This document shows, piece after piece, positions 1 through 64,000 of a stretch of 64,000 bases of DNA. Each line of letters opens with the position of its first letter. Within the stretch, counting starts at the first letter, position 1. The notes beneath the pieces were generated by a model. That model was given only the letters and a program-made list of their open reading frames with translations. It had not been told where the DNA came from and ran no database searches. Both the position numbers and the translations under genes were made by a program. Origin of the DNA: Microbotryum violaceum (lineage: Eukaryota); contig CDLV01000009.1 of assembly GCA_001244265.2 (NCBI GenBank), positions 1,550,001 to 1,614,000 of the forward strand, read 5' to 3'.

Positions 1-295
1 AGCTCGGCCGGGGCGTGACGTGAGAGCTTCGGTGCGAACTCGTGCGAAGGAAAGAGCCTTTTAAAGTTAAAGCCTTTGAGTACGGCGGGCCGTTTGGGTC
101 ATTAGTCCCCCGTTTTCGGGCCTCTTTTTCTATTTGGTGGGTTTCAATCATACCTATAGAAAAAAAAGAAGAGGCGGCGATAAGGACCGTCTCTTTTTGT
201 AGACTATGCAGCTGGAATTCAAAGTCCCACTATCTTTCGTTTTTGAGCGCGACTGTGTCTCACGCGTCGCTTGATCGCTTGATCACCCGACTGGT

Positions 296-356
296 CGCTG
301 CCCGCCGCTGCCCGCCGCTGCCCGCCGCTGCCCGCCGCTGCCCGCCGCTGCCCGCC
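296..356. repeat. 10-bp tandem repeat (CCCGCCGCTG)n upstream of the MAPKKK gene
   Basis: Five perfect units at 301-350 plus partial units on both sides. Confidence 0.95.
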
Positions 357-532
357 CCCCTCCCGCCCCATTCGCTGGCCTCGCGCGACGAGTCACATGT
401 CACACACAACCCACGACCTCCCCCTTCTCGCTTGAGCTTGATCCGCCCCACCCCGACCGGCCACGCTCTCTTCGCCTGGATAATTTGACCAGTCCTGGAT
501 ACTGGGCAGCCAGCTCGCCCGCTCGGCCCGTC

Positions 533-3500
533 ATGCCCTCGCGAGGACCACCGACCGCTTCGGCGAGTGCTTTGGCGCGCGCCAACGCCAAACAGGCTTC
601 GATCGATGCCACCTCGGCCTTGAACCGGTCCCGATCCGCCACTTCGAACAAACCGAGGCTGTTCAACAGGTCAGTTTCACTGCTGGAGCAATTGCAGCCC
701 ACCGCGCTCGTCGTTTGGTGCACTGCGAAGCAGTAGATGTCGGCCACCATGTTCTGCTCTGGTCCCCCCTAATGAATGGTCCATGATCACTTTCTCCGTC
801 GCCGATGCGCCAGGGGTTATGATCAAGAGGATGACCCTGATCGACTGTACTACTCCAAGGGCCTGGGCAAACTCGACAGTGACGACGAATCCGGGGATGA
901 CGACTCGGTCGGAATGGGCGAATCCTACTACAGCACTGGAGACGAGGACGAGGATGTGAGTCTCGCGAGCGAAGATCCGGGGCGGGATCCCACTTGCACA
1001 CGTCATAGCGTACCTGTGTGCGCTGACACCCGCCTTGAGCCCGATCGTCCGTCACAAGCCACACGCGAACGACCATGAGGACTACGATGACGAGCATCCG
1101 CACCTCAGTCGGCCACATCCCACCCCCTTCCCCTCCTACGTGCGACCGGCCAAGTCATTCGATCTGACCCCGGCGAATCACGTCGACGGCGACTCATTTC
1201 ACGGCGTGACAGGGAACCACGACGGTGCATACCACCCGAGCGAGAACGATGGTGGAGACGACGGCAAAGAAGAGGGTGGGCCCGAGGTCGACGCCAGGTT
1301 CGAGTGGCAACACATGCTCGCCAATGTGCTCCAGGGCGACGTGCTAAAGAGTGAAAAGACTCGGCTCTCGACCGCATCCCTTTCGACCACAACCCATCTC
1401 ACCAACAACCTCGTCTCTTTCTCCGGCACGGGTACACGCACAGGCAAGCGGCAGCAGGCCTATGCGATCTGGCTGTTGATTCGGGCCAAGATCAGGGGCA
1501 GAAGTCCGGAGGAGGAATCGCGATACCTCGAAGAGGCGAGGGCCAAGGTCGACGAGGTAATCGACGAGGTGCTCAAATTCAGGGTCATCGATCTCAAGCC
1601 AGCACCAAGCGCCCCACCTATCTCGGAAGAAGCCCGGCTACAGAATGCGGCCGACCAGGTCGCCGGTGTGCTGAGGCGTGTCGATTGGTGCGAAGGCCTG
1701 TACCCGTCTCGCAAGGCGCTGGCTTTGGAAAAGGATCGCGTCTCGACTTCAGAAGTCGTCCGACGGACCGATGCGTTGCGTACGTGGCAAAAGATCACGA
1801 AGCGACTCAAAGTGAGGTGTGGGATTCTCAAAGTCTGGACCGGTACCGAATGGGACAAGCTCTCGGATCCGGCGTGGAAGGCGAATCCCAACGAGCCGAC
1901 GCCCGCCGTTGGCGATGGAAGAGGCTTCGTCGCCAACATCCTGCGCGAGGACGCTCTACAGGAAACCTTCAAGAAGCGCTTGCTGTCGGACGTCTATTCT
2001 CTCGTCCTGACCGCCAAGGAGGCCATGACGGATCTGTCGGCCGATTTCCAAGCGATGAATTTGCCCGGTTTCGCCGCCGATCTGCATCGGCTGGCGATCT
2101 TCCCGTCCCGACTCGCCCAAGAGGCTCTACGTAGTATTCTCGAATCCGTCGCCAAGATTGACGACCCATCGGTCGTATTGATTGACCAGCTGACGAACGA
2201 TCTCCGCAAGGGACTCTCGTCCGCGTGCGAGGTCAAGAAGCAGTACCTCGACCTCGTCGGATCCGATCCCGCCGTCGGGTGGAGCCTACCTGGTCGAGTC
2301 GAAGAATACGAGGAGACAATGTTGTCTACGCTGCGCTATTTCTTCAAGCTCCTGCACTGGAAACTCAAGAGCCCGAGCAAAGCGATCTACTTTAAGGAGA
2401 CCGAGATCGTCGAGAAGGAGTGGGGTTTCCTCAGCATCGTCACGGAGCAGATTGAAGGGGGTGACCTGCTCGTCGGGGAACACTTCAGTACCTTGACGCA
2501 TCGATTGCTCGTGCGCGTCATGAGCTACTTTGAGACACAATTACAAGTCCTCGAGACGAGGGACATGTCGCCACAGGAAACGCTACGATGGTTCAGCCAG
2601 ACGTTGGACAACGTTCGAGCCCGGCATCGCAAGCTGCTGCGCTTTGGCAAGTGAGTGTTTTCCCCAATCTTTCCCGTCCAGACCGATATCTTGGTATGCT
2701 TGATTAAGTTGGCACTGATGACCGCATACTTCTGCTCTTATTCACCTACAGGACCATGTTACAGCGCTTCGAGAACAGTGCCGAATACCTTCTCGACGAC
2801 ATTGATCTCACAGCTTTCATCAACGGTCTTGTCGATTCACACCACTTCATGATCTACACCGGCACCTTTGAGCGGGACGGCATCTATATCGTCGGCGATC
2901 CCTCGATGCATGAACGACCTGAGCTCGTGCATGCCATCTTGGCTCGATGTTTCAGCAGCAATACCCAGGGCGATGCTCAAGGTGTCCTTGAGGCGGACTA
3001 TGACGACCAGATGCACTACGTTTTACTGCTCTCGCCACGCGACCCCTTCCTCTGGACCGGTCGGATCATGAACCTCGAGCTTCCTCGCATGGAATTCGAC
3101 CTGCGAGAGAAGCGCGTACGCCTCGTCTCTGATGGTCCTTCGCTGCGCCTCGCTAGATCTAAACAAACGTTTACAGACATCTTTCCCCGTTTCACTCGTT
3201 CGGTCATCGTCGAGCAAAAAGCGCATCTCGCGAGGGTCAGTCGCGAGATCAAGAAGATTGGACGCGCCATCTTCCGTTTGGCCGAAACGATACTAGGCTC
3301 GATCGACCGAGTTCGTGCCGTTTCACAGCGGAGACCCGAGCAAGGTCAACAGGAGCTTGTGGGCAATTACTTCACCTTTGCTGCCGATCTGGGAAATCGC
3401 AGTATCAAGTATCTGGAGCCCGCGGTGAGAAGTCGCTACGTTTTGATGCTGATGAAGTTTGCGATCGCATGGGTCGCGTTCATCTGCGACGACTGCGTAC

Positions 3501-5383
3501 CGACCGATCCGCGGACGTTTAAGTGGGCGGTCGCAGCACTGGAGTTTGCTCAGTCCATCACGAGGGGCGAGAATATTCTCAAGTTCAGTGCGGAGGAGTT
3601 TGCTCTGCTGAGGACCAAGGTCGCGAGCTGCATGACTTTGCTCATCTCTCATTTCGATATTCTGGGTGCGAGGTCGAGCCAGGAAGCCAAGAAGGAGCAG
3701 GAACGTATCGATGCGGCACGGATCGAGATGAAGGAGCAGCTCGCGTTGCGGTTCGCGCAGCTCAAGAAGATGCGGGGCACAAAATCTGAAGCGACGGACG
3801 ATCTTGAAGTGGGTGATCAGGTCGGACGAAGTGGGGATGATGGGGATAGCGTGGGATCCCTGCAGATGGCGTGGGACAAGCGTATTGAAGCGCTAGCCCA
3901 ACTGGACGAGCTGCGCGTCGCGGTCCAGACTTCGAACCGTGTTGTGGGGCGAGTGTTGGATCAAGAACGTGCCGAGGACAGTGCCCTTGCCTTTCTGGCA
4001 TCGTCGTCTTCAAACATTTCCATCCGCTGGCAACAAGGCAAATTCATCGGTGGAGGCTCTTTCGGTACGGTCTACCTCGCCGTCAATCTCGATTCGGGGC
4101 AAGAGCTGGCGGTCAAAGAGATTCGCTTCCAAGATCTTGCTTCGGCACCCCATTTGGTCAAGACTGTGCGGGACGAAATGAAAGTCATGGAAATGCTCCG
4201 ACACGACAATATCGTACAATACTACGGCATCGAAGTCCATCGCGACAAGGTCTACATTTTTGAAGAGTACTGCCCCGGTGGTAGCTTGGCGAACTTGCTC
4301 GAGCACGGCGCAATCCAGGACGAAATCATCATCCAGATCTACGCCTTGCAGATGCTGAACGGCCTTATCTATTTGCATGCGCAAGACGTCGTTCATCGGG
4401 ACATTAAGCCTGACAGTGAGTCGCTACTTGATCCTCGCTCTGGCCCGCGTGGTTCCTATCCCGTAACAAGCACTGATCAATGAACCGCCGCTTTTCCAGA
4501 TATCTTGCTGGATGCCGATGGAACGATCAAGTTCGTCGACTTTGGAGCCGCAAAAGTTCTCGCGAAAGGCCAGAAAACGATTGCCAGTCGATCCCGAATG
4601 TCCACAGGTGGAGGGGCTGCCGGCGCCGACGGTGGCTTAGCCGTTCCAGGCGCCGACCAGAATTCTTTGACGGGGACGCCAATGTATCTTAGCCCCGAAA
4701 CAGTCAAAGGAGAACGTAGGGGTAAGAAGGGAGCGATGGACGTTTGGGCGGTAGGCTGCGTCATCTTAGAATGCGCAACAGGCCATCGCCCTTGGAGCAA
4801 CCTTGACAATGAGTGGTACGCTATGTTTTCCCTGCACTTTTCTCCTCGCCGTTGTGTGTGACAAGCTGACCCGGCAATTGACTTACCAACCCCGGATCAA
4901 AGGGCTATCATGTTTCACATCGGTATCGCGGTTCAACACCCCCCTCTGCCCGACCCGTCACAACTTTCTGAGCTCGGTATCGATTTCATCCGTCAATGCT
5001 TGACGATCGACCCCGACGACCGGCCATCGGCAGCTGAGATGATTCACCACCCTTGGATCACGATGGCTCTTGAGCAGCTCAGCGAAATGAACGAGACGGA
5101 GACCCCCCCGGTGACCGCATCGTCATCAAGATCAGGGGCCGCCTCGAGTGGAAGTCTTAGAAGCTCGCTGGGTACAAGCTCGCTTTTGAGTCGCAACACC
5201 TCCATCGCTGAAGAAGAGGAGGATGACCGGGCGCTGTCGATGGACGGCGCGGGCAGCCAGGCGACCGATAACTGGGTCGAGGGCGTCGACGAGGCCGTCG
5301 CCGAGGGGAAAGCCGAGGCCTTGGATGATGCCGAGCAGCATTTCGCGCATCAGGCTGAGCTGAGCAGCGTGGCCGAGGAGTAG
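533..5383 (+). CDS. SSK2: Ssk2/Wis4/Win1-type MAP kinase kinase kinase (HOG pathway), about 6 exons
   Basis: C-terminal kinase with WQQGKFIGGGSFGTVY, AVKEIR, VVHRDIKP, DFG, GTPMYLSPE and PWSNLDNEW/AIMFHIG motifs typical of Ssk2. Long N-terminal domain (RFEWQHMLANVLQGDVLKSEKTR; FICDDCVPTDPRTFKWAVAALEFA). GT-AG introns at about 670-813, 956-1058, 2651-2751, 4417-4499 and 4816-4901 join the ORF-track pieces in frame. The ATG at 533 is inferred. Confidence 0.92.
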
Positions 5384-6160
5384 AGAGCCCGGACTATGAT
5401 TCTGTATGTATGTAACACACGTAAACCAGCATAATTCTTCGTGTGCTCGTGTAGTTTGTAACCAAACGCTCGATCGAACGAGATGAGTCGTGGGCCCGAT
5501 GCAAGTAGAATCCCCCCTTTTCTCGAACTCGTGGCAACAGATCCACAACCGCAGAGGATCAAAGCGGTAAGAGGACTGACTAATCTTATGCTGATTTGAT
5601 GAAGCAGTGACATGCACAGGGAGGTGTGTCTGACGTAGGCACGTCCCCCGACCCCGCCGCCCCTTTGTCTGAAAATCCGCAGGTTCATGGAAACCCCTTG
5701 CTCGCCACGCCTCTGCTACTGTGGCGTGCAGTGCGAGCGGCTTAGCTCACAGCGTTCGCTACCTTGGAGGATTTCTCAAGGAAGAGAGGTGATATAGTTT
5801 TAGGATGACTCGGCCGGTAAACGTTGAGCGCTTCGACTTGCGCTTGCCATCGTGCAATTGCCACGGCTACACATGCAAAGCGCGGCACCTCCTTGAAAAA
5901 CCCGATGCACCGGCGAAGCCCGAGCGCGGCGCCGTGCGTCACCGCGTCACCGGACGAACGCGAAACGTCCGGTATTAGTCGCGGGCAAATGTCTCATTAG
6001 TAAACAGGGTGCGAGGCGGCTGCGCGTTAAATGGTAGCCCGAACGTCGGTCGGTGTGATCGCCATGGGGCTTGGGACGCCCACTCTGCCCTGTCATTGCA
6101 CAGGTGCTACCTTCGTCACACACCCACGCATACTTGACGACGGTACAGGTCCATCTGAAA

Positions 6161-8614
6161 ATGTGCTGCTCTACGGCAGCGTGGAAGCGTGAAGTTGTCC
6201 CGGATCACAAGGTGTGTGTAGGTGTGTGTCTCGGCTGTCTCTTCGTCGAGGCGTCGGCGTCGCTGTCTCACTTCGGTCCTTCACGTTCCCACGCCACGAA
6301 CGGGCGCGAGTTCGCGGAAATGGTTCGGGGTACTGCGCCCCTTCATGGTGCCCGTCATGCTTTCAGACGACGATTCGGGTGTATTGCGTGCTTGGTTCGC
6401 TCAGTGACGCGCTCGGTGAGCGTGTCGAGCTTTGCTTTCACTGCAACGCAACTACGCGTCGTCGTCGCTCAACGTCCGCGCGTAGTCGCGCCAAGGGCAC
6501 GAAACGCTGAGCGCCCGTCGTCGAATCTTTCGCAGTTTGATTTCATCGACGTCCACGAGTTCCATTCCAAGAGCTGCACGACGCGATTACAGTGAGTCTT
6601 GGTAATCCACTTCCTAATCTCGGTTGCCGAGCTCATCGCTGTGAGCGGCAACCAACTGACGCAACCGCCTCCTTTGCTCCTTTGTGATTTCCATTTCGCC
6701 GGTACGATCAACACTGGGCAGATATGGCTGGCTTTGGCTGTTGTTCATCAAATCAATTGCGGTATACGTAGCCGATATCTACACTGCCATCGCTTTGCTT
6801 GCTTCGGGCAGGTGGTCGGGCTCGATCCTGCAGTCCGAAGCGGCCGCATCATCGTCCAAGGGGTCATCCGTGCTCGAGGTCCCATTCAACATCGGAAAGT
6901 ACGTTTGGCCCATGCGTGGTTAATCCTGACTTGTCAACCAAGGCTGATCTCAATTGCGACTGGTCTGGGACTCGACCACTCAGGTGGATTTTCACGGGCT
7001 GTATAATATTCTCGTTCCTGCTATTGGCCTGGGAAGCGCGCAAATCGAGGGCCATCATCAAAAGTAGGGACATCAGGTACGTCGAGCGCGCGAGGGAGGT
7101 TCGAGCTTTGGGACTTGGCCAAGCTGAATGTTGCTCCTCTTCATCGACACCGGTCGCAGCTACGCCTTCACCAACGTCATGAGCCAGAGCTGGTACGCTC
7201 TGAGAAGCTACGATCACTTCTGCTTTTTCTGTCAAATCGACAACTCGAAGAAGAAGAAGGACGAGTTCGCCTTTTTCGTCTTCTTCACTTTCAAGGGTAA
7301 GACTGAAGCTGTCTCTGCGCAGTGCGGCACGTTTTGTTGACAGTTTTTGAGGGCGTTTTCGCAGGGTGGAAGCGACTGATTCTTGCAGACGGCCCGCGTC
7401 AGGTCATCAACGGCATCACACTCTACTCCTTCGGCAAATCCGAAAAATGGACGACGGATCTTTCCGTCTACTTTGGTGGTGGCTTCCTCAAAACGGGCAT
7501 CATCATCACCATGCTCTTCACCGTCATCATCTTTGTTGGATCGGCGGTGTTGCTCTTGATAGCAGCGATCATGTATGTGCCGCTGTTGTGCTACATCCAG
7601 GGCAACCTAAAAGAATACTGCTGCCACAAGGTCGACAAACGGTACGTTGGCACATTTGCAAGTCCCGAGCATTCAGGTCACGCATGACTGACACACAAGA
7701 CCTACGTGCCCACAGGATTGCCGAGCTGATGAAGCGCAAGAACCGAAAGCGCCTAGCCAAAGAAGCCGAGATTGCTCGGAAGGAAGCCCGAGGCGATTTT
7801 TCCCATCTCAAGGTGCGTTCGACGATGTTCGCTCTGCGTCAGATTATCCATTCGCTGACGCTATGGTAGTTTTGCCACGCAGGATAAGAAAACCGGCAAA
7901 CTGGTCGCAGCACCCCTGCCTCAGCCGACGTTGCCGAAAGTAGGCTTGCGGGACAACGATTTGTACGCGCCATCATATTCCAACAGTGAAGTTAGCTCGG
8001 CGGTTGGCAATTACCGCTACCCGCCACCCAGCAACATCTCAGGCCATAGCGGGGTGGGAGGATACTTCGATGATCTTCGTTACGATCGAAATCAGCCGTT
8101 GCCCAAATCCAAATTTAATAATTATGCGCCTTCCGAGACGGACTCCTTCGACTTCCAGGCTCCCTCGGGGTTGTACAGTCACAGCGTGAGTTCGATGGAT
8201 GCGTTCGCGCAGCGCGGGGAGGGCATGGGGTACGATCCAAACCAAAGTCGAGGCCACATGGGTGGGGAAGAGATGTCTCGCGCGCCATCCTACCGGAGTC
8301 GCCAAGAAGAAGAAGAGGGCAAGGCCGCAGTACAATCACACCAATTCTACGCAAACTACTACCAGGCTCCGGCGATGCCTTCTCAACAACATAAGAGCCC
8401 GAGACCACACCCCCTGGAAGACGGCGTAGGCAACTCGGAGGTCATGTTCGATGGTCGGGCCCTCGGCCGGGGGGACAGTACGAGGTCCGACGCGCGTTCG
8501 GAATACGTTGTTCCCTCGCGACAGACCCTTTACGATCGGACGGCGGCACGGTATCCTTCAGACGACGACTCCATGATTTTGGCGTACGCTGCTTCACCAC
8601 GTGAAATCAGATGA
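6161..8614 (+). CDS. KCH1: Kch1/Kch2(Prm6)-family fungal potassium transporter / membrane protein, multi-exon
   Basis: Spliced protein MCCSTAAWKREVVPDHK/FDFIDVHEFHSKSC...IAVYVADIYTAIALL...DISYAFTN...DEFAFFVFFTFK/GWKRLILADGPRQVINGITLY...LKEYCCHKVDKRIAEL matches the recalled KCH family pattern. Low-complexity C-terminal tail 7931-8614. Confidence 0.75.
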
Positions 8615-9062
8615 GCGATATTAGACCGCTCCTTTTTGGTTCTCTTTATGGGTTTCGGTTGTCCTACGATGTTTACTCCCAGTGTTGTACCATTGCGCTA
8701 TACGTTGTTCTTTCTGCATTGTCAAAATCGTGTTCCACACCCACGCTTTTGCCGGATTTGGCTCTGCCCTGACCTAAATCCCGACGACTCCGAGCACTCC
8801 CTGGGGGGGGGGGGGTAGGAGAGTGGTTTGAGATGCAACATACTTCATTTCGAAAAGCTTGAGAGGATGACGGAGCACCGGAAGGGCTCGTCAAAACACC
8901 CGGGAATAACTGGATGAAAGCGGTGGGCCGAGAAAACGCAATTCAGACGTTCAGACGGAGGGGGGAGGATGGGAAGGAGTGGGGGGGGGGGGGAGGGGAG
9001 CTCATTATCGTACTGCCGGACCGATCCTGATCACACTACGGCATAATATACTATTCGGCGCG

Positions 9063-10330
9063 TTACCACATATCTGCGAGGTTGAAGACGCGTGTGAAAG
9101 AGGAGAATGAATCATCAGCGCACGTTCAAGTACCGCGGAGACGACGTCATATCAGACAATACAATTCTCACCCTCCAAGGTCTGCAGCATGTCGGTCGAG
9201 TCGATGGTTCCTATCAGCTGCGCTGAATGAAAAGCATCGTACACGAACGGTTGGACGTACCATCTGTTTTGCGATATCTGTATTGGCGACCATGGCTTTA
9301 AAGTCTTCAAAATCGAGTTTGCCAACGCCCTTACGATCGGCCTCCATGATCGCTGTCCGGCGCAGCAGGAAGAATGTGATGTACGGTCAGTGCCATGCAA
9401 TCCGTATTCTTCGCCTTCCAACGCACTCTTGTCCACAATCTGCTGCAACTGTTGATCCTGCAAACTCCATTATGTTCGGACACGGGGTCAGTCACAGAAC
9501 TGGTTCGAGGCGAGCGATTCGGACGACTAGCCTTGAGATTGTTGCCGACCATCATCTTAAGCACCAGGAAAAGCTCCCCGTTGGAGATGTAGCCGTCCCT
9601 ATCCATATCGTACACCTTGAATGCGACTTTTGAGCGATTGAAATGCACAGACGTGAGCCACCTCGAGCATTGGACCACAATAGCCAGAATGCTGGAACTT
9701 CTCACATTTCAGCTTCTCTTCCCGCTCTCCTCGACTACTGAATGCACTCAGGCCCGCCACAAACTCTTGGAAATCGACGGTCCCACCACCGCTATGACAA
9801 TCAACATATCCGAACATTTGAAGCGGTCGTCAGCACGAGCTACTTGGCTGGCAGTCGGATTGTCGAGCGCGAGCCGATCATCCAGGCCGTGGCAATCCGT
9901 GGCAATCGCTCCCCAATCTCGAGATAAGAAAAACTTACTCCTCGTCAAAAATGGCAATCATCCGACTTGCCAATGGGTTGTTTGCGATTTGAGGAATTTG
10001 CAAGAATTCATCCTTGTCAATCGAGCCTGAACCGTCCTTGTCCAACTTCATGAAGCGTTTCTTCAGGCGCTGAATTTCGGGTGCCGAGACTGTATACATT
10101 ATGACATGACATGTTCAGTGAATAGTGTTGGAACAAGCTTTGCAGGCTCAAAAGACGATAATGCAGACAGCTGAGGGTCCACAGCCAAAGTCTGAGACGA
10201 GGTACGAGCGCCACAGGTCGAGATCGGTCCGGTCCGGTCGTGGCCGCTCTGTCCGTAGATGCAAGATGAGACACTGACAGTTGGAGTTCTTCTCCATCTC
10301 CTCCAGTAGTTGAGATTGTCCAGCTCCCAT
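9063..10330 (-). CDS. CNB1: Calcineurin regulatory subunit B
   Basis: MGAGQSQ (myristoylation Gly2), [102 protein letters not shown]. Terminal micro-exons at 9172-9181 and 9063-9073 give TLEDMW*. Confidence 0.96.
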
Positions 10331-11123
10331 TTTCGATTTGCCGATGCAGTTCTGCGACACTATCTAAGACGAGGTAGATGCGGTAAATGCGTTGCTCTGC
10401 GAGTCGGACGTCGTACGTTCGCCTGTGCTTATGCGAGTGAGATGAATTTGATGATCCGGTGGATGGGTCGGTCGAGGAGTCGGAAGGGTTTTGAGATCAA
10501 AGCGCGTCCGGAAGTTCCGAAGGTGGCGTCCTGTCTTGCTTGCGTGGGGGCTGTCGCAATCCCCAGCGAGGTTGTGACGTGACGCAACCACCCACCGCGT
10601 GCGCGCTCGGACCCCTTCGGATTCCCCTGTCATAAGCTAAATTAACTTGAAGCTTGCCAGATCGCGCGAAGTTCACGTCGTATATGAGAGCAAGGTCTGA
10701 ACTGAAGGATATTCCTGTTGTCATCGCACCCCGCTTCTCGCTGATCTTGATTCTTGAAGGAGACCTCCGACTTGGACGAAATAATTGGATCAATCTGAAT
10801 GAGTCTGTCGGAACCCTTGTAAGGACCGGCGCCTGCGGCAGCGCCGCGCTGCGCGCTGCGGCCCGCCTAAGGCTTTCGAGCCTCGCAGCGGCTCTACATG
10901 CTTTTGAAAGGCGGCAAATACAATTTTAAGATATAGCAGAAAATTTTGTCAACATTACAGCGAAATGGTGATAACCCCTTCCTGAGCCGAGAGCAGCAAC
11001 TGCTTTCTTAGAGAACGTAGAAGCTGAATTTCGCATAGCAACATTGGCAGCGTTACGGGTGACCTGCCGGATACATGACACCGAGATCATGTCGGTAACC
11101 AATGATATCCCATTATACAACAG

Positions 11124-12943
11124 TTAGATGGGTGCCAAACCGGTCAGCGAGCGGAAATTTTCGAAGAATAGCAGCGAAAGGACCGAATGCGGCCAGAGGC
11201 GCAAGAAGCACATGGTGAGACCCCGATAAAAGGCCAACGGGCCGTCGTTCCGCAATACCATGGCCGCGCAATGGAGAGTGTTTAGGTACTGCCCAGTAAC
11301 ATCCGACATCATTCGAACCTGTAGGATGAACAGAAGTTCGAGTCAGGCTTGTCCATGCCAAGATGCCGAACCCAGCTCGGCGCGCAAGGTCCTGGCGACC
11401 AACCTTGACGACGTCGACTGCGGAACGATGCAGCCCAGAGGAGTGAGTTAGCGGGATCAAAAGCTTTGATCAAACCAATGCAATGGTTTGTGAAATACCT
11501 GGGCTGGAGACTATGGAACACGTGAATCCTGCCACCCCGCTGGCAATGAAGTGGGTGCGAAAGCCTTCCCGGAACGTGTCTGGAAAGTCGTTCATCAAGC
11601 TGCGTAGTTCGCCGTGTTGTGGCGAAGAGTCGCATATTTCAGTGTCAGCAAACTCGCGACACCGACAGAAGATTCTTTCTTTTGCCTTTCATTTTTTGAC
11701 TCACGTATGCTTGGCATGATCGTACGTCCCAAGTTGAGAAGCTGTTAAGATGCCTGCCCGCAGCACCGTCGGGGCAATGGCGCGATAGAGCCCCGCCACA
11801 CCCCCGGTTCCGACGATATCTTCGACATGCCATCGGAGCGTTCCAATTGCGCCTTTTGACTGCATTCTAACCTTGAGCTACGAGAAAAAGAGGTGTGCTG
11901 GTGAGCTGCGCGGGGTCTACTCCCCCGGAGGTGAAGGGTTTTAACTTGCCAAATCGGCCGGGTTTGCCACGGCGGCACCAAGCATCCCACTCGTCATTCC
12001 AGCCGTCAATTTCGTGGCGAAGGAACCTTCTTCCGCCCACGGAAGGGCCACCAAAACAGCAGCTTTACAGCTGTCGTAAGCGCCCATTCGAAGCCCTCTG
12101 AAAAAGGCGAATGAAAACCCGATCAGCAGTTGCGCTGGCGCTGGGGAGGATAGAGACCGTGGTCGAAAGTGCCGCAACATGAGTGAAAACGGCCTTCAGT
12201 CGAAAGGAGAACACCTTGGGGTGGGTTCATGTAGGCGATCTAGTCTCATGCAGAATTGAGTATCTGCAAAGCATCGAAAGCCGGTCCCAACTTCGTAGAT
12301 GTTGCAGTGCCAGGCCGATCGTGTCGACGAGTCGGCGAATAACCGTCCCCAGGACGAAGCTCCGAAGACAACATCGCATCCGGGTCTGAACTCACGAATA
12401 CGTCATTTCACGCAACATGCTGGCGGAAAGTCCTTTGTAGAGGGATAACGGCCCTTCTGTTTTAAACATGGTTCGCATTGTGGTAGCCCAGTTGGTCGTG
12501 GTTCGATCGGGTTGCAATTGTTGCCGAACCTTGACACTGCCATGGAAGAAAATGTTGAAATTAGAAATGCCTATGTGCTACTCCGTATGCGAGGATGAAC
12601 ATATTGTTCAACTGACAGATCAAAAGGATTTGTCACGAGGGAAGCGGCCTGTGTTGCAGTGGTCGCGGAGTTCAGCAGCGGCAGGCACATCTCGGCGGCG
12701 AAGAGCTGTCTTGCTGCACTTCGCAATTCGTTCTCGGGACAGTGATAGCTTCCAGTAACAGAATCACTCAAGCTCACACAAACCTTGCGATAAACTTGCC
12801 ATGTTGGAAACGCCCGCCAGCAGGACCTTCTGAGCGAGCATGCTCAAGTGACTCGCTTCCGATGCGCCGGCCCCCACTTTTGGAGTTGAAACCGGGGCAA
12901 TGGGAGGAGGCGCCAGATGATCAGCATGCTGGGCTTGACGCAT
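11124..12943 (-). CDS. Mitochondrial carrier (SLC25; UCP/dicarboxylate/oxoglutarate-carrier-like), multi-exon
   Basis: Three carrier repeats with P-x-D motifs (TNPFD, ANPAD, S-x-P-V-D-V-V-K), GPLSLYKGLSASMLRE, RMGAYDSCK and GPLAFYRGLTMCFLRLWPHSVL. Start codon uncertain (12943 or 12841); substrate not assignable by eye. Confidence 0.85.
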
Positions 12944-13060
12944 GTCCTCCAAGCCGCAGAGTTCTCTGGGAGAATGATGCTTGGCGGCCGCAAGACGGGT
13001 GCCAAGCAACAGGCTTCATCAGCGAACCGCGCACGCGCGATTCCCTCGATCAAGGATTCG

Positions 13061-14510
13061 CAGGGGGGTTAACGGCAGTTAACGGCTTCCTCCCGCTTAA
13101 TGCGGCCCCGCCACACTTAAGAGAGCTCCTCTTGTGCTTAGTGACACCCGGCAAGTCAGTTCAGCCTACCTTAGGGTTTCAATTATCTGACTTGAATTTT
13201 GTGAAACATCTTATATTCCAAACCTATGCATTCATTACCGGTGGCCGCTGCACCGCGGGCCGCAACGTGCCTTGCAAGTCTTCACGCAATCATATATTGA
13301 TGCCAAAATGCCGCCCAACATGACGGAAAATGTGCTGATCTTGGGCCAGATTAACGACATGGGTTACGACAATCGAAACACGAAAATCGCTGAGTCCAAA
13401 GCTGTGCCTCTGCATCAGTTCTCTGTTTACATCGACGCAAAGCTTCGGCCGGGTTCGAGTATTCAGGATGCTAAGACTAATACATGAGTCTTCCACCGCA
13501 GGGAGGGTCCGGCGACCTGGATTCGAGTCATTGCGCCTTCGAGCCCGAGGAGGATCTGCAGAACGATCTGCTCTACGACATTTTCGTACAGATCGTTGCG
13601 GGCATCATGCGAGACAGTCCGCCGCATTACAATTGCCAGAGCAAGGTCTCGATCACAACAACGATGATCATCGCGAGTTCAAGTTTGCATTCGCTTTAGT
13701 AACTCATGCGTATGCAGAAGTAAGTCTCTATTTTGTTTGCGCTGCATCATGTTTGAATTGACCTGGCATTTGCGTCCTCCTCCTACAATCGTCGAAACGT
13801 TAGAGTCAATACGCCGTGCAATTGCTCACCGCACCACCACCGAACCCGAGCTCGTCTGATAGGGGTGCAAAGGAGACGAAGCAGACCGTCTCGCTGTGGT
13901 GGCACGAGTTCTCCGAGTCGGCCACGCACTATCAAGGGCATGTCCAATCTATCTTGCGAAGACGTCGAGGGGAAGGACGCGAGGCACCTTACTCAGATGC
14001 TGTGCAGGTTCGGTTACTAATCGCGTGCAGAGAAGCGTGGCAGTTGCGATCTTGGGTGAAGCTCCCGGTGGTGCTGAGCGCGGAACGATGCCCCGAACCG
14101 TCAACCCGCGGCGGAAGCTGCCGACCTAATGAGAATTACTGCTCAACAGGCTTTCGATTTTGAACAGTCTCTTTTCGATTGATTTTTGAAATATCTCACT
14201 GCAATGGAACGTACTGGTTGCTTGGACAGGAGTCGCAAGTTGGCATTGCATAGTAGCGCCGAATCAGCTTACAGTGCAGTGCGCGAGCACGCAAGCACCG
14301 TGTACGCGCACGCTTACAGGGCGCAAGCACCGCATACATGCGCGCTTACAGGTATGCAGGGCGCGAGCACCGCACAACGCGCGCGTTCTTAAGCGGCCAC
14401 TAAGCACAATTTTGCGATCTGTAGATAACGCCGGGTTAAGGGCGCGCCCCGCTTAGAGGCGCTTAAGCGCGGTTAAGGATGCTTAACACAACGTCGTCGA
14501 GCTTAAGCGC
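13061..14510. mobile_element. Possible decayed non-autonomous DNA transposon with TTAA-rich subterminal arrays
   Basis: Clusters of TTAA/CTTAAG motifs at 13069-13140 and 14388-14510, a left end CAGGGGGG resembling hAT ends, and degenerate GCTTACAG/GCAAGCACCG repeats at 14267-14375. No clean TIR or TSD found. Confidence 0.3.
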
Positions 14511-14561
14511 GCGTGCCCATTGTGCTATGGCAACGACTTTATTCACGCCCCCGAGTCCTAG

Positions 14562-15075
14562 TGAACGACAAGCGCGTGCCTTTGCATGTCATTGCTTCTC
14601 AGCAGAGCTCCGCCTGACGAGCCGGGTGAATGGCGGGCGTTTGTCGTGTGATGCGGCCCGCCGGCGGTGATTGTGAGGTTAGGTATGCGCCTCTGATTAC
14701 CCTAACTAGTAAAAAAAAAAATGTGAGTTAAGGAATGTACGTAAAATCGCTGTTTTCAACTAGGTTGCGGCCCGGAGGGCCGCCTGTGGTGGATGTACCA
14801 GCATATTGTTGTGTCTGCCGCACCTGCCTGTGGTGTCGGGGTTCCGATCAGAAGTCATGTACAAGCCCTGTGGTGACTTTTGTATTTTCCGCGCCGTTCC
14901 AACGAAGCTACAGCGCTCCCAGTATTCTCTTTCTGTTTTTCGCTGACATAAACCAATGCTTCCACTCATATTGCATTCAATGAACCGCAAGCGCGTGGCT
15001 TTGCATGATATTGCTTCTACAGCAGCGCTCTGCCTGACGCGCGAGGCGAGGGCGGGCGTTTGTCACGTGATGCGG
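14562..15075 (+). repeat. Diverged ~100-bp direct repeat (about 14562-14656 and 14981-15075)
   Basis: Both copies read TGAAC..CAAGCGCGTG.CTTTGCATG..ATTGCTTCT..GCAG.GCTC.GCCTGACG...GGCGGGCGTTTGTC..GTGATGCGG. Confidence 0.85.
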
Positions 15076-15324
15076 TGTCAGTGTCACTCCGGCAGTCGAC
15101 CAGCGGCATTAGGGGCTGAACAACAAATCAAACCGCGTAAATAATCCTGCGCCACTCCCTCGAACCTTTCCTTTCTCCCTCTCACTCTCATCTAATTTTA
15201 GTGACACTCATTCAAGAACAAACCCTCGCTGCTATGTCCCGGTCCCAAGATCGCCAGGGAGGGCCATCGCAACCTCGCCAAGTCTTGGGCACGAGGGTAG
15301 CGCCGTACCATAGCGTACCATGGG

Positions 15325-15588
15325 AGGACCCATGAAAGCCCAGCCTGAGGCGCGTAGGTAAAATCGGCCAAAATCCCGGGTTTTGGACCTCATTTGTCCA
15401 CCCTTTTTTGGTGTATTCGCCTAAAAATGACCTTCAAATGTCCAGTCCATCTACAGTCGTCCAACAATAGCTCTAGAATTGCTTCAGATGCTCTACAACA
15501 TCACCAAAAATCGCGATTTTGGCTTTTCTAGGGCCAAAATTTTGTCCACTCTTTACCTACGCGCCTAAGACTGGGCTTTCGGGGTCCT
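15325..15588. mobile_element. MITE with ~38-bp imperfect TIRs and 8-bp TSD (ACCATGGG)
   Basis: AGGACCCATGAAAGCCCAGCCTGAGGCGCGTAGGTAAA is inverted with TTTACCTACGCGCCTAAGACTGGGCTTTCGGGGTCCT. TSD at 15317-15324 and 15589-15596. The empty site (single ACCATGGG) is present in the paralogous sequence at 24641-24648. Confidence 0.9.
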
Positions 15589-15742
15589 ACCATGGGCCTG
15601 CTCGAGCGCCCGCTGCTGGGCGCCCCGCGGCTCGACCCTCCTCTTCATCCCGCTCCGATCAACAAGGTCAGCTCCCCGCGCGTCATGACAACAATTCAAG
15701 CGATCTTGTGTTGCAACACGTATACGAGCCCGCCGTGCAGCT

Positions 15743-17460
15743 GTGCAGAACGGACAGCGTGGTCAGCGCGATGGCCAACTCGACGCTGGGCTCGCCCCAC
15801 CACCACCTCCGCAAAGGCGAGTGCGCCGGGCTCGAATCGCGCTCAAACCCCTCAAGCCCCACGTTTCGATCCGCGACGACCTCGGCCCGCAGACGGCCGT
15901 GTGCACCCACTGCAAGGCTCGGCACTGGGAGTGCGAAAGGTCGAAGTCGACCAGACACTTCAGCGTGTGCTGCTCGCAGGGCAAGGTGCGGCTACCTCCC
16001 CCTCCCCAGCCCAATCTCGAGTATCGGCAGCTTCTTCAAGGCTCGGATAGCGGTCAGTTGCTCCGTCCAACAACGTTCGTCTGCAGTAGACCCACATGCT
16101 GAATTGTTCTACCCACCCACACATAAGCGGTTGCATTCCGCGAGAATGCCCGGTCGTACAATAACGCACTGTCCTTACTTTGCTCGCTGCCCACTGGGAC
16201 CAAACCCAAGTGGGCACTCTAGGACCTCCCGTGTTTCGCGTGTTCGGCCGCCTCTATCATCGACTCGGTGCCCTGATCCCTGCCGTGAATCGACGCCCAG
16301 CCTTTGCTCACACATGGCTGATCGACCCGGCCGAGGCCACCGACACACGACTTCAAGGACCCGACAGCGCAGAGACTCGCATACAAAGATCAACGCAGAC
16401 CAAGCTCAAGTCCATGTTGCGCACCGGCAATCGCTTTGTGAGGGAGTTCGCATCGGCCAAAGCCCGCGCGGGTTGGGATACGGCCAAAGAGTGGGTCCTA
16501 CCAGGCCGAGACCGACGCACCCACAAACTTCCTACGTCAAGCACGGAAACGGCGATGCTTATCTGCGATTCCGACACCAACATGGGAGATCGTGGACCTC
16601 AAGACCGTATTCTCCAGGTGCACGGTGATCGATGTCCCCATGGTCGGCCCCAAGTACCAAGTCATCAGCTCGCTCCATCCGTCTGCGTTGCCTCTCCGGT
16701 AGCCTCTACTATTTCCTGCAGGCGAAGATGGCTTCCACCCCAACATTCCTCTTTGCGGGTTCCACCAAGCCAGGCCGCCAATCGCCAGAAACTGAGAGCA
16801 GATCGACAATGGTGTCCAATTGCGCGAGGTACTTGCCGGTCTCGGTCTGGATGACGAAGACGAACAGGAGGACGAAGACCGCGACAATGAGGATGAAGAC
16901 GGCGAGGAAGGGGACGAAGAGGATGGTGATGGCGAACGTACGAGTCTTCGGCTTTTTCTCGGATGTTCCATTCTGTTGAAGGCGCAAGCACGGACTGGCA
17001 GTAACTTTTGAACACCTAGGACGAAGGTCAAGTAAAGGGGTCGAGGTGGCGAGTCTCGCGTTCACAATTCTTTGTGCACTACTTGCCAAACGCGACGAGT
17101 ACTTCTCAATCCCGCATTGCACCCAACGTCCCTTCCTGGAGTTTGTGAATTACGGATGTACTCCCAAGTCAAGACCGATTGACTCAACACATCCGGTTGC
17201 ATCAAGAGAACCTACGCCTCACCACGACCCAAGGCATCAACGGCTTGACCCCGAACCAAATTGGACGTTCGATGATCAAGAATAGACCGCGCGATATCAC
17301 GCAGCGATACCAGGATGCGATGGCGTGCGTTGTCAAACATGGAAAGCCTCCGCTGCTCATCACAGTGACGTACGTTCCCGAATCACCGAAAATCAAGGCT
17401 GCACTGGGGCCGAATGACAAAGCACGCAACCGTCCGGATCTCATTGCACAACTGCTTGAA
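15743..17460 (+). pseudogene. Helitron Rep/helicase N-terminal region, frameshifted and truncated
   Basis: CTHCKARHWECE...FSVCCSQGKVRLP zinc-finger-like motif, PPVFRVFGRLYHRLGALIP, HIRLHQENLR, and PRDITQRYQDAMACVVKHGKPPLLITVT...RPDLIA (Helitron_like_N motifs), spread over several frames. Confidence 0.9.
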
Positions 17461-18510
17461 GTCAATCCGGCAACAAGCGACATGCAGGCTGTTTTGGCGA
17501 TGAATGTAGGAGGAGTGTATTTTGTTTCTTTGCTGTACTTCGTATGGCTATTTTCTTAACATCTGCGCTGAAATGCAGACTGTTAATTATCCTGCTATTT
17601 GCATTTCATCCTCCCGTTAATTTAACGGGAGACTTAAAGCAAGTCGTAACTAGAACTAGGCAGTTCTAGCTACTCAGAGGCTACTTATAGGGCTGTTCTG
17701 TAAGGCATCCCCTTACAGTGATGCCATATCCCGGCAGTGGACTAGCGGTGTTAGGGGTTGAACAACAACAATACTTCACCCCGTAATGAATCCCGCGCGA
17801 TTCCCTCTAACCTTTTCGCTCTCGTCGAATTTTGGTGACGCTCATTCTATGAGAACCCCTCGCTAAGCTCGACGCCCCGGGCCCTCCCTTTGGGGCTTGT
17901 GCGCTTGTGAGTTATCCGCGCGCTTGGCCAAGTTGCCGTCCGAAATTTTGGCCCTGAAAAGTGCCCCCTTGCTGTAGCATGGCAAATATTGGTGCTATCT
18001 GAAAACTGGAGGGATAAGTCTTTACTTCATCATTATTCATGAGGCTTCACGGAAGCTTGAAGTCTAGGAACGCTTGATCATCTCGCTACAACACTGCAGC
18101 TTGAATCAACTGTTTCCGAACGAGACGCAGGTCGGCGCACGGACCAGGCGTAGTCCGGTCCGCGTCGAAGGCTGCGTAGATCCAGCTCACTAATGCCCGG
18201 CCGCGCCTCACGCATCCTCTCTCTCCTCCACTCAACATCGCGCCTCCCCTCACGATGAGCCATGTCGGTACAAACACCCAGGCCGGTTAGGGGACCGCCC
18301 CGTGACATCCATCAATTGAGTTGAGGGCGTCTCCCTTGCGATCAGCTTCAAGCCTCAAGGGCCAGTGACCAGTCCTATACGACCCCAGCACCGAATCATT
18401 AACCAAACCGACAACCGTTCTCGGTCACTGGAGGCCACGTTTGACTCAGGAGGACCGACGAGATTCCAGCGAATTACGCAAGAAGATCAAAGTTATTCTG
18501 GGCGAAAGTC

Positions 18511-19090
18511 TTGACGACTCGGAGGACGTACCCCCGGCCCGTGCAGATCGAGGCCATTGCTGTACTTTTCAAACTCCACCAATTTGGGAACCGGGATCGA
18601 TATGACGCTGTGTTTGTCACAGCGCCAACAAGTCCAGTCAAAAATGTTATTTTCGAAGCAATGTATCTCATTTATGGACGCCGGGCCGTCACCATTGTTG
18701 CCAGTCCACTAAATGCACTGAGCAATCATCCGGTGAGTTTTTCTGCCGACTGGGCTGCTGGACCGACATCCGTGCTGATTTCCACAGTCACCTGCTTCTA
18801 TCAGGCTGCCAATCTCAATCGAAAGGGAAAAAAAGCGGTTGTGGTATCTGAGGAGACCGGAAGAGACGGCGAGGTGTACAGGCAGTTGGACGACCCCAAC
18901 CACACGATCTCCTTCATTCTGATCGTATGTGCCGGTTGACCTCCTGTTTGAGTGAAGTACGCATGTGTTGATTTGTCTTCCTGTTTGCTGCGTGTCAAGT
19001 CTCGAAATGCATATCAACAATGCAGATTGGGCAAAGTTGATCTTTAAGGAGTCCTTTCGAGAGCGCGTCAAGTTGCCCGTCTATGACGAG
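18511..19090 (+). pseudogene. RecQ-like SF2 (DEAH) helicase N-terminal domain remnant with introns
   Basis: RPVQIEAI (Q-motif), VFVTAPTSPVK (degenerate Walker A, APTGxGK), TIVASPLNAL (motif Ia), ILI/SLE (SPE-like) and LPVYDE (motif II), truncated immediately afterwards. Confidence 0.75.
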
Positions 19091-19232
19091 GACAGGGGGT
19101 GGTGTGCATCGAGGATCGCGAAGACTAAGGCCAAGATGAGGAACCAGTCGAGCAAGCGCTCGATATATCTGAATTTTGATCCCGGTTGTAAATGACGAGT
19201 CGGATTGGGGAGTTGGGAGGAGATGCTGAAGA

Positions 19233-20106
19233 TCACCCGCAGTAAAGATGCTTGATGTGCAGAGTAGGCTCGAAGGTTGTAAGCGCCGGCAATATCTCCG
19301 TTCTGAATGTGGCGTAACCAAAAGTTCCATGAAGCAGCTCGGTTCGTCGATCCAATTGGTGATCATTGACGTGATGTGTAACGCAAACGTTGTCAACGGT
19401 AACATGGAAGTACTTGTTCGAGCCAATCTCCTTCAATTCGCCTTCGTCAAGCTCGCAGCTGCCTGGAGAGCCGCCCAGCGAGATGTCGTCAAGCCGCAAT
19501 CGTACAGAAATGTTGTCAAGCGGTCGTTCGCTCCACATGCGAGAGTCATGAGACGGTTGCGATGCTGCATGGCGTTGTTCCTTCGGCTGCAAGCGAATGC
19601 AATCTGACCCATGACACTGCGGTAAAGCTGCGGTAAAGCTGCGGCCAGCGTGTTAATTTTGGTGTCAGTTCGCTGCGATACCCAGCCGAGCTAGGGTCAG
19701 AAACACTCACCCTTCATCTCTTTAATGATGATTGAGTCGGCCTGCAGGCGAATAAGGCAAGTTCAGTAGCTTTATTGAATCCGGAGAATTGATCCGAGAA
19801 GTACGAAGTGTTGTCCACCTGCTCGGCGATCCAGTCATTGATTGAGTCGGCTTCTTGACTCTGCGCCTTCCTCGCGTGCAAGTCGTAGAATGAGATGAAG
19901 TACACGCTTAAGGCTGGACCAGTTGCTGTTGAAAAGCTTTGGTCGGTGTGCTTGAACGCCTTCAAATCGTGTGGGTGGGCTGAAGTACCACAACAGGTAT
20001 TGACAAAGCGAGAGATCGCGGCTACAAAATTCAGCGAATACGGAACCGCCTCGCGGCGGTTGTTCTGGCAAGTTGATGAGGTATGGCGTCTGCTTGTTCG
20101 CGTCAT
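19233..20106 (-). pseudogene. Academ-type transposase remnant
   Basis: FHVTVDNVCVTHHVNDHQLDRRTELLHGTFGYATF resembles the DN...H...HGT(W/F)GY segment recalled from fungal Academ/DUF6589 transposases. Convergent with the helicase. Family assignment is from memory of the motif. Confidence 0.55.
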
Positions 20107-21877
20107 TTTTGGTTTCAGATATTGTCGCGCTTGACGTGGCCGACGATTCTCGTGAAAAGAGGAGAACAGCGAAGCGTACGCAAGGGGATCAAGCCGAACG
20201 GAGCAGGCTCGCCGATGATGAGAGCGCCAATTACACGATGCGCTCGGACCATCTGCGGCCCGATCGACCGAAATCGCAGACTTCGGATCGTTGTAGCTCC
20301 ACCCACAGCTTATGAAAGGTCATTTTAGAGCGTAAAGAAAAATAGCCCCCCTCACTCTTGCATGAATGCGCTTACTTGCCAAGTTACAGAGAACCACCCC
20401 AAAATGGGCCTGAAATTTATAAGGAAAATGGGTTAATGCCGCGAGCAAATGGTGCAATTGCCAAGTGAGCGGGCGCGTTTACCCCCGAAGCTTGACGCAT
20501 CTACCCAGGTAGTAAGGTGCAAAGTTCACTTACAAATGGTGCATTCTTCGCGCAAGTTTGGTGCGTTTGCTCCGGAAGAAAGGTGCGTTTACCAATTAAG
20601 GATGGTCACGGTGCATCTACCACGTAGCGGGGCAATTCGCTGTATCTCGTGTAGTATGCCATGTATCACACTGAAGCTTGGCGAACCCTCCTACATGATC
20701 ATCAAGTACGTCCACCTTCAGTAAGAAGCACTCTCACCAGGACCTCATGTAGTTGGAAATCGTGCCTGCACCCCCGGCTCTCGTCCCAGCCGCGGCCATC
20801 GTCCGGACCCCGGACCGAGTAATCCCCCCCCCACACCCTAGGCTGCAATACAATGACTAAGACGATCAATCATCTCAAAGCTGCTGAATGTGTCCCTATG
20901 GAGTGGGACACCTTGTATAGCATTCCTCGCCGTATTTCCTGCCTCAGCAACTACTCGGATAAGGAAACTCATTGACTGCCTTTCCAAACCATCCGTGAAC
21001 CTGTCCCAACAAAGCTAGTAGCACATCACCAAGTGTTTTCGCAAATGTCACTAGCCGCGATCATTATCTCTATATACATCCTTCCGTTCTACTCATAATG
21101 GCACGGCTTAGGATCGACGACCTCACTCCTTTTCTTGCAGCTGCTCAAAATAAATCACGACCAATGTGAGTGTTCGGGTGACAAGGAAGGGTCCGATGCA
21201 GTTTGGGAGAGCCCATACCTTGAGCGATTGACTCCAACATCAGATTTGTATTGCGAGCCCGGCATTGCGTAAGCCGCGCAGCTTTGAAAAAGGATGCTTC
21301 CCTCTGGCGCTTCGATCGGCGAGGGCTTGGGGCATTTGTGGATATAGCGGCAATTGACCGAACGGCCAATGTACGTGTTTGATACCTTGGCAAGCAAGCA
21401 ACGACCTCGAGTGCCTTAGGCACCGGCAAAGAGTTGGTAGGGTCGAACTTTACGGCCCTCTGGAGTCTCATCGGCGGCGCATCTGGCATCGAACCAATCG
21501 TTGCAATTGACGGTGCCGGGTTGGGCTGCGGGCTTCGCGAAATCAACGGAGCAGTACATTGAGCGTCGGGATTGGAATCAGAGGTGTACATTGTGCCGAT
21601 CGAAGGGTCAATCAGAATGAGAGTAGGCAGGGAAATTTCAATGCCGGGCGATCCCAAGGGCTTCTCTTCGAGCTCCGGCGAACTCTCCTTGAGCGCGAGT
21701 GGGACAGATTCTGCATACACAAGAGTGTCAGCCTCAACAGCAAGCAAGCTTGAACTATCACTAAGATCAGATCATTGAGATCAACAGTAGGATGACTGAC
21801 CGGGAACCGGCGGAGGAGCTCCAGTCCCCTCTCGCAAATCGAGGGGAGGGGGGTCAGAATTTGCTTCCAACTCCGTG

Positions 21878-23294
21878 TCACACCGCAAGCGAGCATGTTT
21901 TAACCACGTTTAACATGTATGCGCGTTGGTCAGCATAGAAGTTGTCCTGTAGTGGCTTGAGTGGGCTCCAGCTCCAGTCTAATTCAGACTGAAACGCAAC
22001 CGCCGCGACCAACGTTTCCATCGTTTGACAAACAAAAACGCCGCAAGCGTTGCCATCGGGCTGTCGCATAAACTCTGTCCTAGGCATCAAGTCCCCCTTC
22101 TTCGTACTCGCAGTTTCACGATCACTCGCTCCCACTCTGCGTACGGGATTGTGGGCCGGTCACTGCCTCCGGTGACACGAGGGATGGGTCCTTCTGCCCG
22201 AGCCGTGAGGAGAGCAACGATGTTCTGCGAACATGAACTCGGCGGATTATAGTCAGCCTATCAGGTAAGCGGGATCCACACAAGTCGCTTCTCCCTCTCA
22301 CCTTCGAACAATTGGCAAAGTTTTGTTCCGGCGATGGAATGTTCGGGTCGTCTACGCTTTCTTTAGATCGCCGCAGCGAGTCATGGAAGCGGAAGGTGTG
22401 GTTGGACAGACGGGCCTCAACAAGCACCCAATGACCGGCACAATGTCAGGTGATCCGCCGGATGCTGATGGAAAGAGAGCGATGGAGCACCGTGAGATGT
22501 TTCTATTACGGCGATGCAACGTTCGTATTTGCAGGCTGTCCATTCGTGCTCCTGTTCTGGTTGGTTTCGCCAATGAAGGATAGGAGGAGGATCGGTGAGG
22601 AAGAATTTTGTCAGTTTTGCTTCCTAATCAGCAACTTCAACTAGCCATCAATGACTGCTTATTCTTGGAACCAGTATCGACCTACTTCGGTGGCCATGTA
22701 CAAAGGAAGCTTGAGAATTGGTATGGTGTCCTTGAGCGCCCATTCATCTGCTTTCCTTCGGTCACCAAGAATCAGCGGCCATTGCCTGTAGTTTGCTTTC
22801 TCTTCCGCCGACCAGAGGAGGTTCGACGACATGATCGCTTGACGTTTGGTTTGCATTGTGTCATACTCCAGCTGTAGATGGTTGGGTGCACAATTTTCGA
22901 GGAGGTCGACGACTTGGCGCAGTCGATCCATGGCTTCTTCGCCGCCATCGGAGGAGCTGGCTTCGGAGTCGTCGACGGCGGGGTCTGAGTCGGCGTTCGA
23001 GTCGACATCGTCGGAGCAGCTTTCAGGAGTCATTGAGATTTGATTGGAGTGCGTCACTGAGGGAGATTGGTCAATGATATCGGGTTCCCGCTGGCCCAAG
23101 TCTTTCTTCTGGGTAGACGTAGTCGAGGACATCTGGGAGATGCCACGTGCAGGTGGGCTGGTCATGTCGTTCGTTGGTCGGGTCCCAATGCGGGGTCGGC
23201 CACCCTTGTTCTGGAGCGTTGCATTCATCTGCTGACTGGACATGACGTATGCGACACGGGTTTTGGAACCAAGGCGAGTATCGGTCGGTGGCAA
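21878..23294 (-). CDS. Ulp1/SENP-like (C48) cysteine protease, TE-borne, spliced; may be degenerate
   Basis: Catalytic motifs in order: GHWVLVEAR (His, about 22425-22437), FRFHDSL (Asp) and RQPDGNACGVFVC (Gln/Cys). Upstream acidic, disordered region. Gene boundaries uncertain. Confidence 0.7.
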
Positions 23295-23583
23295 CGGATG
23301 GCAGGAACTGGCGTGGCGCGGTGGAACATGAGTCGAAAGTAGAAGTAGGCATTTGGCGCGACGCGACGCGTCAAGCAGGCTACGTGCACCCAGACAAGAT
23401 TGAGCAAGTTCGCTGGCGGCGATGCGCGGCTGTGCAGTGGATGCAGGGCCTACTTTGCTTGGGCAGTGACACGCATGATCGGATCACTTGACCCGTTGTA
23501 GTACCCAGTAAAAGAAAAAGTGAATATTTCGATGCCTGGGGTTCTTCGTCGAGCCCGTGGGGGGGGGGGGGGGGAGTGCGGGC

Positions 23584-24080
23584 CAAGGATCCGCATTAGA
23601 TCAGATCACCTTCAGATCAGATCAGATCTGGTCTGGATTTTTCTGATTCTGCCTTGATTGATCTGGTCTTGATCTGATCTGAGCAGATCAAATCGATCTG
23701 AGACATAAAATTGCCTAATTTGGCACATAAAGACTTTTACATGTCTACATGTTGAAATCCTCATCTTCTTCCTCCACTCATCCTCATCCTCATCCTCATC
23801 ATCCTCCAAAGTGATCACCTTGCTAAGCTGCCGCTTTTTGGAGGAGCTCCCCGCTTCTAAGACTGGATTGGGTCGCATGATTCCTATGAGAAAGTGCTAG
23901 CAATGAGATGGCGCGATCCATTCTTTCTTCTGATCAGGTGCGCCGCAGTTGAAATCACAATGGCACCATCTAGGTACCGCCTAACTTTTGGATTTTTTTT
24001 CTCGAGGCTTGATTGATCTGAACTTGATCTAACCCCCGTCAGATCAGATCAGATCAGATCTGATTGTATGCGGACCCTTG
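23584..24080. mobile_element. hAT-type MITE with AGATC subterminal arrays
   Basis: TIR CAAGG(A/G)TCCGCAT; 8-bp TSD GTGCGGGC (23576-23583, 24081-24088); (AGATC)n at both ends. The empty site is seen in the left long inverted repeat (about 20762-20771). Confidence 0.92.
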
Positions 24081-25846
24081 GTGCGGGCACGATTTCAACT
24101 ACATGAGATCCGGGTCAGAGTGCGTCTTACCAAGGGTGGACGTACTTGGTGGTCATGTAAAAGGCCTCGTCAAGCTTCAGGGTGATACATGGCATAATAC
24201 ACGAGATACAGCGGATTGCCCCGCTACGTGGTAGATGCACCATCCTTAATTGGTAAACGCAACTTTCTTCCGGAGCAAACGCACCAAACTTGCGCGAAGA
24301 ATGCACCATTTGTAAGTGAACTTTGCACCTTACTACCTGGGTAGATGCGTGAAGCTTCGGGGAGTAAACGCGCGCGCGTAATTGGTAAATGCACCATTTA
24401 CTCGCGGCATTATGTATGGTTGCTTTTTATAATTTCGGATGGCAACTGGGCCAAGCGCGCCGATAACTCGTAAGACCCTCCCAGAGGGAGGGCTCAATTG
24501 AGCTTAAGCCCTCGCCATTATACCGGCTGGCCCGGCCGAAAGGTCGCCAGCAGACTCGGTGGCACGGGCCACCTCGCCAAGTCTTCAGCGCAAGGGTGGC
24601 AGAGGGTATTTAGCGCCGGCGCTAGCTGTACAAATGGGCTACCATGGGCCTGGCTCGGGCACCTGTTGATGGGCGCGCCGCTGCTCGGCCCTCCTCTTCG
24701 TCCGCCCCGATCACCGAAACAACCGTATTGCGGCACGTATACGAGCGTGCCGTTCAGCTGTGCAGAACGGGCAGCGTGGTCATCGTGATGGGCGACGCGA
24801 CGCTCTCCTCCTATTTCAATTCCCCGTCAATTTGGCGGTTTCCCTGGTATTTCTTGAAGTCTTCTATTTGTACTTCTCGTTTTTTCGTAGACATTTTGAC
24901 GGCCCCACCCGGGGCAGCTTTAACCCCGGAGCAGCCTCACACACGGCGGGTTTGTTACAGTACGTTTAAAACGACGTCTTTGACCACTGCGTGGCAGCGA
25001 CCGGCCGGGCGCCGCACTACGTTAATTTTCGCCGAGTATGCTCCGACTCCGCTGACGAGTCCCAGTCCCAAGTTCTCCAATGGAATGCAATGGAGTGTGG
25101 TAAGGTTTATTTCTCCATCGATATTAGGGCTGAAATACAAGCTCATTATTGCCATATGCTCGATGAAACACAAGCATGGAACAAATAATGACAAGAATTG
25201 AGAAAATTGCCACAGAGAACTCGGATTTGTTCAAGTCATTATATAAAGTGGTGACGGCGTCAGCGTTTACCTGTCTAATAGCTATGTGTCGAAGGATGAA
25301 GATTGATACAAAATAAGTGGGTTGACAGGCTCCCAATCTCTGGTTCATCGATCCGTTATCCCAGTGGTTTCCATGATCACTGTAGCATGCACTGACTGCA
25401 GTGCTACATGGCAGCTAAGGCCCAAATGTCGCCACCTGCCCCACCCTGCCCCGCAGACTGCTGTGACATGGTCGGCGACTCTGACAACTTAAACCGATCG
25501 GCACGGCTACCTTGGGCCCTTCGCGCGGGCTGTTCGCTCTTTACTACTACTTAGGGAGCTATCCGAGGTGATACACTGTGCCTGACCTCTTCCTGTCTTC
25601 CGGTATAGGGCGAGGGACCTCACGTCTCCAACTGCTTCTTCGACCCCCGAACCGAGTGAGTCTTACAGAGCACCAAGTGTGCCGTACCCACAGCGCAGCC
25701 TGATTGCCGGTCGGGTCAGTCCGTTAATGATGGCGATGCCTCCAATGCCCTCCCTGCCCCTGCTTTTGTCTCAGCAGACTCTATAGTACACACATCAACA
25801 ACCGTACGGTTCAAAGCACGACTACGCCGCAGTCCCCCATTCAAAG

Positions 25847-28218
25847 ATGATGCCCAGCCCGGTAGCACCCAGTGACGAGACGCCGCCCGCTCGGAATCCT
25901 CGCCGGGCTCGATTCGATGTTGCGCCGTTCACCGAGGTCGACAACGGAGGATCGTCGACCAGGAGCAACAGTCCTGAGCCTCTTGCCACGCCAACGCTCA
26001 GCGAGAGCTATCACGGGCTCAAAAAAAATCTGTCGTTCAAATCTTTGCGCGAACTCGAGCTCAGAGAAGTCAGGTCAGCAATGTGGAGGAAAGGTGGAAG
26101 AGGCGATCCAGGGGAACAAATTTATCGTCCCAAAAACACCGAGGAGGCATTCGCTCATGCGTTCAGAGGAGGCCTGCGTAAGTGCATTGTCACTACACAC
26201 ATCTGAGGGGTCTACAGAGACATCTGAAATCATGGTAGTCATTGACCTACTTACTCTGTACAACTCGATCCCCACTTTCGACCGGCCAGGCTCACTGCTG
26301 CTGGCCGGGGGTTTGCGAGCGCTCGTCAATCTCTTCGTCGTAGCGTTGAGAATCACGCGGAAGCGGTGCGTACTGCCTTTTGTATGGCATCTTCTTCATG
26401 GTTTTCACAGCTCCCGAGGGCCCTCCATAAATCGAGGCTAAATCGCAGTTTCGTTGTCATTCCCAGCGGTCTGCCCATGGCCCTCGTTTTTCGGGCGCTG
26501 TTCGGGCCCGACACCCTTCGCTTTGCGGCAATGCTAGGCGGCTTCACGTTTCTGTATAAAGAGACTTACCATAGCCTTCGCATCTTCAACCCGGGAAAAC
26601 GGGGCCCAGGTCAAGAAGAATGGTGGCATGCTGCCGTTGCAGGGTCGATTTCGGGTGCCGCGGTATGGGCGGAAAAGCCTTCGAGGCGTGTGACGATCGG
26701 ACAACAGATGATGGTCCGCGGGTTGCAGGGGCACTACAACGTTGCGAAGCGTCGGGGCTGGATCAATATACCCCACGGTGACGTATTACTGTTCGGACTT
26801 GCTTGCGGCCAGATCGTGAGCACCTACCACTCCTTTAGCCTAGCCTATTGCCAAGCGAACTGATTTGTGTCTCGGAATGCGGTAAGATGGAGTCGTGGCT
26901 CATGTCCCCAGAAGCTCTTCCTTCCGGATATCGTCGGTGGATCACACAAGCGAGTCGAGTCGCGGAGCCCTGCCTTCCTCTCAACCTCGCTGCGTCTCGC
27001 ACCGGACGCTTCGATCCCGAGCAAGCGCGCAAGACGATTACTTGGAAGTCCGGGGCTACCCCTCGCAATGCTCTGCTCATTGAAGAATATGCCCGCGCCG
27101 CAGAGAATGTGGGTCTATTGCTTCTTACTTTCGGAACGATATGCCGTTGACTGATTGAACGCCGTCCACACCTCTCTGATAACCGGTGCTTTGACGTTTA
27201 GGGCGATTTCGGACCACCGTTTGCGCCTTGCGCAACCATTCACCCCTGGGTTGATACGTGCAGCTGGGTCGCAGTCGATCGATGGCAAGCAGTGTTCAGG
27301 TTTGTAACGGGGCGCGACATCAATAGCGTGTAACCCGATTTGCATCGACTGATCTGGCTTACTCTCGTCACTCCACTTAGATGGATGCTTCCCGTCTATG
27401 GTGCTCTCCACGTGATACCGCCGATACTTTTGAGGAGCAAGGTCTTCATGAAGGAGTGCGTATCACTGTGCCTTTCGGTTATTGGAGTCATGCCGGGTCG
27501 TGCTGTCCAACACTTGAGTGCGGATGACCGACTTTGTTCCCTCTCCTCTTATTGTAGCCCTCAACGTGTGCTTCGCAAGTCTGTTTTCGGAACGATCCGC
27601 AGTTGCTCTTTCCTTGCCACCTTCGTTGTCATTTTCCAGAGCCTGGTCTGCACCCAACGAAACATATATTCAATGATCCATGGCAAGGTACCCGCATGGG
27701 TTGAGCGGGTCTTACTTCACAAAGGATACTACTGGGTGTCAGGTACGAGCTCGTCCCAGAGAACCTCGGCTTTCAGGTGGGCTAACAATGTGTCATCTCT
27801 CACAGGATTTCTCACCTGCCTGTCCTTGTTCAACGAGGAGAAGAAACGCCGCGGCGAGCTTGCCATGTACGTCTCGATGGGAGGTCCAATGAAGGAAAGA
27901 GAATCCGACAAAGGAAACAAACACTCAACACTAATCCCTTTTAATTACACAGGTATGTACTCCCTCGAGGTATGGAGTCGCTCTGGTCTGTTTTGCGTCG
28001 TCGGTCTTACGTACCATTCGTTCCGGGCGGAGAGATTTTGATGACATCGTGAGTAGGCGCAGTGAACTAAGGCCCTGGAGCGACAACAGGCCGCTGATGC
28101 TTTGAAGTGGCGGTGCAGGTTGGGTTTGGGTATGGTGATGTCTACGTATGCCCATGAGCCCAAGATGCTCTCAGGGCTTGTCAGATCGGTATTGTATCAA
28201 TTCATTGGCCATGGCTAG
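25847..28218 (+). CDS. TMEM135/PXMP4-like (Tim17-superfamily) membrane protein, multi-exon
   Basis: RFAAMLGGFTFLYK...WWHAAVAGSISG...RRVTIGQQMMVRGLQ...HGDVLLFGLACGQI...RSCSFLATFV...EEKKRRGELAMYVLPRGMES. GT-AG introns; stop TAG at 28216-28218. Confidence 0.75.
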
Positions 28219-28345
28219 GCCACCGACTCGATGTGTCACCCAAGTTTTTCAATGCTAGATTCGATGATGGCCTCTTTGAATGATACTTAGATGGGTGATG
28301 GATGATTGCCTGCGATACATGTGGGTGTCAAATAGTCCATTGTAT

Positions 28346-30144
28346 TCATACTTTGAGCGCAGCCAAAATTTGATGCTCAATCCTTGAAGAGATCAAACCT
28401 CTACCTATGAGGACCAGTTTTGACAGGGGCTTGGCACCCTGCGCAGCTTGAGCGTGCATTGACGCCACCTCGTATAGGTCAAAAACTTCTCGGACGCCTT
28501 GCAAAACGAACGTCCGACCTGTATCGTGGGCGTGCAGCAAGGCCTTGGTCCGGAGAATACTGACGGACTCAGATTGCTGCGAGGGAGAGGCGGTTGTGGG
28601 CTCTGCGTCCGGCACCATTTCTTCCCACAGCAAATCTCGAATAACTCGATAGAATGTGCCCAGGCGTATATCATGCTCCGTAAGGTAGGGTAGCCCAATG
28701 GAAACACTCGTGATATCGTTTTGGTGCGTCAATTGTTGTTCTTGACAGCGACCTTCGACCCCGCACTGGTCGGTGTGAAGATGAGATAAGGCCAAGCCTT
28801 CCTTGGGGTCCGATGAGGGGAACGAGATGTCGAAAGGCGTAGAAGCAGTGTACATGTTGAGGTTCAGTACGGCAGAGAGTTGTATTGAGGCCCTAGTCGT
28901 ACGATGTACTAGGGCCGTTGGGTTCAAAGCGCTGGGCATGTCGACTTTGTGATTCTCAGCGGCGGCAAATGAGCACCACGTTGTCAAGGATGGGAACCCA
29001 CCGAAGCGCAAGCTCGATCCGGTCAAGAAGATGTGGTGTTGACAAATCGACCTTGTTCAATAGTATAACATCTGAAGAACCAACTTGTCTAAAGGGGGTG
29101 AGGCACCACAAGGATGGATCAGCGAATCTTCGCGGGATATAGTTCCGGCGAGTGGACGGACCTTTGCGCCTCGTTTTCAGCACCGTCCTTTCGCCGTTCT
29201 CGTAATTGCTGCCACGAGGGTACAAAATACGGTTACCATGCTAGCGTATAATGTAGGAAGCGGCTTCAGGTCATTTACTGCCTCGATTCCCTGTGCATCA
29301 ACTACGTTTACCACTGCGTCAAGCACGACGTCTGTGAGGACGACCAGGGAACTCGAGCCAAACTCAGTGGACGTCCTCGCCAATCACTGGCCCAAGGCAT
29401 GAATGAGCAGCTTACCCAAACAAAGTGCTGGCTCGTTCCAGAATGCTTGAATGATCGGGGCGGGATCAGCCAGGCCTGTTGTTTCAAGGATGATGTGATC
29501 GAAGCGGCCTTTCTTCTCCATGAGCGTCAGAATCGCGGACAGTCCTGCGTCGCGGACCGAGCAACAGAGGCATCCATTGTTGAGATCGAGCCATTCTTCA
29601 ACCGAGTCATTGCCGGACGACACGTTGATCGCTTTGGCTATTTCAGGGTGATGACGAGGAGATGTTCGGCAACACAAAAATGAGCCGGACTAGCCCATGT
29701 TGCGCCAAAATCCTCGGGCTCATGCCCTGGGGCCCGAGGCAGATTTTCTGGGCTCACATTCGATGTCCCCCGTGTCGCCGAATTCGTTCATGATGACGGC
29801 GATGCGATATCCGTGTTGTTGAGTTAGGATGTACTCGAGAAGCGTTGATTTACCTGCACCGAGGTATCCCGTGAGGATTGTTAGAGGCACCTTGGCCCGC
29901 TCTTGTACAAGCTCGGGTCTTTGAACAGTGTGCCATAGGCGCGTATACGCATGTACAATCACAAAAGTATGGAGTAATGTCAGTGGAGATGACTAGGTAT
30001 ATAAGCATTAGGGAAGCCAGCGACGAACGCGGACGAGAGCGACTCTCTCGTCATTACGGAGAGGACACGGCGAACCACGTACATAGAGTCATCTTCGTTC
30101 TCTTGCAGCGTTTCCGGTGCCGACGAAGAAGCGTGAAGCATCAT
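28346..30144 (-). CDS. ZNG1: CobW/COG0523 G3E GTPase (Zn-regulated metallochaperone Zng1/CBWD)
   Basis: [38 protein letters not shown] (CxCC), [11 protein letters not shown] and ILLNKVD, with CobW_C-like LRTKALL...VLQGVREVF...KLVLIGR. Start codon inferred. Confidence 0.9.
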
Positions 30145-30335
30145 GAGGCCCTCCGTTGTCGAATCTTTGGGCGTCAGATGAGTCCACAGACATTATCTGG
30201 CTCGGTGGAGAAAGACCACAGTCGCGGCTTGGCACGGGTCAGCGCCGGCCGGCGTAGGTTGTCGTGGGTCCGTGCTGGTCCGTGGCGCGACTTCGCGAAA
30301 TGATGATAGTGGTTTTCAAATTGGGGGGCGGTAAA

Positions 30336-31486
30336 CAGGGTTCCCCATTAGATGTCTAGATATCTATCTTAGCACATCTCGCTAAGATATAGATGACATC
30401 TTATCTAGGGGCCAAATGTCTTAGATAGATAGATAAGGCCCCGGGAGTTTCCTTAGATATCTTTAGATATCTTAACTTTTTTTGTGTCTGGTACAGTCTC
30501 CTGTTGCGTTGGAAGTTGTAGTTTCCCCTAAGGCGGTTCTTGCTCCCTAGCGAGGACATCGAATTTCAAATCGTATTCGGCTCAATCCCCATGTCTGTGC
30601 CGCATGGTTTGGCCCAAGCGCTAACCGCGGGTGAGGGGGGACGGCTTGCCGACGGGCCAATTTGGGAGCTGAGGCCTTCAGACGTTTTTGCTGCCAGAGC
30701 GTGCTTCATCAACTAATCACCTGGATCACACAAAGAAAGGAGGTGCAATTGCGACATTTTGAGAACTTCGCAATGTACCCGCGCCGTTTTCTCTTCTTTC
30801 GTCGTACACTCGCACTCTCACACCTCGCCGAACGACTATACTAGTAATCGATAGTCTTTGCTAAAGCAGCTTGGAGTCGGACGTCGGATGTCCCCACAGC
30901 TGAGGAGGAGCTTGCGAGTACGAAATTCGCCACCAACGATGAGGCACAGACTTACTACTTTCGACTGAGAGGAGGCTCTACAAACGATCGCTGGCAAGCT
31001 AGCTAGTTCAGCTGAGAAGGTAAAGTTAAAGACGTCATGGCGGTCGTTCCTAGCGGTGGTGGAGATTTCGGACGACTCTGACGATACTGATTAGCACAAC
31101 GATCGGCCTCAATGCATTCTCCCGCTTGACCAAGCAATAATTCGTCTTCCCAGCACTTATCAATACAAGAGAATCAGAAAACAGTGAACAGAAAGCCAGC
31201 TTTGCCTGTTCATCCACATTTTGTGATACTTAAATTGTGGTACTGGCCACCCAACAGGCTCCCACGAGTCCCAAACGACCGCCTCCAAGCGAAGATATCT
31301 GGCATCTTATCTCCTAAGATATCTATCTCTATCTCATCTTAACCCACTTGGATATCTATTAGATATCTAGGCATCTATCTAAGATATCTGACTAAGATGG
31401 GAGATAGATAGATAAGGGCCAGAGCCCGATTTTTTTAGATAGATATCTAATATCTGCGAGATCATCTTATCTAATGGGGAACCCTG
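30336..31486. mobile_element. Non-autonomous hAT-type element (1151 bp) with AGATA/TATCT subterminal arrays
   Basis: Perfect 18-bp TIR CAGGGTTCCCCATTAGAT; 8-bp TSD GCGGTAAA (30328-30335, 31487-31494). Sits between the divergent ZNG1 and RRP15 starts. Confidence 0.95.
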
Positions 31487-31849
31487 GCGGTAAATGCCTC
31501 ATACAGGCACTCAGTGGCACAGTCGATGAATATCCGGGAATCATACCTAATAGGCTAATACTTGCAACTATTTCTGCCGAGGGCAAGAATGGTATCGACC
31601 ATGATCATCATATTTATTGCAGCATGGTCGACTTTTTGCGGATGACGGTTTACCCGGGGCCCATGGCGGCCGCCCTGCCCGCGCAGGTTGACCGGACTGT
31701 GGCGTATCAGGCCAATTAGGTCAGATCAGCTCGAACCGATCAAGAACCCGACGCGCCTTCGAACACGAGCTGCCGCATTGTCCCTGTGTCTCTGTGTCCC
31801 TGCACCCGGCTATCGAGAATCTCGTACAGTCCACACATCTCCAAGCGCC

Positions 31850-33014
31850 ATGGCACCCAAGTCGATACTGAAGCAGCGCACAGTCTCTGGTCATTCTGCG
31901 TCCGCCTCTGCTTCTCCGAAACGAACCATTGTCGTGCCCTCGACTTCAACTTCGCAAGCTCGCCCGGCTCGAGCGTCGCACCGCGCTGACAATGGACGGA
32001 TCCAGGACGGCCTCAACGCTGGGAGGAATACTATTGTCGGAACGGATGGTGAGGAGAAGGTAGACGACGACGACGACGATGTTGTATATGGTGACCGCGA
32101 TGATGACGAGGAGGAAGAAGACGAGGATGAGGACGAGAATGATGGCGACGAAGACCTCGACGAGTCCCAAGCGCTTGGCGAGAGTTCGCGAGGATCGAAT
32201 GGTGGCACGAGGTCTAAATCGGTCAAGAGTACGTCACAAATCAACCTGGTGTCGTTTGAAAGCCAGAGTTGGGTGTTCCGTCACTCAAGCCGAAGACTGA
32301 GCTGCCTCGCTTTCTTCGCTTGCAGAACTCAAGAACCCTACTCTGAAGCCGACGCCGGCCCCGGCCTTCTCGCAGGCGCTCAATCACCTACTCAGTCTAC
32401 CACCAACGACGGCCTCGCTTGCCCCGAAGGTGGCCCCTCCTTCAGCTCACGCACAACGACTTGACCGTAAAGCACGCAGCGTTTTGCGTGAGTCCAAGGC
32501 GCAGCATCTGGCACAAGGTCACGTGCCGGATGTGATCGCCGGGTGGGGAGCCCGGCCGCCCTTACCATTCAGTCTGTGGGAATCCAGTCAAGCCAGGGAT
32601 TTCGAACATGCAAGACGAGGTGGAGACTCGTCACTGTCGGAGGTCGTCGAATCGGGAGCAGAACGTGAGAAGCGGCTGCGCAAACTCGCGCAGCGCGGAG
32701 TAGTCCGCCTTTTCAACGCGATCGGAGCTGCTCAAGGTGTGCCGGATCGCTTGGACCGAGAAGACGTCAAACGTCGGCGCACAATCGAGAGTGTTGCCAC
32801 CGGGCTTCCTCGTATCGGCAATGGCCCGCTTGGGGGTACGATTGCGCGGCAGCCGAATGTATTAGGAGGACGTGGCAAAGCCGAAGCCTGTGAGTTGATC
32901 GGCATCTCGCGTTATTACACGTGTGCTTATCCTGCATGTCCGTTACAAACGTGTATAGTGAGCAATCTATCTAAGCAGTCGTTTTTGGATCTTGTGCGCG
33001 CCGGCACGACATGA
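31850..33014 (+). CDS. RRP15: Rrp15-like 60S ribosome biogenesis protein
   Basis: Acidic N-terminus, EREKRLRKLAQRGVVRLFNAI and terminal LSKQSFLDLV motif. Introns at about 32229-32325 and 32890-32958. Confidence 0.8.
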
Positions 33015-33598
33015 CATGTCTGAGCGCACCCAGCACCTTCATCAATGCGGGCTAGCACAGCGCCTCTTCGGTTATGCACGACAGTGCCCTTCCGCTGCCT
33101 CTTGATGTGTTACATGCACGGGCAAGCCAAATTGTCCAGAGCGTCATTCAAGCACGAGGTCTTCTAGTAGGGCGTCCGTCGCAGTTTTTTCGGCGGCCCC
33201 CGTATAATTTTTGCTTAAGAAGTTGTATCCAGCCGGCTCAGATCGCACGCAATGGAGATGAACGTGTTTTGTAAACGGTGCATCAATTCTTTACCGAAGT
33301 CACCAGGTCCATGCAGCCCTCACCGTCCCAACAGCTGACGATTGCTGAACTGAGCTGCCGAGGGCCGCCGAGAGCCTTCGCGAGCTGTCGAAAGGGCAGG
33401 AAGGACCGAGCTCAGCGTGGAGCGCACGCTATGCGCGCTGTCGCGCGTGCGCGCGTGCAACCTGACTGAGCAGAGAACGGCTTCGTACCCAATAGTGGCC
33501 AGCCAGTCATTCATCGACTCTTCACTGTCCGCGCTCTGAGCATAGGTCACGCTTCTACGGTACCTACTCAGCGTATTCAAACACTTCTCTGCACACCG

Positions 33599-35996
33599 AT
33601 GGCGTTCTTTGCCAAGGATCCTCGCTCGCAGATGATGCTCGGTGGAGGAGAGCGGGTCAGTGGAGCTGAAGTGCGCGAACAAAACGTCCAGGCTGCGGTC
33701 GCTATCGCGAATGTCGTCAAGTCTAGTTTGGGCCCTCATGGACTGGACAAGATGATGGTCAGTGCGAAACCCACCGGTGAAAGCCCGTGATCCTACTTTG
33801 CTCTACTCTACAGCAACTGATAGCCTTCTGCAATTGCTCCTGATCCTGCTGTGGGAGAACGACCCTTTCGCGATGACGAATACCGGTGCCACTAGGTGGA
33901 TGACATCGGCGTGAGTATACTCGCCCACGGTGTGATCTGGATGTCTCTGGTAGTAAATCGAACTCATCTCTGAACTGACCCGTTTTCTACTTATCCCTAC
34001 TCTTCCTGGTCCCGGTTCCGTGTGCAAAGGACGTGACGATTTCCAACGACGGCGCGACCATCCTCAACCTGATCGAGGTCGAGCATCCCGCTGGTCGCAT
34101 CTTGGTGGAACTGGCTCAACAACAAGATAAGGAGGTCGGTGATGGCACCACTTCCGTTGTTATCGTTGCAGCCGAGCTATTGCGCCGAGCGAACGACCTC
34201 GTGAAGAACAAGATCCATCCTACGACGGTCATTACTGGCTATCGTCTCGCGTGCAAAGAGGCTGTCCGCTTTCTGACCGAGCAGCTGTCCGTCAAAGTGG
34301 ACTCACTTGGCAAGGAATGCTTGGTAAACATTGCAAAAACGAGCATGTCGAGCAAGGTCATCGGCGCGTAAGTCTCCGTTTCGCTGTCGTGGGCGCAACG
34401 AGGCCTCCTTACTTAGCAGCCGGCTCCGCCGGATCATGCGGATCATGACCTCGCCCGCACAGGGACGACTCTTTCTTTGCCAACATGGCTGTTGACGCCA
34501 TGCTAGCTGTCAAGACGATCAACCCTCGCGGCGACATCAAGTACCCGGTCAAGGCTGTCAATATCCTCAAAGCCCACGGCCGAAGCGCAACCGAATCGGT
34601 GTACGTGAAAGGCTATGCTTTGAACTGCACAGTAGCGAGCCAAGGTACGTCCATGCTGCTTTTTTGGACGGGTCGCAGATTCGAGGCGGTCTTTGCTTAC
34701 AGCACAAGGCAATTCTGCTCATAGCCATGAAGACCAAGATCACCAACGCGAAGATTGCCTGCCTCGACATGAATTTGATGAAGGCGCGGATGCATCTTGG
34801 AGTGCATATCACAATTGATGATCCGGAGCAGCTGGAGGCAATTCGTAAAAGGTGAGTGAAACTGCTCTCGATGTCGTCAATGAGAGCTCACGCCGCCAGT
34901 CTTCGCATGCTGCTGCAGGGAATCCGAAATCACGCTCGAGCGGATCCGTAAGATTCTTGCGACAGGCGCCAATGTCATCCTCACGACGAAAGGTATCGAC
35001 GATCTGTGCTTGAAGGAGTTCGTCGAAGCGGGGGCGATGGCTGTCAGGCGATGCAAGAAAGAGGACCTTCGACGCATCGCGAAAGCGACGGGTGCGACCA
35101 TGGTCAGCAGCTTGGCCAATCTCGACGGTGAGGAGACTTTCGAAGCGAGTAGCCTGGGTCAAGCAGACCAGGTCGTGCAGGAACGCATCAGCGACGACGA
35201 GCTGATCTTGGTCAAGGGAACAAAAACCGTCAACTCGAGCTCAATCATTTTGAGAGGAGCCAATGGTTAGTGCTCGGCTATTCGTTAGTTTGTACAGGCG
35301 GTGGCTCGGAGCTGATTCCTGATTGCTTTTCCCTGGGCTAGACTTCCTCCTCGACGAAATGGAACGAGCGCTACACGACTCACTCTGCGCGATTAAACGA
35401 ACCCTCGAGAGTGGCAGTGTCGTTCCGGGCGGTGGCGCAGTCGAAACGGCGTTGAGCATCTACCTGGAGAATTTTGCGACTACTCTTGTATGTCAGTGCC
35501 CCAGGTCGAAAGTTATGTGTGTGACTGACTTGCCCTTTCTCTTACAGGGCTCACGTGAGCAACTAGCCATTGCTGAGTTTGCAAGTGCCCTGCTGGTCAT
35601 TCCCAAGACGCTCGCTGTGAACGCAGGCCAAGACTCAACAGAATTAGTTGCCAAGCTGCGAGCGTATCACAACGCTGCACAGACGGCTGCGACTGGAGAT
35701 CCCAAACGAGGTCTGCGCTTCTACGGGCTCGATCTTGCTAAGGGCGAGCTTAGGGACAACGTCCAGGCCGGTGTCCTGGAGCCCATGGTCAGCAAGGTCA
35801 AGAGCTTCAAAAGTGCACTTGAAGCTAGCACTGCATTGTTACGAATCGACGATCGGGTGAGATGATTTTGCAGGCGCTGTACGGCGTTGAGAGTGCATGA
35901 CTGAAGCGATCCTCACCCTGTCACTCAAAACTTCTCACCTCACAGATCACTGTACCTCCAGCGCAGCAAGGAGGCGATGATGGTCATGGGCATTGA
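33599..35996 (+). CDS. TCP1: T-complex protein 1 subunit alpha (CCT1)
   Basis: [76 protein letters not shown] and LLRIDD. Includes a 15-nt micro-exon at 33896-33910. Confidence 0.97.
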
Positions 35997-36439
35997 TCAA
36001 GCGGATGCTGGGTAACAGGAGAAGATGAGAAGGAGACGTGCTCTTTATCTTCGATCTGCCGATGAGAATCTTGGCCAACTCAGTCGGTACCTTGCGTTTT
36101 GCGTCTCGTCCACATTTCTTTTTCCAGCCTCAGTCATAAATAGGATATAGCAGAAAAGGTCCTGCCAGAATATTGCAATAGGGGTCATTTATATGATCGA
36201 GGCTTCAAGTCTCCCAGGCCCTGGTCCTCCCACTGCAAGTCGTCAAGTGTAGGCAGTCCAGGCTAGTTCAGAGCTGTTCAGAATCGTGCGCGCTCACGCG
36301 CACTGTCACGCTCTTTCTCTGCCTTTCTGTTCCCCTCATTCCTCACTCGTCTGGCATGTTAAACTGCATTCTGCCAAGCCTTCGAACACTTCGACTTTGG
36401 ACCGCCGTTCGACGCTCTTTCCGCCTTTCGCCTCGCGCC

Positions 36440-36500
36440 AGGACCCCAGAAAGCCCAGCCGGAGGCCCCCCCCTTTTTTTTTTTTTTTTTTTTTATATAT
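36440..36500 (+). mobile_element. Orphan left TIR of the same family as the 15325-15588 MITE
   Basis: AGGACCCCAGAAAGCCCAGCCGGAGGC followed by a C run and 21 T. No partner TIR found in the window. Confidence 0.65.
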
Positions 36501-37604
36501 ATTTTGAAGACCCAAAATCCTGAAAATCGTCGAGGCGCATTGCAAAAAATTGACATTTTGGGACGAAACACCCGTTTTGCCCCCGAGGCGCCTTTGCAGA
36601 TTTTGACATTTTTCCCGTGGGTCGACGCAGTTTTGGCCTACCCTGAGCAGCCTACGGCATGACTTTGGGCCCGTTCGCCTTCGCTTCGAGGCGCGTCGCA
36701 ATGCTCGCGCTTGTACAGGTCACTAGTCATTCTTGTGACCACTTTGTTGGTGCAGTGGCTGCTGTGGATTAGCTACCAATAGTTCCCACTGTGATTGAAG
36801 CGGCGCCGGTTCTGTTCCACTTCACTTCGTTCTGACATTGAAGCATAGCATGACAGCATGATTCCATGCTTATTTCTTGGCGAAGACCAGGACTGCTATT
36901 CAAACAGACGATGACTTCAATCAAGTATCACCGCTCACCAACATGACAATCACCGAGCTCCTCGCCTTTGATGTATCATGTTGCTCCTGCCGACGCATCT
37001 CTTTGCACCGAGTTGTCCAAGGACAAGCCCACCCAGTAATTGACCTACCCTACCCGACACTCCAGACCAGAGACGCGTTTCTTGCCACCGATGCTCTGAT
37101 CAACGCACACAAGAATGGATATCGACCGTTGGCCGTCGCGTTGATAAGCAGTACGGAACGCTAGCACAACGCTATCGTCATTTTAAATTGCGAGACGGAG
37201 TTGAAACCACTGCCACACCATTGGAGATCGGATCTCTGATCTGCTTTGGCCTCGTGCGTGGCATGCAGCTGCGGATGGAGAAGAACCGCTGTCCATAGGA
37301 GCTTTGCCTCATTGAGAAAGCATGCTATTTCACTCACATTGATGGCACTGTGCCGTTCTGCATGATTGATGGTTGACAGGTCATCGAGTCATTAGGCATG
37401 TCAACGACTGCATATTGTCCCACCGGGATCTTACCTCATGTTACCCCAGTAGAAGTCAATATGACGGTGCACCCGAGTCATACCGGCGGTGGTTCTACCA
37501 CACTTTGGGAGTCACTCCACTTCACTTCACTTCACTTTTGATACCGCTGAACCCCACACTTTTTTGACTACTAGTACAAGTGATACAACCGCAACCGCTA
37601 CATC

Positions 37605-40600
37605 ATGACGGCCGGGGACCCCAAGTCGCCACCTGGGGCACCGCCACCACCGGCGTCCGCCCCGCCGACCGTCCCGAATGGGCCTAACCAACTCACGAGT
37701 CCCGCCGCCGCCAAAGCGAACAACACCGCGGCGACGTCTCAGACGTTCCAGCATACCCTTGAGCAGCAAGGACAACGGGACATGCGTTACAAGGCCTTAC
37801 CCGGCATCATGGCCGCTATACAGGCGGTACCCGGCAATCACCCGGACCGCTGGGTGCAAGCCATCTTTGTCACCAACGACTACCCGACCACTTCGGCCAC
37901 ATTGCTGAAATTTTCAGCAATGCATGCCACCCAAAACATTTTCAACCCCTTCACCCACGCCGTTGAAGTTACCTTGTCTCACCAGAGCTTGTCCAGGCCC
38001 TCCGCCAAGGACAAAGGGGACCTGGTTGCATGCATCCAAAGTCTCCTGTCACCTGACACTCAAATCTGCTTCGACACCGGTGTCCCCTTCCCCAAGGGAT
38101 TCGAAGCCTTTGAGCCTCAGATCATTGGTCTGCAACACTCCACCAACCTGCGCGCTGGTGTCATCCACCATCACATTACGGTTGGGTTTGCATTGGCCGA
38201 CGCACATGATGCGGCGCTTGCGACGCCCCCCGTGCTCACCTGGCACTTGGCCAAGGCTCGCTTTGCCAAAGCGCACCACTTCCACCACAACATGGTCGAG
38301 TTGAGGATCAATGTTGGTGTCTCTGGGATGCCTTCCAAGGAGGAGATTGTTACCGCCTTTCAATCCGTGGTTCAACACCTGCACAACAAAGGCTACCAGT
38401 GCCAGTTTGTACAGGTTCTCTGAGTCATTGCGGTCGACAACGCCACCGCCTATGCCCACACGGTCGGTGACTTCTTGGCATTTGTGCACTTTGATGACGC
38501 AACCTTGTTTCAACCCCCCACCACCATCCTCAGGGACATTCTACCTTCAAGGATGGATTTGTGCACGCGTGGAATTGACGTCACCGCCATTTGTCACGAC
38601 TACAAAAAGGAGGCGGCTTGCGTGCGCTGCCATTTTGTGGGTCACATGGAGAAGTGCCCTGTGGTGCAGGAGAGGAAGCGCAAGGAGGTCAAGGCACTGG
38701 TCAGGAAAGGAGTGAGGGAAGGGGCAGGAGTGGGAGCGGAAGAAGGACGGATTGGGGAGGAGGAAGAAGCCAACACCACCAACAACATCAATACCTTTTC
38801 CAAGGCGGTTGCCGCTGGCCGATCCCTCGGAACCGACATGCTCGAATTGCAGAACCGTTTCGAGGGGCTCGAGGTTGAGGGCGGACAGGAGGAGGAGGAG
38901 GAGGAGGAGGAGGAGGAGGATGAGGATGAGGATGAGGAGGCGGGGCAGGAGGACGAGAAGGCGGGACAGGCGGAAGAAGGAGAGGTGGATGCGGGGGTTA
39001 AAGCGGACGACGAGGATTCGGAGGCTAGCCCCAGGGCGGACATCATCAAGGTCAAAGGCGAGGACAACAACAAGGACGATGACAACAAGGACAAAGACGG
39101 CGACAACAAACAGGACAACGAGGACGACAACGGCGACAACAAACAGGACAACAATTCGGACGATCACAGGGAATTAGGGGACGTTGGGATTGAGGGGGAC
39201 GAGGGGAAGAGGGTGTAAGGCGCCGCTCCGCTTATGCCTCACAACAACCTCAGCGGCCAAAGCCTTACTTGCGCGCGGCGCCACAGGCGCCTCTTGACCT
39301 TAGTCCTTTTAGTAGTCTTTCTTTGCCTGCGATTTACACCGTTTGATCCTTTCTGTTTGGACTCGGAATCAGTGAGGCTCGAGAGCGATCTCGTGCCTTT
39401 CACTTTTTTTTTTGAAACCGACAACTCAGCTGTACGACTCCGTCACCACCCGACGTTAATGCCGGACCTTTGCAACCGCCCCGGCAACGCATGGTGCAGA
39501 CCCACTCAGCCGCTGCGAAGGAAAAGAAACGAACCAGAACTTGAGCCAGCTCGAACCAGAACCCAGAACCCAGAACCCCGCCTGGCCCCTGCCCCCGCCC
39601 AGCCCCGCTCCGCCCAGCCCCGCAACACGGCCTCGATCACCGTGCCCGCCACAGAACCCAGAATCGAACCGGAACAGAACAGGAGAATGTTGCCCAACTC
39701 CCGCGATACACCCCTGCACATGGAGACCCCGGCATGAAGAGTCAAGCTCGATATGCCGTTGTTGAAGGCGGGTTCCAAGTCGAGGGATGTGGCGCGCTGG
39801 CTGGCAGGGTGCAAAGATGCGGTCGAATCGGCCGAATGGAACTACGGCAAGATTGCGACCGTACACCTCATTCGTGAGGCCGGCAGCCGGATGGAGGGGG
39901 AAGGAGGGGACTGGTACATTGATTCTCGCGACAAGTTGAAGGCGCTCAAAACGTGGGACGATTTTGCAGGGGAAGTGAAGGCGCAATTTGTCAGCGAGAA
40001 GACCGGCTTGGCGGCGGAGCACGCCTTTTTCAATGCGCAACAGAGCGGGACGTTCAACAAATTCATTGCACTATTGACGCAAGAGCGCAGCCAAGCTGGA
40101 TTGGCCTCCGACGGCACCCAAGTCATCCCCAATGAACTGTTCAAGCGCCAACTGCTCCACCGATGCAATGAGCTCCTGTATCTCCGCGCGACCGCCTCCC
40201 CCTCGTTTGCGCTTGACAAGTTTTCCGTTAATGCACTTGTGGCATATCTCCAGACGATGTGGGACGCTATCACCTTGGAGCGAGCAACAACAGGCATGCA
40301 GAGGCTCAACTTACGTCACAAACGCGGTGAACCAACTTAGGCTGTGGGGCCTCGCACACCAAGGTTGGAAGGTGCAGCAAAGGAGAAGGCAATGTTTGAA
40401 GGCCACTGTTTTGTATGCGACATGGTAGGCCACATCTCTTCAAACTGCCCTTCCAAGCCCAACACTGCATCCCCTCGTTGCGATCCCCCCGGATCTACCC
40501 CCGGGCCTCAAATGGTAGCCGCAATCCGAGCGTACGAGGACACCGGTGATTCAACCGCCTTTGTAGGCATCTCAAGTGATTCAGAAGACGACGACGAACG

Positions 40601-41533
40601 ATTGTTTGCGTCAGAACTCGGATAAGGGAATTGATTCAAGGAGGGGTGAGTGTAAGGTGCCGCTCCGCTTACTCCTCACGACAACCTCAGCGGCCAAAGC
40701 CTTACTTGCGCGCGGCGCCACGGGCGCCTCTTGACCTTAGTCCTTTTAGTAGTCTTTCTTTGCCTGCAATTTACACCGTTTGATCCTTTCTGTTTGGACT
40801 CGGAATCAGTGAGGCTCGAGAGCGATCTCGTGCCTTTCAGAGGGAGGAAACGGGTGGGGTGAAAGTGGATGAAGGGACAACAACGGAAGTGGAAGAAGAG
40901 ACAGAACAGGACGTGATCATTGACAACAACAATGCCACCATTATGACGGTCTCCCGCAAGTTGACATTCCGGGAATTGACAACACCACCCTTGTCGCCGG
41001 CAACATTGGCAAAGTCTCTGCGCAAAGGCAGAGAGTGGGACCACGCCTACGCCGAAGGACAGGTACGGGCCCTCTTGGAACAGGAGGCCAAGATCAAAGC
41101 CCAGCTTGACACCAAGGAGCCCCTTGTGCGACATAACTTTGCAACATGGGATGCCGAGGATGGCCAGCTCCGCTATATCAGCATCCGTGGCACCGCCGCC
41201 AACAGCAAGAAGCAGAAGATGAAGAGGTCACAAACGGTGGTGGATCTCAGCGACCCCAGTGACAAGCCTGCTGACACCAAGTGCGTTGTGATCCAGGCCA
41301 AAAATTGAGGAACAAAAACAGGAGGTTTGGACGGGAGGAGAGTGACGAGGTCGATGTCGGCGGCGCCGGCAGTGCAAGAGGAGGTGGCAATGGCAAAAGC
41401 GAGGAAAGGAAAGGGGGTAGTTGAGGAAAAGAGATGGTCGGATCACGAAGCCGAGGACAACATTCTCCCCAAATTCCCCCTCTTTGAGGATGATAACGCC
41501 GCCAAGAGCGCCTTCGTTTCAACTACCCAATAA
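37605..41533 (+). pseudogene. LINE ORF1 (Cys/His knuckle CVRCHFVGHMEKC, acidic tract), split by the 39214-40839 element
   Basis: ORF pieces 37605-38423, 38475-39213 and 40845-41533 with premature stops. Ends in TAATG overlapping the ORF2 start. Confidence 0.7.
39214..40839 (+). mobile_element. Small gag-only LTR retroelement (189-bp LTRs 39214-39402 and 40651-40839)
   Basis: TG...CA LTRs, 5-bp TSD GAGGG, PPT AAGGAGGGGTGAG. Gag ORF 39753-40625 has one in-frame stop and a CFVCDMVGHISSNC knuckle. No pol. Confidence 0.93.
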
Positions 41534-43905
41534 TGGTCAAGCACACCATCATCACCTGGAACGTGAGAAGGGGCATGGGGGTCCTGGAGAAACGATGTGA
41601 CATTTACAGCTACCTATCCCATTTCAAAGCATCGGCCATTCTCATACAAGAGCACTTCATCAGACTGCACCTCTGGCAACTCATCAAGGACGAGTACAAG
41701 GGCAAGCTCTTCATCAACCAACATTGCCTGACTCTGATTCCGGCTGACTCCCCACTGATTGACACCAAGCTCTTGTGCACCCACTTGGCACTCAACAGAC
41801 GGATCCTGGTCACCTCCTTTTGTCTGCAGGGTGACACCAAAATTTTCAAAATGAACAACATATACGCGCCCGTTGAACCAAAACAACGAGCAAAATTCTT
41901 TGACAAACTATTATTTCACAAAACACAGAAATCCCACCTCCGACTCCTTGGCGGTGATCTCAACGACTGCCCGCGCCCAGAAGTCAATCGGCGGAACCAA
42001 AGTTGGCGCGGCCACCACTGGCCAATCCTGATCGGCAAGCTCAACTCGGCCTACACGGACTGCATCCGCTACAAACACCCCATCACCCCATGCTTCACTC
42101 GACCTAATCCCAATCGCAAGTGACCCAACTCCTTCTCCCGGCTTGACTACTTTCTCCTGCAACGGACACACCAAAAAAGACTTGACCAGGCCTCAACAAT
42201 CTACGACTATCCCAAGGAGCTTTCCAATCACCGACCGGTCTTGATTGTGCTGGCTCTCAGACAATCCTGATGCGACCCTCCCACAGCTCAGCCTACCTAC
42301 CACATCAAATCAACACCACAACCTTTAAGATGGTGGAATTCCAGCAGATGATGGAAGGATGGTTGGAAGGGGCAAGCGGGGAGGAACCGGTGGAGGAGCT
42401 CAAGGTCATTCTGAAGGCATGCAGGGATAGGGGTGGGGAGATGGCGAGGAGGTTGCATCGGGAGTGGACGGAACGGATGGAGTATTTGGTGGGGAGGATG
42501 CAGGATCTGGAGGCGATACCGGAATGGGGGGAGCGAAAACGGCAGAATGGACAAGGACGTCCGAGGAACTCAAGCGGGCAGTCGAGGAGCGCACGCACCT
42601 ACTCCGGATTCGAGCCCACTTCCCCAAGATTGACTCCGAGGAACGACTGTCGCGGCCGGCCTATGCCAAGCTCGCGGTGCGGAACTCGGACTCCAAGATC
42701 ACAGCACTGCGCTTGAGCAACGGAGAGCTAACGCATGACATTGATGTCGCTCTTGACCACACACAGGCGCATTTCCTGTGAAGAGTCCACTCTCAGCTCC
42801 ACAGAGGCGCCTCGGTCGTCGCGCGCACCCGCTAGCCCGCCCCTTGCGGTGGGGACTTAGGCGCGCGCGACTGCCTCAGCGAGCAGGCGCCAGCGGACTC
42901 GGGCGCGCGCCCGCTAGGCCGCCCCCTAGAGGTGGTGACTTAGACGCGCTCAGCTGCCTCAGCGCCCTAGCGATTTCACCCGCGGCTGGGCCTATCCCAG
43001 TGCGGGCCCCCTTTCTGTTTCTTAGCTTCCCTCTCACCACTTCTGTTTGACAATCAACCTCTCCTGACAGTAGTGGTGATCGTCTCATATTTCCAGCGCC
43101 TCTACCACATTGAGCCTCTTGATCTGGACCGCGTCGACCGACTTTGGGACGAATTCCTCACTCCAATCAGGGCAGCGCGGACTTGCGACAACCCACGCTT
43201 GGATCCTCTCTTTCTGCGCCGACTCTCGGAATCGCAGATCGATTTACTCCAGCGACCAATCACCAAGGACAAGATCGTGGCCGCAATCGGGACGATGCAC
43301 CCGGGGTGATCGCCGGGACCATTGGGTGTGCCCTACAAACTCTACCAGACCGCACCCAAGGCTTGGGCCAAGATGCTGACCAAGGCCTACAACGCAATGA
43401 TCAAGCGAGGCTCACTCTCTCCCAAGCAGGGCCAGGGACTTGTGCACCTCATCTTCAAGCGACACAAGAAGAATGCCAATTGCGCCAAACTTTCCTCGTA
43501 CCGGCCGATCACCCTGCGCGAGTGCGATTACAAGGTCTTTACCAAGGTCTATGTCGCCCGTTTGAACCAGATTCTACCCAATCTCCTCCCGCCGCAGCAG
43601 CACAGATTTGTCAAGGACCGCCAATTGGCTGACGCTGCACTACACCTTCGTCTCCTGATCGAGGAACTTGGCGCGTGCAGGACCAAGTTCCCCGCGGCAG
43701 CGCTCTTGTCTCTTGACCAATCATCCGCCTACGACCTTGTCGAGCATGAGTGGATCTTTGCCATCTTTGACGCTCTGGGCGCTCCTGCCACCTTTCTTCG
43801 CGTGCTGAGGATGCTCTACTCGGGTGACTCAACCTCGGCCCGCTACATCATCAATGGGTTCCTGACGGTGCCGGTGCGACTGACATGTGGGCTTGGCCAA
43901 GGGGA
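41533..43905 (+). pseudogene. LINE ORF2: AP-endonuclease plus reverse transcriptase N-terminal part
   Basis: ITWNVR, LIQEH, NIYAP, LGGDLND, SRLDYF and HRPV (APE). [27 protein letters not shown] and GLGQGD (RT). Stops, frameshifts and a solo LTR inside. Confidence 0.92.
42777..43089 (+). mobile_element. Solo LTR, Copia family A
   Basis: TGTGAAGAGTCC...GATCGTCTCATA with 5-bp TSD TTTCC. Homologous to 51029-51339 and 58001-58313. Confidence 0.93.
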
Positions 43906-46900
43906 TGTGAGGAATCCACTCTCCGCTCAGCTCAGGACTTAGGCGCGCAGAGCGAGCCTGGCGCACCGGCCCAGGACTTAGGCGCGCGCTCGCCTGGCGC
44001 ACCGGCCCAGGACTTAGGCGCGCGGAACAAGCCAGGCGCACCGGCTCAGGACTTAGGTGCGAGGAGTGAGCCTGGGACTTAGGCGCGCGAAATGAGCCTC
44101 GCACACAGCCCCAGGACTTAGGCGCGCAGGGCGAGCCTGGGCCATTGGCTCAGCCCCAAGGTTCGCAGCCTGAGGACTTGAGGCGCGCGGCTCTCTTGTT
44201 GTTAGCTTCCTATTCATCACTCTTGGCTATAACTACATCGCTGACGTAGTAGAGTTGATCGAATAGGTATGTTGTAATGATTCATCACTCTTGGCTATAA
44301 CTACATTGCTGACGTAGTAGAGTTGATTGAATAGGTTATCAGCCCACGAGCTACCAGCCTCGCCGCCTTGCGTTTTTTTTTCCTCGAGCTTAGCCACTCG
44401 ACCGCACACATCCATTCGCACCATGGGCAACTCTCCCGCTCCCGCACCGCCCTTGCCCCCCAAGGATTCTCCCAGCCCCCCTGAATCCTCGATCGCCGCA
44501 CAAATTGCAACTCTACAGGCACAGCTCGCTGCCCTGCAGGCCTCGCACTCTCCCGCCACCGCTGCCCCCGCACTCCCGGCCGCCCCCGCCACGCAGACCA
44601 ACGCCGCTACCTCATCCAAAGTCGTGTTTCCCAAACACGCTCGCCTCGACGGTCCCAAATCGTTCACCAACTGGTTGCGTCAACTCCGTCTTGCGCTCCC
44701 GAATCAAGTCCGTGCTTATGTCCTCGAAGGTGTCGTTCCCGCTACTTGGACGGCCGATCAGCTTGCCGCCCGTGACGACGCCGCCCGGGAACTCATTGTT
44801 GGCTCTATCGACTCCGCGGACGTCTCGGCCACGCTTGACGCCATTCCCAGTGACGATCTCTCAGCACCGCGCATCTTCACCGCTCTCAAGGCTCGCTTTG
44901 CACCGGACGATGCTACCCGCACCCTCGAGTTGTTCGCCCGCCTTTGGATTTCAGGAAGATGCCTGCCTCCGTCGAGGCATACAACACCTGGCTGCGCGAG
45001 TACATGTCCATCGTACAAGAAATTCGCGACACCAAAACTTTGCTCAACGACGTACTCGCCACTCACGTGCTTGCCATGGTCCCATCGTGCCTCGACAGCT
45101 TCCAACTCACGTTCACGGACGAGCAACGCCACCAACGCGACCTTCCCGAGCTGACGACACTGACCAACGCATTTGCGTCCAACTTCGTTCGGCGGGACTC
45201 TCCACCTTGCACTCGGCCATGCTCGCTACCGCCTCCCTATGCCCCGCCTGCCGCGCCCCCAGTCACCGCCTTCGTGACTGAACCTCACGCGCTCAACACC
45301 CCCCACCGGCCCCTGCCGTTGCTGCCACAAGAAGGGTCACTGGGCCCTCGACTGCAAACCGCGAGGCGACCAAAAACGAACCGGCGACGACAACCAGGAC
45401 AACACACCCTCATTGGCGGCTCAACAACCGAATGTCGGCTATTTCGCCTCCTGCCTGCTTGCTTGCCGCCATCTCCCGACCGACGCCTTCGTCGTCGACT
45501 CGGGCGCCACGACACACATGGTCGCCGATCGCTCGCTGTTCACGACTTATCGTCAGACGGCGCACACCAGGGTCGGCGGTATCGCAGGCGGCATCACGGC
45601 CATTGGCATGGGGGACGTGGCGTTCATTACCAAGACCGGACACCCGATCATGTTGCGTGGCGTTCTTCACACGCCTGGTCTTCACGTCAACCTTCTCTCT
45701 GTCTCTTGCCTCTGCAACACCGACCGTGTTCGACTCGCCTTCACCAGCGACGGGATCGACATTGCCAAGGACGGCCAGGCCATCGCTCACGGGACTCGCG
45801 TCAACGACGGTCTCTACCTTTTGGATGCGGACCACACCCAATGTCAGCAGCTTGCCTTGCTCTCACATTCTGAGTCTCCCGTGCCCCTGCTTACCCTTCA
45901 CCGCTGCCTCGGCCATCTTGCCCCATCCTCCATACAGAGGATGATTGCTGCAGGTTTGCTGGACGGTTTCGGGGCCGGGTACAGTGACAAAGACGTAGAC
46001 GAGTTTGTTTGCAATGCTTGCCTTGGTTCCAAAGGCCACCGTCTTCCTTTTGCCGACTCTGAGTCGCATTCCCCGAGCGACTTGGTCTAGTGCACAGCGA
46101 CGACTTGTCCTTCCCCACTCCGTCCTTGACTGGGAAGCGCTACCTTGTCACATTTCTTGACGACCACTCACGTAAACTCTGGGCATACGCAATCGATCAC
46201 AAAAGCGATGTCTTCCCAATCTTCAAGACTTGGCTCGCCGAGGTAGAATTAGAGACAAACGCGCGCTTGAAGATCCTCCGCTCCGACAATGGTGGAGAGT
46301 ATCGGTCCAACGCATTCACGGAGTTCTGCGAATCCAAGGGCATTCGTCGTCAATACTCTATCCCTTACACGCCTCAGCAAAACGGTCGCGCCGAGCGTGT
46401 CAACCTCTCCATCGTCGAGGGTGTCCTTGCTCTCCTCGCTGACTCCCGTCTGCCAGCTACCTTTTGGGATGAAGCGGCCGCGTACTTCGTTTATTGCAAA
46501 ATCAGGTGCTCACACTCCGCTTTGGCCAAACAGACTCCGGAATTCGTTTGGAACGGCCAACGCACCACCACCACCGCCCTTCACCCGTTTGGCTGCGCGG
46601 CCTGGCTCACGGTCGCCCCGGATCTTCGCAGCAAGCTGGACCCCAAGGCCGCGCGCGTGATCTTCACCGGTTACGACCTCGCCTCCAAGGCCTTCCGCTT
46701 CTTCGACCATTCCGCCAACAAGATTGTGCTCGGTCGCAACGCCACCTTCCTCGACAACGATTTCCCTGGCCTACCCATCAACACGCCCGTCGATGCAGAT
46801 GACACCGACCGCCAGTTTATTGTGCCCACCGACACACCCACCGCCGTCAAGACGAGGACCCCACTAGTAAGGTCGGCGCACATGGACGTCTCATCCTCCC

Positions 46901-49278
46901 TTGATGATTCTGTCATGAGCGCCGTTGATGTGGCCCCAGGGTACACTGGCGGATCCTTACTTAATTCTACAGATACTAGTCCCTCGCCGTCGCCGTCGCT
47001 TGCCCTGCTCTCGTCGCCCACCACGTCCTCGACCGGGGGACCGTCCCCCGACGACTCGGATGACCCGCTCGACCTCTTCAGCTCCAACACCGCGGTCCGT
47101 CTCAACCTGATGGACGTGCATCGGTCCGACGACAATACACTGGACGGCCAGGCACCAGCCGTTGACCCTGTTGACCCGCCCTCTGATGACGACTCTCCTG
47201 ATGAGATCGATTTCCTCTCTCGCCACCACCGCGCATTCATCGCCACAGACGACGACGACCCCACCCTTGAAGCGATTGAACCCGTCAAATCGATCACCAG
47301 CGACCCCCAGACCTGGCGCAAAGCAATGTCCAGCGACAAACACGACATGTGGGCTCAGGCTGCCGCCGCCGAGTTCACCGCCATGCACGACGACTTCAAG
47401 GTCTTCACCATCGAACCTCGCTCAGCCGTACCCCGGGCGCCACTGTCGTCACCTCCAAGTTCGTCTGGAAGACCAAGCGTGACGCACAGGGTAATGTCAC
47501 CGGGCGAAAGGCACGTCTCGTAGCGCAAGGTAACCGCCAACGCGACGGCATTGACTTCTCGGAGACCTTCGCACCCGTCGCCCGTTTCTCCTCCATCCGC
47601 TGCCTCCTCGCCCTTGCCGCTGCCAATGGTTATCACGTTCACCAGGCCGACATCGACAAAGCTTACCTCCACGGCGAGCTCGATCACGACATTTGGATGA
47701 CGACGCCATGAGGTTTCGACTTCCGAGCGACCAGGTTCTCCGGCTGCGGCGCTCGATCTACGGTCTTAAGCAGGCCGGTCGCATCTGGAATCGCCACATT
47801 GACACATCGCTCAGGAGTCTTGGGTACACGGCAACGGGCACTGATCACTGCATTTACTCTCGCATTGATGATCAGCAGCGACCTCACTATATCGCCCTGT
47901 ATGTCGATGACCTCCTCATTGTCAGCCCCGTCCTCGATGAGATCGAACGAGTTATCTCCGGCCTTGAACGGTGATACGGCGTCAAACGACTCGGCCCCGC
48001 GGAGTACATCCTCGGCATCCAAATCCGCCGCCTGGATGACGGCTCCATTGCCCTGTCTCAGGAGCGCTACATCATGGACGTACTTACTCGATTTCATTTC
48101 GACACCACTACTCGCGGGGCTATGGTGCCAATGACCCCCGGCCTCTCACTCACGGCAATCCTGGGTCAGGGGACGGAGCGCATTCGATTGTGGTACCTAC
48201 AAGCCATTGGCTCCCTCCTGTACGTTTCCCTTGGCACTCGACCCGATATTGCCTTCGCCGTCTCGTACCTGTCCCGGTTCGCCAACAACCCCGGCCAACG
48301 CCATTGGATTGCCGTCAAACATGTCCTTCGCTATCTTCGCGCCACGTACCGGGACGAGCTTCTATATGCCACGGTCCAACGAAAGTCACAGGTGTAGTTG
48401 GTTATTCTGATGCGAACTGGGGTGCCTGTGTCGACACATCCATCTCCACAATGGGCTACGTTTTCTACTTGGCTGGCGCCGCCGTCTCTTGGTCGTCCAA
48501 GCGTCAGACTCGGGTCGCGGATTCCACCACTGATGCCGAGTACCTGGCTTTGTCGCACGCTGGTAAGGAGGCCATTTACCTCACACAACTCCTCTCCGAG
48601 CTCCATGTTCGCCCGATCGATGCAGCCCACATCTTCACCGACAACGAGGCCGCGGCCGCCGTCGCTCACGACCCCGTTCGCACCTCCGGCACTCGGCACA
48701 TCAGTCTCCGTGAGCACTTCGTCCGCGACATGGTCAACCAAGGCAATATATCCCTCTCCCACATTGGCACAGCGAACATGGTTGCGGACCTATTCACCAA
48801 AGCGCTAGGTCCCAAGATTTTTGGTACGCATTGCTATGCTCTGGGCCTCCGGACGCGACACCCACGGCTCAAGTCTACCTCGCGTTCGCGTGGGGGGGGG
48901 GGGGGGGGGGGGGGGGGGTGTGAGGAATCCACTCTCCGCTCGGCTCAGGACTTAGGTGCGCAGAGCGAGCCTGGCACACTGGCCCAGGACTTAGGCGTGC
49001 GCTTGCCTGGCGCACCGGCCCAGGACTTAGGCGCGCGGAACAAGCCAGGTGCACCGGCTCAGGACTTAGGTGCGAGGAGTGAGCCTGGGACTTAGGCGCG
49101 CGAAATGAGCCTCGCACACAGCCCCAGGACTTAGGCGCGCAGGGCGAGCCTGGGCCATTGGCTCAGCCCCAAGGTTCGCAGCCTGAGGACTTGAGGCGCG
49201 CGGCTCTCTTGTTGTTAGCTTCCTATTCATCACTCTTGGCTATAACTACATCGCTGACGTAGTAGAGTTGATCGAATA
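43906..49278 (+). mobile_element. Ty1/Copia retrotransposon family B, copy 1 (full length, disabled)
   Basis: 360-bp LTRs at 43906-44265 and 48919-49278; PBS GGTTATCAGCCC 44334-44345; domain order gag, PR ([11 protein letters not shown]), IN ([18 protein letters not shown]), RT ([12 protein letters not shown]), RNase H ([15 protein letters not shown]); G-run PPT 48892-48918; frameshifts and stops. Confidence 0.97.
46846..46974 (+). other. Conserved 129-nt putative structured cis-element in the Copia IN-RT linker (also 53351-53479 and 57573-57701, both on -)
   Basis: Near-identical in families A and B while the flanks are not alignable by eye; contains several complementary segments. Confidence 0.6.
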
Positions 49279-51028
49279 GGTTATAAGCTCACGAGCTACC
49301 AGCCTCGCCGCCTTGCATTTTTTTTTCTCGAGCTTAGCCACTCGACCGCACACATCCATTCGCACCATGGGCGACTCTCCCGCTCTCGCACCGCCCTTGC
49401 CCCCCAAGGATTCTCCCAGCCCCCCTGAATCCTCGATCGCCGCACAAATTGCAACTCTACAGGCACAGCTCGCTGCCCTGCAGGCCTCGCACTCTCCCGC
49501 CACCGCTGCCCCCGCACTCCGGCCGCCCCCGCCACGCAGACCAACGCCGCTACCTCATCCAAAGTCGTGTTTCCCAAACACGCTCGCCTCGACGGTCCCA
49601 AATCGTTCACCAACTGGTTGCGTCAACTCCGTCTTGCGCTCCCGAATCAAGTCCGTGCTTATGTCCTCGAAGGTGTCGTTCCCGCTACTTGGACGGCCGA
49701 TCAGCTTGCCGCCCGTGACGACGCCGCCCGGGAACTCATCGTTGGCTCTATCGACTCCGCGGACGTCTTGGCCACGCTCGACGCCATTCCCAGTGACGAT
49801 CTCTCAGCACCGCGCATCTTCACCGCTCTCAAGGCTCGCTTTGCACCGGACGATGCTACCCGCACCCTCGAGTTGTTTGCCCGCCTTTGGGATTTCAGGA
49901 AGATGCCTGCCTCCGTCGAGGCATACGACACCTGGCTGCGCGAGTACATGTCCATCGTACAAGAAATTCGCGACGCCAAAACTTCGCTCAACAACGTACT
50001 CGCCACTCACGTGCTTGCCATGGTCCCATCGTGCCTCGACAGCTTCCAACTCACGTTCACGGACGAGCAACGCCACCAACGCGACCTTCCCGAGCTGACG
50101 ACACTGACCAACGCATTTGCGTCCAACTTCGTTCGGCGGGACTCTCCACCTTGCACTCGGCCATGCTCGCTACCGCCTCCCTATGCCCCGCCTGCCGCGC
50201 CCCCAGTCACCGCCTTCGTGACTGAACCTCACGCGCTCAACACCCCCCACCGGCCCCTGCCGTCGCTGCCACAAGAAGGGTCACTGGGCCCTCGACTGCA
50301 AACCGCGAGGCGACCAAAAACGAACCGGCGACAACAACCAGGACAACACACCCTCATCGACGGCTCAACAACCGAATGTCGGCTATTTCGCCTCCTGCCT
50401 ACTCGCTCGCCGCCATCTCCCGACCGACGCCTTCGTCGTCGACTCGGGCGCCACGACACACATGGTCGCCGATCGCTCGCTGTTCACGACTTATCGTCAG
50501 ACGGCGCACACCAGGGTCGGCGGTATCGCAGGCGGCATCACGGCCATTGGCATGGGGTACGTGGCGTTCATTACCAAGACCGGACACCGATCATGTTGCG
50601 TGGCGTTCTTCACACGCCTGGTCTTCACGTCAACCTTCTCTCTGTCTCTCGCCTCTGCAACACCGACCGTGTTCGACTCGCCTTCACCAGCGACGGGATC
50701 GACATTGCCAAGGACGGCCAGGCCATCGCTCACGGGACTCGCGTCAACGACGGTCTCTACCTTTTGGATGCGGACCACACCCAATGTCAGCAGCTTGCCT
50801 TGCTCTCACATTCTGAGTCTCCCGTGCCCCTGCTTACCCTTCACCACTGCCTCGGCCATCTTGCCCCATCCTCCATACAGAGGATGATTGCTGCAGGTTT
50901 GCTGGACGGTTTCGGGCCGGGTACAGTGACAAAGACGTAGACGAGTTTGTTTGCAATGCTTGCCTTGGTTCCAAAGGCCACCGTCTTCCTTTTCCCGACT
51001 CTGAGTCGCATTCCCCGAGAGACTTGGT
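49279..51028 (+). mobile_element. Copia family B, tandem copy 2 (shares LTR 48919-49278), truncated by the family A insertion
   Basis: Repeats PBS, gag, PR and GAG-pre-integrase nearly identically to 44334-46086. Confidence 0.95.
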
Positions 51029-55374
<4,346 letters not shown>

Positions 55375-57930
55375 TATTCGATCAACTCTACTACGTCAGC
55401 GATGTAGTTCTAGCCAAGAGTGATGAATAGGAAGCTAACAGTGTGAGAGCCGCGCGCCCCAAGTTTCCCAGGCTCGCTCCGCGCACCTAAGTCCTGAGCC
55501 GATGCGCCGAAGTCCCAGGCTCGCTCTGCGCGCCTAGCCCTGAGCTGATGCGCCCGGCTCGCTCCGCGCGCCTAAGTCCTGAGCCGATGCGCCTGGCTCG
55601 ATCCGCGCGCCTAAGTCCTGAGCCGAGCGGAGAGTGGATTCCTCACACCCCCCCCCCCACGCGAACGCGAGGTAGACTTGAGCCGTGGGTGTCGCGTCCG
55701 GAGGCCCAGAGCATAGCAATGCGTACCAAAAATCTTGGGACCTAGCGCTTTGGTGAACAGGTCCGCAACCATGTTCGCTGTGCCAACGTGGGAGAGGGAT
55801 ATATCGCCTTGGTTGACCATGTCGCGGACGAAGTGCTCGCGGAGACGGATGTGCCGAGTGCCGGAGGTGCGAACGGGGTCGTGAGCGACGGCGGCCGCGG
55901 CCTCGTTGTCGGTGAAGATGTGGGCTGCATCGATCGGGCGAACATGAAGCTCGGAGAGGAGTTGTGTGAGGTAAATTGCCTCCTTACCAGCGTGCGACAA
56001 AGCCAGGTAATCGGCATCAGTGGTGGAATCCGCGACCCGAGTCTGACGCTTGGACGACCAAGAGACGGCGGCGCCAGCCAAGTAGAAAACGTAGCCCATT
56101 GTGGAGATGGATGTGTCGACACAGGCACCCCAGTTCGCATCAGAATAACCAACTACACCTGTGACTTTCGTTGGACCGTGGGCATATAGAAGCTCGTCCC
56201 GGTACGTGGCGCAAAGATAGCGAAGGACATGTTTGACGGCAATCCAATGGCGTTGGCCGGGGTTGTTGGCGAACCGGGACAGGTACGAGACGGCAAAGGC
56301 AATATCGGGTCGAGTGCCAAGGGAAACGTACAGGAGGGAGCCAATGGCTTGTAGGTACCACAATCGAATGCGCTCTGTCCCCTGACCCAGGATTGCCGTG
56401 AGTGAGAGGCCGGGGTCATTGGCACCGTAGCCCTGCGAGTAGTGGTGTCAAAATGAAATCGAGTAAGTACGTCCATGATGTAGCGCTCCTGAGACAGGGC
56501 AATGGAGCCGTCATCCAGGCGGCGGATTTGGATGCCGAGGATGTACTCTGCGGGGCCGAGTCGTTTGACGCCGTATCGCCGTTCAAGGCCGGAGATAACT
56601 CGTTCGATCTCATCGAGGACGGGGCTGACAATGAGGAGGTCATCGACATACAGGGCGATATAGTGAGGTCGCTGCTGATCATCAATGCGAGAGTAAATGC
56701 AGTGATCAGTGCCCGTTGCCTTGTAGCCAAGACTCCTGAGCGATGCGTCAATGTGGCGATTCCAGATGCGACCGGCCTGCTTGAGACCGTAGATTGAGCG
56801 CCGCAACCGCAGCACCTTGTCGCTCGGGAAGTCGAAACCTTGTGGCGTCGTCATCCAAATGTCGTGATCGAGCTCGCCGTGGAGGTAAGCTTTGTCGATG
56901 TCGGCCTGGTGAACGTGATAACCATTGGCAGCAGCAAGGGCGAGGAGGCAGCGAATGGAGGAGAAACAGGCGACGGGTGCGAACATCTCCGAGAAGTCAA
57001 TGCCGTCGCGCTGGCGGTTACCCTGCGCGACAAGGCGTGCCTTCTGCCCTGTGATATCACCCTGTGCATTGCGCTTGGTCTTCCAGACGAATTTGGAGGT
57101 GACGATGGTGGCGCCCGGTGGTACCGAGGAACGAGGCTCGATGGTGAACACCTTGAAATCGTCGCACATGGCGGTGAACTTGTCGGAGGCGGCTTGAGCC
57201 CAGAGGTTGTGCTCGTTGCTGGACATCGCTTCACGCCAGGTCTGAGGGTCGCTAGTGATCGATTTGACCGGCTGAATGGCTTCGAGGGTGGGGTCGTCGT
57301 CGTCGGTGGCGATGAAGGCGCGGTGATGACGAGAGAGGAAATCGATCTCATCAGGGGAGTCGTTGTCGGAGGGCTGCCCGGGCCAACGGCGGGTGTGGGT
57401 GTGACCAGGGTGTCGTCGTCGGATCAATGTACGTCCATCAGGCGGAGGCGAACCGCGGTGTCGGAGTGCAGAAGGTCAAGCGGATCATCCGAGTCCTCGA
57501 TGGACGGTACCCCCCTGAGGACGGGGCGGGAGACAAAATCGGGGCGAGCGACGGAGACGATGAGGGGCTGGTATCTGTAGAATTAAGTAAGGATCCGCCA
57601 GTGTACCCTGGGGCCACGTAAACGGCGCTCATGGCAGAATCATCAAGAGGGGATGAGACATCCATGTGCACCGACCTTACTAGTGGGGTCCTCGTCTTGA
57701 CGGCGGGGCGGGTGTGGCGGCGGGGTGCGCGTGTCGGCGGTGTCAGGCGCTGGCGTGTCGGCGGGAATGACAAACTGGCGTTCGGCGTCGTCCGCATCGA
57801 CGGGCGTGTTGACTGGTAGGCCGGGGAAGTCGTCGTCAAGGAAGGTGGCATTTCGGCCAAGCACAACCTTGTTGGTGGAATGGTCGAAGAACCGGAAAGC
57901 CTTGGAGGCGAGGTCGTAACCAGTAAAAAT

Positions 57931-58313
57931 TATGAGACGATCACCACTACTGTCAGGAGAGGTTGATTTGTTGAACAGAAGTGGTGTATTTCAGCATACC
58001 TATGAGACAATCACCACTACTGTCAGGAGAGGTTGATTTGTTGAACAGAAGTGGTGAGAGGGAAGCTAAGAAACAGAAAGGGGGCCCGCACTGGGATAGG
58101 CCCAGCCGCGGGTGAACTTGCTAGGGCGCTGAGGCAGCTGCGCGCGTCTAAGTCGCCACCTCAAGGGGCGGCCTAGCGGGCGCGCGCCCGAGTCCGCTGG
58201 CGCCTGCTCGCTGAGGCAGTCGCGCGCACCTAAGTCCCCACCGCAAGGGGGCGGCTAGCGGGTGCGCGCGACGATCAAGGCGCCTCTGTCGAGCTGAGAG
58301 TGGACTCTTCACA
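57931..58313 (-). mobile_element. Solo LTR family A with duplicated 3' end
   Basis: LTR 58001-58313, 14-nt spacer 57987-58000 and a 56-bp end duplication 57931-57986, all within TSD AAAAT. Confidence 0.92.
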
Positions 58314-58837
58314 AAAATCACGCGCGCGGCCTTGGGGTCGAGCTTGCTGCGAAGGTCCGGCGCGACCGTGAGCCAGGCCGCGCAGCCGAACGGGTGAAGG
58401 GCGGTGGTCGTGGTGCGTTGGCCGTTCCAAACGAATTGTGGAGTCTGTTTGGCCAAAGCTGAGTGTGAGCACCTGTTTTTGCAATAAACGAAGTATGCAG
58501 CCGCTTCGTCCCAAAAGGTGGCCGGCAGGTGGGAGTCAGCAAGGAGGGCGAGGACGCCCTCGACGATGGAGAGGTTGACACGTTCGGCACGGCCGTTTTG
58601 CTGAGGCGTATATGGAATAGAGTATTGGCAACGAATGCCCCTGGACTGGCAGAACTCCGTGAACGCGTTGGATCGGTATTCGCCGCCGTTGTCGGTGCGA
58701 AGGATCCGTAGACGCGCGTCCGTTTCTAACTCCACTTCGGCGAGCCAAGTCTGGAAGGTCGGGAAGACGTCGCTTTTGTGATCGATTGCGTATGCCCAAA
58801 GTTTGCGAGAGTGGTCGTCAAGGAAGGTGACAAGATA

Positions 58838-61800
58838 TGTGAGATCAAATATCTCCTTCATGTCCTTCTTGTATCTTGCATCTACCTCAACATCCTCCTC
58901 TCTTCATTTTTGATCACTTTTGGCCTACTTTTCACCACTCTAGCTCTCCCACTCTGGGCCAGGTCCGTGCGCCTGACTCTGGCTGGGCACTTAGGCCCAG
59001 CCAGCTGGCCCCTCCCTGGTTTCTCTCCTGCTCAAGCAACTTCTTGGTCTGGTCTCCCTTGGTCCTTCGATCAGAGACTTACCACCGCTTGAGCAGGTGA
59101 GCACTACTCTTCCTATCATCTTTCATCCCTCTAGATGTGGTAACTTACGGTAGTGCTTGAGCAGGTGTGTAACAAGCAACTTCTTGGTCTGGTCTCCCTT
59201 GGTCCTTCAATCAGAGACTTACCACCGCTTGAGCAGGCGTGACAACATCACAGTCGGGAACTCACCATCCCCTACACACCCCAGCAAAATGGGCGTGTTG
59301 AGCGCAGCAATCGCACCATCAAGGAGGGTATCCTTGCTCTGCTCTACTCCTCTGGCGCTGATTCACGCCTCTGGGGTGAGGCCGCTTTGTACTATGTGCA
59401 CTGCAAAAATCTGATGCCTCACGCCGGCATTGGTGGTGAGATCCCCGACACTCGTTGGCATGGCTTTGCGCCTGACATCTCCACCCTTCGCGCATTTGGC
59501 TGCCGCGCTTGGCACCACCTTCCCTCGGCCAAGCGCACGGACCTCGACCCAAGGCTGTACCCCTCCTGTTTGTTGGTTTTGACCAACATGCCAAGGCTTT
59601 CCGACTCTTTGAGCCGTCCACACGCAGGATACAACTCAGCCGCAATGTCGTCTTCCGTGAATCCGAGTTCCCTGCACTCCGGCCAGCCACCAACGTTCGC
59701 GCTGAACCAATCCCACTCCCCGTCATCATTGACGCATACCCTGACCAGGTAGACCCCTTACGCCTTTGCTCGTTGCTTCCCCTCGCTCACTCGCGCCTTG
59801 CGCTGAGCCACCTCGACCCGTGCCGGCAGCCCCTGACCAGGGCCCGCACCGTCCCTCCCCTGCCCGCGAGGTCCCTGACCAGGACTCGCTGGCACCCCCT
59901 GCCCCTGACCAAGGCTCCCCTGCTCGTGAGCTCCCTGACCCGGAATCTCCTGCATCAAGCGCCTCTGACCAAGGCAGCTCCAACTCGGCCATCTCCACGC
60001 CTTGTCCTTCCCCGCGCCCCGTGGCCTCCCGTGTATTACCAGCACCATCCTCACCCGCTCGGTCCGACTCCCCGGACCCGATCGATCTCCTGCCACGCCC
60101 ACGCAATGTTGCTTTGCTATGCCAGGCGCAGGAGTTTCCCGACGATGTGGATGACGCACTCCACTCACCCTCTGCCGTGGCCTACCTTGCCTCTGGCGCT
60201 GCCGCCCTCATTGAGACCTCGCCCGCCGACCCTGCGGAACTGATTGCCCCCGCTCGCGACCCACCTCACTGGCGAGCGGCCATGGCCACCCCTCAAGCGG
60301 ATGAATGGCGTCTTGCGGCCCGCGACGAGTTTGACTCACTCTTGCGAGATTTTTCGGCGTTCACACCAATTGACGAGTCCCTTGTCCCAGCAGACGCCAA
60401 GGTCCTGGGCTCCCGCTTCGTCTTCCGCACCAAACGCGACCAGCATGGCCAAGTCAAGTCCTACAAGGGCCGTCTCGTAGCTCGTGGTGACTCCCAACGC
60501 TCTGGCATCGACTTTGACGAGACCTTCGCACCCGTGGCCAAATTCACCTCCATCCGCGCACTCCTGGCTCTTGCTGCTGCTCATGGGTACCACGTCCACC
60601 AGGCCGACATTGACAAAGCCTACCTGCACGGCAAACTCGATGCACCCCTGTACATTCGTGTACCCGATGGCATCTACATGCCAGGCAAGGTCCTCCAACT
60701 GCATCGGTCCCTCTACGGCTTGCGCCAGGCCGGTCGCATCTGGAACGACGAGATTGACTCTGCCTTGTCCGCACTTGGCTATGTTGCCACCGAATCCGAC
60801 CACTGCGTCTACGTCAGGACAATGGGCGATGTGCGCCACTACATTGCGCTCTATGTCGACGACCTGCTCATGATCAGCCCCTCTCTCCCCGAGATTGAGC
60901 GTACCCTTCAGGGTCTTGAGCAGCGCTATGGTGTCAAACGGCTTGGTGAGGCGGAATATGTCCTCGGCATTCAGATCCGGCGTTCTCCAGACGGCTCCAT
61001 CTCCCTGAGTCAGGAGCAGTACCTCAAGGACGTCCTTGCTCGATTTGGCATGTCCGACGCCCATCCGGTCGCAACTCCCATGCAGTCTGATCTCCGCCTT
61101 GAAGTCGAGCTCCAGCCCACCCCTTTTCCGGATCGCACTCGGTACCTGCAAGCCATTGGCTCCCTCATGTATGCATCCACTGGTACTCGACCCGACCTGG
61201 CTTACACCGTTGGTTACTTGGCTCGCTTCTCTCACTCGCCTTCTGCTGCTGCCTGGGGAGCTGTCAAGCACGCCTTCCGTTACATCGCTGGCACTCTTCC
61301 TCACGGCTTACGCTACACTTGTGGGGATCCGGCACCGCTCTTGGGCTACTCCGACTGCAACTGGGTGCATGCGTCCTCTCTTCCAAGTCGACCATGGGTT
61401 ACACTTTTGTCTATGCAGGTGCTGCCGTCTCATGGTCCTCCCGGCTTCAATCGCGCGTTGCTGACTCCACTTGTGACACCGAGTACCTCGCACTGTCACA
61501 CGCTGGTAAGGAGGCAATCTTTCTGCGTCAGCTTTTTGGTGAGCTTGGCCTTTCGTCTTCAAAGCCCGTCCTCATCTACGGCGACAACCAAGGTGCCAAT
61601 GCTCTCACCAAGAATCCGGTATTTCATGCTCGGACTCGGCACATCTGCCTGCGCGAACACTTCGTCCGGGATATGGTTTCCATGGGCGATATTGTCGTCC
61701 AGTACATCAACACTGGTGAGAAGACAGCGGACATCTTCACCAAAGCATTGTCACGCGACCTCTTTGCTCGGCACCGCGGTCGACTTGGTATCTGTGCTCC

Positions 61801-62168
61801 CTGATACTCGAAGTAGGGGGGTGTGAGATCAAATATCTCCTTCATGTCCTTCTTGTATCTTGCATCTACCTCAACATCCTCCTCTCTTCATTTTTGATCA
61901 CTTTTGGCCTACTTTTCACCACTCTAGCTCTCCCACTCTGGGCCAGGTCCGTGCGCCTGACTCTGGCTGGGCACTTAGGCCCAGCCAGCTGGCCCCTCCC
62001 TGGTTTCTCTCCTGCTCAAGCAACTTCTTGGTCTGGTCTCCCTTGGTCCTTCAATCAGAGACTTACCACCGCTTGAGCAGGTGTGTAACAAGAAACTTCT
62101 TGGTCTGGTCTCCCTTGGTCCTTCGATCAGAGACTTACCACCGCTTGAGCAGGCGTGACAACATCACA
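58838..62168 (+). mobile_element. Copia family C element lacking PBS, gag, PR and IN N-terminus
   Basis: LTRs 58838-59252 and 61822-62168, TSD AGATA. Internal part starts mid-integrase ([14 protein letters not shown]), then RT (YKGRLVARG, YVDD) and RNase H. PPT AGTAGGGGGG. Confidence 0.95.
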
Positions 62169-64000
62169 AGATAGCGTTTCCCGGTCAAGGACGGAGTGGG
62201 AAACGACAGGACATCGCTGTGCACGAGACCAAGTCTCTCGGGGGAATGCGACTCAGAGTCGGGAAAAGGAAGACGATGGCCTTTGGAACCAAGGCAAGCA
62301 TTGCAAACAAACTCTTCTACGTCTTTGTCACTGTACCCGGCCCCAAACCCGTCCAGCAAACCCGCAGCGATCATCTTCTGTATAGAGGATGGAGCAAGGT
62401 GGCCAAGGCAGCGGTGGAGGGTAAGTAGGGCACGGTAGACTCAGAGCGTGAGAGAAAGGCAAGCTGCTGACATTTGGTGTGGTCCGCATCCAGGAGGTAG
62501 AGACCGTCGTTAACCCGTGTACCGTGAGCGATGGCCTGGCCGTCCTTGGTGATGTCGATGCTGTTGCTGGTGAAGGCAAGCCGAACGCGGTCGGTGTCAC
62601 AAAGGCGAGAGACGGAGAGAAGGTTGACGTGAAGGCCCGGCGCGTGCAGAACGCCGCGCAACGTGATCGGGTGTCCGGTGTTGGCAACAAACGGTACATC
62701 CCCCATGCCAATGGCCGTGATACCGCCGGCAATGCCGCCAATCCTGGTGTGCGCCCTCTGACGATAAGTCGTGAACAGCGAGCGATCGGCGACCATGTGT
62801 GTCGTGGCGCCCAAGTCGACGACGAAGGCGTCGGTCGGGAGATGGCGGCGAGCGAGCAGGCAGGAGGCGAAATAGCCGACATTCGGTTGTTGAGCCGCCG
62901 ATGAGGGTGTGTTGTCCTGGTTGTCGTCGCCGGTTCGTTTTTGGTCGCCTCGCGGTTTGCAGTCGAGGGCCCAGTGACCCTTCTTGTGGCAGCGACGGCA
63001 GGGGCCGGTGGGGGGTGTTGAGCGCGTGAGGTGCAGTCACGAAGGCGGTGACCGGGGGCACGGCAGGCGGGGCATGGGGAGGCGGTAGCGAGCATGGCCG
63101 AGTGCGAGGTGGAGTGTCCCGCCAAACGAAGTTGGACGCGAATGTGGTCGGTCAGCGTCGTCAGCTCGGGAAGGTCGCGTTGGTTGCGTTGCTCGTCCGT
63201 GAGCGTGAGTCGGAAGCTGTCGAGGCACGATGGGACCATGGCAAGCACGTGAGTGGCGAGTACGTCATTGAGCGAAGTTTTGGCGTCGCGAATTTCTTGT
63301 ACGATGGACATGTACTCGCGCAGCCAGGTGTCGTATGCCTCGACGGAGGCAGGCATCTTCCTGAAATCCCAAAGGCGGGCAAACAACTCGAGGGTGCGGG
63401 TAGCATCGTCCGGTGCAAAGCGAGCCTTGAGAGCGGTGAAGATGCGCGGTGCTGAGAGATCGTCACTGGGAATGGCGTCGAGCGTGGCCGAGACGTCCGC
63501 GGAGTCGATAGAGCCAACAATGAGTTCCCGGGCGGCGTCGTCACGGGCGGCAAGCTGATCGGCCGTCCAAGTAGCGGGAACAACACCTTCGAGGACGTAA
63601 GCACGGACTTGATTTGGGAGCGCAAGACGGAGTTGACGCAACCAGTTGGTGAACGATTTGGGACCGTCGGGCGAGCGTGTTTGGGAAACACGACTTTGGC
63701 TGAGGTAGCGGCGTTGGTCTGCGTGGCGGGGGCGGCCGGAAGTGCGGGGCAGCGGTGGCGGGAGACTGCGAGGCCTGCAGGGCAGCGAGCTGTGCCTGTA
63801 GAGTTGCAATTTGTGCGGCTATCGAGGATTCAGGGGGGCTGGGAGAATCCTTGGGGGCGAGGGCGGTGCGGGAGCGGGAGAGTTGCCCATGGTGCAAATG
63901 GATGTGTGCGGTCGAGTGGCTAAGCTCGAGGAAAAACGCAAGGCGGCGAGGCTGGTAGCTCGTGGGCTGATAACCTATTCGATCAACTCTACTACGTCAG

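Follow-up and report, generated by a model that had tools for sequence, protein, structure and literature searches.

Why should two families of Ty1/copia elements carry, in the linker between integrase and reverse transcriptase (RT), a 129-nt piece that is almost identical in both? The piece, here named segment S, occurs in elements of types A and B, which are co-resident in two named species and in the window, i.e., the whole 64,000-nt stretch of DNA that was analysed. The original prediction interpreted it either as an undescribed RNA cis-element or as a module swapped between families; the comparisons reported here favour the swap, while the cis-element was not borne out, and we assign a probability of about 55% to inter-element recombination, by which one family would have received a short patch from the other. 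Recombination between retrotransposon families is a known kind of event.

A blastn search with the copy of element B1 located those of B2 and A over the full 129 nt, with identities of 92-95% across the three copies, at the predicted positions and strands (Table 1); no fourth copy was found at the DNA level in the window, where the next-best tblastn match to the peptide reached only E 0.034. When A and B1 were aligned globally (~3.6 kb), the best 129-nt alignment window was exactly 46846-46974 (92.2%), against a mean identity of 71.2% (sd 10.4) over the 3624 windows and 83.7% for the next non-overlapping one. The host elements are Ty1/copia, with the integrase before RT: in B1 and A, S is preceded by rve and SH3_retrovirus domains, and RVT_2 lies downstream of it, in the B2 ORF 56153-57475. 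S itself is an in-frame, disordered part of the integrase-RT linker, and all relatives of the S-bearing elements are from Microbotryum. Family C lacks S, as had been predicted; its linker can be read at 59260-60400.

Table 1. Coordinates of segment S, its host elements and the candidate introns in the window.
Feature	Positions	Strand	Remarks
Segment S, B1 copy	46846-46974	+	129 nt; codons 262-304 of open frame 46063-47523
Segment S, B2 copy	57573-57701	-	94.6% identity to B1 copy
Segment S, A copy	53351-53479	-	92.2% identity to B1 copy; in frame, ORF 52715-54493
Element B1	43901-49281	+	LTRs 43901-44268 and 48914-49281, 97.8% identical
27-G run of B1	48892-48918	+	precedes 3' LTR
Element A	51029-55209	-	5' side cut short; 3' LTR 51029-51339
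Element B2, integrase C-terminus to 3' LTR	55373-57930	-	further pieces 58314-58837 and 62166-64000
B1 integrase region upstream of S	46108-46767	+	rve core 46108-46374; SH3-like domain 46555-46767
Linker U, variable, upstream of S	46768-46845	+	family-specific; A-vs-B pS 0.62
Linker D, variable, Ser/Pro-rich, downstream of S	46975-47130	+	family-specific; pS 0.64
Candidate intron in S, GTAAGG...CTACAG	46867-46972	+	106 nt; donor matches gene-model donor of sister species
Candidate in-frame intron in A, GTAAGG...TCACAG	53168-53458	-	291 nt; the stretch skipped by 'TPL/PQVRLD' models

The surroundings of S diverge between A and B, in agreement with the original prediction: linkers U and D differ by indels in addition to substitutions (pS 0.62-0.64), and the A-type LTR (313 bp, 51029-51339) has no BLAST match to the 368-bp B-type LTR at E<=1e-10. 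Within D, a DPLDL motif (47062-47076) is conserved at the protein level in A, B, M. intermedium and C-type elements, the version of family C being DPIDLL, and its codons differ synonymously among A, B1 and B2. Element B2 is split by a solo LTR of A type and by element C, and B1 and B2 form a mosaic when compared with each other, with 98-100% identity over 47600-48850, 80-88% across the integrase and 75-82% between the LTRs.

Synonymous sites, whose comparison had been proposed along with the original prediction, set S clearly apart from its neighbours. Between A and B1, pS was 0.12 in S (4 of 33 sites), whereas the integrase core, U and D gave 0.69, 0.62 and 0.64, respectively, and dS was 0.13 in S against 1.3-1.9 outside, i.e., a synonymous divergence ~15-fold lower in S. 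The claimed near-identity at all codon positions was also recovered, the mismatches being evenly spread (4/2/4 for B1-A, 2/2/3 for B1-B2 and 4/2/3 for A-B2). Together with a dN/dS of ~0.5, estimated from 10 changes, this even spread points to copies that share a recent origin and have since decayed neutrally, rather than to selection at the protein level. Between B1 and B2, 7 of 129 positions differ in S and 28 of 186 in the adjoining integrase C-terminus; once CpG-type changes are removed, the counts are 4/129 and 16/186, a contrast that we judge weak, though its direction is still that expected under constraint.

The relationships of adjacent segments are in conflict. The integrase core of A shares 87% identity with that of the M. 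intermedium family (P0072) and 78% with that of B1, and an integrase tree rooted on a distant copia pair (P0060/P0121) separates B first, leaving A together with M. intermedium. The S peptides of A and B have 5 differences in 43 residues (88% identical), and the one from M. intermedium (P0102) matches that of B1 at 58% of residues, a divergence similar to that of the neighbouring U linker according to a by-eye estimate from the linkers. M. intermedium, the outgroup for S, is represented by that one protein, and its segment, used as a query, retrieved no second copy. Furthermore, residue 4 (R/W) tracks the type of the left flank, and residue 37 (S/T) that of the right flank, in all 50 full S occurrences collected from the window and from public proteins. 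Sixteen of these 50, from M. saponariae proteins, constitute a hybrid family in which R4 and a left flank of B type go with T37 and a right flank of A type, the combination that a crossover inside S would give; the 90% cluster of this hybrid has 110 member sequences. Two variants of codon 18, represented in the window by TCC and CCT (a two-base difference), are each found on both A-type and B-type backgrounds, and the two changed letters had equal depth and equal contig count in the contigs of three out of four runs, and nearly equal values in X11.

Several observations favour a swapped module: pS drops over an island of identity whose differences look neutral, the trees conflict, a hybrid family exists, and the codon-18 variants are common to both types. 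The mosaic make-up of B1 and B2 outside S, and the negative results for RNA folding and for Rfam families given below, count in the same direction. Under such recombination, S would be an ordinary translated piece of disordered linker in the A-type/B-type Ty1/copia complex of Microbotryum-type fungi, and it would probably have no function as a nucleic acid. The patch may have been copied by template switching between co-packaged RNAs in reverse transcription (copy choice), or, alternatively, through ectopic gene conversion affecting a copy that later became a master. Since S is the sole long stretch of identity between the families, later crossovers would fall within it, and may thus re-assort integrase-side and RT-side modules. 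Some observations fit this scenario less well: a 129-nt patch requires two switches in flanks that are only 60-75% identical, which is not easy, and no junction footprint was found; S is somewhat more alike than the integrase C-terminus in the B1-B2 pair as well; S has a good splice donor 21 nt in from its 5' end, and the identity ends 2 nt past a YAG preceded by a branch-point-like motif, neither of which a random tract need show; and the outgroup argument depends on the single protein P0102.

The splice-like signals are at the centre of an alternative in which S contains an alternatively used intron with the donor CTA/GTAAGG, and is conserved by overlapping coding and splicing constraints, for instance by a regulatory stem pairing the donor with the branch-point region. 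The 106-nt GTAAGG...CTACAG interval and the frameshift before RT had been correctly described as sequence: with the acceptor CTACAG/ its removal in B-type elements would stop translation before RT, and the frame indeed stops after 45, 85 and 29 codons in B1, A and B2, respectively. GTAAGG at 46867, CTTAAT/CTTAC as branch-point-like motif and the YAG of the CTACAG ending at 46972 are kept in all three window copies, and 106 nt is a typical length for a fungal intron. In-frame acceptors exist in A-type elements (291 nt) and in M. intermedium (114 nt). Among 109 'K.xTPL' occurrences in public, predicted EuGene-type gene models of three Microbotryum species, 54 exit S at the donor or within 3 residues of it, a behaviour seen in 43 of the 53 models whose left flank is A-type and in 10 of the 53 whose left flank is B-type. 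In the M. intermedium pair of near-twins P0102 and P0107, precisely 38 residues of the former are missing from the latter, and the S of P0102 is conserved at its ends (PLVR, NSTD) and not in the middle. However, these models are predictions, and their many different acceptors (PQVRLD, YSADPL, TPTRLG, PSSSPS, VSTYRE and others) resemble the rescue of ORFs in copies that have decayed. With the 291-nt version the conserved DPLDL would be lost, so that the candidate intron of A is probably not constitutive, and truncation after the integrase would come without the Gag excess of known copia/BARE splicing. S is more T-rich than the linker flanks and has a lower GC content (0.535 vs 0.63-0.64), but this value lies at the 12th percentile of the 129-nt windows of the element and is not extreme; likewise, the closing stem gives no stability beyond that of shuffled sequences. 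We therefore regard such an intron as unlikely, and a fully working version of it as more doubtful still. In that version, a fixed donor would be combined with family-specific acceptors, keeping the frame in M. intermedium (114 nt) and in elements with the A-type right flank (279-291 nt) and breaking it in B-type elements (106 nt), where translation would end before RT; some models without the interval would be retrocopies of spliced RNA, and S would be conserved by a regulatory fold hiding the donor and the branch point.

Selection could otherwise act on the encoded peptide, as part of the integrase C-terminal tail (a contact for a host factor or for targeting, or part of a protease site) that would have spread by recombination as an advantageous module, with the nucleotide identity reflecting recency only. 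Targeting determinants of Ty1 and Ty5 sit in integrase C-terminal tails, which counts in its favour, as do the retention of S in 55 of the 109 model occurrences and the restriction of inter-family variation to residues 4, 18 and 37 in the 50 full copies. The frame of S is open in all three window copies, with four of the five other frames stopped in every copy and the fifth broken in B2, but by our own arithmetic 43 open codons have a chance of ~0.18 at the composition of S, so the open frame alone says little. Moreover, differences are mostly non-synonymous (dN/dS ~0.5 on 10 changes), the M. intermedium copy has diverged to 58% identity, no Pfam family covers S (residues 262-304 of P0001), and a profile of S searched against 1.84 billion representatives gave eight matches, seven from these same copia elements and one from an unrelated repeat protein. 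An AlphaFold2 model from a 15-row alignment shows almost no secondary structure over S, with a pLDDT of ~29-34, and this low confidence makes it weak evidence against the peptide. A selected peptide is, in our judgement, an outside chance comparable to that of the intron. As for a structured, non-splicing cis-acting RNA maintained by selection at the RNA level (for example a signal for packaging or dimerisation, an internal priming element or a fold resembling a ribozyme), the nucleotide conservation independent of codon position would suit it, the stems originally drawn by eye reappear in the MFE and alifold structures, and three one-sided changes retain G-U pairs. Nevertheless, S folds no better than dinucleotide shuffles (z-scores of -0.34, -1.46 and -1.03 for the three copies; 82, 17 and 33 of 200 shuffles fold equally well or better), and among 33 alifold pairs none is compensatory, three have one-sided changes and one is broken, in an alignment of only 3 sequences with 13 variable columns. 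By our own count, 4 of these 13 columns are in paired positions vs ~6.6 expected, which is not a clear depletion. Rfam gave no match in S at E<=10, its three matches in 42000-64000 (E>=4.1) overlapping none of the copies; complementarity of S to the leader, LTR and 3' end was not beyond chance, no stretch longer than 9 nt being complementary elsewhere in the element, a length that shuffles also reach; S bears no resemblance to the 3' polypurine tract, a 27-G run; and the M. intermedium copy has diverged. An RNA element of this type thus appears very improbable.

Inter-element recombination, the reading that we prefer, has counterparts in other organisms. Ty1/Ty2 hybrids occur in yeast. Mosaic LTR retrotransposons formed by recombination during reverse transcription have been described for ONSEN/ATCOPIA78 in Arabidopsis (PMC5668417), and recombinant LTR retrotransposons are the subject of a review (PMC6894440). 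As in those mosaics, co-resident related elements would have swapped segments and acquired parts with different histories, with breakpoints in stretches of identity and hybrids that can become a prolific lineage. Unlike them, the S tract is isolated and, at 129 nt, very short, and its exchange would have taken place between families with saturated synonymous sites (dS ~1.9), rather than within one family. For the candidate intron, the closest parallels are the 104-nt facultative intron of BARE1, with splicing demonstrated by cDNA (PMC3735527), and the shGAG splicing of Arabidopsis Ty1/copia elements, demonstrated by RNA profiling (PMC5580714). As in these cases, a small GT-AG interval lies within a single copia ORF, and its removal would shift the frame and end translation; the BARE1/shGAG intron is described at the gag/protease border, giving a Gag-only RNA, whereas the candidate in S follows the integrase and would remove only RT-RNase H. 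BARE1 and BARE2 are reported to have similar introns with divergent sequences adjoining the splice sites (PMC3735527). Splicing of the BARE1 and Arabidopsis introns was seen in RNA, and the candidate in S is known from DNA and predicted gene models.

If recombination is the correct explanation, S provides a clean, small-scale example of the exchange of parts between co-resident fungal retrotransposon families, in which a single 129-nt island of homology joins two families that are otherwise synonymously saturated, and marks the birthplace of hybrids, one of which is the most prolific lineage among the M. saponariae proteins seen. It would also be relevant to the dating and classification of transposable elements in Microbotryum, where trees based on LTR or RT alone would mislead; the accumulation of such elements on Microbotryum mating-type chromosomes is under study. 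Were the intron real, it would place a splicing-based control after the integrase, which to our knowledge is undescribed for copia elements.

A minor observation concerns the neighbourhood of S. Directly after B1 lies a second, partial internal region (49282-51028), 98.2% identical to 44280-46086, and since it abuts B1 directly, one LTR is common to two internal regions. B1 and this partial region, arranged around one LTR, resemble the complex or tandem LTR elements with a common LTR described in PMC1950507; the likeness concerns the surroundings of S rather than S, and is one more indication that these elements recombine.

The 129-nt segment in the integrase-RT linker (S) was found by blastn in three of the Ty1/copia elements of the window, B1, B2 and A, at exactly the positions and on the strands originally predicted, and no other match was detected at the DNA level in the 64 kb; a tblastn search with the S peptide returned the same three loci only, the next match in the window having an E value of 0.034. 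In a global alignment of A and B1 (~3.6 kb), the best 129-nt window corresponded exactly to 46846-46974, with 92.2% identity against a mean of 71.2% (sd 10.4, n=3624) and a best non-overlapping runner-up of 83.7%, confirming that the A-B identity of S is far above chance. Near-identity extends to all codon positions, as had been noticed by eye, with evenly distributed mismatches (4/2/4, 2/2/3 and 4/2/3), and the readable linker of element C does lack S. The segment is in frame, 27 codons past the point where integrase ends with its SH3-like part and far ahead of RVT_2. Its upstream neighbour is a linker (U) specific to each family, its downstream neighbour a linker (D) rich in Ser and Pro. Self-comparison and Pfam searches revealed that the copia elements of the window are nested.

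Coordinates of S, of the copia elements and of associated features
Feature	Position	Strand	Description
S in B1	46846-46974	+	reference copy (blastn)
S in B2	57573-57701	-	94.6% identical to the 46846-46974 copy, full length (blastn)
S in A	53351-53479	-	92.2% identical to the 46846-46974 copy, full length (blastn)
Element B1	43901-49281		LTRs 97.8% identical to each other
B1 plus second partial internal region	43901-51028		49225-51028 is 98.2% identical to 44280-46086
Element A	51029 to ~55209	-	313-bp LTR at 51029-51339
Element B2		-	three pieces, broken up by an A-type solo LTR and element C
Element C	58838-62083		nested in B2; LTRs 58838-59099 and 61822-62083, 99.6% identical
C-type LTR fragment	55210-55374		additional to element C
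313-bp LTR	42777-43089, 51029-51339, 58001-58313		three copies, 91-95% identical
LTR-internal tandem repeats	43933-44141, 48941-49154, 55466-55626, 51155-51311		B-type, 39-bp units, ~3.7 times; A-type, 82-bp unit, twice
Run of 27 G	48892-48918		unbroken, directly upstream of the B1 3' LTR
24-nt unit	53272-53343		three times, within the Ser/Pro-rich D of A
D-P-(L/I)-D-L motif	47062-47076 (B1), near 60100 (C)		'DPIDLL' in C; matching sites in A and B2

Comparing A with B1 by the Nei-Gojobori method gave a pS of 0.69 in the integrase core (dS 1.94, dN 0.18), 0.62 in U and 0.64 in D, versus 0.12 in S (4/33 sites; dS 0.13, dN 0.065), and protein-level selection alone cannot account for the A-B identity of S. 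The contrast is weaker between B1 and B2, which differ at 7/129 nt in S and 28/186 in the adjoining integrase C-terminus (4/129 and 16/186 with CpG-type changes removed). Since S is low in TCG/CGA sites (1.6 vs 5.4-7.0 per 100 nt) and, in the same comparison, in CpG (5.4 vs 9-11), a mutational cold spot can account for some of the contrast between B1 and B2, though not for the one between A and B, and was discarded. A foreign composition was also rejected, as S is unlike its low-complexity flanks, yet unremarkable within the whole element.

The best supported reading, to which we assign a probability of about 0.55 on the DNA of three copies and one outgroup sequence, is that S is a short tract that arose by recombination, which co-resident copia lineages have retained in common and use for exchange among themselves. 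Over the integrase core, identity to A is 87% for the M. intermedium family and 78% for B1, and B splits off first in a tree with a distant copia pair (P0060/P0121) as outgroup; the S residues of A and B differ at 5/43. P0102, the only M. intermedium protein with S retained (a second copy was sought in this species and none was found), carries an S that is 58% identical to that of B1, a divergence similar to that of the adjacent U linker as estimated from printed sequences. The integrase tree and this divergence therefore indicate, from one M. intermedium sequence, that S departs from the tree of the elements and has not been preserved over longer times.

Fifty full S copies were recognised among 120 listed of the 289 relatives of the integrase-linker ORF, together with A and B1 of the window. 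In all 50, residue 4 (R or W) tracks the type of the left flank and residue 37 (S or T) that of the right flank. Sixteen of them, all M. saponariae proteins, combine a B-type left flank, R4, T37 and an A-type right flank, which would be the product expected from a crossover inside S; the representative protein of the hybrid heads a cluster of 110 sequences. Both variants of codon 18 (TCC and CCT in the window) were seen on A-type as well as on B-type backgrounds, and in contigs from four public runs the changed letters had equal depth in three and nearly equal depth in the fourth. Further, B1 and B2 (47600-48850 vs 55420-56700) are 98-100% identical over RT-RNase H, versus 80-88% in integrase and 75-82% in the LTR; both are thus mosaics themselves, with a recent crossover near 47560-47600. 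The tree conflict, the hybrids, the sharing of codon-18 variants and the B1/B2 mosaicism all fit the second alternative of the original prediction, a module swapped between families. Once common to the families, S would serve as a homology island in which later crossovers fall. Recombination among LTR retrotransposons is already well known (PMC5668417, PMC6894440), so the S tract belongs to a known type of event.

Other readings of S were weighed against recombination. Its reading frame is open in every copy, as a selected peptide module would require, but we consider such a module unlikely, given that no Pfam family covers S, the AlphaFold2 model over it is of low confidence (pLDDT ~30), its differences are mostly non-synonymous and it has diverged in M. 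intermedium. An ORF on the antisense strand, uninterrupted in B1 and, in A, over the length of S, is broken by a stop in B2 and was dropped. A facultative intron is doubtful to a similar degree. The 106-nt candidate proposed from the sequence does run from GTAAGG (46867) to CTACAG (46972), and its removal breaks the frame, leading to a stop after 45 (B1), 85 (A) or 29 (B2) codons. The motif ending at the putative donor, 'K.xTPL', occurs 109 times in public proteins, and in 54 of these the predicted model exits S at most 3 residues from the donor, as do 43 of the 53 with an A-type left flank and 10 of the 53 with a B-type one. The commonest junction, TPL joined to PQVRLD, corresponds in the A element of the window to an in-frame 291-nt GT...AG interval (53458-53168), and the M. 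intermedium protein P0107 is devoid of exactly the 38 residues present in P0102. However, the gene models using this donor are predictions, the many and varied acceptors resemble the rescue of ORFs in degraded copies, and the 291-nt version would lose DPLDL, a motif kept at the protein level with synonymous differences. BARE1 (PMC3735527) is a genuine precedent, a copia element with a small facultative intron that shifts the frame, although that intron lies at the gag border and was shown by cDNA. An introner or MITE inserted independently in both families was rejected, as the shared unit is 129 nt and not 106 nt, contig loose ends fall at the S borders and M. intermedium has, in the corresponding position, a segment homologous to S.

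The RNA cis-element of the original prediction fared worst, and a conserved structured RNA in S seems to us very improbable. The stems noticed by eye do reappear in the RNAalifold structure, whose 33 pairs, in an alignment of three sequences only, include 0 compensatory changes, 3 changed on one side and 1 broken. None of the Rfam, fold-energy and complementarity tests lends support: Rfam had nothing matching S up to an E value of 10; the RNAfold z-scores of the three copies (-0.34, -1.46 and -1.03) resemble those of the antisense strand and the flanks; and complementarity of S to other parts of B1 extends over 9 nt at most, as it does when S is shuffled. A central polypurine tract was excluded, S being unlike the 3' tract (G27).

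Searching 1.84 billion representative proteins with an S-peptide profile yielded 8 matches at E<=0.001, of which 7 were copia polyproteins of Microbotryum and the remaining one an unrelated repeat protein. The relatives retrieved by protein search all derive from Microbotryum silenes-dioicae, M. saponariae and M. intermedium, which makes the host a fungus of the anther-smut type. An exact scan of metagenome contigs with two S patterns gave 0 matches, and literature searches returned nothing on S or on introns of Microbotryum copia elements. A captured host gene fragment was rejected, with no extra copy in the 64 kb and, in the coding frame, 7/7 genuine peptide matches being copia polyproteins. 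Many public gene models of at least 2000 aa (P0003, P0005, P0011-P0016 and others) merge two or three different retroelements, for example two copia polyproteins, or a copia element and a non-LTR RT, and should not be taken as natural fusions.

In contigs of four coded public runs (X1, X11 and X13 of DNA type, X18 guessed to be RNA), S was joined to A-type and B2-type flanks, with loose ends at 46840, 46841 and 46974. No 46866/46973 joint or 46866 loose end was among those listed, contigs showing presence and not absence. The depth excess over S is compatible with its occurring in more copies than the B1-type flanks, although such depth gives no copy number and no rank order.

Word-depth of contigs in the four bins of S (46841-46964) and in the bins next to them
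Run	S	Just upstream	Just downstream
X1	28,830-56,295	918-3,768	1,270-1,418
X11	1,059-2,214	37-143	103-185
X13	7,930-12,983	448-1,856	797-908
X18	213-498	21-271	77-83

Regarding element architecture, B1 (LTR-internal-LTR) runs straight into another internal region, itself partial; the middle LTR is common to both, and the whole is a tandem or complex element. The internal region of element C begins mid-integrase, without gag, protease or the integrase N-terminus. One copy of the 313-bp LTR is the 3' LTR of A, and the remaining two resemble solo LTRs, one of them sitting inside the integrase region of B2. The LTR-internal repeats of both families share a GACTTAGG(C/T)GCGCG-like core, though the LTRs otherwise do not align, and the run of 27 G occupies the expected position of the polypurine tract. 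The 24-nt repeat in A would fit replication slippage as a mode of linker turnover. Finally, the short acidic D-P-(L/I)-D-L motif of the integrase-RT linker is common to elements of types A, B and C and to those of M. intermedium. Its synonymous differences among A, B1 and B2 suggest that it is translated and functional, possibly as a protease site or as the border of integrase and RT.
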